Assembly: GCA_963769935.1 (NCBI GenBank)
Contig: CAVYNY010000011.1
Coordinates: 384,001 to 448,000, forward strand
Direction of reading: 5' to 3'
DNA length: 64,000 nt
From: an uncultured delta proteobacterium
GTDB taxonomy: Bacteria; Desulfobacterota; Desulfobacteria; Desulfobacterales; JAFDCJ01
This document shows, piece by piece, positions 1 through 64,000 of this stretch (position 1 is its first letter; the number at the start of each line of letters is the position of its first letter). The notes under the pieces were generated by a model, which had not been told where the DNA came from, ran no database searches, and saw only the letters and a program-made list of their open reading frames with translations. A program made the position numbers and the translations under genes.

Positions 1-448
1 GGAAATAAAAAAACGCTATCCGAATACCAAGATTATTGCTCTGACCGTGCACAAAACAGAGGAATATATTCTGACAACCCTTCAAGCCGGAGCCGACGGA
101 TATGTCCTTAAAGACGCCACCCAGGACGAACTCGTCATGGCGATCAGGAACGTAATGGCGGGTAAATCTTATCTGAGCCCCGGTATTTCGGAAAAAGTGA
201 TCGAAGGCTACCTGGAGGGCAAAGAAAGCAACCGGTCATTATCAGCCTGGGAAACTCTCTCGCAGCGCGAGCGGGAGGTATTGAAGCTGATCGCCGAAGG
301 CTACAAGAACAGGGAAATTGCCGAGGATCTGTGCATCAGCTTAAAAACCGTGGAAAAACATCGAGCCAACCTGATGAAAAAGCTCGATCTCCACAACGCG
401 GCGGCATTGACGGTATATGCGGTGGAAAGAGGATTGGTTAACCAATAG
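1..448 (+). CDS. NarL/LuxR-family response regulator (5'-truncated by window edge)
   Basis: Frame is open from position 2 (EIKKRYPNTKIIALTVHK...). REC C-terminal part (GADGYVLK) and LuxR HTH (LSQREREVLKLIAEGYKNREIAEDLCISLKTVEKHRANLMKKL). Confidence 0.93.
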   Translation, partial: EIKKRYPNTKIIALTVHKTEEYILTTLQAGADGYVLKDATQDELVMAIRNVMAGKSYLSPGISEKVIEGYLEGKESNRSLSAWETLSQREREVLKLIAEGYKNREIAEDLCISLKTVEKHRANLMKKLDLHNAAALTVYAVERGLVNQ

Positions 449-597
449 AATTGAATATTGAAAATTGGTGGAATTCTGTCCTTTTAATTTTTTGCAAAGA
501 TCCGGTCTTCTTTCCCATTTGCCGTATTCAGTTTAGGCACTTAAAATTATCGATAGCATACCTTAAATATTCAATTTTCAATCGACAATATTCATTC
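449..597. repeat. Palindromic intergenic element, family A (TTGAATATTG...CAATATTCA)
   Basis: Arms ttgaatattgaaaattg and taaatattcaattttcaatcgacaatattca. The right arm is closely similar to the reverse complement of 12609-12660. Confidence 0.8.
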
Positions 598-599
598 CC

Positions 600-2216
600 C
601 TACACCTCCCACCTCAGCCGAACAGTCGTGCCCTTGCCGGCCGAGGAATCGATTGTGAATACCCCCCCTGACAGCTCGGCTCTCTCACGCATACTGGCCA
701 ATCCGAATCCCCGCCGGGAGGCCTTTAAGGATATCGCCTTTCTGAAATCGAAGCCCCGGCCGTTATCGTGCACTTTCAACTCGATCCTGCTGTTTTTTCT
801 CTTCAGCCCGAGTTGAACCGCGTCGGCCCGGCTGTGCTTGGCAATATTGTTCAGGGCTTCCTGCAAAATCCGGTAGATGACCGTTTTCAGCGGGGAGGGG
901 ATGTCTTTTTCCCGGATGTCGATATCTTTTTTTATTTCGATGTTCGCGTAGACTTTCTGGAATTCCCGGCAAAACCAGGTGATGGTGGCCAGAATCCCCA
1001 GATCATCGAGGATAGCGGGCCGCAGATCCTTTACGATTCTGCGCACTTCCTCAATTGTCTTTTGCGTCAGCGGGATGATGGCTTCCAGCGGCTTTAATTC
1101 CGAACGATTCGGACGATTGCGCAATTCTCTTAACGAATTTTCCACGCTGAATTTAATGGCACTCAACGCCTGGCCGATTCCATCGTGCAGTTCACGGGCG
1201 ATTCGTTTCCTTTCTTTTTCTTCCGTCGACAGCAGCTGGTTGGAAAGTATCCGCAGTTCCTTGTCTGATTCCCGCAGGGCGTCCTCAACCAGGCGGCGTT
1301 TGGTCATATCCTGCACGATTCCCGAAATGGCGGGGCCGTCTTTGTAATTAATCAAGGAGAGGCTTCGCAGGACCCAGATCACATCCCCATTTTTCTTCAA
1401 ACCCCGGATCTCGTACTCCGAGGGAACCTTTTCACCCTTCAGCCGTTTTTCCCGCAATTCGTCTACCAGCAGTCGATCTATCGGGTGAACGAGAATAGAG
1501 GAATCCAGGCCGATTAACGCTTCTTTTTTATAGCCGTATATCTCAGCGAATTTATCGTTGGCAAATTCGATTTTTCCGTCCTTTATGATATATACGCCGA
1601 CTAGAGCGTCTTCGACCAGCGTGCCGTATTTTTGTTCGGATTCGCGCAGCGCAGCTTCGGCATATTCACATTCGGCAATCTGCCGGCGCAATTTCCGGTT
1701 GGTTTTTTCGAGTTCAGCGGTGCGTTCGGCCACCCGCTCCGACAGTTCGCGGCGGACTTCAAGCAGCGCTTCTTCCGCCGCTTTGCGATGGGTAATTTCT
1801 TTGATTACCGATCGAAATTGATCCCGGTTTTTCGATGCTGCGCGCACCACCACACTTTCAAGCTGGACCCAGGGTAGAGGCTTTCTTTTTGAGACAAGTC
1901 TGACGTCGCAGGTCTGTTTTTGCCGAGTTTCAAAAAGCAGCCGGTGGTGGGAATCAAAAACCGGTTTCGAATCAGGGGTGATATAAGCCGAGAGGGGTTT
2001 ACCCAGTAGATTGTCCCGGTCCGTTCCCAGCAGCAGCGCGCCGGTGGAATTAACATCCAAAATGTTGCCGCCCCGATCGAAGGTAAAATAGCCGACCGGG
2101 GCAAAGTCAAAATAATCCGCGTATCGACGTTTAAGGTCCCGGGACTTCGGTTGATTTGCTTCGTCGCCTGAATTATTTTTATCTTCATGTGGTGGCGGCA
2201 ATTGGCTTACAGTCAT
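600..2216 (-). CDS. PAS-domain sensor histidine kinase (HisKA_3, NarX/UhpB type)
   Basis: Two PAS domains, H-box EEKERKRIARELHDGIGQ, ATPase motifs QEALNNIAKH/DNGRGF/GFGL. Start moved to ATG 2216, which has a GGAGGT RBS. Confidence 0.92.
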   Translation of the reverse strand: MTVSQLPPPHEDKNNSGDEANQPKSRDLKRRYADYFDFAPVGYFTFDRGGNILDVNSTGALLLGTDRDNLLGKPLSAYITPDSKPVFDSHHRLLFETRQKQTCDVRLVSKRKPLPWVQLESVVVRAASKNRDQFRSVIKEITHRKAAEEALLEVRRELSERVAERTAELEKTNRKLRRQIAECEYAEAALRESEQKYGTLVEDALVGVYIIKDGKIEFANDKFAEIYGYKKEALIGLDSSILVHPIDRLLVDELREKRLKGEKVPSEYEIRGLKKNGDVIWVLRSLSLINYKDGPAISGIVQDMTKRRLVEDALRESDKELRILSNQLLSTEEKERKRIARELHDGIGQALSAIKFSVENSLRELRNRPNRSELKPLEAIIPLTQKTIEEVRRIVKDLRPAILDDLGILATITWFCREFQKVYANIEIKKDIDIREKDIPSPLKTVIYRILQEALNNIAKHSRADAVQLGLKRKNSRIELKVHDNGRGFDFRKAISLKASRRGFGLASMRERAELSGGVFTIDSSAGKGTTVRLRWEV

Positions 2217-2441
2217 AAACACCTCCGGCGCGAACGTCCCCACCCGGTTGCAGGATGAATTAATCAGGGCAGCATCAAATGACTTATCTCATTTATTGTT
2301 TCAATTTTCAATAATTTGCAATATAAAATGTGATCGCGCAGAATTGTGCGGTGTCAATGGTCCGTTAATCTCCGTCCGCAGTTAAAAACGGATTTTTATC
2401 CCGCTCTGAATTCTATTCGCTGCGGGTGAATATTTTGATTA

Positions 2442-2960
2442 ATGATTAAAAAAAATGGCAAAAATATTGTACTCATTGGAATGCCGGGGGTGGGCAAGAG
2501 CACCGCGGGGGTCCTGCTGGCCAAGCGGGTTGGTTATTCCTTTCTGGATACGGATATTTATATCCAGACCCAGGAAGGCAAAAGCCTTCAGGCGCTGATC
2601 CGGCAGCATGGAACATCCGGTTTTTGCGATATCGAAGCGCGCTATATGACTTCGATCTCCGTGAAAGCGCATGTGCTTGCCACCGGCGGCAGTGTGATAT
2701 ACCGGCCCAAGGCCATGAAACATTTTAAAACCACCGGTGTCGTGATCCACCTTGATATCGAATTGGCCAGGCTAAAAAAAAGACTGGATGACCTAGACGG
2801 CCGGGGCGTCGTGATCGCCCCCGGCCTGACCCTTGATGAGCTTTACGCTGAGCGGCAACCGTTATACGCCAAATACGCCGATGTTACCATCAAGACCGAC
2901 GTCTTGAGCCCTGATCAAGTTGTGCGGGAATTGTCTGATATTCTAATTGGGGGCTACTGA
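2442..2960 (+). CDS. aroK: Shikimate kinase
   Basis: NIVLIGMPGVGKST P-loop, DTD, ATGGS, ERQPLY motifs. Confidence 0.9.
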   Translation: MIKKNGKNIVLIGMPGVGKSTAGVLLAKRVGYSFLDTDIYIQTQEGKSLQALIRQHGTSGFCDIEARYMTSISVKAHVLATGGSVIYRPKAMKHFKTTGVVIHLDIELARLKKRLDDLDGRGVVIAPGLTLDELYAERQPLYAKYADVTIKTDVLSPDQVVRELSDILIGGY

Positions 2961-2961
2961 C

Positions 2962-3513
2962 ATGATACACGCCAGCGGATATTCAAGCATCGTCATCACC
3001 ATATTAATCGGTATATTGGTGCTGACCTTCGGCCGCAAACTCTTCTGGCTGTTCGTCGGCTGTCTGGGCTTTGCAGTCGGCTTTAACTATGCACCCTACG
3101 TATGGCCGGTTCAATCAACTTTGTTCCTGCTGATACTGGCAACGATCACAGGCATCATCGGCGCCGTGCTGGCGCTTTTTTTCCAGAAGATCGCCATCGG
3201 ACTGGCCGGCTTTGCCGGCGGCGGCTACATTGCCTTGAACCTGCTGAATTTATTTGGAATCAGGCTGGAGCAAACAATCTGGCTGCCTTACCTGATCGGC
3301 GGCATCATCGGCGCGCTGCTGCTGTTTTGCATCTTTGACTGGGCCTTGATATTCGTTTCATCTCTGACCGGCGCTACGATGATTACGCAAGCAACAACGT
3401 TATCCCCGGGGGTGGAACTGATTTTGTATGTTGGTTTGGTGATTACAGGTGTCGTCATCCAAACCGCGCTGTACCGCAAAACCTCACCCCGTCAAGGGGA
3501 ATTTCATGGATAA
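2962..3513 (+). CDS. DUF4203-like polytopic membrane protein
   Basis: About 6-7 Gly-rich hydrophobic segments (FGRKLFWLFVGCLGF, SSLTGA). ATG lies directly after the aroK stop. Confidence 0.7.
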   Translation: MIHASGYSSIVITILIGILVLTFGRKLFWLFVGCLGFAVGFNYAPYVWPVQSTLFLLILATITGIIGAVLALFFQKIAIGLAGFAGGGYIALNLLNLFGIRLEQTIWLPYLIGGIIGALLLFCIFDWALIFVSSLTGATMITQATTLSPGVELILYVGLVITGVVIQTALYRKTSPRQGEFHG

Positions 3514-3526
3514 TCGGTTTCCTGCA

Positions 3527-4684
3527 TCAATCATCCGATAACGATGCGCGCTTAATGGCATCCTTGCCGAATTTTTTAGTGATGGTTTCCAGCGTGCGGT
3601 CCACCTTGCTCCAGCTCTTGTCGCCGGCGGTGTCTCTGTCAAAAAGATCCAGCTGTACCGGCAGACCGGCTGGTTTGAATCCCGAAGTGCCGACGCCGAT
3701 CAGTCTTATTTTCCCAGTCAACCGATAGTCCTCCAACAGACGGACAGCGTGCCGGTAAAGGGTTTTTGACGATTGGGTCGGGATGGCGATGGTTTTGCTG
3801 CGGGTTACCTGTTTAAAGTCGGCATGTTTCAGCTTGAGGGTGACGGTGCCGGCCTTAACGTTTGCCTTTCTGAGTTGGCGGGCGACTTCTTCAGCCTGTT
3901 TAAGAAGATGGTTTTTAAGAAGTTCTATATCATCGGTATCTTCGGCCAGGGTGCGTTCACTGCTGACAGACTTGGGAGACGCGTAAGGCGTCACTGTGGA
4001 ACTATCCCGACCGGACGAAAGTTCAAACAGGCGCGCCCCCAATTTGCCCAGCCGATCCAACAGCATTTTCTCAGGGAACTTTTGAATGTCGCCCAGGGTT
4101 TTAATGCCCAGCGACGCTAAATATGGCAGCGTTTTTTTGCCGATACCCGATACGGCGTGAACGGGAAGCGCTGCGATGAAAGACGGCATATCTTCCGGCC
4201 GGATAATGGTGAGCCCGTCCGGCTTGTTCATGTCCGAGGCCACTTTGGCCAGAAATTTGACGGGAGCCACCCCCACCGAGCAGGTCAGTCCCAGCTCATC
4301 TTTAATTTTCTTTTTGATGGCAAGGGCCATTTTCTCAGGATCACCGTGGAGCCGTTCGCACCCGGCAAGGTCCATGAAAGCCTCGTCGATGGAGACCGCC
4401 TCCACCCGGGGGGCAAACTCATTGAGGATGGTCATAACCTTTTGGGAAACTTCCCGGTAGCGATTCATCCTGGGCGGGATGAATATTCCCTGCGGGCATT
4501 TCTCACGCGCCTGAAATATCGGCATGGCCGAGTGCACACCGAACCTGCGGGCTTCATAACTTGCGGCGGAGACGACGCCGCGATTGGATGTTCCCCCCAC
4601 GATCACGCATTTACCTCTGAGCCAGGGGTTGTCCAACTGCTCAACGGAGGCGTAAAATGCATCCATGTCGATGTGTAAGATCAT
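3527..4684 (-). CDS. dinB: DNA polymerase IV
   Basis: HIDMDAFYASVEQ, SYEARRFGV, SIDEAF, AKVASDMNKPDG, C-terminal QLDLF clamp motif. Confidence 0.95.
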   Translation of the reverse strand: MILHIDMDAFYASVEQLDNPWLRGKCVIVGGTSNRGVVSAASYEARRFGVHSAMPIFQAREKCPQGIFIPPRMNRYREVSQKVMTILNEFAPRVEAVSIDEAFMDLAGCERLHGDPEKMALAIKKKIKDELGLTCSVGVAPVKFLAKVASDMNKPDGLTIIRPEDMPSFIAALPVHAVSGIGKKTLPYLASLGIKTLGDIQKFPEKMLLDRLGKLGARLFELSSGRDSSTVTPYASPKSVSSERTLAEDTDDIELLKNHLLKQAEEVARQLRKANVKAGTVTLKLKHADFKQVTRSKTIAIPTQSSKTLYRHAVRLLEDYRLTGKIRLIGVGTSGFKPAGLPVQLDLFDRDTAGDKSWSKVDRTLETITKKFGKDAIKRASLSDD

Positions 4685-4831
4685 AGAGTCGCGGTGCGCG
4701 CGTCACGGGTTGTGGGTTACAGGATACAAAGACCAAAGGTGTCCGGCGTCAGCCAATTTGCTGGCCGCGGAGCAGCCGGCCTGATAGAAGCGTAAACTCC
4801 TTTAGAACATAAAAATGATATTAAGCCTAAT

Positions 4832-5077
4832 TCAACACCCTATGCAACTGAGATCAATCTTGTCAATGACCACCCTGATTTTTGGCCGAAAAGCTCGGGC
4901 AACCCTCGCGATGTCTCCGACATAGGTGCCGGTTTCAGGACTGGTATGGAGCAGCTGCATCACCTCCTGTTCTTCAACATCCTTTCCCCAGTAGCTCAGA
5001 ACGGCCTGGAGGGCTGATGCGCCGCAGGAGTACACGGTGCTCTGGCGGGTACTGGTAAGCAACGGAAATCTCTTCAT
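4832..5077 (-). pseudogene. Truncated C39-family peptidase-like fragment
   Basis: RQSTVYSCGASALQAVLSYWG (Q-x5-CG motif) with a GGGAGG RBS. Resemblance ends after ~63 aa, before the catalytic His. Confidence 0.6.
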
Positions 5078-5120
5078 GGATAATAATACCTCCCTTGCAA
5101 AGAGTTGCGATAGTATTGAA

Positions 5121-6230
5121 CTACTTAACCTGAATATAAGCGGCCAGGAACCGGAATACGGACCAGATATCGTCGACTTTGATCCATTCGTCGGTCGTGT
5201 GCGCGTCCCGGTACCCGATCGAAATTTCGACCGCTTTAATCTGTTTCTCCGCCCACACGTTGGCGTCGCTCGCGCCGCACGATTCCTCCCAGGCGACCGT
5301 CCAGCCGTGCGCGGTCATCGCCGCTTTTAATTCTTTGATGAGCGGGTCCTTCTTGTCGTAGCGGTAGCCGCGGCAGGCAAGCGTGCTGCTGAAGGAGAGC
5401 TTTGCCCCGCGCCGCCGCCGCACTGCCCGCTTAAACGCGCGGTTGATGATTTCGATCTGGGCCAGAGCGCTCTTCTGGGAATGGCTGCGCGTTTCAGCGT
5501 GCATCACCGCCTCGGCCGGGATGCTGTTGCTGGCTGAACCGGCGGCCAGGGTGCCGATGTTGGCGGTGGTCTGGCGGTCGATCCGACCGAGCTTCAGTTC
5601 GCTGATCGCATCGGCCGCGATGGCGAGCGCGTTGATCCCCTTCTGCGGCTCGACCCCGGCATGCGCCGCCCGCCCTTTAACCTGGATATCGATATTGTAA
5701 ATATACGGCGCGGCGATCGTGATCCGGCCGGGATCGTCGGACCCGTCCAGGATGAAGCCCTCGCGCGCCCGAATCCGGCTCCAGTCCAGATTGTGCACCC
5801 CGTCGAGGTCCGTCTCTTCCTGGCGCGTGAAGACGAGTTCAAGCGGCCGGATGCGCCAGCCCTGGCCAACGGCTTCTTGCGCGACGGCGATCGCAGCCGC
5901 CAAGCCGGCTTTGTCGTCGGCGCCGAGGATGGTCCGCCCGTCCGAACGGACCACGCCGTTGCGGACCACCGGTTTCACCGCCCGTCCCGGCTCGACTGTA
6001 TCGAGATGGGCCGAAAGCACCAGCGGCTTGCCTTCGCCTGCGACCTTGGCGATCACGTTGCCGTAAGCATCGCGACCGGCCCTGATCTTGTGGCGGGCAA
6101 AATGCTCGATGACATAGTCCCCGACCGACTTCTCTTCGCCGGACGGTGAGTCGATCCGGCACAGATTGACGAAGAGCTCCAGCAGTTCAGACTTTTTCAT
6201 AGTCAATTTAGGATCTGTGGGTGAGGTCAT
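5121..6230 (-). CDS. M20-family metallopeptidase (peptidase T-like)
   Basis: DSPSGEE, SAHLDTV, LGADDKAG, QEE, GRAAHAG, GASDAN, AHTTDE. Confidence 0.9.
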   Translation of the reverse strand: MTSPTDPKLTMKKSELLELFVNLCRIDSPSGEEKSVGDYVIEHFARHKIRAGRDAYGNVIAKVAGEGKPLVLSAHLDTVEPGRAVKPVVRNGVVRSDGRTILGADDKAGLAAAIAVAQEAVGQGWRIRPLELVFTRQEETDLDGVHNLDWSRIRAREGFILDGSDDPGRITIAAPYIYNIDIQVKGRAAHAGVEPQKGINALAIAADAISELKLGRIDRQTTANIGTLAAGSASNSIPAEAVMHAETRSHSQKSALAQIEIINRAFKRAVRRRRGAKLSFSSTLACRGYRYDKKDPLIKELKAAMTAHGWTVAWEESCGASDANVWAEKQIKAVEISIGYRDAHTTDEWIKVDDIWSVFRFLAAYIQVK

Positions 6231-6471
6231 AAGAACTCCCTTGTTCGCTGTGCTATATGGAACTCACCTCTAAATCCACCTGTGTTTCTGTTCCGATATG
6301 ATATGTGTTTTTATCGATTCCGTGAGGCAGGTCACATCCGAATCTCCTGATGGAACCATCCCATATATGAATTCAAGCGATTTCTCTCTATAAACGGGTA
6401 AGGTCAGAGCGTAATATGCAGAATATAGGAATTGTAAATAAAAAAGATATGGGACCTTGGTCCAATAGTAA

Positions 6472-6624
6472 GGGCTCACTCAAAAATAACTTCACATTTT
6501 ATACGCCGATGCATCTCCTGCGGCTGCGTTGCGAAAGCTCGGAATATCCAGATATTCCTGCGTTTTCACGCCTTGCCGCCAGAGCGCCTCAACTAAAACT
6601 GTGAATTAATTTCTTCGTGAACCC
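6472..6624. mobile_element. Non-autonomous MITE-like element
   Basis: Imperfect ~29-bp terminal inverted repeats (GGGCTCACTCAAAAATAACTTCACATTTT vs reverse complement GGGTTCACGAAGAAATTAATTCACAGTTTT). Flanked by TAA on both sides; internal hairpin GGAATATCCAGATATTCC. Confidence 0.7.
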
Positions 6625-6630
6625 TAAGGG

Positions 6631-6789
6631 TCAGGCAGCCGGGGATCGGATGCCGAGTTTTTCGGCAAAGCGGACCAGGTCCGCAAAGGACTGGGCGTGC
6701 ATCTTTTCCATCACACGCGCCCGGTGCACCTTGATGGTCTTCTCGCCAATCCCAAGTTCGAAGGCAACCTGCTTGTTCAGCATACCGCT
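6631..6789 (-). pseudogene. C-terminal HTH fragment of a FixJ-type response regulator
   Basis: Not in the ORF track. Reads SGMLNKQVAFELGIGEKTIKVHRARVMEKMHAQSFADLVRFAEKLGI; no receiver domain upstream. Confidence 0.8.
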
Positions 6790-6839
6790 CCAAAATCCAT
6801 TAGGTGCCGTCTTTACTGCGGTAACGATTTTCGAAATGG

Positions 6840-7040
6840 ATGACTTCCTGCTGCGAAAACGGGTGCCTTGGTTTCAAAGGAATGCAGGACCGGAACGTTC
6901 TTTGCATCCGGGGCGCTTTGAGACTGGGCCTAGACAACGCCGATGGAAAGCGCATAGATGAGCGGCATAAAGAAAAGGCAGGCGTAACGGAATGGTATCC
7001 ATCTGATTCGGCAAGCAGGCGTCATCACTGATTCCCGCAT
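6840..7040 (-). pseudogene. Possible N-terminal relic of a periplasmic-sensor kinase
   Basis: Signal-peptide-like stretch with an in-frame TAG (6930-6932), then AQSQSAPDAKNVPVLHSFE, resembling KNVLVLHS N-termini of substrate-binding-domain sensor kinases. Confidence 0.4.
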
Positions 7041-7253
7041 TAATGCAGAATACTTTGCAGCACAGGTTTTGCCCATGTGTCTCGTGCTCATAGCCACTGC
7101 GTATTGGCGAAATGCGTCTTTAGGCCAGCGGCTGATAAGATTACCTTGTAGCGGATAGACCTGAAAAAAGCAAGGCCGCGTTTATCATACGCCCGGTGCG
7201 CCAGGCGGGATGCGATTTAATTGTTTGCTTTAATCTGTATATCTGATATTTAA

Positions 7254-7295
7254 TACAAAACTGTATTTATTTTAATCGATTTCAACAAATTCGTA
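7254..7295. promoter_or_regulatory. TACA-N4-TGTA palindrome plus degenerate second copy, upstream of the NifA-like gene
   Basis: TACAaaacTGTA at 7254-7265 and AACAaattCGTA at 7284-7295. Same motif occurs at 15694 and 19185. Confidence 0.55.
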
Positions 7296-7331
7296 ATTTA
7301 TTACCTAAAATATTGGGACAAAATTTTATCC

Positions 7332-8855
7332 ATGGAACCGATTGAAGAAGTTACCCTGTTGTATGAAATCACTACGGCGCTCAATGAGCATCTGGATTTA
7401 AAAAAATCCCTTTACAAGGTGATGGACCTGTTGTCCAACTCTATGAATATGGTGCGGGGAACTATAACCATTTTAAACCCCTTGAGCAACGAGATCAACA
7501 TCGAGGTGGCCCACGGCCTGCCCCTGAATGCCATGGAAAGGGTAAAATACAAACTGGGGGAAGGGGTTACCGGGCGGGTGATTGAAACCGGCAAGGCGGT
7601 GGCCATACCCAAAATCAGCGAGGAACCTCTTTTCCTGGATCGCACCGGTTCGCGCCGGAAGAAAACGGGCCAGGAACTATCTTTTATCTGCGTGCCCGTC
7701 AAAAAGGGCAAACAGGTTATCGGCGCTTTAAGCGTCGATAAGCCCTTTGACAGTGCCTATCCCTTAAAAAGCGGGCAGAAGCTGCTATCCGTTATTGCCA
7801 CCATGCTCGCCAGCCATGTGATCAAGCTGGAAACAATCCGGATGGAAAAGGAGCGGCTGAAAGAGGAGAACCGGCGGCTGCAGAACGTGCTCAAAGACAA
7901 GTACAGCATCGGCAACATCATCGGCAACAGCAACAAAATGCGCGAAGTCTTTCAGATGGTCTCGCAGGTATCCCGAAGCAACGCCACGGTTTTGATCCGG
8001 GGCGAAAGCGGCACCGGCAAGGAACTGGTGGCCAACTCCATCCACTATAACAGCCACCGGGAGAAAAATCCGTTCGTCAAAGTAAACTGTGCCGCTTTGC
8101 CGACCACTCTGATCGAAAGCGAGCTTTTCGGCCATGAAAAAGGCGCTTTTACCGGCGCCATTAAACAGAAGATCGGCAAATTCGAATTGGCCCACAAGGG
8201 GACGATATTTCTGGATGAAATCGGATCCCTCGACCTGGAGGTTCAGGCCAATCTGCTGCGCATCCTGCAGGAAAAAGAATTCGAGCGGGTGGGAGGCCAT
8301 CGCACGATTAAAACCGATGTCAGGATTATTGCCGCCACCAATAAGAATCTGGAGCGCGCCGTGGAGGATGAAACCTTTCGGGGGGACCTTTATTACCGCT
8401 TGAATGTGTTTCCGATTTATCTGCCGCCGCTAAGGGAGCGCAAGACCGATATGCTGCTGTTGGCCGATTATTTTCTGGAGAAATATGCCGCGGAAAACGG
8501 CAAGGACATCAAGCGGCTGTCAACACCGGCCATCGATATGCTCATGGAATATCACTGGCCCGGCAATGTGCGGGAGCTGGAAAACTGCATCGAACGTGCC
8601 GTGCTGCTGTGCGAGGAGGGCGTCATTCACAGCTACCATCTGCCGCCGACCCTTCAGACCGGCCGGGAATCCGATACCGTGCCGTCCCTGTCGCTGGAGG
8701 ATGCCATCGCCAACCTGGAGCGGGAAATGATCATCGATGCCCTGAAAAATACCCGGGGCAATATCACGACTGCCGCCAAAATACTGCAGACCACGGTCAG
8801 AAAGTTTACGTACAAGGCACAGAGATATGGCGTGGACTATAAATACTACCGTTAA
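7332..8855 (+). CDS. NifA-type sigma54-dependent activator (GAF-AAA+-HTH)
   Basis: N-terminal GAF ([22 protein letters not shown]), [30 protein letters not shown], Fis-like HTH. Confidence 0.92.
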
Positions 8856-8940
8856 AACCGGTTTCTTAAATTCCTTGGGGTCTGATAATATTGAGAGCTT
8901 TTTTGATTTTCCGGTGGATTCGAGAAAAAGGGGGGGCCAA

Positions 8941-8970
8941 CAGCCGCCCGCCGAAAACGACGGGCGGCTG
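8941..8970. terminator. Hairpin between the convergent nifA-like and glnA genes
   Basis: Perfect 10-bp stem CAGCCGCCCG...CGGGCGGCTG, 14 nt past the glnA stop. Confidence 0.65.
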
Positions 8971-8984
8971 CTTGCGGGGCCGGG

Positions 8985-10397
8985 TTAAATGTCGTAGTAG
9001 AGATAGAACTCATGGGGATGGGGACGCAGCCGGACATCGTTGATTTCGTTTTCCGTCTTGTAGTCAATCCACATGTCGATGGCGTCCCTGGTGAAGACAT
9101 CGCCTTTCAGCAGATATTCCTGATCGGCCTTCAGAGCTGCCAGGGCTTCATCCAGCGACCCCGGCGCGGAAGGAATTTCGGCCAGCTCTTCCGGGGGCAG
9201 ATTGTAGATGTTTTTGTCCAGCGGATCCCCCGGATCGATTTTGTTCTGAATGCCGTCGATGACCGCCATCACCATAGCGGAAAAAGCCAGGTAACCGTTG
9301 CAGGAGGGATCGGGGGTTCTGAACTCGATCCGTTTGGCCTTGGGCGAAGTGGAGTACATCGGAATCCGGATAGCCGCGCTGCGGTTGCGGCTGGAATAGG
9401 CCAGGTTGACCGGCGCCTCGAAACCCGGCACCAGACGCTTGTAAGAGTTGGTGGTGGGGTTGCTAAAGGCGCACAGAGACTTGCAGTGCTTCAAAATACC
9501 GCCGATGGCATACAACGCCTCCTGGGAGACGCCGGCGTATTTGTCGCCGGCAAACAGCGGTTTGCCTTCTTTCCAGATGCTGATGTGGGTGTGCATGCCG
9601 CTGCCGTTATCTTCAAAGATCGGTTTGGGCATAAACGTAACCGTGTGGTTGTGGCGGTAGGCCACGTTTTTGAGCACGTATTTAAACCACATGAGCTGAT
9701 CGGCCATCTGCACCAGCGGTTTAAAGCGCATGTCGATTTCGGCCTGACCGGCCGTGGCGACTTCATGATGCTGGGCCTCGATTTCGATGCCCAGCTGCTC
9801 CAGGGTCAGAACCATCTCAGACCTCAAATCCTGAAACTTGTCCATGGGCGGGACCGGAAAATAGCCTTCTTTGGGCCGCGGCTTGTACCCCAGGTTGGGT
9901 CCCTCATCGCGACCGGTGTTCCAGGAGCCCTCGATGGAGTCGATCTCGTAGAATGCGCCGAAGCGATTGGATTCAAATCGGATATCGTCAAAGATAAAAA
10001 ACTCCGCTTCGGGACCGATGTATACCACATCCCCAATGCCGGTGTTTTTCAAATAGGCATCGGCTTTGCGAGCGATGTTCCGGGGATCGCGGCTATAGGC
10101 TTCGCGGGTGACCGGGTCAACGATATTGCAGATTAACACCAGGGTCGGTGTGGTATAAAAGGGATCCATTCTGGCGGAATCGGCGTCCGGGATAACCAGC
10201 ATGTCACTGGCATGAATCGGCTGCCAGCCGCGAATACTGGATCCGTCAAAGCCGAAGCCGTCTTCAAAGCTGGATTCTTCCAACTCCCTGATAGGTACGC
10301 TGAAGTGCTGCCAAAGCCCCGGATAATCCATAAACCGTAAATCGACCATTTTTGCGTCGTTTTCCTTTGCCATGTCCAATACTTCTTTGGGGGTCAT
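8985..10397 (-). CDS. glnA: Glutamine synthetase type I (adenylylatable)
   Basis: [54 protein letters not shown]; adenylylation Tyr in NIYNLP. Confidence 0.97.
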
Positions 10398-10415
10398 TTT
10401 TTTTCTCCTTTGATT

Positions 10416-10742
10416 TTAGTTAATAGTTGATAGTTAGTAGTTGATAGTTAGTAGTTGATAGCAGATAGTTCATAGTTGATAGGTAAAAGGCTAAAGGCTA
10501 AAGGTAAAAGGTTAAAGGCAAATGGTATTACTTTACGGTATGCGCTTTGCTCTATGCTCCTTACCCGCTCACCTTCCCAAATTCTTATCTTCTTCTTATC
10601 CTCTCTCCTTTCCGCCTTCCTACCCTCTCACTTTCTGATCTTCTTATCTTCTAACCTTCCCACCATCTTATCTTCTCGCCTTCTCTCTTTTATCGTCTGT
10701 CCTCTGACCTCTGTCTTCTATATCTATACTATGCCCTTTGCT
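10416..10742. repeat. Composite 7/8-mer repeat element, family C
   Basis: GATAGTT and TAAAGGC-type heptamers, a 44-bp core at 10514-10557, then TTCTTATC octamers and TCTGTCC heptamers. Homologous to 35452-35731 and 51581-51850. Confidence 0.85.
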
Positions 10743-11096
<354 letters not shown>

Positions 11097-11103
11097 CTAT
11101 GTT

Positions 11104-11215
11104 ATTGAATATTCAAGATTGCAAATTGAATATTTGTGGATGTCGCCTTGCTCTGTCCTTTTTAAAATGGAAACGATCCTTAAATATTCAATATTCAACC
11201 TAAAATATTCAATTG
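11104..11215. repeat. Palindromic intergenic element, family A
   Basis: attgaatattcaagattgcaaattgaatattt ... aaatattcaatattcaacctaaaatattcaat. Confidence 0.8.
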
Positions 11216-11284
11216 TTACCGGATCTTAATCACATTTCTATAGATTTTTTTGCCACAAAATACACAAAAATAAAAACTAAATTC

Positions 11285-12583
11285 CTATGATGCCTGTATC
11301 TCAAAGGCGCGTTCACCGTGGATGGAATTGTCGAGCCCGATGATTTCACTTTCTTCCTCCACCCGCAGACCTCCGGTTATAAATTTGGTTAGATAGGTGA
11401 CTATCAGGGTGCCGACGGCGGTGAACCCCGCCGTAGCGATGATTGACACGACTTGAAACCAGAGTTGTTTCGGATTGCCGTAAAACAACCCGCGTCCCGC
11501 CTCATTTATGGCCGGGCTGGCAAATAATCCGGTAGCCAACGCCCCCCATATGCCGCACATGCCGTGGACGCCGAACGCATCCAGCGAATCGTCATAGCCG
11601 ATTTTCTGTTTGATTTTGGCGACACTATAAAAGCCAAGCAAGCCGGCGCCGAGACCGATGAGCAAAGCGGCCGGCATATTGACAAACCCGGCGGCCGGCG
11701 TGATGGCTACCAGCCCGGCGACGATGCCGGAGGCCAGGCCCAGCACCGTCGGCTTTTTTTCCACCACCCACTCGGCAAACATCCAGGCCAACGCGCCCAT
11801 GGCGGCCGAAGTGTTGGTAACCAGAAAGGCCGAGCCGGCAATTCCGTCCGCCGCCAGCTGACTGCCGGCATTAAAGCCGAACCAACCGAACCACAACAGG
11901 GCGGCTCCCAGCGCCGTCAACGCAATACTGGAGGGAAACATGGCTTCCCTGCCGTAACCGATTCTTTTGCCCAGCACCAGCGACAGCACCAATCCCCCTA
12001 CGCCGGCATTTATATGAACAACCGTACCGCCGGCAAAATCCAGAGCGCCCATGCGGCCCATCCAGCCGCCGCCCCATACCCAGTGAGCGATCGGGCAGTA
12101 TATGAACGTAACCCAGAGTACCGTAAATACGATCCAGGAGGAAAACTTCATCCGGTCCACGATCGAACCCAGCACCAGCGCCACGGTGATGCAGGCAAAC
12201 GTCATTTGAAACAGGGCAAACACATAGGTCGGTATCGTGCCCGAAAGACTGGCCACGCCGATGCCGGCCATAAAAACGTTTGACAAACCGCCGATGATGC
12301 CCGCCTTGTCCGGTCCGAAAGACAGCGTATATCCCCACATCATCCAGATGACGCTCGCCAGGCAGTAAGCCACCATGGTCATGGCAAATGTATTCAGCAG
12401 GTTCTTATAGCGGGACATGCCGCCGTAAAACAATGCCAAACCGGCCGGAGTCATCATCATGACCAGCGCGGTCGATACAATCATCCAGGCCGTATCACCG
12501 GAATTCAAACCGTCGGCAGCCAACGCCGGGGAGACAGGTACGGCAAGCAAAACCGCAGCGGTCGGCAAACATTTCAGATTCAT
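11285..12583 (-). CDS. amtB: Ammonium transporter
   Basis: GDTAW, GLALFYGG, FQMTFA, DFAGGTVVH, LLWFGWFGFNAGS, YDDSLDAFGVHG. Start moved to ATG 12583 (GGGGAG RBS, signal peptide). Confidence 0.96.
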   Translation of the reverse strand: MNLKCLPTAAVLLAVPVSPALAADGLNSGDTAWMIVSTALVMMMTPAGLALFYGGMSRYKNLLNTFAMTMVAYCLASVIWMMWGYTLSFGPDKAGIIGGLSNVFMAGIGVASLSGTIPTYVFALFQMTFACITVALVLGSIVDRMKFSSWIVFTVLWVTFIYCPIAHWVWGGGWMGRMGALDFAGGTVVHINAGVGGLVLSLVLGKRIGYGREAMFPSSIALTALGAALLWFGWFGFNAGSQLAADGIAGSAFLVTNTSAAMGALAWMFAEWVVEKKPTVLGLASGIVAGLVAITPAAGFVNMPAALLIGLGAGLLGFYSVAKIKQKIGYDDSLDAFGVHGMCGIWGALATGLFASPAINEAGRGLFYGNPKQLWFQVVSIIATAGFTAVGTLIVTYLTKFITGGLRVEEESEIIGLDNSIHGERAFEIQAS

Positions 12584-12608
12584 TTTTTTAATTTCTCCCC
12601 CCCTCTTC

Positions 12609-12747
12609 GATTGAATATTGAAGATTGTCAATTGAATATTTAAGGTATTCTATCGATTTATTTTTCTTCCCTTAACTCCACTTTTAGAAGATTTGAATCA
12701 GATTAAAAATCCTTAATTCGTCATTCGACAATTGTCATTTGTCATTC
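12609..12747. repeat. Palindromic intergenic element, family A
   Basis: gattgaatattgaagattgtcaattgaatatttaaggtattctatcgat ... aattcgtcattcgacaattgtcatttgtcatt. Confidence 0.8.
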
Positions 12748-12750
12748 CAT

Positions 12751-15390
12751 TTATATGCTCGGCAGCCTTTCAAGGACAGCCGACTTTATATGCGCTACCT
12801 GATCCTCCGAATCCACTTTTTGGCCGTGGAGATCCCAGACATAAAATACATCTACCACCTGGTCGGCTTTGGTCGCTATTTTGGCGACCCAGATGTTCAG
12901 ATCGCAGTTAAACAGGGCATCCGTGATGCTGAAAAGCAAACCGGGAAAATCATACGTAAAAACTTCGACAATGGTAAAAAAACTGGAGCTGTTATTGTCC
13001 ACTTTCACACGATGGGGTAAGCGACGCATGCCGTTTTTGATTTGGCGGTAAGCGGACATTTTTTTTCTGACGGCCGCTGCCAGGCTTAACTCTCCGGATA
13101 AGGCCGCAGAAAGATGGCCTGCGGTCCGCTGCCATTTCTCATCTTCCATTATTTGATCCGGCGGCGGATTGACCTCAAAAATATCCAGAGCGATGTTGTT
13201 GCGCCAAGTGAACACCTGGACATCGAGAATGTCGATGTTATTTAAGGTAAATACCCCGGCAATTTTTGAAATCAGCCCGGGGCGGTCTTTGGCGCAGATG
13301 GTGACCGAGCGGGTGTTCGCGTCGGCTGAGCGTTTGACATCCCACAGGAAGTCGGCGTCGCCAAGTTGGCGATAAAGCGCAATATGTTCCAGGATTGACT
13401 TGGCCGGCATGTAAAGACGGTAGCGCGGAGACATTTTGTCGAACAGAGCGGAAGTGGCCTGGGCTTCAAGGGAGGGGACGGAACCGAGGATTATTTTTCT
13501 TTTCTGCTCAATGACATTGACGGCCTCTTCGGTGGCCAGTTCTCCTTTCTCCAGTACGTTTAGAACTTTGAGAAAAAAATCCCGCAGCAAAGCGGCCGTC
13601 CAGTCGTTCCATGCCGTCGGGCCGGTTGAGATGGAGTCGGACACGGTCAGCAGATACAGCATTTTCAACCGTTCAATATCTTTAATTTTTCTGGCACTGG
13701 AAATGGCTGTTTCTTCATCATTAATATCCCGGCGGGTGGCGGTTTTGATCAAGTGGAGGTGATGCCGGACGAGAAAAACGACGCTTTCGACGTCCCGGAC
13801 TTTCAGGCCTTTTTTGGTGAGGAGTTTTTCGATGATGGCGGCGCCTTTTTCCGCATGGTCTTCGGTCGCATCCCCTTTGCCGATGTCGTGGAGCAGCGCG
13901 GCCCAGAGCAAAATATGTTTGTTCTTGAGCTCACGGTAGAGCTGGGCGCATAGCGGCTCCAGACTGCTGTCCAAGGTCGTGCCGAATTTTTTGATGGTCT
14001 GGACGGTTCGCAGCAAATGTTTGTCCACCGGGTACAAATGGTATTCATCGTATTGGATGCGGTTTATGACACCGCGAAAGGCCGGCAATAACCGCACCAG
14101 AAATCCGGTGTTCAGCAATTCATTCAACACATTCAGCGGCGCGACCGGAGCTGCCAGAATGCGTTCGAAAGATTGCACCACCGGCTCGGAGTCGCAAAAT
14201 CGTCGATTGGCCAGATGGGAAAATTCTTTGACCAGTCTTTTGGCCTCTGCGCTCAGCGGAATCTGCAATCGGGCGCTTTCTTCAAATATCCTGATTAAAA
14301 GATCCGGAGATTCAATAATTTTTTCGGGGGCCGCAAAATTAAGCATGCCCCATTCGATTACTTCCAGACCGTCGACATCGCTCTTTTTCTGGGATTTCCT
14401 TCTCCTCTGGCGCTTTTTTTCAAGGCCCAGCTCATACAAAAACATCAGATGCTGCTGCTTCAGCGATTCCATGCACCCGTGCAGGTCTCCCAGAAACCGC
14501 TCCACCGGCTGTTGCCCATTGTTGGCTTTATAGTTCAATGTCTCGGCCAGCTTGATCTGGTTTTCAAAGTGCAGCTGATCGCATTTTCGGCCGCAAAGGT
14601 GGTGCAGGTGGTTGCGCACCAGCCAGATAAATTTCAGGCAGCGCCTTAGGGTTCGGTACTCCTCATGGGAGAGCAGTCCGAAGTATTCAAGATCGCGCGG
14701 CTCCTTCAGGTTAAACTCGATCTGTCCGATCCACAACATGGTATGATAGTCCCGCAGGCCGCCCCGCCCCTCCTTAAGGTTGGGTTCGAGAAGATAGGTC
14801 GAATCGCCGAAGTGGCCATGCCGCATTTCATTGTTCTGAACGAGCCAGCTAATAATGGAGCGGGATTTTTTGCGGATAATCTTTTGACGCAACTGCTCCA
14901 TCAGATCAGAAAATAGATGCGACCAGCCGCAGATAAACCGTGCATCCAGGACCGGGGTCAATATGTCGAAATCCCTTCCGCAAAGCTGCAGAGACTCTTT
15001 GAGGGACCGGGTGGCGTAACCGACATCCAGACCGATATCCCACAAAGGATATACAATCTCCCGGATCAGGTTCTCGGCTTGATCCGGCACCCTTTTTTTG
15101 AATAAAAACAACAGGTCGACATCGGAATGAATGCATTGTTCCTGCCGGCCATAGCCGCCCAGGGCAATTATGGCATACGGATTTTTGCTGATATCCATGC
15201 GGGGACCGACCATGCTGGTCTCAAAAGCCTGCCTGAAATAATCATCCAGAATGCGGGCATGCCTTCTAAGAAAGTCAGGCTCTTTGCCGTCTAATAGACG
15301 GTCTATCAGCGCCCCGGTTTTCTGCTGCAGCTCCGCAGATGCATGTTCAAAAATGTTGTCCATATTAATATTCTGGGTAGCCGGTAACAT
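12751..15390 (-). CDS. glnD: PII uridylyltransferase/uridylyl-removing enzyme
   Basis: ALGGYGR..SDVDLL, EPNLKEGRGGLRD, HD domain (LLHDIGKG), two ACT domains (DRPGL, DFPGLL..DVFYV). Confidence 0.95.
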   Translation of the reverse strand: MLPATQNINMDNIFEHASAELQQKTGALIDRLLDGKEPDFLRRHARILDDYFRQAFETSMVGPRMDISKNPYAIIALGGYGRQEQCIHSDVDLLFLFKKRVPDQAENLIREIVYPLWDIGLDVGYATRSLKESLQLCGRDFDILTPVLDARFICGWSHLFSDLMEQLRQKIIRKKSRSIISWLVQNNEMRHGHFGDSTYLLEPNLKEGRGGLRDYHTMLWIGQIEFNLKEPRDLEYFGLLSHEEYRTLRRCLKFIWLVRNHLHHLCGRKCDQLHFENQIKLAETLNYKANNGQQPVERFLGDLHGCMESLKQQHLMFLYELGLEKKRQRRRKSQKKSDVDGLEVIEWGMLNFAAPEKIIESPDLLIRIFEESARLQIPLSAEAKRLVKEFSHLANRRFCDSEPVVQSFERILAAPVAPLNVLNELLNTGFLVRLLPAFRGVINRIQYDEYHLYPVDKHLLRTVQTIKKFGTTLDSSLEPLCAQLYRELKNKHILLWAALLHDIGKGDATEDHAEKGAAIIEKLLTKKGLKVRDVESVVFLVRHHLHLIKTATRRDINDEETAISSARKIKDIERLKMLYLLTVSDSISTGPTAWNDWTAALLRDFFLKVLNVLEKGELATEEAVNVIEQKRKIILGSVPSLEAQATSALFDKMSPRYRLYMPAKSILEHIALYRQLGDADFLWDVKRSADANTRSVTICAKDRPGLISKIAGVFTLNNIDILDVQVFTWRNNIALDIFEVNPPPDQIMEDEKWQRTAGHLSAALSGELSLAAAVRKKMSAYRQIKNGMRRLPHRVKVDNNSSSFFTIVEVFTYDFPGLLFSITDALFNCDLNIWVAKIATKADQVVDVFYVWDLHGQKVDSEDQVAHIKSAVLERLPSI

Positions 15391-15567
15391 TAAAATTTTC
15401 CCCGCCTGATTACTCCGCCCTGAAAATCAGAGACATCCGGTTTAGAAAACACCAAATGGTCAAATTGAACCTGATGAAAATTTGCACTGTTGCCCGGACG
15501 GATGAATTGCCTTTTTCAAAGAATCCTATCCAATCTCGAACATGCTATCTTTCAGCGCGGATTAATC

Positions 15568-15583
15568 AGCAATATGTGTGCCA
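15568..15583 (-). promoter_or_regulatory. sigma54 (-24/-12) promoter of glnD-amtB-glnB-glnA
   Basis: Minus strand TGGCAC-ACATA-TTGCT, an exact consensus match. Confidence 0.85.
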
Positions 15584-15662
15584 TGGCATGGCTAGACTCA
15601 GAAAAGGTAATGGTTTCAATGGATAGAACGATTAAACCCAATAAAAAATAAAAATAAGTTAT

Positions 15663-15707
15663 TACAAATTTGCTGAAAATTTGTTAAAAATATTACAAAT
15701 TTGTAAT
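15663..15707. promoter_or_regulatory. Candidate upstream activator sequence for the glnD promoter
   Basis: Perfect palindrome ATTACAAATTTGTAAT (15692-15707), second copy TACAaattTGCT (15663-15674), and an overlapping TGT-N10-ACA (15682-15697). Confidence 0.7.
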
Positions 15708-15719
15708 TCCTCTTTTTTA

Positions 15720-18638
15720 TTATTTGCCGTCGAACACGCTTTGCCAGATTTCGGCCACTCTTTGCTGCAGGTGGCTGTATCTTTCCCGCGGGACACTGGA
15801 GGGCTTCTCCTGCAGACTGAGTTGATGCGCGGCGGCGCGGTAGATTAAATAGGCATGTTTGAGCAGGTGAGCGGTATACTCATCCAGCACACCGGTTTCG
15901 CTCAAGGATTGAAGCAGGCGGACATTGTCGGTCCATTTCAGCAGGCCGGGATGTTTGTGGGAATTGAGCAGCACGAGATACTGCACCAGAAACTCAATAT
16001 CCACCATGGCTCCGACGTCCTGTTTGAGGTCAAAAACCTCCGGGGCCGGGTTGAGAAGTTCTTTGCGCATTTTCTCGCGCATCCGCACGACCTCTTCTTT
16101 CAGCCTGGTTTCAGGCCGTGAACGGGCAAGCACTTTTGAGCGTATCGTTTCAAAGCGTTCGGCCAATATTTCATCCCCGCAGATGGGTCGCGCCTTGATC
16201 AGCGCCTGATGTTCCCAGGTCCAGGCCTCGTCGAGCTGGTAATCTCCAAAAGCCTTGATATGGCTGACCAGTATGCCGGAACTGCCGCTGGGCCTCAAAC
16301 GCATGTCGATTTCGTAGGCCTTGCCGGCGCGGGTATGAGCGGTGAGGATGTGAATGACGCGCTGGCCGAGTCGGTTGAAGAACTGCGCGCTGTCGATGGC
16401 ACTCCTGCCGCCCCGGGTTGGCGCGCCGGTTCCCGCGTGCAGAAAAACGAGGTCAAGATCCGACCCATAGCCGAGTTCCAGTCCGCCGAGCTTGCCGTAA
16501 GCGACAACGGCAAAGCCCCGCTGGCAGGCCCTGTTCTCCAGCCGGCAGGCCGGGACACCGTGTTTTGCCACCAGATGATTGAAGGCCAGATCGACCACCT
16601 CTTTAAGAATGGTTTCGGCGATTGCCGAGAGATAATCACTGACCCGCATCAGCGGCAAGGTGCCGGCAACATCGGCCGTCGCCACGCGCAGGACATTGAC
16701 CTGTTTGAAAATGCACAGCTGTTCAATCTGGTATTCCAGGTCGTCAGGCGCTACCAGGTCAAGTCGCCGGCGCAAACCGACCTGCAATTCGCGACTTTCA
16801 GGGGGCAGATAAAGGGTGCGCGCATCCAGCAGTTCATCCAGCAGCACCGGATGGCGCGCCAGAAAAGAGGCAATCCAGGGACTGGCATTCGACAGTTTCA
16901 CCAGATGGGAGAGGGCGGTGGGGTTCTCCAGCAGCAGGGCCAGGTAGCTGGAGCGCCTTTCAATGGTTTTGATCAAATCGACAATGCGGCGCAGGGTGAT
17001 CAGCGGATATTCACAGGCACTGATCTCTTTTAAAAAAAGGGGCATCAATTTATCAAGCCGCCGGCGCCCCCTGGAACTCAACGCCCGGGTTGCCGGATCG
17101 TTTTTTAAATAACCCAAAAGCTGCAGCACTTCATTCGGTTGCTCATAACCCAGTTCGGCAAGCATGCCTGGGGCCTGCCGGTCATCCACCGGATTTTGCC
17201 AGATGCCGTCCAACCGGTCCTCAGTTTTCAGCCGCGGATCCTCGCTGTCACCGGATGCCAGGAGCATCTGGAAATGGTCGTGAACGCTTTTTCGCCGATT
17301 ATTCAATGTCGCATCAAATGCCTGGATCGCCGCAAAACCCATGGAATTCGCCAGGCGCAATTGTCCGATTTCATCGGACGGCAGCTGGTGGGTTTGCTGA
17401 TCGGCGCACTCCTGGAGCCTGTTTTCGGTGCGGCGCAAAAAAATGTAGGCCCCGGTCAGCTCATCGCACACCGCCTGCGGGATTTGCTGTTCATCGGCCA
17501 GCGCTTTTAAAACATTCAAGATGCCGGTCTGCTGAAGAGACGGAACCACGCCGCCGCGGATCAGCTGGAAAATCTGGCCGAAAAATTCGATCTCCCGGAT
17601 TCCGCCCGGTCCCAGCTTGATATCGTTTGCCATGCCTTTACGTTTGACTTCCCGGGTGATCATCTGCTTCATTTCTCTTAGCGACTCAAAGGCGCTGTAA
17701 TCCAGGTATCGGCGGTAAATAAACGGATGAAGCTGTTCAAGCAGATGCGCCCCGGCAGCTTTATCGCCGGCCGCAGTTCTGGCTTTGATCAGGGCATAGC
17801 GCTCCCATTCCCGCCCTTGGTCCTGGTAATAGTGCTCCAAGGCATTAAAATCCATGGCCAACGGACCGCTTTCGCCAAAAGGGCGCAGGCGCAGATCAAC
17901 CCGAAACACAAATCCATCGGCCGTCGGATGGCCGATGACTTTTATCAGGCGGCGGCACAGCCGCGAAAAAAAATCCTCATTGCTCACCGAACTGCCGGCC
18001 CCGCGGGTTTGGCCGGCCTTTGGATAGGCGAAGATTAAGTCGACATCGGAGGAAAAATTGAGTTCACGGGCGCCCAGCTTGCCCAGGCCTAAAACAACCA
18101 GATGCTGTTTTGAGCCGTCGGCGGCCGTCGGCACCCCCAAGGTCGCACACTGCCATTGGTAAAGAACGTCGAGAGTCTGTTCCAGGCAGGCATCCGCAAA
18201 AGCAGACAATTCCGTCATGGTTTCCAACAGATTCGCCCAGCCCGCCAAATCCCGCCAGGCAATGCGGGTCAGCTCGCGACGGCGACAGCGGCGCAGCAGA
18301 CCCATCAACGCTTGTTCATCATTGACACCCGCCGTCAGCTCTTTGAATTTGCGCTGATACTCGTCGGGTTGGAGTCTGCGGATCAAATCACCGCTTGCCA
18401 CAAGGTCGCCCAAGAGGGACGGCTCGCGCGTGCACCCGGCGGACACAAACTCACTGAAGGCCAATACCGGCGCCAGGCTTTTGAGTATTTCGGGATTGGT
18501 GAAGGGGGGGATGCCGGCCGCCGCCGCCGAGGTTTGAAAGGCCCGCCAGCGGATCCGGAAGGCTTCAGCGAGAGGTTGGGGGAGATTGTCGGGAAATGTC
18601 CATTGTCCGTTGTCGGTTGTCCGTTGCATATTATCCAT
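15720..18638 (-). CDS. glnE: Bifunctional glutamine synthetase adenylyltransferase/adenylyl-removing enzyme
   Basis: Two nucleotidyltransferase domains: LGKLGARELNFSSDVDL..RVDLRLRPFG and YGKLGGLELGYGSDLDL..DMRLRPSG; WEHQAL. Confidence 0.96.
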   Translation of the reverse strand: MDNMQRTTDNGQWTFPDNLPQPLAEAFRIRWRAFQTSAAAAGIPPFTNPEILKSLAPVLAFSEFVSAGCTREPSLLGDLVASGDLIRRLQPDEYQRKFKELTAGVNDEQALMGLLRRCRRRELTRIAWRDLAGWANLLETMTELSAFADACLEQTLDVLYQWQCATLGVPTAADGSKQHLVVLGLGKLGARELNFSSDVDLIFAYPKAGQTRGAGSSVSNEDFFSRLCRRLIKVIGHPTADGFVFRVDLRLRPFGESGPLAMDFNALEHYYQDQGREWERYALIKARTAAGDKAAGAHLLEQLHPFIYRRYLDYSAFESLREMKQMITREVKRKGMANDIKLGPGGIREIEFFGQIFQLIRGGVVPSLQQTGILNVLKALADEQQIPQAVCDELTGAYIFLRRTENRLQECADQQTHQLPSDEIGQLRLANSMGFAAIQAFDATLNNRRKSVHDHFQMLLASGDSEDPRLKTEDRLDGIWQNPVDDRQAPGMLAELGYEQPNEVLQLLGYLKNDPATRALSSRGRRRLDKLMPLFLKEISACEYPLITLRRIVDLIKTIERRSSYLALLLENPTALSHLVKLSNASPWIASFLARHPVLLDELLDARTLYLPPESRELQVGLRRRLDLVAPDDLEYQIEQLCIFKQVNVLRVATADVAGTLPLMRVSDYLSAIAETILKEVVDLAFNHLVAKHGVPACRLENRACQRGFAVVAYGKLGGLELGYGSDLDLVFLHAGTGAPTRGGRSAIDSAQFFNRLGQRVIHILTAHTRAGKAYEIDMRLRPSGSSGILVSHIKAFGDYQLDEAWTWEHQALIKARPICGDEILAERFETIRSKVLARSRPETRLKEEVVRMREKMRKELLNPAPEVFDLKQDVGAMVDIEFLVQYLVLLNSHKHPGLLKWTDNVRLLQSLSETGVLDEYTAHLLKHAYLIYRAAAHQLSLQEKPSSVPRERYSHLQQRVAEIWQSVFDGK

Positions 18639-18658
18639 TGTCAGCTAATCCGGATTCC

Positions 18659-19114
18659 CTAATCCGATGACGGCGGCAGCAGCTTATAAATTTCAAGCAA
18701 ACGACTGCCCAAGGTGGCCGCCAGATGCTTAAAGAAAATTATTCCGTTGGCCGGATCTTCTTCCAGCACTTTGCCAAGCTTATTACAATCTGTTACAAGC
18801 AATTTGGTCTGCTCGACACATTCGGCGGAGGCCGAATATGTGTCACGTCCAATTAAGCTGGACCAGCCGAAGGCCTCCCCGTTTTTGCCGATATCGTATA
18901 CCATCCGGCTGCCTTCACCGATGCTCAACTTTACCCTGCCGTTGAGCAGGATGTAAAAAAACCGGGCCGGATCATTTTCACGAAACAGGACGTCACCTTT
19001 TTCATGGGATATCATGCGAGATATTTCCATGATTTTCTTGACGAAATCCATGCTCGTTCCCAATAGAAGATCTGATTGCTTGATATACATGATTTTCACC
19101 GCCTCACCGGACAA
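18659..19114 (-). CDS. Stand-alone cyclic-nucleotide-binding (Crp-like effector) domain protein
   Basis: KGDVLFREND..FYILLNGRV..GEAFGW..YSASA; no HTH. True start may be ~19090-19099. Confidence 0.8.
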   Translation of the reverse strand: MSGEAVKIMYIKQSDLLLGTSMDFVKKIMEISRMISHEKGDVLFRENDPARFFYILLNGRVKLSIGEGSRMVYDIGKNGEAFGWSSLIGRDTYSASAECVEQTKLLVTDCNKLGKVLEEDPANGIIFFKHLAATLGSRLLEIYKLLPPSSD

Positions 19115-19184
19115 TCCGATTTGTCTTTAGCCTTATGCGGCTTAATATAAAATCAAGTGTCCGGCATGTCAAAACATAAATTGT

Positions 19185-19196
19185 TACATTTTTGTA
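19185..19196. promoter_or_regulatory. Candidate upstream activator sequence for the glutamate synthase promoter
   Basis: TACAttttTGTA, at almost the same distance from the -24 box as the site at the glnD promoter. Confidence 0.65.
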
Positions 19197-19305
19197 GCTT
19201 GCTGGGCGCTTAAAAAACATTAATGCCATTAAAAATTGACAAAGCGAGCAGCTGCTTTTAAAGTCCGCCGTGGTTTTTGCCTTGAAAAAAGTCCAAAACC
19301 GATTG

Positions 19306-19321
19306 TGGCACGCCTATTGCT
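19306..19321 (+). promoter_or_regulatory. sigma54 (-24/-12) promoter of the glutamate synthase operon
   Basis: TGGCAC-GCCTA-TTGCT, an exact consensus match. Confidence 0.85.
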
Positions 19322-19457
19322 GCAGTCATGACCATCATGCGAGATTGATGATACCGGGTGCGGCCGGGGCATTAAGGCTCTCAATAAGCGAGTTGTGAAA
19401 TTAATTAATTTTAATATTTTCCTAATCCGAAAAAAGTGATATAAGCTCAGAACCGAA

Positions 19458-19486
19458 TTAGCGAAATTTTTTGATTGGGCTATAAT
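19458..19486 (+). promoter_or_regulatory. Possible second, sigma70-type promoter
   Basis: TTAGCG-N17-TATAAT (perfect -10, weak -35). Confidence 0.4.
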
Positions 19487-19668
19487 TTGGAATTTTTGAA
19501 ATTTACCTGACTATGCCCGCACGGGCATTTTAAACAGTGTTGGTCGGCAATTGAAAACTCAACATTTTGCCCCGTCCGGCTGCGACGGGTTCCAGCCTAT
19601 TTAATGCCCCGCGTCATTTAAATGCATGCCCGTCGAAATGAATTCCATTCATAAAAGGAGTTGAAAAA

Positions 19669-20799
19669 ATGTGCCGTTTATTTTCAATAACGAGCAGAGA
19701 TCCGCTGTCTCCCATGGTCGCCCTGCAGGCTCTGGATGTCATGCGCGAAGGCCATGACTGTTCCGGTGTCGGGATTTTTTTGCGTGATCTGGCCGGACCG
19801 TTTGAGGAGATCAAAGACGCCCCGATTCTATCCGGTATTTTCAGCGATTCCGGGTTGAGGCGCCTGGATTCCTTTATGATGGATGTCGGCTTTATGACGA
19901 AATATAAAATTTCCATCAAATTGCCTAAAACACCGCCGCCGGGCGTGCCCAAGCGGGATGTCTATTTAATCCGGGCCTACGAGTACCCGGAGGAATGGGA
20001 AGAATTAAGCCGGCAGGAACTGTATGACAGGCTGTTGATGATCCGGCTGCAGCTGAGGGCCATGGGTGAGGAAAAAAACGACATGATCGTCTATTCCTTC
20101 TGGCCGGATGTGATTATGATCAAGGAAATCGGGGATCCCCTGCTGGTGGCGGAGCATTTAAATCTTGACCGCAAAGAACTGCATGCCCGGGTTATCATGG
20201 CCCAGGGCCGGCAGAACACCAACTATGCCATTACGCTTTACGCGTGTCATCCTTTCTTCATTCAGGGCTATTCAACGATGACCAACGGGGAAAACACCGC
20301 CTTTGTTCCGATCAGATCCTATCTCGAATCCCGGGGATTTCCGGGATACTCCGGCTACCAATCGGATTCGGAAGTTTTCACCCACATCCTGCATTATACG
20401 ATCAAAAAGCTTGGCCTGGGAATCGAAACTTACAAGCACGTCATTACGCCGCTGCAGGATGAAGATCTGCAGGATCACCCCAATGCCCATTTCTTAAAAA
20501 ACCTGAAGCAAACCTGCCGGCAGTTAATTATTGACGGCCCCAATTGCGTCATCGGCTGTCTGCCGGACCACAGCGTTTTTATGGTGCAGGACCGCAAGAA
20601 GCTCCGGCCGGGGGTTGTGGGCGGCAGGCCCGGAATGTATGCATTTGCTTCAGAAATTTGCGGCCTGGATGCCGCAATACCGAATCGTGATAAACTCCGG
20701 GACTTTCAGCCGATGTATTTGGATACGGTCGTCGTTGGTCCGGATCGACAGGAGGTGTCGATATGCTCCCAGACAGACCCATTAACCCTTCCACATTAA
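19669..20799 (+). CDS. Glutamate synthase, class II glutamine amidotransferase subunit (GltB domain 1)
   Basis: N-terminal nucleophile MCRL, GRQNTN, CHPF, TNGE, SDSEV, DRKKLRP. Confidence 0.85.
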   Translation: MCRLFSITSRDPLSPMVALQALDVMREGHDCSGVGIFLRDLAGPFEEIKDAPILSGIFSDSGLRRLDSFMMDVGFMTKYKISIKLPKTPPPGVPKRDVYLIRAYEYPEEWEELSRQELYDRLLMIRLQLRAMGEEKNDMIVYSFWPDVIMIKEIGDPLLVAEHLNLDRKELHARVIMAQGRQNTNYAITLYACHPFFIQGYSTMTNGENTAFVPIRSYLESRGFPGYSGYQSDSEVFTHILHYTIKKLGLGIETYKHVITPLQDEDLQDHPNAHFLKNLKQTCRQLIIDGPNCVIGCLPDHSVFMVQDRKKLRPGVVGGRPGMYAFASEICGLDAAIPNRDKLRDFQPMYLDTVVVGPDRQEVSICSQTDPLTLPH

Positions 20800-22400
20800 G
20801 CGTTAAAGACCTGCCGTGGCAGATTGTATGGGCTAAAGATAAATGTACCCTTTGCGGCAAATGCACTGCCGTGTGTCCCGTCAACGCGATTGAATTGGGG
20901 GTGTTTCGCAAACGCGAACTGCAACCGCCGGTGGACGGATTCATAGTGCCGCCCACCAGTGTCTATAAAGCTTACTACGGTATCCGCCAAAGGACCGATC
21001 CGGCCTACAAGTGTGTCGGCTGTGCGATGTGCAACCTGGTCTGTCCCAACGACGCCATCGCGCCGGCGCGGGCCGATGAAACCGACAAATTTCGCTTTCA
21101 TGTCGATCGGGGCGGACAGCCGCGCCGCCGGGGCGGCCGGCGCAATGTGCAGGGCGGAATCCTGGATCGGTTAAAATTTATCCGCATTTCAATGCTGACC
21201 GACCCCGCCCTGGATGCAGGACGCCACGAATTTGAATTGCGCACGCTTCTGGGACGGGTGCTGCCCCCCGAAGAAAACCTGAAGTTCCTGCAGAATAACG
21301 GCTGGATCCCGCCGGTCAGAGAAATCTACCCCCTGATCATCGGCAGCATGTCTTTCGGCGCGCTGTCGCCCACGATGTGGGAAGGGCTTCAAATGGGGGT
21401 GGCCTATCTCAACGAGGAGCTCGGCATGCCGGTGCGTATCTGTACCGGTGAAGGCGGCTGTCCGCCGCGGCTATTGCGCTCGCGGTTTTTGAAGTATGTC
21501 ATTTTACAGATCGCCAGCGGCTATTTCGGCTGGGATGAAATCATTCATGCCCTGCCCGAGATGAAGGAGGATCCCTGCGCCATTGAAATCAAGTACGGCC
21601 AGGGGGCCAAGCCCGGAGACGGGGGCCTGCTGATGTGGTACAAAGTCAACAAGCTGATTGCCGCCATCCGGGGGGTGCCGGCCGGGATCAATCTGCCCAG
21701 TCCGCCGACCCACCAAACCAAGTATTCCATTGAGGAATCCGTTGCCAAAATGATTCAGTCCATGTACATGGCCTGGGGTTTCAGGGTGCCGGTTTATCCA
21801 AAAATATCGGGCACTTCAACCGCTCTGGCGGTTTTAAACAACCTGACCCGCAATCCCTACGCGGCAGGACTCGCGATCGACGGTGAGGACGGCGGTACGG
21901 GCGCCGCATACAACGTATCCATGAATCATATGGGACATCCCATTGCCAGCAACATCCGCGACTGCTACCTGAATCTTGTCAATCTGGGCTTCCAGAATCA
22001 GGTTCCGCTGTTTGCCGGCGGCGGGGTCGGCAAAACCGGAAATCTGGCGGCCAATGCCGCGGCCCTCATCATGCTGGGCGCCAGCGGTATTCAAATCGGC
22101 AAATACATCATGCAGGCGGCGGCCGGATGTCTGGGATCGGAGTCGGATCGCTGCAACATCTGCAATATCGGTCTTTGCCCCAAAGGGATTACCTCCCAGG
22201 ATCCACGCCTGTATCGGCGTCTGAATTCCGAAGATGTGGCCCAGCGGGTGGTGGATGTGTACCTGAGCTTTGATACTGAATTGAGAAAAATAGTGGCCCC
22301 CCTGGGACGCTCCACATCTCTGCCGATCGGGATGTCGGATGCGCTGGGTATCGATGACTATAATGCAGCGGAGAGACTGAAGATTAAGTATGTGGTGTGA
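20763..22400 (+). CDS. Glutamate synthase FMN-binding subunit with N-terminal 2x[4Fe-4S] (GltB domain 2)
   Basis: Two CxxCxxCxxxCP motifs, MSFGALS, TGEGG, QIASGYFG, EIKYGQGAKPGDGG, DGEDGGTGA, CPKGITSQDP. Confidence 0.92.
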   Translation: MLPDRPINPSTLSVKDLPWQIVWAKDKCTLCGKCTAVCPVNAIELGVFRKRELQPPVDGFIVPPTSVYKAYYGIRQRTDPAYKCVGCAMCNLVCPNDAIAPARADETDKFRFHVDRGGQPRRRGGRRNVQGGILDRLKFIRISMLTDPALDAGRHEFELRTLLGRVLPPEENLKFLQNNGWIPPVREIYPLIIGSMSFGALSPTMWEGLQMGVAYLNEELGMPVRICTGEGGCPPRLLRSRFLKYVILQIASGYFGWDEIIHALPEMKEDPCAIEIKYGQGAKPGDGGLLMWYKVNKLIAAIRGVPAGINLPSPPTHQTKYSIEESVAKMIQSMYMAWGFRVPVYPKISGTSTALAVLNNLTRNPYAAGLAIDGEDGGTGAAYNVSMNHMGHPIASNIRDCYLNLVNLGFQNQVPLFAGGGVGKTGNLAANAAALIMLGASGIQIGKYIMQAAAGCLGSESDRCNICNIGLCPKGITSQDPRLYRRLNSEDVAQRVVDVYLSFDTELRKIVAPLGRSTSLPIGMSDALGIDDYNAAERLKIKYVV

Positions 22401-22414
22401 GTTGGAGAGAACCC

Positions 22415-24764
22415 ATGTCTAACCGAGAAATAAAAGGCAGCGCAACCTTATACAAGATTTCCGGCCGTGTCGCCGGACAACGTGTTGACTCCAGGATTAT
22501 TGAAGAGCAGATTCAAACGGCGGTGGAACAGGGCCACCGGAGACTGCAGATCGAGGCTTTCGGCCAGCACGGCATTGGGGGACGATTGTGGCGGGCCGGC
22601 AATGAAGCGGTTCACCTTGAAATCGTCGGTCAGCCCGGACAACGGGTCGGATCCATGGGATTTGCCAACACCTCCATCGAGGTCCTCGGACCGGCATCCG
22701 ATGATGTGGGATGGCTCAATGCCGGCGCGGAGATTGTAGTGCACGGCAATGTCGGCAATGGATGTGCCAACGCCATGGCCCAGGGCAAAATTTATGTTGC
22801 CGGCAACCTCGGTGCGCGGGGCATGACCATGACCAAGCACAACCCGCGCTTCGATCCGCCGGAACTCTGGATACTGGGTTCGGTTGGAGATTACTTCGGT
22901 GAATTTATGGCGGGCGGCGTAGCCGTGGTCTGCGGCCATGAAGCTCAAAACAAAGAAAATATTCTCGGCTACCGGCCATTGGTGGGAATGGTCGGCGGCA
23001 AAATATTCTTCCGCGGATCTCACGGGGGGTACAGCGAATCGGATGCCAAGCTGGTTACCATCGGCGATGATGACTGGAACTGGCTGCTTGAAAACCTGCG
23101 GCTCTTCCTGGATCGCATCGGCCGATCCGAGCTGGCGGCTCCGTTTTCAGAGCGCAGCCGCTGGCAGTTGCTTGTCGCCCGCTCCCCTCAGGAAAAAATC
23201 GCCCGTCCGATGCGCTCGTTGCAATCGTTTAATTCGGAAGTCTGGCAAAAGGAACTCGGCCAGGGCGGCCTTATTGGAGATCTCTCCGATCTGGATCGCA
23301 GTCAGATCGCCCTGATCACTTCGGGATATCTGCGGCGGTTTGTTCCGGTTTGGGAAAACCGCAAGTACGCTGCACCCTGCGAGGCGACCTGTCCCACAGG
23401 AATACCGGTGCAGGAACGCTGGCGATTGATTCGCGCAGGCCGGGTCGATGAAGCGGTCGACCTGGCGCTTGCCTACACGCCGTTTCCGGCATCGGTGTGC
23501 GGATACCTGTGTCCCAATTTGTGCATGCAGTCATGCAGCCGCCGGATTGCGGCGATGGCACCCGTGGATACCACCCAGCTGGGCAAGGCCAGCATCAATG
23601 CCAGAGCTGCCGGAACTGCCGCCCGAATCGGACAAGAAAATAGCCGTTATCGGCGGCGGACCGGCCGGTATATCCGTTGCCTGGCAGCTGCGGCTGAAAG
23701 GACACCAGGTTGTGATTTATGAAATGGCGCCGGATATCGGCGGTAAATTCAGCCGCATTATTCCTGCCAGCCGGATTCCCAAAGAAATCATTGCCGCCGA
23801 ACTGCAGCGGGTGAAAGAGGTCTTGCCCCATGTCCATCATCAGAAACCTCTCGCCAAACAGGACATCAAACAACTGCGCGAAGATTTTGATTTTGTGGTG
23901 ATTGCCACCGGCGCCCAAAAGCCCAGAACCTTACCGATACCGGGCAATGAGCGGGCGGTGACGGCGCTGGAATTTCTCCAAAAGGCCAAAGCCGACACGG
24001 CCAAAGTCGGCGAACAGGTGGTTATTATCGGCGCCGGCAATGTCGGCTGCGATGCAGCCACCGAAGCCCAGCGACTCGGTGCCCGGGAGATCACCCTGTT
24101 GGATGTGCAGGAGCCGGCATCTTTCGGCAAGGAAAGACAGGCGGCCGAAGCCATCGGTGCCAAATTCAGATGGCCGGTCTTCACCCGGGAGATTAGCGCC
24201 GATGCGGTCATCCTCAAAACCGGCGAGAAAATTGTCGCCGACACGGTGATCATATCCATCGGCGATGTGCCGGATCTTGAGTTTCTACCCGATGATGTGA
24301 CCACCGAAAAAGGCTTCGTGAAGGTCAACGATCATTTTTTAACCGCCGATCCCAAAATATTTGCCATCGGCGATGTCGTCAGACCCGGACTTTTGACCGA
24401 TGCCATCGGCGCCGGGCGCATCGTCGCCCAGACGATCTGCGATATCTTAGAGGACAAGCCCCCGGAAGTCCGCCGACGTGAAATGATCGATCGCAACCGG
24501 ATTACCCTGGAATATTTTGATCCCCGGATTACCGAATACAGTGATCTGGATCACTGCGGGTCCCAGTGTTCATCCTGCGGCGCCTGCCGCGACTGCGGCA
24601 TCTGCGTGGCGACCTGCCCCCGGCATGCCATCAGCCGGCAAGAATCGGATGGCGCGGATTATGAATATGTGGTAGCTGAAGATCTTTGCATCGGGTGCGG
24701 ATTTTGCGCCGGTGCCTGCCCGTGCGGGGTATGGGACCTGGTGGAAAATACGCCGATCGGATAG
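22415..24764 (+). CDS. Fused GltB domain 3 (GXGXG) + GltD-like FAD/NAD(P)H oxidoreductase with C-terminal ferredoxin; +1 frameshift at ~23603-23606
   Basis: ORF 22397-23722 holds the GXGXG repeats and APCEATCP..CGYLCPNLCMQSC. The +1 frame continues LPELPPESDKKIAVIGGGPAG, IIGAGNVGCD, FAIGD and two CxxCxxCxxxCP. ATG 22415 has a GGAGAG RBS. Confidence 0.88.
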
Positions 24765-24920
24765 GCGCCTGCGCCTAATTTTATGCTATAGATACAGAAT
24801 TGTGTTGATTAAATTCGATGGTTTCAGGTGAGGTGTCAGAATCGGCGGCAGTTATCTGGTGTTCCGTGATGGTGGATCAGAAATGCCGGCACGTTTTAAA
24901 TTCAAAAATCAACAAAGGAA

Positions 24921-25197
24921 AAAGTCCAAATTCCAAGCACCAAATTCCAAATAAATCCCAAATTACAACAATTAATGACCAAAACAGACTAAACCAGGAA
25001 AAGGTCGCTTTTTTATTTATTTTTCCGTGTTTTGGAATTTTGAATCTTGGTCATTGTAATTTGTTTGAGCCCGCCCTGGTGCGACGTGCTTGGGTTACAC
25101 TTTTAACCTGCTCTGGTTTGGGCGTGAATGCAGTAAATACTTCAAGCGGCAAATCGGTCTGGGCCAGGGATTTGTCATTTGGAATTTGTGATTTTTA
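24921..25197. repeat. Palindromic intergenic element, family B (AAATTCC.../...GGAATTT) with a nested insert
   Basis: About 80 bp are near-identical to 43516-43596. The right arm is interrupted by a ~100-bp insert bounded by CCCTGG...CCAGGG. Confidence 0.85.
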
Positions 25198-25305
25198 GCA
25201 GACCCGGCGACGCCGGAGGCGCTGGCACCTGACACATGAAACCGATATCTCAGCTCAAGTGCCTGAAATTTTAAAGCATTTCTATATCAGAGGAGTCTAA
25301 ACATT

Positions 25306-26715
25306 ATGACCGATTTTGATAAACCCCGCGAGGCTTGCGGTATCTTTGGTATTTGCGGACATCATGAAGCTGCGCCGATTACCTATTTCGGGCTGTATGC
25401 CTTGCAGCACCGGGGACAGGAAAGCGCCGGCATTGCGGTTTGCCGGGATGAGACGATTGTCGAACATAAAGGCATGGGGCTGGTTTCCGATGTTTTCACC
25501 ATGGACCAGCTGCAAGAGTTGGCCGGCAACTGCGCCATCGGACATGCCCGTTATTCAACAACGGGCAGCTCGGTGCTGACCAATGCCCAGCCTTTTCTGG
25601 TCCGTCATCGACATAAATCTTATGCGGTGGCCCACAATGGGAATATTGTCAATGCCCACACATTGAAAAATGAGCTTGAAGAAGCCGGATCAATTTTCCA
25701 GACCACGATGGACAGCGAAATATTTCTGCATCTCTTCGTAAAAAACCTCATCTACGGTTTCGAAGAGGCGCTGGTGAAAACGGTGTCCAGTCTGCAGGGG
25801 GCATTTTCCTTTGTAATGCTGACCAGCCGGGGTGAAGTTATCGGCATAAAAGATCCTTGCGGTTTCAGACCCCTGGCCCTTGGCAAGTTAAACGGCAATT
25901 ATGTGCTGGCTTCCGAAACCTGTGCGTTTGACCTGGTCGAGGCTGAATTTATACGCGAACTGGATCCCGGCGAAATCGTCATCATCGGACCGGACGGTAT
26001 AAAAAGTATAAAAACACCGACGGTTAACCGGCGCGCATTCTGCATATTTGAATTCATTTATTTTGCCAGACCCGACAGCACCATTTACGGCCGCAATGTG
26101 TATCTGACCCGCAAGGCTTTCGGCCGGCGTCTGGCCCGCGAGGCTCCCGCAGCGGCTGATTTTGTGATGCCGTTTCCTGATTCCGGAACCTATGCCGCCC
26201 TGGGCTACTCCGAGGAATCCGGTATTCCCTTTGAGATGGGGATGATCCGCAACCATTATGTGGGGCGAACCTTTATTCAACCAACCCAGAGTATGCGTGA
26301 TTTTGGTGTCCGCGTCAAACTCAATCCCGTCAAAGAGCTCCTGAAAGGCAAGGACATCATCATCGTCGAAGACTCGATCATCCGCGGAACCACCATTAAA
26401 ACCCGGGTAAAAGCGTTGCGTGAGCTCGGGGTCGGCAAAGTACACATGCGCGTCAGCGGCCCCCCCCATCGCTTCCCGTGCCATTACGGCATCGATTTTT
26501 CAACCCGGGGCGAGCTGATTGCAGCCCGCATGTCCGTGAAAGAGCTGACGGAATATTTAGGGCTGGACTCCCTGTACTATCTCAGCATCGAGGGCCTGCT
26601 GGAAGCCAGCGGAATCGAAAACCCGCGGGAAAATTTCTGCAAAGCCTGCTTTGACGGCTGTTATCCGGTGGATTTCGATCAGGATTTAACCAAAGACTGC
26701 CTTGAGATCGACTGA
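25306..26715 (+). CDS. purF: Amidophosphoribosyltransferase
   Basis: Propeptide then CGIFG, LQHRGQESAG, GHARYSTTG, HNGN, CIFEFIYFARPDS, EDSIIRGTT, CKACFDG. Confidence 0.95.
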   Translation: MTDFDKPREACGIFGICGHHEAAPITYFGLYALQHRGQESAGIAVCRDETIVEHKGMGLVSDVFTMDQLQELAGNCAIGHARYSTTGSSVLTNAQPFLVRHRHKSYAVAHNGNIVNAHTLKNELEEAGSIFQTTMDSEIFLHLFVKNLIYGFEEALVKTVSSLQGAFSFVMLTSRGEVIGIKDPCGFRPLALGKLNGNYVLASETCAFDLVEAEFIRELDPGEIVIIGPDGIKSIKTPTVNRRAFCIFEFIYFARPDSTIYGRNVYLTRKAFGRRLAREAPAAADFVMPFPDSGTYAALGYSEESGIPFEMGMIRNHYVGRTFIQPTQSMRDFGVRVKLNPVKELLKGKDIIIVEDSIIRGTTIKTRVKALRELGVGKVHMRVSGPPHRFPCHYGIDFSTRGELIAARMSVKELTEYLGLDSLYYLSIEGLLEASGIENPRENFCKACFDGCYPVDFDQDLTKDCLEID

Positions 26716-26844
26716 AAGATTCCCACTTTACATGAAGATTCGGGTTCAAGCGACATTCGATATTCTTACTGCTTGCCCTTTTAGGAAATGCGGTATAGAA
26801 TTAGATGTTTGATTCTTGGCGATTAACAACGGCCGGAGGACGAT

Positions 26845-27354
26845 ATGCTCGAATCGCGATATCTGAAAGATAATATCGAAAATATTCAAAAGCTTTTGGC
26901 AATTCCCGCCCTTAGAAATTTTGAAACCAAAAGTCTGCAGAAACTGCTCAGGTTAAGCAAAATCAGGGAATACGACGACGGTGAAATGATCATCAAGGAA
27001 GGTGATCTGGATCCGTGGCTTTATTTCATGCTTTCCGGCAAGATCCGGGTCAGCAAAGAAGAAATGGAGATCAACACCATTGACAAGAAGGGTGAAATCT
27101 TCGGTGAGATGCGAATTATCGACAGCCTGAAACGATCGGCTTCGGTTTATGCGGTCGGCAAAACCATCTGCCTGGCTGTTGATACATCTGCCAAAAACCG
27201 GATCTCCGATCAGGATCCCATGGATGAGAAGCTGGATTTTTTGCTCTTATTATACCGCATATTTGCCGAATATATGTCGATCCGTCTGCGGGCCACCAAC
27301 GAAGAACTGATTACCGCCAAAAAGAAAATCAAGCGTCTGCTCACTAAAATATGA
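26845..27354 (+). CDS. Cyclic-nucleotide-binding domain protein
   Basis: GEMIIKEGD..LYFMLSGKI..GEIFGEM..RSASV; no HTH. Confidence 0.82.
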   Translation: MLESRYLKDNIENIQKLLAIPALRNFETKSLQKLLRLSKIREYDDGEMIIKEGDLDPWLYFMLSGKIRVSKEEMEINTIDKKGEIFGEMRIIDSLKRSASVYAVGKTICLAVDTSAKNRISDQDPMDEKLDFLLLLYRIFAEYMSIRLRATNEELITAKKKIKRLLTKI

Positions 27355-28370
27355 CCCTGACGAAAACCGTAGCCTTTTCGAAAAATTCCGCCAACCTGTT
27401 TTTCCATATCCTCACAAAATGCAATCTCAAATGCCGCCATTGTTACATCAACCCCGCGCAGCATGGCAAAGACACCCTGCCTCTGGCAACCATTCAAGCC
27501 TGGCTGGAGGTATTTTCGCCTGACAGCGGGTCAAAGAATCTCATATTTCTAGGCGGTGAACCCACTCTGCACCCGGATTTGCCGGCCGCCGTAAAACATG
27601 CCCGCCGCCTGGGATTCGGTTCCATCACGATTGATACCAACGGCTATCTGTTTCATGACATCCTGTCAGAGGTAGCTCCTGAAGAAGTGGATTATTTCAG
27701 CTTCAGCCTGGACGGCGCCACCCGCGAAACCAACGATCGGAATCGGGGGAATGGGTCATACGCTGCCTGTCTTGACGGTATTCGCAGGGCAACTGCGAGG
27801 GGCTTTACGACCAGTTTAATTTACACGGTCAGCCGTTCCAATATCCATGAGCTTGAGATGATGCCTGATTTACTGGATAAATTGGGTGTCGACCGGTTCT
27901 TCATCCAGGTTATCGGTCTGCGGGGAAAATCGGCCCTGACAGAGGATGCATCTGATATTCATAAATCGCCGCAGGTTTCCAGAACCCAATGGCTGGATGT
28001 CGTTTCCAGGACTGCGCAGATGATCGCGGACCGTGGGATTATGGTTACCTATCCGAAAGTGTTCTTAGGTCCGGAAGAAAAATTTGAATGTGCCGGCATC
28101 GTGGCGGACAATTACTTTGTTTTCCCCAACGGCCGGGTGTATCGCTGCCCGCTGTGTGAGGACTTTCCGATCCACAGCCTGTGCTTTCGGGAAAATCAGC
28201 TGCTGCCGACCGCCAAACTCAACGAACAGGATTTTTTTCAACTTGATATTCCTGAAGGCTGCGTCATGAATAAGCTGATCCAACCGTATAATATCCGCTA
28301 CGACGAAGTGGGGCGGCCGGAGTTCAAGATTGCGTGCTGTTTGCTCAAGGAGGAAATTAAGCCTGGGTGA
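27351..28370 (+). CDS. Radical SAM protein with Cys-rich C-terminal (SPASM/twitch-like) region
   Basis: CNLKCRHC, GGEPTL, DTNG, SLDG; C-terminal ECAG..GRVYRCPLC..C..CC. Confidence 0.88.
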   Translation: MTLTKTVAFSKNSANLFFHILTKCNLKCRHCYINPAQHGKDTLPLATIQAWLEVFSPDSGSKNLIFLGGEPTLHPDLPAAVKHARRLGFGSITIDTNGYLFHDILSEVAPEEVDYFSFSLDGATRETNDRNRGNGSYAACLDGIRRATARGFTTSLIYTVSRSNIHELEMMPDLLDKLGVDRFFIQVIGLRGKSALTEDASDIHKSPQVSRTQWLDVVSRTAQMIADRGIMVTYPKVFLGPEEKFECAGIVADNYFVFPNGRVYRCPLCEDFPIHSLCFRENQLLPTAKLNEQDFFQLDIPEGCVMNKLIQPYNIRYDEVGRPEFKIACCLLKEEIKPG

Positions 28371-28427
28371 AAAGGGCCTTCATTAAATTTTTTCGATAAA
28401 CAACTTAGGTCTGCTTGATTGCAGATA

Positions 28428-28491
28428 CCGGAGTAATGGGGTATTGGAGTGCTGGATTTTTTTCATTACCCCATCACCCCACCACTCCAAT
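28428..28491. repeat. Palindromic octamer-repeat element, family D
   Basis: ggagtaatggggtattggagtgctgga ... cattaccccatcaccccaccactcca. Confidence 0.7.
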
Positions 28492-28500
28492 CGTCTAAAA

Positions 28501-28788
28501 ATGTCGACCGTTCGCCAGAAAATAATTGCGCTTATATCTGACAGGGAAATGGATGCCCGGGAGCTGTCCCGGGAAGTGGGAATCAAGGAAAAAGAAGTAT
28601 ATGAACATCTGGCCCACATTAAACGTTCATTGGCGGCCAAGGGAATCAAACTTACTATCCGGCCGAGCGAATGCCTCAGCTGCGGATATGTGTTCAAAGA
28701 CCGGCGGCGTTTGACCCGGCCCGGCCGCTGCCCCCGCTGCCGGGAATCACATCTGATAAATCCATCCTTTAAAATACCTGAATTTTGA
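28501..28788 (+). CDS. Small HTH + Zn-ribbon predicted transcription regulator
   Basis: EKEVYEHLAHI, CLSCGYVF, RPGRCPRC. The upstream ORF extension is repeat-derived. Confidence 0.8.
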   Translation: MSTVRQKIIALISDREMDARELSREVGIKEKEVYEHLAHIKRSLAAKGIKLTIRPSECLSCGYVFKDRRRLTRPGRCPRCRESHLINPSFKIPEF

Positions 28789-28889
28789 ACGTAAATCACA
28801 TCTATAACATTCGAAGTCAGATTGTCAGGATTGACTTCGAGCGTTATTCGGTGTTTAAAAAATTCAGGTCTTTATTATATCTTCCTAAT

Positions 28890-28979
28890 ATAAATCAGCG
28901 ACCAGCAGCAAAGCGTCCTTCCAGTCCTTTCCAGGGGCCTTTCTCATACTCCCGGCTCTGCTGATGGTCGCTGATTTAT
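28890..28979. repeat. 90-bp element with perfect 15-bp terminal inverted repeats
   Basis: ATAAATCAGCGACCA ... TGGTCGCTGATTTAT; overlaps the ydbL stop codon. Confidence 0.7.
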
Positions 28980-29347
28980 TTTTGGTACCACTTGCCGTTG
29001 GCATCCTGCAGCCAATCACCGGCCTGGGCTTTATCGGCGATTTGAACTGCCCGATGCTTGCCGACCACTTCAACCGTGGTTGACTGTTGTTTGGCAATGG
29101 CTTCATAAACCTGCTTGCGGTCGCTGTTCTCAGCCTCGACCACATTCTCCTGCTCTTTCTTTTTGCCGATAAATTCCAGGTACCCCTTGTTATTTTCTCC
29201 GACGAGGCCTTTGTCTTTAAGCGATTTGATAACCGGCAGACGGGCAATCATCCGCTGCTTGATATCCGCGGAAGACGAATGACCATCGGTGATCAGGAAA
29301 CCCAGGATGAAAACAGGCAATATCGCAATGAGTGTTATACGCTTCAT
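28976..29347 (-). CDS. ydbL: YdbL-family (DUF1318) protein
   Basis: Signal peptide, GLVGENNKGYL, ENSDRKQVY, GDWLQDANGKW; in an operon with ydbH-ynbE. Confidence 0.85.
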   Translation of the reverse strand: MKRITLIAILPVFILGFLITDGHSSSADIKQRMIARLPVIKSLKDKGLVGENNKGYLEFIGKKKEQENVVEAENSDRKQVYEAIAKQQSTTVEVVGKHRAVQIADKAQAGDWLQDANGKWYQK

Positions 29348-29386
29348 ATGAAATCTCCTCGGTGATCGGATCAGGGTGATCACGCT

Positions 29387-29608
29387 TTATTCGGTGGTTG
29401 ATGGTTTGGGTTCAACCTTCTCTTCAGCCTTGTCAATATCATTGAAGAAGCTATCAAGCGCTCTGTCAACCTTCACATTGACATCAATCGTAATATGGAT
29501 CGGCTTAATTTCCACGGGTGCCACCTCAACTTTATGCTGGGTGCAGCCGGGCGCAGCCAGGAAAAAAATTGCCGCCAGCAGCCAAAACGGTTTTCCTATC
29601 ATGGGCAT
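29387..29608 (-). CDS. ynbE: YnbE-like lipoprotein
   Basis: Lipobox-like APGC, KPIHITIDVNVKVD. Confidence 0.82.
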   Translation of the reverse strand: MPMIGKPFWLLAAIFFLAAPGCTQHKVEVAPVEIKPIHITIDVNVKVDRALDSFFNDIDKAEEKVEPKPSTTE

Positions 29609-29615
29609 TTGCTCC

Positions 29616-32399
29616 TTAGTCCGATTTTTTCATCATATTCATGAGGCCTTTGTACTGCAGCAGTTTGTTCAGCGGAAGCCGAAAGTTGACATCCAGGCGG
29701 ATGCCCTGAAATTTTGATCCTTCGGCATCCACTTCGACTTTCGCAAATCCGCCGATATCTTTGCGGTAGACAAACGGAAGCGTTTTGGCGGGTTTGCCGT
29801 CCATCTGCATCTGCAGCAGCAACTCTTCTCCCTGCGACGTTATATTCAGTTTGGCCCAGGAATAATCATAGTCTTTTAAGGCTTCACTGGCAAGTTCCAT
29901 TTGAACATACTGGGGCGTATCCGGTGGAATGCCGGCGGTCAGGGTTTCTGATCCGGTGATTCGAATCTTGCCGCCGTCCCCCGGGGTAGAGAATAAAAAT
30001 CCATCATCAAAGCTGATTTGGCCGTTCGCGTAATGCAGCGGAATGCGGCCGTTGACCGTCCCCCGGCCTTCAGCGGCCGCTGCGCCGAACTGTTCCAATA
30101 CCTTTGCCAGGTTAAGACGATCGCAGTAAAACGTTATGCGATAGTCTTCAATGCCGGGGGACAAACGCATTGATTGGGTCTCCACATGGCCGTCACACCA
30201 CAAAAAGTGCATCTTTTCAACCAGAAAAGAGCGGGCGGATTCGATCTGGAAATCAACGCTGCCCTTTTCGGCGGTCAAATCGCCCAGAGAAAATTTGCTG
30301 AACTGGATCTGCTGCTCGGGTGCACTGCGAATTTTGGGTAATTCCGGGAAGTTGAGAGACATACGAATTCCCTCCAGGGCCAGCTTGTTTTGCGGCGAGA
30401 GTAATCGGCCCTCATTGAAATCAGCACGCAGGTTGCCGCTGAACCCACGCCCATCCAGCCTAAAATCACCGTTAAGGTCAAATTTGCCGCTAATATGAAA
30501 TCCTTTGGCCTCCGGCAAGAACGTTCCCAGATCGATCTCCGGTGCACTGCCGGGGCGGGAGAGCTTCACCCGGACGGTCGAACTCGGGGCGGCCACGTTT
30601 AATAATCTGGATTCGCCGGTGAAATCCAGCTTTAAATTCGGCACCAGGGCGCTTTGATGCTGTCCTTCGAAGGCGAAACCGGTCGGGGTTTGGGCAATGC
30701 TGCCTATCATGCCGCCGAGGTTCATATCTTTATATCTCAGTCCGGCGATTGCGAAACTGCCTTTGTCGGTTTTTCCCTCCACCGGCCAGTTAAATGGAAT
30801 CTTGACCCGGGCGCCGTTGAGCCGGGCATTTAAGTCGGAAAATTTGCCGCCGGCGCCGGCAAATTGCACTACGCCGCCCAGCCTTATATGACGCCTATCA
30901 TCCCTATTAAGTTTACCGGAGACAGAAATTTCGGGAATTTTAATTTCAATTCCGTCGGATTTCAGGCCGGTATTCGGCGCCTGCAGATCAAAGGTGATGC
31001 GGGCGGCTGCTCCATCTTTTTCAGCCAGACCGGCCGTGCCTTTTAATACAACCCCTGGTATATAGATGGAGTCGGCTGCCGAGGCGATCCGGACTTCGGG
31101 TGCCGTGAGCGCATAGGCTGCTTCAATTTTGCGGGACGCCGCCTCGGCCGACAGATTAAAATCCGGGGGTGATAATGTTATCGTATACGATTCAACATTT
31201 ATCCGGACAGGTTTGGCGGCTGAGTCCCCGGTTCTGTTATTTGAGATCTCAAATTGCCATTTTGCGGGGTTTTGATACATGGCAGAAAATCGACCCGGCA
31301 TCGGCAAAGGGTCGCGGATTTTTACCGGCCAAGGATTCAATCCGGTTTGGCCGGAAGGATGCAAAACGACGTTAAAATTACCGCTGCTCTCAAACGCAGC
31401 CGCCTTTCTTTTTATGACGGCATCAAAGCCTTCCAGCGTCAGGGGCAGGGGGGCCGCCATCGATATCTTGCCGCAGGAGACCTGCCACTGGTTGTTGTCG
31501 AGTCCGATCAGATCGACCTGCCAGGGAATTTCCCGGCTCTGGGGGGAAATCTCATTTTGAAACTCAAGGCCGCCGGCCGCTATTTTACCGTGTCGCAGGG
31601 TTAGCGACGCATTGAGCGATGCCATGCGCAAAGGCGCCCAAAGCGCTTCGGCTTTTGCATGCAGGCTGACTTCACCGGTCAAAGTCAGGTCGGCAATCCG
31701 GCTGGTAATATCCGCCAAACAGCCCAGGTTCAACCCGGCGGTATCAACATTCACCTCAACCCTGCTTTGAATTCGGTTTACTTTTGCGGCGGCGCTAATT
31801 TTTTGGCCGCAGGGATACAGGCGGGCCTCAATGTTTAAAAGATTAAATTCGGCATCCTGCGGTACGATATCAACTTCAACCGGTATCCTGTAGAGTTGAT
31901 CCTCAAATGAGATGATTACCTGCGAATTGCGTATTGCCAGATACTTCACCGTAACCCAAGGCGCTGTATCACTGTGTGCCGCTTTTGATTTCTCCCCCTG
32001 CTGCCAGGCGGCCTTGAGTTTTTGATATTCCAGGCCGCGCAACTTAAATTCGCCGCCTGATATTTCACCGTAGAGATCGATTCCGCTTAAGGTAATTTTT
32101 TCTATTTTTTGTTGATATAGACTGCGGGGAGAATAATCAATCTGCATGGATTGAACGACCAACGCTGGATTTTCTTGCGGTCCGATTCGCAAGTTTCCCA
32201 GATCGGCATCAAAAAAACCGACGTTGCGGATGTTGACGGCAAAATCCGAAATGCCTGCCTCAGCAGCAAGTTGAGGAATGAGGTTTGATTCTACATAGTG
32301 GGGGATATAAAGATAGACGGCTGCAAGCAGGCTGACCAGCAGCAGGACGAAGAAAAGGAGCCCTCCCCCGGTAAAGGCTATTTTGCGTTTTAAGGACAT
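29616..32399 (-). CDS. ydbH: YdbH-family AsmA-like intermembrane protein
   Basis: N-terminal TM anchor, beta-rich body, C-terminal GTVNGRIPL..GGKI..ALKDYDY; synteny with ynbE/ydbL. Confidence 0.8.
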   Translation of the reverse strand: MSLKRKIAFTGGGLLFFVLLLVSLLAAVYLYIPHYVESNLIPQLAAEAGISDFAVNIRNVGFFDADLGNLRIGPQENPALVVQSMQIDYSPRSLYQQKIEKITLSGIDLYGEISGGEFKLRGLEYQKLKAAWQQGEKSKAAHSDTAPWVTVKYLAIRNSQVIISFEDQLYRIPVEVDIVPQDAEFNLLNIEARLYPCGQKISAAAKVNRIQSRVEVNVDTAGLNLGCLADITSRIADLTLTGEVSLHAKAEALWAPLRMASLNASLTLRHGKIAAGGLEFQNEISPQSREIPWQVDLIGLDNNQWQVSCGKISMAAPLPLTLEGFDAVIKRKAAAFESSGNFNVVLHPSGQTGLNPWPVKIRDPLPMPGRFSAMYQNPAKWQFEISNNRTGDSAAKPVRINVESYTITLSPPDFNLSAEAASRKIEAAYALTAPEVRIASAADSIYIPGVVLKGTAGLAEKDGAAARITFDLQAPNTGLKSDGIEIKIPEISVSGKLNRDDRRHIRLGGVVQFAGAGGKFSDLNARLNGARVKIPFNWPVEGKTDKGSFAIAGLRYKDMNLGGMIGSIAQTPTGFAFEGQHQSALVPNLKLDFTGESRLLNVAAPSSTVRVKLSRPGSAPEIDLGTFLPEAKGFHISGKFDLNGDFRLDGRGFSGNLRADFNEGRLLSPQNKLALEGIRMSLNFPELPKIRSAPEQQIQFSKFSLGDLTAEKGSVDFQIESARSFLVEKMHFLWCDGHVETQSMRLSPGIEDYRITFYCDRLNLAKVLEQFGAAAAEGRGTVNGRIPLHYANGQISFDDGFLFSTPGDGGKIRITGSETLTAGIPPDTPQYVQMELASEALKDYDYSWAKLNITSQGEELLLQMQMDGKPAKTLPFVYRKDIGGFAKVEVDAEGSKFQGIRLDVNFRLPLNKLLQYKGLMNMMKKSD

Positions 32400-32506
32400 G
32401 CGTCGTAAGATATAGGTTGAGGCGTTCTGGGTTTCCCGCCCCGGCGGGATTCAGGGTTGAATAACTCCCAGACAGCCAATTTAAAAGGGATCTTGATGCT
32501 TTAGGG

Positions 32507-34039
32507 CTAAACCCGCTGCAGAAATGAGCTTCGCGTCATGCCGGCGCCTACGGAATCATTCAAAATGAGCCGGGCCTCTCTCAGCCGTTCGAGGTTTCTA
32601 TTTATCTTGAAGCCCTGGATCGTGTCCGCCGCCAGGGCACCCCGCTTCAGATCATAGGGCAGGCGTTGCATACAGACCACCGAACAGTTGCCGCGTTCGT
32701 GAACATTGGTGATCATTTTGTTGGCGATGAATTCCGCCACCGCTTCTTTTACATCCTGCGGATCGTGATCCAAAAGCTGGGCCAGAGTCAATGGAATCAT
32801 GGCAAAATTGGCCTGATGCTCGATCAGCAGATCGAAATCTTCCAATTTGACGCCGATGGGCCGGAACAGTTCACTCAAATGCGTTTTGGCGCCGCGCGTG
32901 GCGTACAGAAAGACGCCTTTGCCATCCATATCGCCGAAGATTTCACCATCATCGGCAACTGCCTGGATATAGCCGGCAAAACAGCCATGGGTTCTGGTCA
33001 GCGTATCGATAATTCCGGTTTGCGGCCGCTCAAACCGGAAATTTGCGCCCTCATGAATGGTGACAACCCCCCTTGAATCCGGCGACAGATACACCGAAAC
33101 AACATTTTTGTATTTGCCGGATTCCACGTAAGCGCGGGCGATTTTTGCCACTGTTGCCGGATCGGCATCGAGCGTCATGATGTCATACGCAAACGATCCT
33201 ATGTTTTGGTCATAAAATTCCAGGGCCTCTTTGAAACGGGTGAATATGCCGGCCGCAGCCTGGGCCGGATACATCAACTCAGCCAGCGCATGCTGGACCC
33301 GCGCCGCTGTGGCCGGAACCCGGTAAATAAGACTGCCCATCTGATTGTCGAGGATGATGCCGTCAAGTTTTTTGTTGCCGTTCAATTTGTGGATGGTGCG
33401 GGCAATCTGGGATATCGGATCTTTTGCAAGGCTGAATTCGCTTCTGTTATGATTCGCGTACTGTCCGGAGGGTTTTGCAGCCCTGCCGGTTGCCAAGGCG
33501 GTTGCCAGGGCATCATCTCCGAAAATGATGTTGGCGGTATCTTCGGGTTTGAAGGACTGGGCGCGGTGGATGTTTTCGGCACCAATGACAATGGATATGT
33601 CGCCGGTTTCAAGAAAACCGGTAAGGGACAGCATGAAAACCAGCTCAACCGCAACATTAAAGCCGGGGCATCCGGCATAAAGATCGAATACATGGGCCTG
33701 CGGGCATTGATCCCGGATGATCTCGTAGGGATGTCGGATCAACGGTCCGGGATCATATTTGTCATCGCCGACATTTGTGGCGCCGATAACCAGTTTGACC
33801 CGGGAAAGGTCGAGACCGGACGTGGCCAGCAGGTCCTGCAAAGCGGTTACACCGATGCGTTCATTCGTGCCGGCGACCTTTCTGGTACGTACCCCGATTC
33901 TTTCCTCGATGGTTTGGCTGTCGACCGGTATGCCGCCTTTAAAAAACAGCTGCCTTTTTTCGTAAATTGAATTGTCTACCAGGGTGCCGCCGTTCCAGGC
34001 TCCGTAGGCAGCAATTTCGAGAACCGATTCATTTGACAT
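32507..34039 (-). CDS. 3-oxoacyl-ACP synthase III (FabH)-like protein with a large internal insertion
   Basis: ERIGVRTR, YAGCPG (Cys), IFGDDA, MDGKGVF, EHQAN (His), RGNCS (Asn), VGAGMT. Confidence 0.8.
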   Translation of the reverse strand: MSNESVLEIAAYGAWNGGTLVDNSIYEKRQLFFKGGIPVDSQTIEERIGVRTRKVAGTNERIGVTALQDLLATSGLDLSRVKLVIGATNVGDDKYDPGPLIRHPYEIIRDQCPQAHVFDLYAGCPGFNVAVELVFMLSLTGFLETGDISIVIGAENIHRAQSFKPEDTANIIFGDDALATALATGRAAKPSGQYANHNRSEFSLAKDPISQIARTIHKLNGNKKLDGIILDNQMGSLIYRVPATAARVQHALAELMYPAQAAAGIFTRFKEALEFYDQNIGSFAYDIMTLDADPATVAKIARAYVESGKYKNVVSVYLSPDSRGVVTIHEGANFRFERPQTGIIDTLTRTHGCFAGYIQAVADDGEIFGDMDGKGVFLYATRGAKTHLSELFRPIGVKLEDFDLLIEHQANFAMIPLTLAQLLDHDPQDVKEAVAEFIANKMITNVHERGNCSVVCMQRLPYDLKRGALAADTIQGFKINRNLERLREARLILNDSVGAGMTRSSFLQRV

Positions 34040-34068
34040 TCATATCTCCCTTGAGCGCAGTGATCAAT

Positions 34069-34098
34069 ATCATATAGGGACTTGGCAAGTTTTGTCAA
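34069..34098 (-). promoter_or_regulatory. sigma70-like promoter of the FabH-like gene
   Basis: TTGACA-N18-TATGAT on the minus strand. Confidence 0.5.
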
Positions 34099-34116
34099 CT
34101 TGATTGGACGGGTTAT

Positions 34117-34398
34117 ACTGGATGCTGGATGCTGGGTACGGGTTGCGGGTTTTTCGATTGCGGATTGATAAAATTGGATAGGCAAAATCGGGGGTGCTGA
34201 ATGCATGTTGCGGGTTACGAGTTGCGCGTTGCGGGTTTTTCGATTGCGGGTTTGGGATTTTGAATTTCGGAATGTTAAGGCATAGGTCTATGTGAAAATA
34301 GATGGCACTGGCACTTTTAATCTTATACCATAATATACCACACATTATATCCTATGCTTATTTCATTTTCTGACACCCGAAACCTGACACCTGAAACC
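34117..34398. repeat. Heptamer repeat tracts (GGATGCT, GGTTGCG, TGACACC)
   Basis: ctggatgctggatgctgggtacgggttgcggg; gttgcgggttacgagttgcgcgttgcggg; tgacacccgaaacctgacacctgaaacc. Confidence 0.7.
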
Positions 34399-34402
34399 TT
34401 TT

Positions 34403-35437
34403 TCATACATTAAACCTGAAGTTGATGATATCACCATCCTTTACTTCATAGGTTTTGCCTTCCAGCCTGACGGTTCCTTTTTTGCGGGCTTCCGCATAGG
34501 ATCCGGCCTCCATCAGATCATTGTAGGCCAGAATCTCCGCCCGGATAAATCCTTTCTTCATATCCGAATGCACGGCTTCGGCGGCGTCCACCGCCTGGGT
34601 GGCCTTTTTGATGGTCCAGGCTCTGACTTCATCCTTGCCGACCGTGAAAAAGGAAATCAGGCCTAGAATTTCGTAGGATTTTTGAATGACCCTGTCCGTG
34701 GCGGATTCACTGATGTTGAATTCGCTCAGAAATGCAGCGGCGTCTTCGGGGGGCATCTGGGCAAGCTCATGTTCAAGTTTTCCTCGGATCACGAGGCAGT
34801 CTTCGGTTTCGGTAAGATGACTGATTTGCGGCAGGTGCTCGTCTTCTTCATCATTGTTGAACAAAACCAGCATCGGTTTGGCGGATAACAGGGCATATCC
34901 TCTCAACTGGCGGGCTGCGGCCAGATCCGCCATGCGCCGCAAGGGGATTTCATTTTCAAGATTCCGGCGGCAATCGATTAAAAGGGCCTGCTCTTCAGAA
35001 TCCATCTTCTTGCCGCGCTTCTGATCGATCTCAAGGCGTTCCAGACGCTTTTCCACCACAACCAAATCCGACAGTATCAATTCCTGATCCAGGTGTCTGA
35101 ACCTATCGTAAGGCGATTTATCCTCAAATCCTGCAGCGTCATAATTTCGGATGACATGGATCAAGGCGTCACAATCCCTGGTCGCCGTCCAGATACTTTG
35201 ATCTGCGGTTTGATCTTTTTTGGCCTTGGCGGTGCCCGGCAAAAAATACTCCACCTGCGCATAGGTGGTTTTTTGCGGTTCATACATCGCGCTTAATTTA
35301 TCGATGCGGCCGTCCGGCACCCGGATGGTGCCGATGCGATCTTCACCTTTGTGGGCCGATTCGGAAATGTTCTTGGTCAGGGCTTCAAAAACCGTTGTTT
35401 TACCGGACTGCGGCAGCCCGATGATGCCAAGTTTCAT
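34403..35437 (-). CDS. ychF: YchF/Obg-like ATPase (short variant)
   Basis: GIIGLPQSGKTT, VPDGRID, SFFTVGKDEVRAW, HSDMKKGFIRAE, RLEGKTYEVKDGDII. Confidence 0.88.
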   Translation of the reverse strand: MKLGIIGLPQSGKTTVFEALTKNISESAHKGEDRIGTIRVPDGRIDKLSAMYEPQKTTYAQVEYFLPGTAKAKKDQTADQSIWTATRDCDALIHVIRNYDAAGFEDKSPYDRFRHLDQELILSDLVVVEKRLERLEIDQKRGKKMDSEEQALLIDCRRNLENEIPLRRMADLAAARQLRGYALLSAKPMLVLFNNDEEDEHLPQISHLTETEDCLVIRGKLEHELAQMPPEDAAAFLSEFNISESATDRVIQKSYEILGLISFFTVGKDEVRAWTIKKATQAVDAAEAVHSDMKKGFIRAEILAYNDLMEAGSYAEARKKGTVRLEGKTYEVKDGDIINFRFNV

Positions 35438-35451
35438 GTGCTAATCCCGTT

Positions 35452-35731
35452 TAGATGGTTTAATTGGTTTAGATGGTTTGGATCGTTGAGATCGTTGAGA
35501 TCGTTGAGTTCGTTAGGATCGTTCATGGTTGATAGGTAAACGGATAAAGGCCAAAGGTAAATGGTAATACTTTACGCTATGCGCTTTGCTCTATGCCCTA
35601 TGCTCCTTCCACATTGCTCGATTTTGCCTACCTTCTTACCCTCTTACCCTCTCACCTGCTGATTTTCTGATCTTCTTATCTTCTGATCTTCTTTCTTTTG
35701 CCCTCTGCCCTCTAACCTCAGTCCTCCGACC
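35452..35731. repeat. Composite repeat element, family C, with extra 9-mer tracts
   Basis: AGATGGTTT and GATCGTTGA 9-mers, then the 44-bp core at 35553-35596 and pyrimidine-rich 8/7-mers. Confidence 0.85.
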
Positions 35732-35734
35732 GTT

Positions 35735-36942
35735 TTATCCCCACACTATTTTACGGTACATTTCCGGATCCGTATCCCCTTCCGTGGAAAAGAGAAGGAT
35801 ACGGGAGTCCGACTGAATATTCAAGGCCTGCTTTAAGGGTGCAAGTTCCGGTTGCTGGAGGATGCTGAACCACCAATCCCAGGGTGACGGCGCCGGATTC
35901 ACCCGAAATCACCCGATCGTCGCCTTTAAGAGGATTTCCCAGCACCCGCATGCCCCGGATTGTGACCCCATCCGGACAGGCGACAAACCCGTCGGCAAAA
36001 TCCCGTATGATATTCCAGGAAATTTTATTCGGTTCGCCGCAGGCCAGGCCGGCCATGATGGTATCCAGATCACCCTCCACCTTGCGAGGCTGGCCGTCCC
36101 CGGCGATTATCGACTGATAATAGCAGGCTGCCTTGGTGGGTTCCACGATGGTTAGCAGCGGTCTTTGAGGGCCGAATTTTTCCACCAGATAAGCCTGCAA
36201 TGATCCTGCCAGAGAACCCACACCGCACTGAATGAACACATGGGACGGCATGACGCCGCCCATTTGTTCGAAGGCCTCTTCGAACAGGGTGAGATATCCC
36301 TGCATGATCCGGATGGGAATATCTTCATAATCCGGACCTGCGGTATCCTGCAGCAGCAGCCAGCCGTTTTCCCGGGCCCGGTCGGCAGCCAATCTGACGG
36401 CATCATCATAATTGCCGTCGATGATCTCCGCCTCAGCCCCCAAACTCCTGATGCTTTCCAGCCGGACGCCGGCGGATCCCTTCGGCATGTAGACAACGGC
36501 CCGGCATCCCAGTTGTCGGGCGGCCCAGGCCACGGCCCGGCCGTGGTTGCCGTCGGTGGCGGTAATGCAGGTAAGATCCTGGATGAGGGTCTCTAAATTC
36601 ATCTGATTTAAGCAGATTAAAGGTCACTTTTTCAGGATCAAGGGCGAGCTTTGGCACCAAACAGCTGGAGAGGGCAAAAGAGGCTCCCAGAACTTTAAAG
36701 GCATTCAGCCCGCAGCGGAAGGACTCGTCTTTGACCCGGATGGCAGCCACCCCCAGATAGCGAGCCAGGTTATCGAGTCCGGCCAACGGCGTCGGTTCAA
36801 AGTTCGGCAGGGTTTGGTGAAATTTTTTAACCCGCCGCATGACCGCCGCTGAAAAATCAGCGGTAGCGGTTCTTGGAGATGCCGTTTTTCTGGCATTTGG
36901 ATTCATATACCAATGGATGTGATCGGGTAATGCGCCTGCCAT
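35735..36942 (-). pseudogene. dpaL: Diaminopropionate ammonia-lyase with two +1 frameshifts (pseudogene or sequencing error)
   Basis: PTPL..VKDESFRCGLNAFKVLG, shift at ~36591-36594, ATDGNHGR..TIMAGLACGEP..SGESGA, shift at ~35870, then ..LLFSTEGDTDPEMYRKIVWG*. Confidence 0.85.
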
Positions 36943-36993
36943 TCCATCCTTCCCGGCGACATATGAGAACCTGCAGGCATCGCTCCGGAGCCT

Positions 36994-37485
36994 TTACGGC
37001 TGCAATGCCTTTGAATCGGTAAGCGTTACCCGGCCCTCGCTGTCAAACGGCAGGCTGGAGGAGATCGCATGCTCGCCGGAGAGCCAGAGTTTGCCTTTTA
37101 AACGGTAGGTCAACTGTTCGGCGTTTTGTAATCCCTGGATACTTCGAAAAATACCGATGACCGATGAATATACCGTAACCGGAACCAGCTCGGATTCGAA
37201 GGCCGGAATTTTTGTCTCGGCCCTGGATACACCGGTTGCAAACGAATTGCCGTTGATTTCAAGATCGGCTTCAATACCTTTTATATCTAGATCCATATCA
37301 TTGGTATTAAATACCCTGAGCTGAACTCGAAACACCGTTTCAAGACCGGTAAACTCCTGGGGCTGTATGCCGGCCAGTGTAATGCGCGGGGGCTCCAGAT
37401 GGTTTCCCATTCCGACACAGCCGGCCAGCAGCTGAATTGAGACATACGTTATCAGAGTTAAAGCAGCTCGGTTTGAAACTATCAT
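36994..37485 (-). CDS. LEA_2/WHy-domain lipoprotein
   Basis: Lipobox LLAGC, PRITL, LRVFNTN, ING..FATG, YRLKG. Confidence 0.8.
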   Translation of the reverse strand: MIVSNRAALTLITYVSIQLLAGCVGMGNHLEPPRITLAGIQPQEFTGLETVFRVQLRVFNTNDMDLDIKGIEADLEINGNSFATGVSRAETKIPAFESELVPVTVYSSVIGIFRSIQGLQNAEQLTYRLKGKLWLSGEHAISSSLPFDSEGRVTLTDSKALQP

Positions 37486-37504
37486 CGCGATCTATTGCGG
37501 GCAG

Positions 37505-37763
37505 TGTTATTAAACGTTTCGGAATTTCTATAACAGGTTGAGTTCAATATGTATTTTTTGAGGTATGCGTATTTGCCTCTATCCTGGAATAGTGAAATAG
37601 TGGGTTTCTGAAGCATTTTATCTGTTCTGATTTTTAAGTCAAGACGAATGTAGTCTTGTACCCAATATCGCAGTACTCCAATACCCATTTTTTTTGCCCC
37701 GTGAAATCTTTTTTCACATTTCACCGGGGCCAATATTCCAATGGGGGCGAAGCCCCTAACTTG
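37505..37763. repeat. Family D-like element with a nested hairpin
   Basis: caatatcgcagtactccaataccca..caatattccaatgggggcgaagcccc, interrupted by CCCCGTGAAAT..ATTTCACCGGGG. Confidence 0.6.
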
Positions 37764-37792
37764 CAACCAGCAACGAATAACCCTTTTCCCAA

Positions 37793-39790
37793 CTATTGTC
37801 CCAGCAATCCCTTGAGTGCCCCTTTGACGCTTTTTTCAAACGGTTTGACCTTCTCATTTTCAAGCAGTTTTTTGGCCCCTTTGGATTCTAAAACCTGCTT
37901 TTCGATATTTTCTTTGGCCGCTGCGCTCAGGTCCGGCCGAAACTTGGGTGATGCGAAGGTGCCGGATACCAGCACCGGTACCATAATACCCGAAAGCTGC
38001 GACGTGCCTCCCTGTCCTTCTATACTGGCAACCGCCTTTGGCTCTACCCGAAAATTCAAGGTTTCATTTACCAGATCAGCGGTCCCGGAGGCGACAATGC
38101 GGATGAAGGGCGATTTGAGGCTGGTCTCAGGGGTGTTGGCAACTCCGTCCTTGATGGTAAAGGGCATTGACAGTTCAGTGAAATCCGTTCGCGGCGGTTT
38201 TTCAGTTTTTTGGGCCAGGCCAAAAGCCGATCCGACATTGCGGATCATTGACGCCAGGTCGATGCCCACGATAGCACCGTCCTTGAACTGCAGGTCGCCC
38301 TTGCCGTTTAAGGTTTTTTTGATTTGATCCGGTTGGTCTCCGACCATGGACAACTGGATGTCGGCATTGGTGTTGCCCTCCAAAAAGTCTTTGGCCAGTA
38401 CATCTTTGAGCAGGGGGTTCGCCTGAATACCACTAATTTTAAGATTCAGATCACTTTTGGGCGCATTGCCGGCAACATTCAGTAATACGTTACCGTCGGC
38501 GGTGCCCTGGTACATTTTTAGCTGCATGGGATCCAGTTTGATGATGCCGTCTTTGGCCGTTATCTGCAGCAATACATCCTGAATCCGGGCCTTGCTGATC
38601 GTGAGGTTTCCTATTTTTGCCTTACCGTCCAGAATCATGCGGCGCAAAGGGGTGTAATCGATTTTCTGTCCGGCGGGTTTTTCCGCACCGGCGGATTTTC
38701 CAGGCGGTGGCTGCGCGCTTGGCGGCGGCAGGTAGCGATCCAGATCGATCTGATCCAGGGCGAGGTCAAACTTCAGGTTCGGGCGGGAAAATTCTGCGGC
38801 GGTGGCCGAAAAATTAAGGTTGGATTGATCCAGTTTCATCGTCCCATTTGATATTGACACCTTCGCGGCATCGCCCTTGACATGGGTTTTTAGCGCAACG
38901 CTGCTCAAGGCTTTGGGGTCGGATGTTTTTACCGGAAATTCCTGTCCCAATTCGGCCACCAGTTCACGGGGAGAAAATTCTGCTATTTCGATGTCCATAT
39001 CGACTCCGGGATTGGTGAGCGGATTTAGCAGCGAGCCCTTGAGCCGCAGGGCCAGCTGTTTGAGGGCATTCAGCTGTAAATCCACGGGAATGCTCGGGGC
39101 CTTAAAAGCCTGTCCTAGTGGTCCGATGGTACCTTCCATTGATATGGGCTTTTGGTCCATCAGGGCCGAAAAGGTCATCTTGACGGGTCGCTCCATCGAC
39201 ACATCCGCCAGGGTTAAATTGATATCCGTGATTTCTTTGCGGGTGTCGCTGGTGTGATCAATCCAGATTAACGATCCATTATTTACGGCGAGATTGCCGA
39301 CGGTGAGGGCCTTGATGGGGATATTCAGACCGCCGGCAGCGCCGGCCGGGGCTTTTTCCTCTTTTTCTGCCGGGCTCTCTTTGGACGGCTGCTGGGGCTG
39401 TACCCAATTCTCCCGACCGTTCTTATTTTTGACCAATACGATGTGGGGTGCGTTCAGCACGAAGCGTTTGATTTGAATATCTTTGCTGAGAAGCGGCAGC
39501 AGCTTGATGCGGACTTCAAAGGACTTGACGGTGACAAAATCCTCTTCCGAGAATCCGGCCGGGTTGCCCAAACGCAGGTCCGAAAAGGAAACCCCGGCCC
39601 AGGGAAACAGGGACAGGTGAAGATCATTGCCCACTGAAAAAGGCCGGCCGGTCGCCTCGGAAACTTTGCTTTCAAGCAGCGGTTTGTACTTTTGCACATT
39701 GACAAACCTGGGAATCAGCAAAAGGGCGGCAATGATGACCACCACCAGACACCCGACAATGATTGCTCCCCATTTAATAAAGCTTTTCAT
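37793..39790 (-). CDS. AsmA family protein
   Basis: N-terminal TM, ATGR, LSLFPW, IDLDRYLP, GAIVGIDL, TDFTEL, VSGTFASPKF. Confidence 0.88.
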   Translation of the reverse strand: MKSFIKWGAIIVGCLVVVIIAALLLIPRFVNVQKYKPLLESKVSEATGRPFSVGNDLHLSLFPWAGVSFSDLRLGNPAGFSEEDFVTVKSFEVRIKLLPLLSKDIQIKRFVLNAPHIVLVKNKNGRENWVQPQQPSKESPAEKEEKAPAGAAGGLNIPIKALTVGNLAVNNGSLIWIDHTSDTRKEITDINLTLADVSMERPVKMTFSALMDQKPISMEGTIGPLGQAFKAPSIPVDLQLNALKQLALRLKGSLLNPLTNPGVDMDIEIAEFSPRELVAELGQEFPVKTSDPKALSSVALKTHVKGDAAKVSISNGTMKLDQSNLNFSATAAEFSRPNLKFDLALDQIDLDRYLPPPSAQPPPGKSAGAEKPAGQKIDYTPLRRMILDGKAKIGNLTISKARIQDVLLQITAKDGIIKLDPMQLKMYQGTADGNVLLNVAGNAPKSDLNLKISGIQANPLLKDVLAKDFLEGNTNADIQLSMVGDQPDQIKKTLNGKGDLQFKDGAIVGIDLASMIRNVGSAFGLAQKTEKPPRTDFTELSMPFTIKDGVANTPETSLKSPFIRIVASGTADLVNETLNFRVEPKAVASIEGQGGTSQLSGIMVPVLVSGTFASPKFRPDLSAAAKENIEKQVLESKGAKKLLENEKVKPFEKSVKGALKGLLGQ

Positions 39791-40103
39791 GATGTTTTTC
39801 CTTTCGAGGAGTCCCCCCTTAAGAAACTGTTACGTTCATGCTTAAAAAAAAATTCTCCCCCCAAGTCTGCGGAAAAAGCGAAGAGTTTCGGCGGATGCAA
39901 GCTCGCCATGCCCGGCTTTGGTTTCAATAAACTAGGCACCACGGAAGTGGGTGTCAAGCAAGGAGAAGAACTTTAGGCGCACGTTTTTCAGGATAGAGTA
40001 ATTAGTCATTGATCTGCAGTCAACTGTCGGCCGTGGAATGTAAATTTTACAACAGACCACCGACAACTGACATGCAGCGTCCTGGCTCAATCATATTCGG
40101 GGA

Positions 40104-40781
40104 CTACTTGATTGCTTCCCGGTGTTTGTTTATCGCAGTCACCACATATGGATAAATATGGTCGACAACTTTGCGGTATCCCGCGGCGGTCGGGTGAATT
40201 CCGTCGGGCTGGTTGAGCCCGGGGTCTGCGGCCACCCCGTCCAGGAAAAATGGAATAAAAATGACATCTTCCGACTCGGCCACCTGCGGATAGACGGCTG
40301 CAAAGGCGTTGGTGTACTCCTGGCCCAGGTTCTGGACAATTTTCATGCCTCCCAGCACAACGACTACGTTTTGGTCTTTCAGCGTCTGGATTATCCGGCG
40401 GATGTTGCTTTTGATTAAAGCAGGATCGATGCCGCGAAAACCGTCATTGGCGCCGATAACCAGGATGACGATATCGGGTTTCAAGGTCAGCACCCACTTT
40501 ATGCGCGAAAGCGTTCCGCTGGAAGTTTCGCCGCTGATTCCGGCATTAATGACCCGGTACCGATACCCCTGGTCCTGCAATTTTTTCTCAAGTACAGCCG
40601 GATAGGCAAACTCTTCCTCCACTCCCAGTCCTTCAGTCAGACTGTCGCCGACCGCCACAATGGTGCCCTCATATTTTTCTTTCGAAGGCGCCTGGGGAGG
40701 TGTGCTGCTTTCCTCTCCGCAGCCTTGCGCGATCAGAGTGATTAGCAGGGTGAAGAAAAATATTTTTTTAACAGCGTACAT
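40104..40781 (-). CDS. tesA: GDSL/SGNH arylesterase (TesA-like lipoprotein)
   Basis: GDSLTEG, NAGISGETS, GANDG, DGIHP. Confidence 0.9.
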   Translation of the reverse strand: MYAVKKIFFFTLLITLIAQGCGEESSTPPQAPSKEKYEGTIVAVGDSLTEGLGVEEEFAYPAVLEKKLQDQGYRYRVINAGISGETSSGTLSRIKWVLTLKPDIVILVIGANDGFRGIDPALIKSNIRRIIQTLKDQNVVVVLGGMKIVQNLGQEYTNAFAAVYPQVAESEDVIFIPFFLDGVAADPGLNQPDGIHPTAAGYRKVVDHIYPYVVTAINKHREAIK

Positions 40782-40853
40782 CGCTTTTATTACTTATTAC
40801 GTTTGAGGTTGATTCTAAATTCCGCATTCCGCATTCTGAAATCCGCATTCGAT

Positions 40854-43361
40854 TCACTCCTGGGTCTGCTCCCGTAAAAACACAACCGGTTTTTTGCGCA
40901 GAATGGAAATCGAAGGCACCAAGCCGACACCTACTACCAGCAGAACGGTTGCGGCCATCAGCAGAATACTATCAAAGATAAACGGCTGATACGAAATATG
41001 CAGCACCCGTATGCATATCAGCCAGCTGCCTGCCTGCGATATCAGCAACGCGAGGGCCGCACTTACCAGGCCCAGCACAATATTTTCAAGCGTGAATACG
41101 CCGGCCACAAATGTGCCTCTGGCTCCCAGGATTTTATAATAGACGGCCTCCTGGATCCGGGCGTAACGGGTGGCCAATATCGAGCTGAGAATAATCAGGA
41201 TGCCGGCCGCCATGCTGAAGGCGGCAAAAAAGCGGATAATCAGCGACAGCTTGTTGACAACCGCGGTAAAAACCGTGAGCAATTCAGTCGTATCAATCAC
41301 GCTTACGTTCGGAAACCTTTCGACTATTTTTGTTTGCAGGGCCGATATCTGCTGTTTGGCGACCCTGACGGCGGTAAAAATGGTTTGGGGCGCATCGTGC
41401 AGGGTGTTTTCCGGGAATACAAAATAGAAAAACGGGCTGATCGACTCATGAGTGCGGGAGCGAATGCTTGAGATCCGGGCCTGCAGCGGCACGCCCTGGA
41501 TCTTGAAGGTGATGCGATCCCCGATATTCATCCGCCGGATGTCGGCTACCGTATCCATGACGGAGACCTGGAGATCGTCCCAGTCTTTCCGGAACAGGTT
41601 CTTTCCTTTTACAATGACTTCATCCGCCAGCAGGTGGTTGCGATAGGTGAGATTAAACGTGCGGGCCAGATTGTCACCGCGCCGCCGCCGTTCCTGCCGA
41701 CGGCTTATTTTATCGCCGTTGACGGACAAAATTTTCGCCCGGATAATCGGATAGTACTCCGCTCTGATCCCCAGTGTTTTTTTAAATTCAGCCAGCTGGG
41801 ACGGTTGAATGTCCAGAAAGAAAACATTCGGGGCGTCTTCAGGATAGGACCGGATAAAGTTTTCATCCAGGTTTTGCTCGATTAAATAGATGGCAAAAAT
41901 TACGCCCAGCGAGGCCGTCAGGGTAATAATGATCGGGTGGGTGGCGTTTTTGGGCCGAAACAAGCCCTTGATCGCCTGGCGGATCAACAGGGAGCGGACC
42001 CGGGTGCGTTTGAGCACAGACAAAACCGCTGCGGTCAAAAGTGCGGCGGTGACGATCAGCACGATAACTCCCAGTACAAAATTCAGTGCGGTTTTGAGTT
42101 CTTTGACCTGCCAGAATACCAGCAGCAGAGAAAAGCCGAAGATTAAAAAAGCGCTCAGATAAATGGGCAATCCCGTTTTTGAGCGAATGCGCTCCTTGCG
42201 GAAAATGATGACCGGCTTGATGTCTTTTAACCGATGCAGGGGTATAAAAGAGAATAGTCCGACCACCAGCACCCCCAGGCAAAGTCCTTCCAAAACGGCC
42301 TGCCAGGAAACAATCAGGGATACATTGGCAGGTAAAAGGCCTTTGAAAAGAACAGTCAACGCGTACTGGAGAAAAAGTCCGGCGAGCAGCCCGATAAGCG
42401 TTCCCGCCAGACCGAGAATCGAGAGGATAAAAATGTAGTGGCGGGTAATGAAACTGCTCCTGGCACCCACGGTCTTCATGACGGCAATGGTTTTTTCTTT
42501 TTCCTTTAAAAAGGCCGTCAGCGCACTCTGGATGCCGATACCGGCTAAGAGAAGCGTAAAGATGCTGATCAGACTCAGGAAAAAAAAGAGGTTGTCAAAA
42601 AAACGTTTGATGCGGGAACTCGCCGTGCGGTATGTTTCGACGCGTTCCTGATCCGGATCGGCGGCAGCCTTCAATCGATCTGCAATCTGCTGTATTCTGG
42701 CTTCATCCAGGACTTTGATCAGGCAGCGGAATTCAACCCGGCTTCCTTTTTTGACCAGATCCAACGCCGCGAGATCGTCGGCCGCAATAAAAATACGGGG
42801 GCCCAGCAGGAAAAGATTGACCGGCTGGTCCGGTTCCTGAAGGACAACATCCTTAATTATCAGAGTTGTACTGCCGATGTGCAATGCGTCTCCCACCTGC
42901 AAATGGAGGCGGTCGAGCAGGCTCTGGGCCACGATAATATTGCCCGGGGTGAGAACGCTTACGAAATCACGCCCTGACTTCAGCACCACTTTGCCGTAAT
43001 ACGGATATCCCGGCTGCACAACTTTGAGCTTTGCCAGCAATGAATTCCGGCTTTTTTGACTGCGCACGACGGAATAAAACTCCCAGACCCGGCTGCTGCG
43101 AATCAGGTTTTGATCCTCAAGCCGCGCAACCAGATTGATCACAGACGATGTCAGGTCAAAATAGGATTCGATGATGATATCGGACGCATGCAGGGTCTTG
43201 GCATCATTGAGCATGGAAGAGTTAACACTGGCGGAAAACCCGTTCAGGGAGATGAGGGTAACGATGGACAGGGCCACACACAGCACAAATACCATCGCCT
43301 GGCGGCGGGAGTGTGCGATCTGGCGGACAATGAAATGTCGATGTAGATATCCGTTGGGCAT
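40854..43361 (-). CDS. ybbP: YbbP-like FtsX-family ABC permease
   Basis: Duplicated MacB/FtsX architecture, GYPYYG, IAVMKTVGA, PNVFFLDIQP; synteny with ybbA/tesA. Confidence 0.85.
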   Translation of the reverse strand: MPNGYLHRHFIVRQIAHSRRQAMVFVLCVALSIVTLISLNGFSASVNSSMLNDAKTLHASDIIIESYFDLTSSVINLVARLEDQNLIRSSRVWEFYSVVRSQKSRNSLLAKLKVVQPGYPYYGKVVLKSGRDFVSVLTPGNIIVAQSLLDRLHLQVGDALHIGSTTLIIKDVVLQEPDQPVNLFLLGPRIFIAADDLAALDLVKKGSRVEFRCLIKVLDEARIQQIADRLKAAADPDQERVETYRTASSRIKRFFDNLFFFLSLISIFTLLLAGIGIQSALTAFLKEKEKTIAVMKTVGARSSFITRHYIFILSILGLAGTLIGLLAGLFLQYALTVLFKGLLPANVSLIVSWQAVLEGLCLGVLVVGLFSFIPLHRLKDIKPVIIFRKERIRSKTGLPIYLSAFLIFGFSLLLVFWQVKELKTALNFVLGVIVLIVTAALLTAAVLSVLKRTRVRSLLIRQAIKGLFRPKNATHPIIITLTASLGVIFAIYLIEQNLDENFIRSYPEDAPNVFFLDIQPSQLAEFKKTLGIRAEYYPIIRAKILSVNGDKISRRQERRRRGDNLARTFNLTYRNHLLADEVIVKGKNLFRKDWDDLQVSVMDTVADIRRMNIGDRITFKIQGVPLQARISSIRSRTHESISPFFYFVFPENTLHDAPQTIFTAVRVAKQQISALQTKIVERFPNVSVIDTTELLTVFTAVVNKLSLIIRFFAAFSMAAGILIILSSILATRYARIQEAVYYKILGARGTFVAGVFTLENIVLGLVSAALALLISQAGSWLICIRVLHISYQPFIFDSILLMAATVLLVVGVGLVPSISILRKKPVVFLREQTQE

Positions 43362-43508
43362 ATTGGTGTCTTCAGGTGTCGGGCCTTGTTTTAGCTCGCA
43401 GGGTAATGAAAAGTTAAGTTGACAATATAAATATCCGATCGGAGTTTCAAGTGTCAGCCTTGCACAGCCGGCAAAGTTTTAATTAAAAATTCAAATGTAA
43501 ATAGGGAT

Positions 43509-43760
43509 AAATCTCAAGTTCCAAGCACCAAATCCCAAATAAATCCTAAATCACAATAATTAATGACCGAAACAGACTAAACCAGGAAAATGTCGCGGTT
43601 CTATTTTTCGTTTCTTGGCGCTGTTGTAATTGCGAGTTAAATAGATCTTGTATGTATTGAATGTAATCGCCAAAAACCGCTGCATGCCTCTGGTTGGAAT
43701 TTTGAATTTTGGTCATTGGAATTTGTTTGAGATCTGTTATTTGGAATTTGTAATTTTTAG
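43509..43760. repeat. Palindromic intergenic element, family B
   Basis: ttccaagcaccaaatcccaaataaatcc..aatgaccgaaacagactaaaccagg ... ttggaattttgaattttggtcattggaatttgtttg. Confidence 0.85.
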
Positions 43761-43814
43761 TGCTCTCGGCCACCAAAATTCCTATATGAATATGCCAGCC
43801 TGAACCACCCCATC

Positions 43815-44486
43815 TCATGTGTTTGGAACGAGTTGCCCGTCTTTGAGTATTATCATGCGGTCTGCAATTCTGGCGATATCGATGCTGTGAGTCACCAGAA
43901 CCAGCGTGGTCCGGCGTTCCCTTTGAAATTCAAGCAGTAAATCCAGCACCGCTTTGCCGTTTTCAGTATCCAGGTTGCCGGTGGGTTCATCGGCAAAAAT
44001 AATTTTAGGATCGTTGATAACCGCCCGGCACATGGCTACGCGCTGCATTTCACCCCCGGAGAGCTGGTGCGGATAGTTGTCGCCGCGTTGCTGCAGGCCG
44101 ACGCGATGCAGCAGGTCGGCAGCTTTACCATAAGCCCGTGGATCATGCTTGAGTTCGGCCGGGAACATAACATTTTCCAGGGCTGTCAGGGATGGCACCA
44201 GATGAAAGGATTGGAAGACAAAACCGATGAATTCATTTCTCAACGGAGCGAGGTCATCTTCGCTGATATCGGTGATATCCCTGTCTGCAAGCAATACGCG
44301 GCCGGACGAGGGCTTGTCAAGGCCCGAGAGCAGGCTCAGCAGGGTTGTCTTGCCGCTGCCGCTGCTGCCTTCCACCACTAAAAATTCACCTCCGGCTACG
44401 GCAAGCGAGACATTGTCCAGGACCCTAATTTCACGGTCACCGATGGTGTAGGTTTTGGTAATATTTTTAGCCTCGACAACAGCCAT
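43815..44486 (-). CDS. ybbA: YbbA/LolD-like ABC ATP-binding protein
   Basis: [29 protein letters not shown]. Start moved to ATG 44486. Confidence 0.88.
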
Positions 44487-44800
44487 CGTGTCAATCCTCA
44501 AAAGAAAAGCAGAGTGCAGCAGACTCTGCCCCATTGCTCTTCCGTAATACTCTCGACTCAACAAATCGGGTTTTGGGACGAACCGCCGGACCCTGAATCC
44601 GAGAATTGATCAAAAGTAAGCACGCATCTTAAACCGATCAACCCCGCCAGAGAACCGGAATTTTTCATCGATATGATTGGAGCTAGGGCGGACGGCTTGA
44701 CAATGCCGCCCTGAGATCTATCCTAATCTATAAATGTACTTTTTGTATTAATTGTAAAGAAATCGCGGCTAAGACTAACAGGATTTAAGGGAGCAAATCG

Positions 44801-45325
44801 ATGAAGCACAAAATCTTATTGTTATTTTTTTGCCTCTTGCTGGCGGTTGGCTCAGCGTATGCCGAAGAAGCAGTGGTGCAGATGCACCTGACCGGCACTG
44901 CGGGTGCGGGCGATAATATTGGTACGATCAGGGCGTCGGACAGCCCTTATGGAACGTTATTCACACCCGACCTCAAGGGCCTGGCCCCCGGCTTGCACGG
45001 ATTTCATGTTCATCAAAATCCAAGCTGTGATCCCCAGGAGAAAGACGGCCGGATGGTGCCGGGGCTGGCGGCCGGTGGACACTATGACCCCGCAGGAACG
45101 GGCAAACACGAAGGCCCGTACGGAGACGGGCATTTAGGTGATTTGCCCGCCTTATACGTCGACGCCGCGGGCCAAGCCGTCCATCCGGTGCTGGCGCCGC
45201 GCATCAAGGTATCCGATCTCAAGGGTCGTTCGCTGATGATCCATGCCGGCGGAGACAATTACTCCGATCAACCGGCACCGCTGGGCGGCGGCGGCGCCAG
45301 GATTGCGTGCGGCGTGGTTAAATAG
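44801..45325 (+). CDS. sodC: Periplasmic Cu/Zn superoxide dismutase
   Basis: Signal peptide, [45 protein letters not shown]16-TATCCT upstream (44697-44724). Confidence 0.95.
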
Positions 45326-45344
45326 GCCTCGGCCCGGATCGCCG

Positions 45345-46808
45345 TCAGTCATCGTTTTTGCGGTTAATTGCCTGCGACAGCTTTTCACCGAGGGATCCTA
45401 TAGAGGATCTCTCGTCACCGGTAAATTTCTGCCAGTTGCGTTCGTCTTCTGTGTTGCCGGGTGCCAGAGTTATTTTACGGTTAGCGGTATCGATGACCTC
45501 TATGATCACCGGGATTGAGCCGCCTTCCTTTAACTTTTCGAACTCCGAGGATTTTTGCCCGCGGCTGATTTTCGATTTTGGCAGCAGCCCGGTGATGCCG
45601 GGCGCCAGGGTGATAAAAAAACCGAATTTTTCCTTTTTTTCAAGCACGCCTTCCAGGGATTGGCCGACAGCAAATTTTTCCTCAACGTCTATCCAGGGAT
45701 CGCCGGCAGCATCCCGAAGGCTTAAAGACAGGCGTCTTTTTGCCATATCAATTTCTTTGATGATGACCGAGACGGTCTCGCCGGCGCTGACAATGTCCTC
45801 AGGTTTCAGGACCCGTTTGGTATAACTCATCTCACTGATATGGACCAGTCCCTCAATGCCGGGGGCAACTTCCACGAAAGCGCCGAAATTGGCGCAGCGC
45901 GTGACTTTTCCCAGGATTTTGTCCCCTTCGTTAAATTGCCGGTCGGCCGTGTCCCAGGGATCAGCGGTGAGCTTTTTCATCGACAGGCTGATTTTCAGCA
46001 TACCGGGTTTTTTATCCGGCTCGATGCCGATAACTTTGACCCGCACAACATCGCCAATTTTGACGACGTCTTCCGGCTTGGCGACTTTTGACCAGCCGAG
46101 TTCGGATACATGCACCATGCCTTCCACCCCGTCCGACAGCTTCACAAAAACACCGTAGGGCATTGTTCGGGTAACCCGGCCTTCCATGACCCTGTCCACC
46201 TTCAATTTTTTATAAAATTCCTGGCGGGACTTTTCCTGTTGCCTGGCCAGCAGTGCACGCCTAGAAACAACAATATTTTTCCCCCTTTCTTCCAGGGTTA
46301 TAATTAAAAACTCCAGGGTCTGGCCGACGAAATCGGATGGCTCCTTGACAAAATTGATGTCCACTTGACTGATCGGACAAAATGCTCTTCGTTGCAGGAT
46401 TTCGACATGAAAACCACCTTTGCACGTGGCGGTGATTTTACCTTCCACCGGTGCCGCCTTGGCATAGGCCTCCTTTAACATCTCAATGCCGCCGATCCCC
46501 GACAAGGCTTTTGACAGCCGGATCTCCTCATCGGTTACCGCCACAACATACAGGTCCAGCATGTCGCCTTCTTCAACGGTCAGCTGCTGATTCTCATCTA
46601 ATAATTCGGCCTTGTCCACCACGCCGTCTATCTTGGTGCCGGTGTCGACAAAGACAGAATCCTTGCCGATGGAAATAATCTTGCCGTGAATTTTGTCGCC
46701 GATACTAATATCAGCGTCCATGCCGGGGCTATAAGCATCCAACAGCGCGGCAAAACTTTCTTCTTTTTCTTCCGCATTGTCATCATTATTATTTATATTT
46801 TCCGTCAT
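45345..46808 (-). CDS. rpsA: Ribosomal protein S1-like protein (about five S1 domains; probable paralog)
   Basis: ESFAALL, AFCPISQ, YGVFV..EGMVHVSEL, FGAFV..EGLVHISEM, SLGEKL. Confidence 0.85.
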   Translation of the reverse strand: MTENINNNDDNAEEKEESFAALLDAYSPGMDADISIGDKIHGKIISIGKDSVFVDTGTKIDGVVDKAELLDENQQLTVEEGDMLDLYVVAVTDEEIRLSKALSGIGGIEMLKEAYAKAAPVEGKITATCKGGFHVEILQRRAFCPISQVDINFVKEPSDFVGQTLEFLIITLEERGKNIVVSRRALLARQQEKSRQEFYKKLKVDRVMEGRVTRTMPYGVFVKLSDGVEGMVHVSELGWSKVAKPEDVVKIGDVVRVKVIGIEPDKKPGMLKISLSMKKLTADPWDTADRQFNEGDKILGKVTRCANFGAFVEVAPGIEGLVHISEMSYTKRVLKPEDIVSAGETVSVIIKEIDMAKRRLSLSLRDAAGDPWIDVEEKFAVGQSLEGVLEKKEKFGFFITLAPGITGLLPKSKISRGQKSSEFEKLKEGGSIPVIIEVIDTANRKITLAPGNTEDERNWQKFTGDERSSIGSLGEKLSQAINRKNDD

Positions 46809-46932
46809 TCTTCAGGCTCCTTTTTGGATTCAATAGATCGATACTGCTTGGAACTAGGCAGGGGGATTTATTCTTTTCAAGAAGATATTACAACAATTAT
46901 TTTTGATTGGAATATTTATGTTCATCGTGGAT

Positions 46933-46959
46933 ATAGGATTGACAAAATGTCGATCCTAT
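46933..46959. promoter_or_regulatory. Operator-like inverted repeat overlapping a TTGACA -35 box
   Basis: ATAGGATTGACA-AAA-TGTCGATCCTAT (11 of 12 positions symmetric). Confidence 0.6.
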
Positions 46960-47101
46960 TATAAATATCATTATAAATCGAACAGTTATCATCCGCCCTT
47001 TTGTTGCCGTACAAAACCCGGTCCCTGGGGCGAAGATGGGAAATATTGGCAAATTCAGGAATCGATTTTTCCGACTACTATCCGTATTACCAGGAGTCAG
47101 G

Positions 47102-47908
47102 ATGAAACGCGACGATGGTTATTTGATGGAAGGTGACGACGAGGCTTTGCGTCTGGATATCAAGACCGATGCCGGGCTGGTTGAAGAGCAGGCTTTATGG
47201 GCCGGCATCAAACCCGGCATGCGGATTGCCGATCTGGGATGCGGGGCCGGCAAGACCACTTTTCATTTGAACCGTTTGGTGCAACCAGACGGACATACCG
47301 TCGGTGTCGATATCGGCAAACAGCGGATTGAATATGCCCGAAAACATTACAGTGATGAAGGAATCGAGTATGTGGTCCGTGACATTCGCCAACCGCTCGA
47401 TCGGCTGGGCTCCTTTGATTTTATCTGGGTCCGCTTTGTGCTCGAATACTATTCGAAAGAAAGCGCTGAAATCGTAAAAAACATCTCCCAAAACCTCAAA
47501 CCAGGTGGAATCCTGTGTCTGATTGATCTGGATTGCAACTGCCTGCGCAATTTCGGACTCTCACAGCGGCTGGAAAACGCCATGGTCCAAATTATGAAAA
47601 ACCTGGAAACCAATTTTAATTTTGACCCTTATGTCGGCCTAAAGTTTTATTCTTATGTTTTCGATCTGGGCTTTGAAGAAATTGATGTCAAAGTCACCCC
47701 TCATAACCTTATTTACGGGGATTTAAGGGAAAAAGACGCTTTCAACTGGACCAAAAAGGTGGAAATTGCCGCCCGGCACTCAGGATTTCATTTTGATGAA
47801 TATGACGGCGGTTATGAGGAATTTTTTGAGGAGTTTAAACAATATTTTTCCAGTCCGCGCCGGTTCACTTACACCCCGATGATCTGGTGTCGGGCGCGGC
47901 GGCCTTAG
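47102..47908 (+). CDS. Class I SAM-dependent methyltransferase
   Basis: IADLGCGAG, GVD, FDFIWVRFVLEY, LKPGG. ATG 47102 has an AGGAG RBS. Confidence 0.88.
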   Translation: MKRDDGYLMEGDDEALRLDIKTDAGLVEEQALWAGIKPGMRIADLGCGAGKTTFHLNRLVQPDGHTVGVDIGKQRIEYARKHYSDEGIEYVVRDIRQPLDRLGSFDFIWVRFVLEYYSKESAEIVKNISQNLKPGGILCLIDLDCNCLRNFGLSQRLENAMVQIMKNLETNFNFDPYVGLKFYSYVFDLGFEEIDVKVTPHNLIYGDLREKDAFNWTKKVEIAARHSGFHFDEYDGGYEEFFEEFKQYFSSPRRFTYTPMIWCRARRP

Positions 47909-47935
47909 GATCCAGACCTGCGGTTGAATACGGTT

Positions 47936-50089
47936 TTAAACAAACCGCAGCAGGCGCTTCAAATATCTGAAGTACTCATCTGAATACTGCAGACTGCAGA
48001 CCCACAGGTTATATATCTTCTCGTAAGCGATTTCATTTTCATCGGCAAAGGCGGCCGGAAATAGCAGCGCCGGAAAATCATTCTTTCCGGTAATCCGGGC
48101 TACGGAGCCGATCGCTGTCTGCAATAGGTCGGCAGTTAACCCTCCTGAATCCGTTACGAAGACTTTGACACAATTTGTGATATCAGACAGGTTCAAGCCG
48201 ACGTCGGATGTGTTCGCCATGAAGATCGCCTTCAGGTTGCCGTTTTGCTTCAGCGAGTAGAGCTGGCGCACTCTGGTCAAGCCCGCCTGCCTGTAATTTT
48301 GACTGAGATCGTCGCAATCTAATTTGTCCGGCGTTAAGTCGATTGCATCCAGCATCAGCCCACCGGAAGTATGTTCATAAAAGTCGGCCAGTTCCAGAAG
48401 GTCGTCCGCGTTTGTTTCAGTTATCCGCCAGTCGGGGGGCAAATCCGACGATGAACCGGTTGAGGGGCGGAAGTGAAAATAGGCGAACCCGTCCAGGGAA
48501 CAGCCCTTGGGGTCTTTTATGCTATTGGCGGCGCCGCCGAAAACCCGGCTGGGAAATTTGTTGTCCGGCCGATAATAGCAGATCATATAATCCATATGCA
48601 GCGAATAGAGGCGATGGGAGTCATTGATCATGCGTCCGATCTGGTCCAGAACGATCAGCCCGGCCTTATTTAAAGACGATTTTCTGGCGGCATGATGATG
48701 AATCATCCAGGCGCTTTCATAAAAGCGCAACATGGCCATGTGGCCGAATATGGTTCCCTTGTCCTGGTAGATGAAATGCCGGGCAATTTGGGGGTTGCGG
48801 GTGTAGATCTTGGCATAGGTTTCTTTTATCTGCTTTTTATTTTTCTGAATCGCGACATATTTATCGGGATAGATAAATCCGGTCTCAAAAAAGAAATCCC
48901 ACAGCGCATCGAGATCGACATCGTTGCAGATATACGAATTTTTGTTTTTGGTCTGATGAAGCAAGGAGATGAGCTTCAGATGATCCTGAATATCCATATC
49001 CAACAGGGCCAGGCCGCATTTGACCCACTTTTGCCCGCTGGAGGCTATCATGGCTTTACGAAAAACTACCTGGGTGCTGCACTTGATTTTGTAGCTGTCG
49101 GCAAAACTCAGTTCCAGCTCCGGCAAGATCATGCCCGGCAGCAACGCCGTGTTGCTTTCATCTTCTTCTACCGAAAATCCGGACCCGGACAAATCCACAA
49201 CCTTAAGATCGATTCTCGCTTTGGTGAATGGATGTTGAAATACGATGTTGGGCGAAGGCGTTATTTCATAGCGCTCGCTGCGGAACTCCTTGTGTTTGAA
49301 ACGATGAATTTCCTTCTTGAGAGGCTCGAGAATGTAGTTGCGGATGCTGTTGCCGCGGGTATACCGGATAACTTTACATTCACCGGAGTAATAGGTGACG
49401 GTCCGGTCCGACAGGATGATGTTGACCGGATGTTCCGAGTTCATCCAATCAAATGTCTGGGGCGGAACGGCATTAATTTTAACCCGAAACGAAAAGCCGT
49501 TGAAATCCATCAGAGAGCCGTTGAAGACGGTACTGTTCTGCATTAGTTGTACATTGATGCCTTCACAGGCATGGCGTGTGACTCGGCGGGAAGTGTTCTC
49601 ATAGCACGCTTCCGGCAACAGAAGGCTGATGCTTTCACTGTCAATTCTGACCAATTCAGCCTCGACCTTCAGCAGCTTGCGGCCGTTGGTAATCAGCAGA
49701 TTGCTGAAGGCGTAAGACTGAATAATCTGAGTTATATTTTTGTCTTCGGACCACAGGCAGTCGACCAGATCTCCCGCGCAGGGCTGGGGCGTGGCTTTGA
49801 GGGTAATGGTTTTATCGTATTTGAGGTGGCTGAAGCTAATCAGAACGGTGTCGTCCTGGAAATTAATGTAATTCAGCTTGTTGATGAGCTGGGCTTTGCT
49901 GACCTTTTTCCCTCTGTTATCCGGTCTCTCCTTCCCGGGCAGCTGATGGATGACGGCAGGCGACCCTGCTATGTCCTGGCTGCGCGCGGTTAGGGCGGCA
50001 AGAGCTGAAATCGGTGTGCGTACGGTTTCCCGGCGGCTAACATCGGTGTGCAATTCGATAACGTGGGGGGTTTTCTTTGCGCTCTCCAT
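47936..50089 (-). CDS. Multi-PilZ-domain protein with an uncharacterised C-terminal domain
   Basis: RRVTRH..DFNGFSF and RSERY..DLSGSGF PilZ-like motifs; ~330-aa C-terminal domain (LWDFFFETGFIYP..HHHAA). Confidence 0.7.
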   Translation of the reverse strand: MESAKKTPHVIELHTDVSRRETVRTPISALAALTARSQDIAGSPAVIHQLPGKERPDNRGKKVSKAQLINKLNYINFQDDTVLISFSHLKYDKTITLKATPQPCAGDLVDCLWSEDKNITQIIQSYAFSNLLITNGRKLLKVEAELVRIDSESISLLLPEACYENTSRRVTRHACEGINVQLMQNSTVFNGSLMDFNGFSFRVKINAVPPQTFDWMNSEHPVNIILSDRTVTYYSGECKVIRYTRGNSIRNYILEPLKKEIHRFKHKEFRSERYEITPSPNIVFQHPFTKARIDLKVVDLSGSGFSVEEDESNTALLPGMILPELELSFADSYKIKCSTQVVFRKAMIASSGQKWVKCGLALLDMDIQDHLKLISLLHQTKNKNSYICNDVDLDALWDFFFETGFIYPDKYVAIQKNKKQIKETYAKIYTRNPQIARHFIYQDKGTIFGHMAMLRFYESAWMIHHHAARKSSLNKAGLIVLDQIGRMINDSHRLYSLHMDYMICYYRPDNKFPSRVFGGAANSIKDPKGCSLDGFAYFHFRPSTGSSSDLPPDWRITETNADDLLELADFYEHTSGGLMLDAIDLTPDKLDCDDLSQNYRQAGLTRVRQLYSLKQNGNLKAIFMANTSDVGLNLSDITNCVKVFVTDSGGLTADLLQTAIGSVARITGKNDFPALLFPAAFADENEIAYEKIYNLWVCSLQYSDEYFRYLKRLLRFV

Positions 50090-50647
50090 GTCTTAACCTC
50101 ACGGGCTTGGGGTTAACTGCAGCGGATGGCGAATTTGGGTTTCCGAATGTCAGCGTCTGCGATCAGGAAAAATTGCTTGTCAATACCGTTCAGATACAGG
50201 ATTAGAATTACGTTTTATGCCAATTCCGAGGTCTACATTGCTATTTAAGTTCACGCTTGCATTTAAAATATAACAAAAGGCATGTCAATAGAAATATGCT
50301 AAAAACCTGAAATTATATACTAAATTATATTTAGTAACTGATTTCAGCCGGGAGGCAAGAAAACTTTATAAAATGAATATTATTTAGCGACTGAAGCGAA
50401 TATTTCGCTCCAGCGTGCAAGCCGATAAGTCTTTGCTGTTATTCAGATGACTCAAATTCAGTTACTGAAATTGATGCCGAAGACAGCGCATGCTGAAATA
50501 GCCACTCCGGAAATCCGGGTTGGTTGCCTTTTTGCAGATCGGATTTATATTTTACCTAAAAAGGAAACTGCAATACAAATGAATAAGGCCGCTGGTTGAG
50601 GGAGCCGGCCGCCTTCATTTCATACCGAATCGAAAGGAAATTGATGG

Positions 50648-51580
50648 ATGGGAAATCAAATCAGAACGACAATTTTGCTGGCAGTCCTGACTGCGCTTAT
50701 CCTCTGGGTTGGTCAGGTTTTGGGTGGGCGTCAGGGCATGATTATCGCCCTGATTTTTGCCGCCGGTATGAATTTTTTCAGCTACTGGTATTCCGACAAG
50801 CTGGTGCTGAAAATGTATCATGCCAGTGAAGTCACCTCCCGGCAAGCCCCGGAGTTGTATGAGATAGTTCAGCGCCTTACGCAGCAAGCCGGGCTTCCCA
50901 TGCCGAAGATATATGTTATTCCCCAGGAAGCCCCGAATGCCTTTGCCACCGGCAGAAATCCGGAGCATGCCGTTGTGGCGGTCACGGAAGGACTGCGCAA
51001 GATTATGAATCGCGACGAAATAGCGGGTGTTTTGGCTCACGAACTGGCCCACGTAAAAAATCGGGATATCCTCATCGGAAGCATCGCGGCGACCATGGCC
51101 GGCGCCATCATGATGCTGGCGACGATGGCCCGCTGGTCGGCGATATTCGGCGGCTTCGGCGGCAATAACGACGAAGGCGGCCGATCCGGTTTTATCGGCC
51201 TGATCGCGATGTCCATTATCGGTCCGCTGGCAGCCATGATTATCCAGATGGCCATATCCCGCTCACGGGAATATCAGGCGGATGCGACCGGCGCCGAGTT
51301 TGCCGGACATGCGGAGGGGCTTGCCAGTGCCCTGGAAAAGCTGGGAGCCTACTCCAAACGGTTGCCGATGAAGGCCAGCCCGGCCACGGCCCATATGTTT
51401 ATCGTCAATCCCTTGTCCGGCAAGAGCATGCTGAACCTGTTTTCAACACACCCGCCGCTCGAGGAAAGGATTGCGCGGCTGAGGGGCGTTCGGCCGCCGT
51501 CTGCCGGAAGAAAAGCGGAATCCGGCCTGGACACGCAAGCGGCGAGAGCAAAGGCGGAGTGGGATCGGCTTGCGAGCTAA
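50648..51580 (+). CDS. htpX: Membrane zinc metalloprotease HtpX
   Basis: YWYSDK, PNAFATGR, HELAH, SRSREYQAD, FSTHPP. Confidence 0.95.
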   Translation: MGNQIRTTILLAVLTALILWVGQVLGGRQGMIIALIFAAGMNFFSYWYSDKLVLKMYHASEVTSRQAPELYEIVQRLTQQAGLPMPKIYVIPQEAPNAFATGRNPEHAVVAVTEGLRKIMNRDEIAGVLAHELAHVKNRDILIGSIAATMAGAIMMLATMARWSAIFGGFGGNNDEGGRSGFIGLIAMSIIGPLAAMIIQMAISRSREYQADATGAEFAGHAEGLASALEKLGAYSKRLPMKASPATAHMFIVNPLSGKSMLNLFSTHPPLEERIARLRGVRPPSAGRKAESGLDTQAARAKAEWDRLAS

Positions 51581-51850
51581 GACAAAGAAAAGAAGGTGAG
51601 AAAGAAAAAAAGCTCATGGCTGATAGCTCACAGCAAAGGCGATAGATGAAAAAGACAGAAGTCAGACGACAAAAGAAAGAAGATCAGAAGATGAGAAGTT
51701 AAGAAAATAAGAAGGTGAGAGGGTAAGGAGCATAGGGCATAGAGCAAAGCGCATAGCGTGAAGTAATATCATTTGCCTTTATCCTTTTACCTATCAACTA
51801 TGAACTATCAACTCTATCCAGTATCGAGCAACCAGCATCAAGTATCCAAG
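51581..51850. repeat. Composite repeat element, family C (reverse orientation)
   Basis: 51737-51780 is the reverse complement of the 44-bp core, flanked by AGAAGAT/AAGAAGGT and CTATCAA tracts. Confidence 0.85.
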
Positions 51851-51851
51851 C

Positions 51852-52142
51852 TTAACAGCAATCCCCCCCGCCGCAGGCGGCCGCCTCCTTGCCTTTGATC
51901 CAGGTTTTGATGATATAGGCCGCGCAGCCGACTCCCGGCGTAACGTGGATGGCCTTGCTCGGACAGTTCAGGGCACAGGCCCCGCACTCCATGCAGCCGT
52001 CCCGATCACGGATGGCAGCTTTGTGGCCTTTCATCTGAAAAACTCCGTGGGGACAGACAATCTCACACATACCGCAGCCGACACACGCCTCGGTTTCAAG
52101 CTGCAGCGTCGTCACACCCGACAGGTATCTGAAGTCGTTCAT
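51852..52142 (-). CDS. hgcB: Mercury methylation ferredoxin HgcB
   Basis: CVGCGMCEIVCP, CMECGACALNCP, GVGCA, C-terminal CC; directly downstream of hgcA. Confidence 0.93.
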   Translation of the reverse strand: MNDFRYLSGVTTLQLETEACVGCGMCEIVCPHGVFQMKGHKAAIRDRDGCMECGACALNCPSKAIHVTPGVGCAAYIIKTWIKGKEAAACGGGDCC

Positions 52143-52146
52143 TTTT

Positions 52147-53352
52147 TTATCCTGCAAACGCCGCGGTCACCCAGGCGGCCGCCGCTATCAGAGCTGCAGC
52201 CGCTTGCAGCGGGATGGCCCGGCGCATTTCTTTTTCGACACCCGAGGGAGAAGTAAAGGGCGTCGAGCCGGTAAAATTCATGGTCAGGTAGGAACTGATT
52301 ACCATGGTGATCAAAAACAGCGCACCGCCCTCCAGCCAGATCAGGTCGCTTCTGAACACGGCAACGACGGCCAGACCGGCGACGCCTCCGGTCAGCACGC
52401 CTTTCAGAGCAAAAGCGCGTCCCGGTAACCAGGGCAGCAAAACAGGTGCGGCTACGGCGCCGGCCAGGATGCCGGCGATGTACGCCGTCAGGAGCATCAA
52501 GCCCCGACTCCAGGCAGCATGGAAGGAAAAAAAGTTTGTTCCAATACCCGACAGCAAAAAGGCCGTCAGCAGCACCCAGATCGTGGGTTTCGGCAGATGG
52601 GATAGTTCTACCGGCACCAGCACCACGCGCTCCGGCAACGTAAAAGTTACCCGGCGCATTGATTTATCGGCCTTACAACCGTCGGCGATAAACCGTTGAA
52701 TGTCTCCGGCCTTGATCGGGCCCCATAGAACCTTGAACCCAATTTCTTTTTTAAGACGAAATGCTGATATACCCGTGGCAGCCAGCTGCGGCAAGATAAG
52801 CCGGTCATGTCTTACCAGTTCTTTTAAGCGGGCTTGTTGGACGCGGTGTGCGACTTCGCGCGTGGAGAAGAGCGCTTTACCGGCCGCGCACCAGACGTTG
52901 ATGCCGCGGGTGTCGATTACCAGGATCCAGGCATTCAAGGAAGTTAACTCCCGGCGCAGTGCATCGAAGCTGAGCTTATAGTTGGCGGTAACCAAAACCG
53001 GTGAATCCTGATCCGGAGTCCCCACACAGTAGAGGCCGGGGGCGATTTTATATTGATCTCTTTTTATCCCAAGACGGGCAGTCAGGGTGCCCACCCGGTC
53101 AGATCGTTCGAGTCGGGTTTTGACCCGGGGAACCGGGCCGATCGGTGTGTCGATAAACGTATCGACAAAGTCCAGCAGCCGGTAGCCCGGTTTCTCATGC
53201 GGGCTGCTCTGCGGCCCCGGCGGCAAGCCGCAGCACACTTCGCCGACGGCCTGTGGCATGACCAATGGGTGCAGTGCGGAGGGGGACTCCGTCAAACTGG
53301 AACCTGCCTCACATGGGCAACAGGCGTTTTTTTGCCGGGTCAAATCATTCAT
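52147..53352 (-). CDS. hgcA: Mercury methylation corrinoid protein HgcA
   Basis: PVLVTANYKLSFD, cap-helix motif GINVWCAAGK, LILPQL, WGPI; C-terminal TM domain ending MNFTGSTPFTSPSGVEKEM. Confidence 0.95.
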   Translation of the reverse strand: MNDLTRQKNACCPCEAGSSLTESPSALHPLVMPQAVGEVCCGLPPGPQSSPHEKPGYRLLDFVDTFIDTPIGPVPRVKTRLERSDRVGTLTARLGIKRDQYKIAPGLYCVGTPDQDSPVLVTANYKLSFDALRRELTSLNAWILVIDTRGINVWCAAGKALFSTREVAHRVQQARLKELVRHDRLILPQLAATGISAFRLKKEIGFKVLWGPIKAGDIQRFIADGCKADKSMRRVTFTLPERVVLVPVELSHLPKPTIWVLLTAFLLSGIGTNFFSFHAAWSRGLMLLTAYIAGILAGAVAAPVLLPWLPGRAFALKGVLTGGVAGLAVVAVFRSDLIWLEGGALFLITMVISSYLTMNFTGSTPFTSPSGVEKEMRRAIPLQAAAALIAAAAWVTAAFAG

Positions 53353-53452
53353 GTCTTCAATCTTCAGGTCTAAGGGGATTCAATATTTATTCTAACCTTG
53401 AAAACCTGGTCCTGTGGGCCAGGATTCTTTACTTATTCGGCCCCATTTTATA

Positions 53453-53662
53453 TCAAATTACCGTCGCATTCAACCGGAGGCATTTTTTTAAGCCAGGGCC
53501 GTGACGGCGACAGGTTCGCTGATTGCGGCAGACCCGGCAGCGGTCGTCACTGCAGCTCTGACAGGCGAAACAGTCTTTACAGGGGTGCTTTTTGACGCAC
53601 CCTTCCGGCGGCCGCGGCACATACACTTTGCCCTTCAATCCGGGAACTGTTGCAAAAGGCAC
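53453..53662 (-). CDS. Small cysteine-rich protein (9 Cys)
   Basis: GGGGAG RBS before GTG; MPFATVPGLKGKVYVP..GCVKKHPCKDCFACQSCSDDRCRVCRNQRTC..C. Confidence 0.65.
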   Translation of the reverse strand: MPFATVPGLKGKVYVPRPPEGCVKKHPCKDCFACQSCSDDRCRVCRNQRTCRRHGPGLKKCLRLNATVI

Positions 53663-53847
53663 GTGCACTCTCCCCTAGTTAGAGTTTATTAAAGATTCCG
53701 GTCTAGTGCCTATCCGGCAATTCAGACCGCTGTAACGTTTATACATGACTACCTGAGGATCCATTACCACACAGTAACATAGCAAGAAAAATATTCATAT
53801 TTAATTGCCTGGTTTCTGTCAAGGGCAAATCCGGGGAGGCTAAGTTT

Positions 53848-54975
53848 TTAGCGGTCATCGCTCCGAGGTCTTTGCCAATCCCTGTTGAACAACTGACCCA
53901 GCATATCGCCGATCACCACGCATTCCAGGCCGAAGGGAAGATACCCGGCATAGCCCAGCAGCGGCATTTCAAAAATCTGAAAGCGTTGAACAAAAGGGAT
54001 GCTGTATTCCCACCGGGCCAGGCTGAAGTAGTTCCACATTTCCCAGAAACCGCCGCAAATCAAGGCGGCCAAAACCGCTGCAACGGCGCCACTCCAGTTT
54101 CCGGCGGAAATCTGCGAGAAAATGTGCGGTTCCTGCATCACTGTTTGCAGTCCGACGATGATCAGAAGGGGCGAAACCCAGAGAAGGGGAAATAAATAAT
54201 CCGGCCAAACCCCAATTGCAACCAGCCCGGCCGCATCGAGCAGCAGAACGGCTACGGCTGCCGCGGTGGGATGCCCCAGCGCAATGGGCCGCATACGGGA
54301 ATAGCTTCGGCGGATCCAGCCGGTTCCGAGCAGGTATTGCCGGGTGCTTAACACCGCCGGCAGCACCGTGGCAAAGGACAGAGTCGCATACCAGAAATAG
54401 GCCCAGGGACCAAACTGCACGCCCGGATAATACCAGTTTTGAACAAAGCGATTCAGGTATTCGAAAAACCACCAGAAGGCGGCGCTGGCCGGGAAAAGCA
54501 GCAGAAAATATGCGGGGCGATCCGTCATGAGGCTGTGACCGCGGCGCCGCCAACAAAGCGCATTGACGACCAGGATGTATGAAAACCACAGCGGGCTGAA
54601 GGTATGGGGTTGAAATTTCGCAAACCAGGCCATCCGGGTCCAAGCCAGAATCCAGGCCAGCACGCCGGTGGCGCCGCCGACCCAGCCCCACCAGGGAAAG
54701 GGCCTTGAGGCTGAAGCGGCAGCGGGTCGGGGACTTTTACGATATGATTGAACACCGGCGACAATCAGCGGGCAAACGGATGCTAAAATCAGCAGGGCAA
54801 TTATCAAAAAAGCCGGCCATGAAAAAGGGGCGTGTGGGACATAGCGGGTTCGGGGGGGAAATTCAAGATAGCGCTGCAGCGGAAAACCGGCGATCCGCAC
54901 CCCTGCCAGCGGCAACCCCAGCAACATAACCGCCAGCAGGATAAATTTCAGCAAAAAACGTTGAGGATAGGACAT
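53848..54975 (-). CDS. Uncharacterised Trp-rich polytopic membrane protein
   Basis: About 10 hydrophobic segments; internally echoed motifs WWFFEYLN..NWYY and FWEMWNY..WEY..EMPLLGY. Confidence 0.75.
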   Translation of the reverse strand: MSYPQRFLLKFILLAVMLLGLPLAGVRIAGFPLQRYLEFPPRTRYVPHAPFSWPAFLIIALLILASVCPLIVAGVQSYRKSPRPAAASASRPFPWWGWVGGATGVLAWILAWTRMAWFAKFQPHTFSPLWFSYILVVNALCWRRRGHSLMTDRPAYFLLLFPASAAFWWFFEYLNRFVQNWYYPGVQFGPWAYFWYATLSFATVLPAVLSTRQYLLGTGWIRRSYSRMRPIALGHPTAAAVAVLLLDAAGLVAIGVWPDYLFPLLWVSPLLIIVGLQTVMQEPHIFSQISAGNWSGAVAAVLAALICGGFWEMWNYFSLARWEYSIPFVQRFQIFEMPLLGYAGYLPFGLECVVIGDMLGQLFNRDWQRPRSDDR

Positions 54976-54976
54976 A

Positions 54977-55125
54977 GAATTAAGAATGGCGAATGATGAA
55001 CGACGATTGACGATTTGCGGCATTTTATCCGTTTTAAAATTTGGCGTTTGTTGACCCTTTGTCCATTCAATTAACCAATTTCAATACAGCTTCCACCCAT
55101 TTCGACATTCGTCAATCGTCATTTC
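54977..55125. repeat. Degenerate family A-like palindromic element
   Basis: gaatggcgaatgatgaacgacgattgacgattt ... ttcgacattcgtcaatcgtcatttc. Confidence 0.6.
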
Positions 55126-56109
55126 TTACTGCGACGCCACATCCTGCAGGAATTCAGGCAATTCACATACCTCGGATGCTTTGCGGGTTTCAACATAGTG
55201 GGCGGCCGCCAAGGCGGCGGTGCAGCCGTCGGCGGCAGACAGCACTATTTGCCGGGCGTATTTTTCCCGCAGATCCCCGATGACATAAAGCCCGGGGCAA
55301 TTGGTTTCGCATTTATCGCCGGTAACCACATAGCCGTCGGCATTCATTTTGGTGCCGGCCGGCACCAGTTGATTGTTGGGGTTAAAACCGATGAAAATAA
55401 AAACTCCGTCGGCAGCCAGCTCGCGCTGGTCTCCGGTGCGGGTATCTTTCAAGTCCACCGCCGTAACGCCGTCCTCATCCGCCTTGATGGCGGTGACCAC
55501 CGAATTCCAGATAACCTCGATTTTGCATTCGGCTTTCACGCGCTGTTGCAGCAGGGCGCCGGCTCGGAGGGCATCTCGTCGGTGGATAATATAAACCTGC
55601 TTGGCCAGTTTTGCCAGGTACAGGGATTCTTCAGCCGCCGTGTCGCCCCCGCCGATGACCACCACGGTTTTGTTGCGGAAGAAAAAACCGTCACATACCG
55701 CACAATAGGAAACGCCTCTGCCGTACAATTCTGCTTCACCGGGAATATTGAGCTTGCGAGGGTTTCCGCCGGTTGCCAGAATAACTGCATGGGTTTGCAG
55801 GATGCTGCCGTCGGCGAGTTTGACCGAGTGAAATTCCAGCCCCGGTTCCAACTCCTGGACTTCGGCCGAGCGAATTTCCAGACCATAGGATTGGGCGTGC
55901 AAAGCAAATTTCATTGCCAGCCCGGCACCGCTGATGTGCTCATCGCCGGGCCAATTTTCAACCGAATCGGAGTTGTTCACCTGGCCGCCGGGTGCCGCCA
56001 TTTCAATCAGAACTGTTTTTAGTGCTGCCCGCATGGCATAAATACCGGCGGTCAGTCCACCCGGACCGCCCCCGATGATGGTTAAGTCATAAATTTCTGA
56101 TTCGGACAT
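55126..56109 (-). CDS. trxB: Thioredoxin reductase
   Basis: IIGGGPGG, GRGVSYCAVCDG, GGGDTAAEE, HRRD, GVFIFIG. Start moved to ATG 56109. Confidence 0.93.
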   Translation of the reverse strand: MSESEIYDLTIIGGGPGGLTAGIYAMRAALKTVLIEMAAPGGQVNNSDSVENWPGDEHISGAGLAMKFALHAQSYGLEIRSAEVQELEPGLEFHSVKLADGSILQTHAVILATGGNPRKLNIPGEAELYGRGVSYCAVCDGFFFRNKTVVVIGGGDTAAEESLYLAKLAKQVYIIHRRDALRAGALLQQRVKAECKIEVIWNSVVTAIKADEDGVTAVDLKDTRTGDQRELAADGVFIFIGFNPNNQLVPAGTKMNADGYVVTGDKCETNCPGLYVIGDLREKYARQIVLSAADGCTAALAAAHYVETRKASEVCELPEFLQDVASQ

Positions 56110-56232
56110 GCTTGCCTCCCCTCTGGATTGCCTTAATTTAAATATGCTAATATAATGACCGAAATATACGGACACGAGCTTACTATTTAAAACAAAATGA
56201 ATGGATCTTCAACTTAAATTTGAGGTGGGCCG

Positions 56233-56889
56233 ATGTTCTCACTGGATTCCTTCTACAAACAGTACGAAACCGACACGACCGAACTGGTCATAAATGGTCG
56301 TAAATTTAAAATATTGCTGCCCAAAGATCTAACCGGATTCATCGATCCCAATGATGTCTTTCACGATTTTCCGTTGTGGACCAAGATCTGGCGGGCATCC
56401 TGGGTGTTGGCCGGCTTTCTGGCCGAGATGCCGCCGGCGGCGGAGAAAAACTTTTTAGAAATCGGCGCCGGTGCAGGACTGGTAAGCATCGTGGCGGCAT
56501 CCTTCGGGCATCGCATTACCCTGACCGAATTCAATCCCGAGGCCCTCCAGTTTGCACAGGCCAATGCGGTTATCAACGGCTGCCCGCAGTTACCCATCCG
56601 GGAGCTGGACTGGAATCGACCGCAGCCGGCCGAGACCTTCGATTATATTGTGGCATCCGAGGTGACCTATCAAAAAGAGCATGTGACGATCCTGTTAAAG
56701 CTATTTAAATCTTATTTGAAACCTGGGGGTGCAGTGTACCTGGCCGGTGAGATGCGAAGGGTCAGCCGGGATTTCTATCAACAAATGGAAACCGCTTTTG
56801 ACATCCGGGTCCAGAAAAAAATCCTGCGATTCGCCGGCGAGGAAACAGCTGTTTTTTTGTTTCGAATGACCGGAAAAACGGAGAGCTGA
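56233..56889 (+). CDS. SAM-dependent methyltransferase (Methyltransf_16 / protein-lysine MTase-like)
   Basis: PLWTKIW, LEIGAGAGL, LDW, FDYIVASEVTY. Confidence 0.85.
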   Translation: MFSLDSFYKQYETDTTELVINGRKFKILLPKDLTGFIDPNDVFHDFPLWTKIWRASWVLAGFLAEMPPAAEKNFLEIGAGAGLVSIVAASFGHRITLTEFNPEALQFAQANAVINGCPQLPIRELDWNRPQPAETFDYIVASEVTYQKEHVTILLKLFKSYLKPGGAVYLAGEMRRVSRDFYQQMETAFDIRVQKKILRFAGEETAVFLFRMTGKTES

Positions 56890-56961
56890 GCGCTCAGCGG
56901 CGAAACCTTATGCAAAGTACGGCGCCTTCCCGATGCCTTTTCAAAACTTCCGAAGCCTCCC

Positions 56962-56988
56962 TAAAGTTTCTGCAAAAAGTGTCGATAC
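56962..56988 (+). promoter_or_regulatory. sigma28 (FliA)-type promoter
   Basis: TAAAGTTT-N11-GTCGATAC versus consensus TAAAGTTT-N11-GCCGATAA. Confidence 0.7.
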
Positions 56989-57054
56989 CAGCTTCATCAT
57001 AAAAGCTTAAGGTTGCACTCAATCTATTACCCCAAATTATAAGGTTGCTGTTAA

Positions 57055-58959
57055 ATGAATCCCCTAGATTCGCTTCCCAATGACAGCCCGTTGCCGGAGG
57101 CCGCCGCCGGCAAGAATCAGATCGTGGAGCTTTTGGTGCGGGAAAAAATTTTGACCGCCAAGCAGGTTGAATATGCATCGCGCGTGCTCGGCAAGATCGA
57201 AACCTCCCGGTCGATGCTGGATGTGCTGAAGCAACTCAACTTCGTCGACGATGATCAAATTAAAGATACGGTTCGCAGAAGCCGCGTCCCCATGTGTATC
57301 GGCAACCTGCTGGTCGAGTTGGGATACATTGCCTACGAAGATGCCCAACGGGCCCTGAAAATTAAGAGCGCCTACCAGAATCACAAAAAACTCGGTGAGA
57401 TCCTGCTGGATCAGCGCCTGATCGATGAGCGTTCATTGATCGATGCGCTGTCCCAGCAGATGGGATTTCCCCACATTGAACCCGAATTCAGTGAAATCGA
57501 TCAAAAACTGTTCGGCAGTGTGAACCCCAAGTGGTATGAGAAGCATGAAGTGATTCCCATCCGCAAGGAAGAGGGCGGCGTGCTGGTGGCATTTGCCGAT
57601 CCGCTGGATCGCATGGACCTCGAGGCCGTCAAACTGGCGTTTGGGGATAAGTTTATTCCGGCCATAGCGCGCAAAAGCGCCATCAAACAAGCCGTCCGAA
57701 GATGCCTGACCGGTGCTGGTCGGCAAAAGATATCCCCGTCGGATGAAAATTCCATCATCAAACTGGTCGATGACATCCTGCTGGCTGCCATCGAACAGGA
57801 CGCCAGCGACATTCACATCGAACCGTTAAAGGAAAGCATGCGGGTTCGTTTTCGCCGGGACGGCGTGCTCATCAATTTCCAGGAGTTTCAGGTAGACATC
57901 CTGCCGGCCCTCACCAACCGGATCAAGGTGATGTGTGATGTGGATATCACCGAAAAGCGGCGTCACCAGGGAGGGCGATTCAATTTTGACTACCCGGGGG
58001 GACAGGTTGACCTGCGGGTCTCCTTTTATGTGACCGTACATGGTGAAAAGATCGTCCTGCGGCTGTTGAACCGCAAAGGTGTGCTGATCAATATCGATGA
58101 CATCGGTTTATCGCCGCGGATGCTGGCGCGATTCAAGGATGATGCACTGTATCTGCCCAGCGGCGTCATCCTGATCACGGGTCCCACCGGCTCGGGCAAA
58201 ACGACTACGGTATACAGCTGCATCAACCACATCAACACTCCGGAAACCAGCATCATCACGGCGGAAGAACCGGTGGAATACGTCATTGATGGGATTGCGC
58301 AATGCTCCATAAATCCCAAAATCAACCTGACCTATGAGGAAACCCTGCGGCACATTGTGCGTCAGGACCCGGACGTTATCGTGATCGGAGAAATCCGGGA
58401 CAGATTTTCGGCCGAAGTCGCCGTGCAGGCCGCGTTGACGGGACACAAGGTGCTGACCACTTTCCATACCGAGGACAGCATCGGCGGCCTCGTGCGGCTG
58501 CTGAACATGAACATTGAAGCCTTTTTGATCTCTTCGACCGTGGTCAGTGTGATGGCCCAGCGGCTTCTGCGCAAGATTTGTCCAAAATGTGCCGCCGCTT
58601 ATAGGCCGAAACCGGCCGACCTGCAGCGCCTCGGTTATATGCCCGGCGATATCAAAGGTGCCGAATTCCGCAAAGGACACGGCTGCTCCCAGTGTCAGTA
58701 CACCGGGTATCGAGGCCGGGTCGGTGTATTTGAGCTGCTCATCCTGAACGAAGAAGTCCGCAGTGCCATTATTGAGCAGAAAACCAGCCAGGAAATTCGA
58801 ACTATCAGTATTGAGTCCACCGGCCTTGTGACGCTGCTGGAGGATGGGATCATCAAGGCCGCCGCCGGATTGACGACCATCGATGAGCTGCTGCGCAGTT
58901 TGCCGCGCTTGCAGAAACCAAGATCCCTGGCGGAGCTGCGCCGTCTTCTGGAAGGATAA
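57055..58959 (+). CDS. GspE/PilB-family secretion ATPase with degenerate MshEN-like N-terminal repeats
   Basis: IGNLLVELGYI, LGEILLDQRLI, ASDIHIEP, GPTGSGKTT, RQDPDVIVIGEIRD, TGH, CPKC..CSQC. Confidence 0.92.
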   Translation: MNPLDSLPNDSPLPEAAAGKNQIVELLVREKILTAKQVEYASRVLGKIETSRSMLDVLKQLNFVDDDQIKDTVRRSRVPMCIGNLLVELGYIAYEDAQRALKIKSAYQNHKKLGEILLDQRLIDERSLIDALSQQMGFPHIEPEFSEIDQKLFGSVNPKWYEKHEVIPIRKEEGGVLVAFADPLDRMDLEAVKLAFGDKFIPAIARKSAIKQAVRRCLTGAGRQKISPSDENSIIKLVDDILLAAIEQDASDIHIEPLKESMRVRFRRDGVLINFQEFQVDILPALTNRIKVMCDVDITEKRRHQGGRFNFDYPGGQVDLRVSFYVTVHGEKIVLRLLNRKGVLINIDDIGLSPRMLARFKDDALYLPSGVILITGPTGSGKTTTVYSCINHINTPETSIITAEEPVEYVIDGIAQCSINPKINLTYEETLRHIVRQDPDVIVIGEIRDRFSAEVAVQAALTGHKVLTTFHTEDSIGGLVRLLNMNIEAFLISSTVVSVMAQRLLRKICPKCAAAYRPKPADLQRLGYMPGDIKGAEFRKGHGCSQCQYTGYRGRVGVFELLILNEEVRSAIIEQKTSQEIRTISIESTGLVTLLEDGIIKAAAGLTTIDELLRSLPRLQKPRSLAELRRLLEG

Positions 58960-58961
58960 TT

Positions 58962-59810
58962 ATGCCGCAACAGGAGTCCTTTATCGAAATTATCGATAAA
59001 CAGTTAAAATCCAGCAAAGCCCGGCTGCCGGTATTTAACACAACGGCGCTGCGAGTGCAGCAGGAAATCGCCAAATCAGAACCCGATATCCGCCTGATTG
59101 AAAAGTTGATTGTCAGTGATCAGGCTTTAACGGCTAAGGTGTTGAGCGTTTCCAACTCCTCGTTCTACAAGGGACTGACCCAGGTTGACACCGTGCGCAA
59201 TGCGATTGTGCGTCTGGGTATCAATGAGGTTTCCAGCATCGTTATGCTGGTGACCCACGAGAACAATTTCCGTTCCAAAGATCCGTTTATGAACGCCATT
59301 ATGCGCAAACTCTGGCGACATTCGGTCGGCTGCGGCATGGGAGCCAACTGGCTGGCTAAAAAATGCGGTCTGCGCGGCCTGGCGCATGAAGCCTTCTTTG
59401 CCGGGCTGCTGCATGATGTCGGCAAACTTTTTATTTTAACCGTAATTGATGATTTCAAAAATTCCGATGGTTTTGATATTCAGCCTTCCGATTCCCTGCT
59501 GGTTGAAGCCATGAACAGTCTGCACACCAGCCATGGATACGCTCTAATGGTTCACTGGAACCTGCCGGAAAAGTACTGTCATGTCGTGCGGGATCACCAT
59601 CAGGAGCCCTTCGATTCAAAAGACGTGCTGCAAGCCCTGGTGCGGCTGGCAGACAAAGCCTGTCTGAAACTGGGCATGGGCCTGCCCGCGGATCCGGCGT
59701 TGGCGCTGGCCGCGACACCGGAAGCCGATGCATTGCGCCTGTCCGAAGTTGACCTGGCCCAGCTGGAGATCATGCTGGAAGACTCGCAGGTCTTTGAAGC
59801 AGGAGGGTAG
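58962..59810 (+). CDS. HDOD domain protein
   Basis: LPVF, DQALTAKVLSVSNS, AIVRLG, WRHS, AGLLHDVGK, WNLP. Confidence 0.9.
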   Translation: MPQQESFIEIIDKQLKSSKARLPVFNTTALRVQQEIAKSEPDIRLIEKLIVSDQALTAKVLSVSNSSFYKGLTQVDTVRNAIVRLGINEVSSIVMLVTHENNFRSKDPFMNAIMRKLWRHSVGCGMGANWLAKKCGLRGLAHEAFFAGLLHDVGKLFILTVIDDFKNSDGFDIQPSDSLLVEAMNSLHTSHGYALMVHWNLPEKYCHVVRDHHQEPFDSKDVLQALVRLADKACLKLGMGLPADPALALAATPEADALRLSEVDLAQLEIMLEDSQVFEAGG

Positions 59811-59876
59811 GAATCTCGATTTATCGGAAAGGTAGTTTCTATGCCCACACATTCTTTTTGTCTGCATCTTTTGATA

Positions 59877-60207
59877 AAATCCAAATCACAAGCACCAAAT
59901 TCCAAACAAATTCAAAATCCGAAATCTCAATGACCAAAATCTATCCCGAACAAGCCGGTTGCGTGAAACGGAAATCCGGATTTCTCAGGGAACCAAAAAG
60001 AGCAAATTCATCACGAAAGCACGAAAGGATGAAAACACGAAAGGTTGAGAAGATAAATTTCCTGTTTTCAAGTTGTTGTGGTGAAAATATTTTCTTATGA
60101 CCTGCAAAGAAATCACAATTAAGTGACTAATTCACAGCGCGTTTTGGATTTGAACTTTTGGTCATTGGATTTTATTTGTTATTTGGAATTTGTGATTTGA
60201 TATTTCC
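59877..60207. repeat. Palindromic intergenic element, family B
   Basis: aaatccaaatcacaagcaccaaattccaaacaaattc..aatgaccaaaa ... ttttggtcattggat..ttggaatttgtgattt; the central spacer carries CACGAAA repeats. Confidence 0.8.
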
Positions 60208-60269
60208 GGTTTTGCGCCGCTTTTGATCAGGCTGGAAAAACCTGGATAGGCAGATCGGTGGCACTGCAC

Positions 60270-61178
60270 CTACTCCTTGGCACCGGCCTCCATCAATATC
60301 TTGAACAGGATCAGATCGCGCTTCTTCAAGGCATATGCCAGAGCCGTCATTTCCGTCTTATCTTTCGCATTGACATCGGCACCCTTTTCGATTAAAAGTT
60401 CGACGACGGCGGTGCGATCCTCCGGAGCACTGGCAGCATAGATCAGCGCGGTCTGTCCGTCCCTGGTGCGGGTGTTCACCCTGGCCCCCTGCGAGATCAG
60501 CATGGCGGCGATATCCGTTTTGCCTTTCATGGCCGCCACCATCAAAGGCGTCTCGTCCGCCGATACGCCTTTTACATCTCCGGCATTGACGTCCGCACCG
60601 CTTGAAATCAGAAGCCTGACGACCGGCTCCTGCCCTTCGATAATGGCCTCCATCAGGGCCGTATTACCGGCATTGTTGACCCTTTTTAGATCGGCACCCG
60701 CGTTTAGCAGGGTCTGGACCGTGTCGGCATGCCCGTTCATACTGGCCTCGTGCAAGGCGGTTGATTTCCACTGGGAGGCGGCATTGACATCGGCGCCCTT
60801 TTCCAGCAAAAGTTTAACAATTGCCGTATGGCCGTTTTGGGCGGCATTCATCAAGGCCGTTCGTTGAGCCAGGTCGGCGGAATTGACGTCGGCATTTTTG
60901 GAGAGCAGCAGTTTGACCATATCAAGATTACCCTGTTCAGCAGCCAGCACTAACCCGGATTCACCGAATTCGTTTCTGGCGTCGACATCCATGCCGATTG
61001 CCAGAAACCAGCCGACCACCTCGATATTTCCGCTCTCGATGTGACCGATCATTGCTTCAGTCGTGTAAGGGATGTTTTCCTGGGCCAGTTCGGTGCGTGC
61101 GGCTTGCGGAGTGATGGCAAAGCCCGGTAAACTGGTCAGAATCAGAAAAAAAACAATCAGGCATACCATTTGTTTCAT
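60270..61178 (-). CDS. Secreted ankyrin-repeat protein
   Basis: Signal peptide followed by about seven TALMxAAxxG..V.LLL..GADVN repeats. Confidence 0.92.
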   Translation of the reverse strand: MKQMVCLIVFFLILTSLPGFAITPQAARTELAQENIPYTTEAMIGHIESGNIEVVGWFLAIGMDVDARNEFGESGLVLAAEQGNLDMVKLLLSKNADVNSADLAQRTALMNAAQNGHTAIVKLLLEKGADVNAASQWKSTALHEASMNGHADTVQTLLNAGADLKRVNNAGNTALMEAIIEGQEPVVRLLISSGADVNAGDVKGVSADETPLMVAAMKGKTDIAAMLISQGARVNTRTRDGQTALIYAASAPEDRTAVVELLIEKGADVNAKDKTEMTALAYALKKRDLILFKILMEAGAKE

Positions 61179-61426
61179 CGCAGGACCTCGCTGTTTACCT
61201 TAAATCGGCTGGAGGATAAAATAATGCATCACCGTCATATCCAGGCGTTGGATTGCCGCCGGAATATTCCGTTTTTACGACGGACTTCGACACGGGTTCC
61301 CCGGATTGAGGCTAAACCCCCGGCCGGATTCATTATTGTCTTAACAAATTACTATCATACCTTGAGCTGCTTTTTCAATTTTATTTTACCTGGAGGTTTT
61401 CTGACAAATCCTGCCTGTTTCTTTGA

Positions 61427-61453
61427 TCAAGAATATCTCAAAATTACCGATAT
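61427..61453 (+). promoter_or_regulatory. sigma28 (FliA)-type promoter
   Basis: TCAA-N15-ACCGATAT, ~67 bp upstream of the 61521 start. Confidence 0.55.
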
Positions 61454-61520
61454 ACAGTGTACCGGGTCATGGGGCATTAAAACCATACGTTCATTGTACA
61501 TCTGACAAAAAGGAAAATCG

Positions 61521-62717
61521 GTGTTGCCAACCAGCAGTAATTTAAATTTATCTCATAATAACAGTGGAATATGGATTATTTCGGAGGACCGTTTTTCAGA
61601 TATCGACCTGGGCCGGGTGGTGGACGACAATTTGGACGGGCCCCACAAGGAATACAAGATATCGGATTTCGGCCGCTATCTGCTCAATCCGCGCTCGATT
61701 GAGGTCAAAAAGAAAATGATCGGCGGTGAAATCCACTACAAACAGGGGGCCTTTAAGAAAATTCGGCGGGCTTTGCGTAAAATCCTGCCCGCCCGCTCCA
61801 AAGACGGTAAAATAAATGCAGGACTCGCACCGGAAGTGATCGTTTCGCGCTTTAAACTGCGCATTCCGGCCATGCAGGATCCCGCTTTAGAGTCCTATTT
61901 GAACAAAATTTACGACCAGTTGAAAACCTACGATTCTTTTGCCAAACGATTGGCCCAGTTGGATTTGCGCCGTGTTGTGCAAGTCGTCGGAATCTGTGAG
62001 GATGTCGGCGGCAACTATTCCTACCTTAAGTTGCAGGGCAGCATCGACGAAAAAATCAAGTACCTGGGCAACTTCATTACCAAAGATGTGGGCGTCATTC
62101 TCAACAAGGCCTATATTGCCGAGGGGTTGTTCGAATTGCGAGGCTATGATTTCAAATCTTTTACCCCCGCGAAATCTTACCGTCTTTTGGCCTACAAAAG
62201 CGGCGGAGAGCCAAAGGCTTGCGTGCTGACGGGACGCAATCAGGTTGAATTTTACCTCAGCGATTATCATCTCATCAAATATCTGCATCTGCTCGAGCAG
62301 TCCCTGAGAGCCGACTCCGGTTTATGCGGGGCTTTTGGTCAGTGCCTGGCAGGCCAGGCCCAGCCGATCAAGCTGTTTTTCAATAAAAAGCTGGAAATCG
62401 ACTATGCCAAGTCCCCGCTGCCAGCCTTTTACCAGGATGTTTTTCGAACGCTCAACGTGTCGCTAAAGCAAAGGAATTTGATTAAACCGATGCTGAATTA
62501 TTTGCAGATCGGTGTATCGCTGAATTATATGTTTAATGACGACAACCGTGATGATCGAATGTTTACCCACATTTCGATTCTGCATGATTGCCGGGCACTG
62601 GAACCGCTGCGCAAGAATTTGCCGGAAGTGTTTGCCACGGTGTCGAAACTTGGATGTGCGTCGGAAGCCGGCCGGTATTACCTGCTGGACGCCATCAACG
62701 GATTTAACAATGCCTAA
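61521..62717 (+). CDS. Hypothetical protein (398 aa, no motif recognised)
   Basis: Long ORF with an AAGGA RBS; its stop overlaps the start of the next gene. Confidence 0.8.
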   Translation: MLPTSSNLNLSHNNSGIWIISEDRFSDIDLGRVVDDNLDGPHKEYKISDFGRYLLNPRSIEVKKKMIGGEIHYKQGAFKKIRRALRKILPARSKDGKINAGLAPEVIVSRFKLRIPAMQDPALESYLNKIYDQLKTYDSFAKRLAQLDLRRVVQVVGICEDVGGNYSYLKLQGSIDEKIKYLGNFITKDVGVILNKAYIAEGLFELRGYDFKSFTPAKSYRLLAYKSGGEPKACVLTGRNQVEFYLSDYHLIKYLHLLEQSLRADSGLCGAFGQCLAGQAQPIKLFFNKKLEIDYAKSPLPAFYQDVFRTLNVSLKQRNLIKPMLNYLQIGVSLNYMFNDDNRDDRMFTHISILHDCRALEPLRKNLPEVFATVSKLGCASEAGRYYLLDAINGFNNA

Positions 62718-64000
62718 CACTGACTACAAAGATAATGACTATCTGTGGATCAAAGAGCTGCTGGACTACCCGGCCAATCTGGATATACATTTGGGCAGTT
62801 TTACGGATACGTCTCAAATAAAACTGCCGCAGGATCCCATTGACGGTGTCATCTTCCAGCAGCGTGCCAAAAGCGCCATTCGAAAAATTGCCCAGAACAA
62901 AGGGCACATTCTCATGGTGGGACGGCCGGGAACCGGAAAATCCATGCTGGCCAACATGTTCAAGGAGGTGCTGGAAAAATCCCTCGGCGATTACCTGAAG
63001 CCCAAAGACGCCATCGTGGGGTATCCGGGCAAGGATCGCAACCACATTCGTTTTGCCTATGAAAATCCCGCCAGAGTGGATAAAGTGCTGGCGGATATTG
63101 AGTCGGCCATCGAAGTCGCCCGCAACAGCCTGGATGAATTCAGCCTGGCCGATCAGATTCATTCCACCCGAAAAGTTAAAATCGCGCTGATCTGCGCTAC
63201 GGCCCTGGGAATTGCCGCCGGGATTATGTTTCCGCCTGCGTTTATTGCGGCCGGGCTTACCGGCATGGGGTCCATTTTCCTGTACATGCAGGAAAACAAC
63301 CACCGCGCCCAGGAGAAAATCCAGCGGGAAGCCACCGGCGGATCGCATAACGATGTCAAATACCTGCAGGATATGGTCCCGGAGGTGTTATACGATCCGC
63401 GCCAGGACCCGGACCTGATGTCCAGAGTGTCCGAGCCCAGCGCCCGCAACATGAAAGGGGGGTTCCGGCATGACCCCTACCAGTCCGGCAATCTCCAGAC
63501 GCCCTGCCACAAGCGGGCCTATCTGGGCGCCCATGCCAAATCCCCGATCATTTATATCGACGAATTGAAAACAATGGTCAAAGTCGGCTACATGGCGGAT
63601 TTGCTGGAGATCATGCAAAACAAGAAATACATTCTCGAAGGCGGGCGCAGCACCGGAAGCGGAGCGGCGGATCGATCGGAGAACCACCTGAAGGCCGACA
63701 ACATTATCGTGGCCTGCTGCAACCATGACACCCTGCAATTTCTGCAGGATGAAGGCGACGGTGCTTTCTTGAGCCGGATCGAAGATAAGGGTGAAATCAT
63801 CCACATGGACAACGCCGTGCCGGAGACCCCGGAAAACGTCAAACAGATCGCCCAGTACGTCAAACAGGAAATCATCAACCTGGCCGCCGAATTCAAGCAA
63901 GCCTGGGGAGAGGTTATTGAAAAAGAAGGTTATGAAAGCGTCCGGAAAAGAAGCGAGCACATTTACGGCCGGGCTCTGCCGGAGGATTTCAGGTTGACTG
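62710..64000 (+). CDS. Archaeal-type (LonB) membrane-anchored ATP-dependent protease, AAA+ part (3'-truncated by window edge)
   Basis: Not in the ORF track. ATG 62710; FTDTSQIKLPQDPIDGVIFQ, Walker A GRPGTGKS, TM hairpin IALICATALGIAAGIMFPPAFIAAGLTGMGSIFLY, GFRHDPYQSGNLQTPCHKR, Walker B IIYIDE. Confidence 0.8.
   Translation, partial: MPNTDYKDNDYLWIKELLDYPANLDIHLGSFTDTSQIKLPQDPIDGVIFQQRAKSAIRKIAQNKGHILMVGRPGTGKSMLANMFKEVLEKSLGDYLKPKDAIVGYPGKDRNHIRFAYENPARVDKVLADIESAIEVARNSLDEFSLADQIHSTRKVKIALICATALGIAAGIMFPPAFIAAGLTGMGSIFLYMQENNHRAQEKIQREATGGSHNDVKYLQDMVPEVLYDPRQDPDLMSRVSEPSARNMKGGFRHDPYQSGNLQTPCHKRAYLGAHAKSPIIYIDELKTMVKVGYMADLLEIMQNKKYILEGGRSTGSGAADRSENHLKADNIIVACCNHDTLQFLQDEGDGAFLSRIEDKGEIIHMDNAVPETPENVKQIAQYVKQEIINLAAEFKQAWGEVIEKEGYESVRKRSEHIYGRALPEDFRLT

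Follow-up and report, generated by a model that had tools for sequence, protein, structure and literature searches.

A DVU1949-type sigma54 activator with paired palindromic sites as the probable regulator of ammonium assimilation genes

The 64,000-nucleotide stretch of DNA analysed here (the window) encodes a one-component sigma54 activator of the GAF-AAA+-HTH layout with the GAFTGA motif, in which a GAF domain takes the place of the receiver domain, and we consider it probable (at about 85%), from sequence comparison, that this protein is the master activator of ammonium assimilation, acting through paired palindromes, and that it also represses its own gene. The palindrome system is of the already predicted DVU1949 type and is thus an extension of a known kind rather than a new system. 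Under this scenario, upon nitrogen shortage the activator would bind paired palindromes upstream of sigma54 boxes and switch on the glnD-amtB-glnB-glnA operon, the split glutamate synthase (GOGAT) operon, a second glnB-amtB-gltB operon and a zinc-finger gene (Table 1 for the window). Two dimers bound 30-31 bp from each other, a distance of three helical turns, could assemble the AAA+ ring, which DNA looping would bring to the sigma54 polymerase, as is known for enhancer-binding proteins; at the activator's own gene, the pair would overlap a housekeeping-type promoter and block it.

Table 1. Regulatory sites and genes of the window
Position	Strand	Feature	Basis
7252-7267		Main palindromic site 5' of activator gene, candidate autorepression site	Profile score 12.5; ortholog conservation
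7282-7297		Degenerate second site, 30 bp downstream of main own-gene site	Profile score 9.1
7332-8855	+	sigma54 activator of 507 aa (GAF-AAA+-HTH) with intact GAFTGA, in the DVU1949-type clade	Profiles, tree
8985-10397	-	glnA, type I glutamine synthetase	TIGR00653 above cut-off
10743-11081	-	PII protein (glnB/glnK)	PII models, below their cut-offs
11285-12631	-	amtB ammonium transporter	TIGR00836 above cut-off
12751-15390	-	glnD uridylyltransferase	TIGR01693 above cut-off
15568-15583	-	sigma54 -24/-12 box of glnD-amtB-glnB-glnA	Exact match; boxes in orthologs
15661-15676		Proximal predicted enhancer site, 85.5 bp from glnD box; degenerate, 31 bp from distal	Profile; orthologs
15692-15707		Distal predicted enhancer site, 116.5 bp from glnD box	Profile score 22.7, genome's top-scoring site
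15720-18638	-	glnE adenylyltransferase	NF008292 above cut-off
18659-19114	-	ORF consisting of a stand-alone cNMP-binding domain, preceding glnE and divergent from GOGAT	PF00027
19183-19198		Distal predicted enhancer site of GOGAT promoter, 115.5 bp from box	Score 15.8
19214-19229		Weak second GOGAT copy, 84.5 bp from box and 31 bp beyond the distal site	Score <5; read by eye
19306-19321	+	sigma54 -24/-12 box of split glutamate synthase operon	Exact match
19669-20799	+	First gene of split GOGAT operon; probably glutamine amidotransferase part	Context label; adjoins Glu_synthase gene in 29/29 ortholog loci
20763-22400	+	Glutamate synthase FMN-domain subunit with ferredoxin	PF01645
22397-24764	+	GXGXG + FAD/Fe-S subunit, single gene broken by probable assembly error near 23604	Profiles, ortholog comparison

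Both exact sigma54 boxes (TGGCAC-N5-TTGC) of the initial annotation are indeed present, at 15569-15583 on the minus strand and at 19306-19320 on the plus strand, and its distances of 116.5 bp (glnD promoter) and 115.5 bp (GOGAT promoter) between the centre of TACA-N4-TGTA and the first T of the -24 box are reproduced. Three exact copies of the palindrome occur in the 64-kb window, at 7254 (upstream of the activator gene, as described), 15694 and 19185, compared with a mean of 0.14 copies over 100 shuffles, none of which contained three. The full consensus is RTTACA-W4-TGTAAY, mostly as two copies with a 30-31 bp spacing; the degenerate second copies proposed at two of the sites were recovered, together with a weak third one at the GOGAT promoter. 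Given that the exact 12-mer is not enriched genome-wide (24 occurrences in 7.99 Mb, where spacers of 0-13 give 17-44), the signal of the palindrome is its placement rather than its count. A third exact sigma54 box, at 22755-22769 on the minus strand, lies within coding sequence and lacks an upstream palindrome, and the exact-box scan of the window found no box of its own for glnE. Rfam produced no matches in the window or in loci L086 and L087, and profile searches gave no family match for the first ORF of the GOGAT operon.

A motif search of orthologous upstream regions demonstrates that the palindrome is kept at the activator gene and at sigma54 nitrogen promoters. In the 300 bp that precede the activator gene, it is found with at most one mismatch in 60 of 75 orthologs (33 exact), compared with 0-2 exact and 2-20 one-mismatch occurrences for other spacers in the same 75 regions, and +30 is the most frequent offset of a second site (9 counts). 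Of the 13 ortholog glnD promoters, 10 have the distal site 115.5-117.5 bp upstream of the sigma54 box and 9 the proximal site 84.5-86.5 bp from it; an IHF-like consensus is absent between sites and boxes at 12 of these 13. Among the GOGAT orthologs, a box is present in 15 of 29, a site in 11 of those 15 and a clear pair in 6, with the distal sites 104.5-125.5 bp from the box at most promoters. The 116-bp spacing is therefore typical but not fixed, as other promoter classes differ. In the more distant homolog loci (L127-L166), 14 of 40 carry a site scoring at least 9.5 within 350 bp upstream, by hand count.

When the genome of the activator was scanned with a profile trained solely on activator upstream regions of other genomes (44 sites), four sigma54 promoters in intergenic regions came up, three of which precede nitrogen genes, as well as several strong intergenic sites with no nearby sigma54 box or nitrogen gene. 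Two targets unlinked to the window carry sites, namely the second glnB-amtB-gltB operon (contig C10), with a triple site at 157.5/127.5/97.5 bp from the box, and a 63-aa zinc-finger gene (C14:106206-106397), with sites 124.5-140.5 bp from the box; hence the regulon is not self-contained, contrary to the initial description.

Could another activator bind the motif, the gene in the window being merely a target? The GAF activator C10:147818-149380 and an NtrC-like response regulator come into question, and we regard this as unlikely, even though the C10 activator gene is divergent from the second glnB-amtB-gltB operon, beside the triple site, and its own start is preceded, at 155 bp, by a strong site. 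Moreover, D. vulgaris DVU1231-1233 are listed under DVU3220, a response regulator, as well as under DVU1949, the two-component GnfL/GnfM system is in use in Geobacter (PMC2995071), and the motif core is common to two regulator clades. However, close orthologs of the C10 activator occur in 3 of the 5 genomes with motif-bearing promoters and the window activator in all 5, no protein of the genome passes the NtrC cut-off (best 498 vs 558.6 bits), and the genes next to the best NtrC-like protein are, judging by their sequences, for sugar transport and for dicarboxylate-type transporters. Across the phylum, the pattern follows the family of the window activator: ACA-W4-TGT followed by a sigma54 box 95-125 bases on is found in 54 of 201 genomes (controls: swapped halves 5/201, reversed pattern 1/201), that is, in 47/123 with a strong activator match, 4/20 with a weak one and 3/58 with none, kin not being independent in these counts. 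The strict pattern is missing in 76 of the 123 genomes with a strong match and present in 7 of the 78 without one. The genome encodes some 60 sigma54 activators (61 matches); one of the receiver type with a NifA-like HTH, C11:628007, was rejected as the binder, its neighbours being sulfate-activation and surface-protein genes (again judged by sequence).

The proposal that the window activator controls its own gene stands insofar as the site is kept in those 60 of 75 orthologs, but this autoregulation is likely negative, because a sigma54-like box lies upstream of just 2 of the 75, the gene in the window having none. Often (22 counts among 61 regions), a -10-like hexamer can be read in the right arm of the site at the activator gene; because this hexamer is in part the arm itself, the overlap with a sigma70 promoter carries little weight. 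Control by another regulator would also fit a site placed in front of a regulator gene. A second competing scenario, in which the window activator binds but mainly as a shared or hierarchical input, some promoters also requiring other activators and the site at its own gene either activating or simply belonging to the promoter, appears very improbable. The variation of spacing with promoter class, the 14 of 29 GOGAT orthologs without a strong sigma54 box within 800 bp and the hexamer in the right arm would fit it, but the own-gene site has kept its two arms as well as its A/T spacer, close relatives showing another copy at +30, and the spacing classes differ by approximately whole helical turns.

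With respect to its family, the window activator falls narrowly short of the NifA model (TIGR01817, 520 vs a cut-off of 528.85) and scores 343 against the cut-off of 558.6 for the NtrC model (TIGR01818). In the tree, it belongs to an 18-row clade with the DVU1949-type protein (support 98/95), apart from NifA, and the AU test rejects its grouping with NifA (p 0.0225) and with the DVUA0143-type (p 0.0004); the inner branching order of the clade is unsettled, and some genomes have several paralogs. Here L159 stands in for DVU1949 in the tree and comparisons, and the trees include no named AnfA or VnfA row. The window activator and L159 are mutual best hits with 47% identity, and NifA and DVUA0143 also have the window protein as their best match. 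The L159 locus reads hypothetical-iorA-iorB-activator, and its operon leader contains just a degenerate site (score <8). The TGT-N10-ACA element overlapping the palindrome at 15682-15697 does exist (one of 7 in the window) but is incidental: among the glnD promoters of 13 orthologs, 1 has such an element, at different positions, and among 75 activator leaders 5 have it, compared with 57 of 75 for ACA-N4-TGT, so that canonical NifA acting through this element, with the palindromes incidental, is hardly credible in spite of the near-threshold TIGR01817 score, all the more as nifH was not found (best match 44 bits in a 96.7% complete genome) and the AU test opposes a NifA grouping. In such sediment bacteria, a 'nifA' annotation does not equal nitrogen fixation.

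The DVU1949 regulon of Desulfovibrionales, including D. vulgaris Hildenborough, is itself a computational prediction (Kazakov 2015, PMC4641369), which comprises nine 'nitrogen metabolism and transport' operons and an autoregulation site; the assignment is a single prediction, drawn from autoregulation alone. There, DVU1949, like the window activator, is a one-component protein with GAFTGA, and its sites are 16 bp long, several of them 30-32 bp apart. Compared by reading, the published DVU1949 site ATTACAAAATTGTAAT and the window site ATTACAAATTTGTAAT are of the same type, and 16-bp nTTACA-W4-TGTAAn sites precede nitrogen-assimilation operons here as they do in the DVU1949 regulon. The novelty that the initial annotation implied for the palindrome does not hold, given that the site type was predicted for DVU1949 in PMC4641369 and that its core is the AnfA consensus TAC-N6-GTA. 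The taxonomic order is a different one, the genome here being of Desulfobacterales type, and the window activator is found beside glnA, the DVU1949-type behind iorAB. The passages and tables of PMC4641369 covered here contain no fixed enhancer-promoter geometry, no linkage to glnE and no zinc-finger target, and no further literature on the DVU1949 regulon or the mini-protein was found. The occurrence of this activator family next to glnA/glnB/amtB and the co-occurrence of motif, promoter geometry and regulator over the phylum strengthen the DVU1949 assignment and provide exact sites with which binding or reporter assays could begin. From the DNA-binding-domain table of PMC4641369, the window activator could be read as not DVU1949-like; this reading was dropped because the row labelled DVU1949 in supplementary file 2 proved to be encoded on plasmid pDV. 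The C-terminus of L159 resembles the row labelled DVU0569 in the same file; this apparent label shift in the table may mislead orthology calls.

Several other systems invite comparison. In Rhodobacter capsulatus, the AnfA site TAC-N6-GTA was mapped by experiment (PMC7294313); the VnfA site is GTAC-N6-GTAC. As with AnfA, of whose site TACA-N4-TGTA is a case, there are two sites per promoter and a GAF-AAA+-HTH layout; unlike AnfA/VnfA, the targets here are assimilation genes, no nitrogenase was found and the GAF region, with a single Cys (Cys120), lacks the Cys motif. The predicted sites of DVUA0143, a predicted nitrogenase regulator on pDV1, share ACA-W4-TGT with the window, but have C/G flanks, and this protein has a NifA-like HTH and belongs to a separate clade; since the same core thus goes with a different HTH, the core does not name its binder. 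NtrC/NtrB of enterobacteria and GnfL/GnfM of Geobacter sulfurreducens (PMC2995071) likewise use paired upstream sites at sigma54 promoters of glnA/amtB/PII genes. Both repress where their sites overlap the promoter, as proposed for the window activator, which, unlike them, has neither a receiver domain nor a partner kinase. The NtrC site differs in sequence from the window palindrome.

As for the signal, we see a roughly even chance that it is a small nitrogen-status metabolite, e.g. 2-oxoglutarate, acting on the GAF domain, the main alternative being PII-mediated control. F101 of the window activator (conserved in 38 of 42 rows) aligns with F119 of PDB 9QQ6, which we take to be A. vinelandii NifA. 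In A. vinelandii NifA, F119S abolishes 2-oxoglutarate binding (PMC9866876). The closest solved GAF domain is that of Aquifex aeolicus Nlh1 (4G3K, E 1.5e-25), a speculated regulator of nitrogen assimilation (PMC9866876), the comparison covering the GAF domain. Complex prediction for a PII trimer with the GAF domain scored 0.00, with controls not folded, and so speaks neither for nor against PII-mediated control.

What the present analysis adds is the apparent label shift noted above and the 63-aa zinc-finger mini-protein, which is likely, by comparison of its loci, to be a conserved target of the palindrome regulon: a strong site is present in 20 of 35 homolog loci versus 0 of 32 controls. This uncharacterised protein can thus be named as a probable nitrogen-starvation gene. 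An oxidoreductase gene is divergent from the mini-protein gene. A more far-reaching idea, which we hold to be doubtful, is that the GAF activator replaces NtrBC as the master nitrogen switch across Desulfobacterota and induces, in Desulfobacterales, a mini-protein shaped like the ClpX zinc domain as a nitrogen-starvation effector, where it might, for instance, act on ClpXP proteolysis as its decoy or adaptor; alternatively, it could inhibit an enzyme that consumes 2-oxoacids, the oxidoreductase encoded divergently from it being one example. The fold search gave no matches at E<=0.001, the top Foldseek rows being ClpX and LIM with E>=0.12, and the ESM Atlas search returned unnamed clusters only. 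At E<=0.1, 5 of 31 mini-protein rows match PF06689 and 16 of 31 match LIM, and the pattern CxxC-x18-CxxC is found in 27 of the 31.

The palindrome arrangement is real and well conserved. Exact TACA-N4-TGTA (consensus RTTACA-W4-TGTAAY) occurs three times in the window, at 7254, 15694 and 19185, against a mean of 0.14 in the shuffled window. Re-measuring returned the distances of 116.5 and 115.5 bp between palindromes and two sigma54 (-24/-12) boxes given in the initial annotation, and the second copies that it had placed 30-31 bp away at two sites are seen at 7282 and 15661, with a weak third one at 19214. A third exact box, at 22755-22769 (-), is intragenic, has no site and is probably a chance match. 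Genome-wide, the exact 12-mer is not enriched (24 matches versus 17-44 for other spacers).

The examination of orthologous upstream regions proposed at the outset found the palindrome retained at both activator and glnD leaders. Among the best 80 of 425 confirmed activator loci, 75 of which have usable upstream DNA, it lies within the 300 bp preceding the gene in exact form in 33/75 and with at most one mismatch in 60/75; other spacers in the same leaders yield 0-2 exact and 2-20 one-mismatch cases. The named close relatives among the best matches listed are for the most part Desulfobacterales. A sigma54 box is present in 13/19 orthologous glnD loci, with a site at 115.5-117.5 bp in 10 of the 13 and at 84.5-86.5 bp in nine, the remaining three having sites at greater distance; TGT-N10-ACA appears in 1/13, at different positions. 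The 29 orthologous loci of GOGAT, the split glutamate synthase operon, that were the best matches of the search include 15 with a box, 11 of these with a site and six with a 30-31 bp pair, the distal site mostly being 104.5-125.5 bp from the box. Across the phylum, the strict site-plus-box pattern is found in 54/201 genomes versus 5 and 1 for two controls, and follows the activator match (strong, 47/123; weak, 4/20; none, 3/58), these kin not being independent. Among more distant homologs (L127-L166) the site occurs less regularly, in 14/40 upstream regions by a hand count whose rows include other clades.

A profile trained on 44 sites that precede the activator gene in other genomes gave 79 sites scoring at least 11 in the window's own genome. 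Intergenic sites followed by a sigma54 box make up four promoters, only two of them in the window, so that the regulon is not self-contained as originally described. The third promoter's operon is divergent from another GAF sigma54 activator, itself preceded at 155 bp by a strong site, and from a cNMP-domain gene. Other strong sites in the genome have neither a box nor a nitrogen gene nearby. Two further window matches, 33099-33114 (13.9) and 24791-24806 (8.1), lack a box; the latter directly precedes a 126-aa ORF (24818-25198) and purF.

Genes and promoters of the predicted regulon and its surroundings (bare coordinates, window; C10 and C14, other contigs of the same genome)
Feature	Location	Remarks
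Activator	7332-8855 (+)	GAF-AAA+-HTH_8; NifA model score slightly below cut-off
Stand-alone cNMP-binding-domain ORFs	18659-19114; 26845-27354
Third promoter	C10:150003	sites 157.5, 127.5 and 97.5 bp from box; drives PII, amt, full-length gltB
Second PII-amt-gltB operon region	C10:147818-156585 (L086)	triple site
Fourth promoter	C14:106462	sites 137.5 and 106.5 bp from box; precedes mini-protein
Mini-protein, 63 aa	C14:106206-106397 (-) = L087:8206-8397	CxxC-x18-CxxC; sigma54 box and paired sites

Which regulator binds these sites? DVU1231-1233 we take to be amt, PII and glnD, and DVU3392 to be glnA. DVU1949 is predicted to control nine nitrogen operons plus itself (Kazakov et al. 2015, PMC4641369), through sites of the same type as the window's palindromes; the regulon type and the motif are already published, as a prediction. 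A literature search thin on subscription journals found no other paper on DVU1949. The domain table of PMC4641369 would make the activator unlike DVU1949. We reject this reading: the 'DVU1949' row corresponds to the C-terminal end of a pDV plasmid protein, so that it cannot be chromosomal DVU1949, and the first three DNA-binding-domain rows of supplementary file 2 appear mislabelled when compared with loci L094 and L159, the latter a DVU1949-type stand-in. A G037 protein with a C-terminus like the 'DVU0569' row sits behind hypothetical-iorA-iorB, the context given for DVU1949 in that source. This protein and the activator fall in one clade (18/30 rows, support 98/95; 48/67 rows in a larger tree, SH-aLRT 99).

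The assignment nevertheless falls short of certainty: the predicted motif of DVUA0143, a predicted nitrogenase regulator, and the mapped AnfA site TAC-N6-GTA (PMC7294313) share the palindrome's core. The GAF activator on C10 is a rival, yet it has close orthologs in 3/5 motif-bearing genomes and the window's activator in 5/5. Grouping of the activator with NifA or DVUA0143-type rows was rejected by AU tests on groups defined after the 67-row tree had been inspected. No nifH was found in the genome (96.7% complete), nor does any of its proteins reach the NtrC cut-off.

Activators of the sigma54 class bind as dimers, assemble into rings and contact promoters by DNA looping. Here, dimers would occupy the two sites of a pair, spaced by three helical turns and located 85-160 bp in front of the boxes, and then assemble into a ring and loop to the promoter. 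The autoregulation initially proposed is probably repression, since a sigma54-like box occurs in only 2/75 activator leaders and -35- and -10-like hexamers lie beside or overlap the site; the direct evidence for this is weak. The GAF domain is nearest to that of Aquifex Nlh1, a speculated regulator of nitrogen assimilation with unknown ligand (review PMC9866876). A metabolite signal through this domain is favoured because F101 aligns with NifA F119, which is required for 2-oxoglutarate binding (PMC9866876); PII control is the chief alternative. Geobacter handles the same task with GnfL/GnfM (PMC2995071), and conservation of NtrBC in Desulfobacterota is described as merely limited (PMC12316311).

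The zinc-finger mini-protein, encoded divergently from the gamma gene of a 2-oxoacid oxidoreductase, is a conserved predicted target in Desulfobacterales. It has 14 close database homologs and matches in 39/401 genomes of the order. Among 36 homolog loci, near-duplicates and one false match included, 35 have enough upstream DNA; 20/35 carry a strong site and 14/35 a pair, compared with 0/32 downstream regions and 4/600 random leaders of the genome. In 18/19 selected site-bearing loci the distal site is followed by TGGCA at 124.5-140.5 bp, and the -12 element is often a variant one. The structure model (pLDDT 73) resembles ClpX and LIM zinc fingers, with no significant match, and the same literature search found no paper on this protein.

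In the window, glnA, glnB, amtB and glnD run convergent to the activator; glnE and a cNMP-domain ORF follow farther upstream on the same strand, and GOGAT points away from them. The NtcA Crp-type domain binds 2-oxoglutarate, so that a role of the stand-alone cNMP-domain ORFs in nitrogen sensing is possible by analogy; the one at 18659-19114 precedes glnE and adjoins GOGAT, as in the GOGAT ortholog loci L172 and L173. In many close relatives dinB (3527-4684 (-) in the window) is divergent and upstream of the activator; in the window a peptidase T-like gene sits between them. An extra base at 23604-23605, absent from three same-genus genomes and 4/4 public runs, cuts the GXGXG/FAD glutamate synthase subunit, a single ORF of ~796 aa in relatives, into two and is probably an assembly error. 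Contigs from two RNA runs connect 12750 with 19665, which suggests that in some relative the GOGAT operon directly adjoins the end of glnD.
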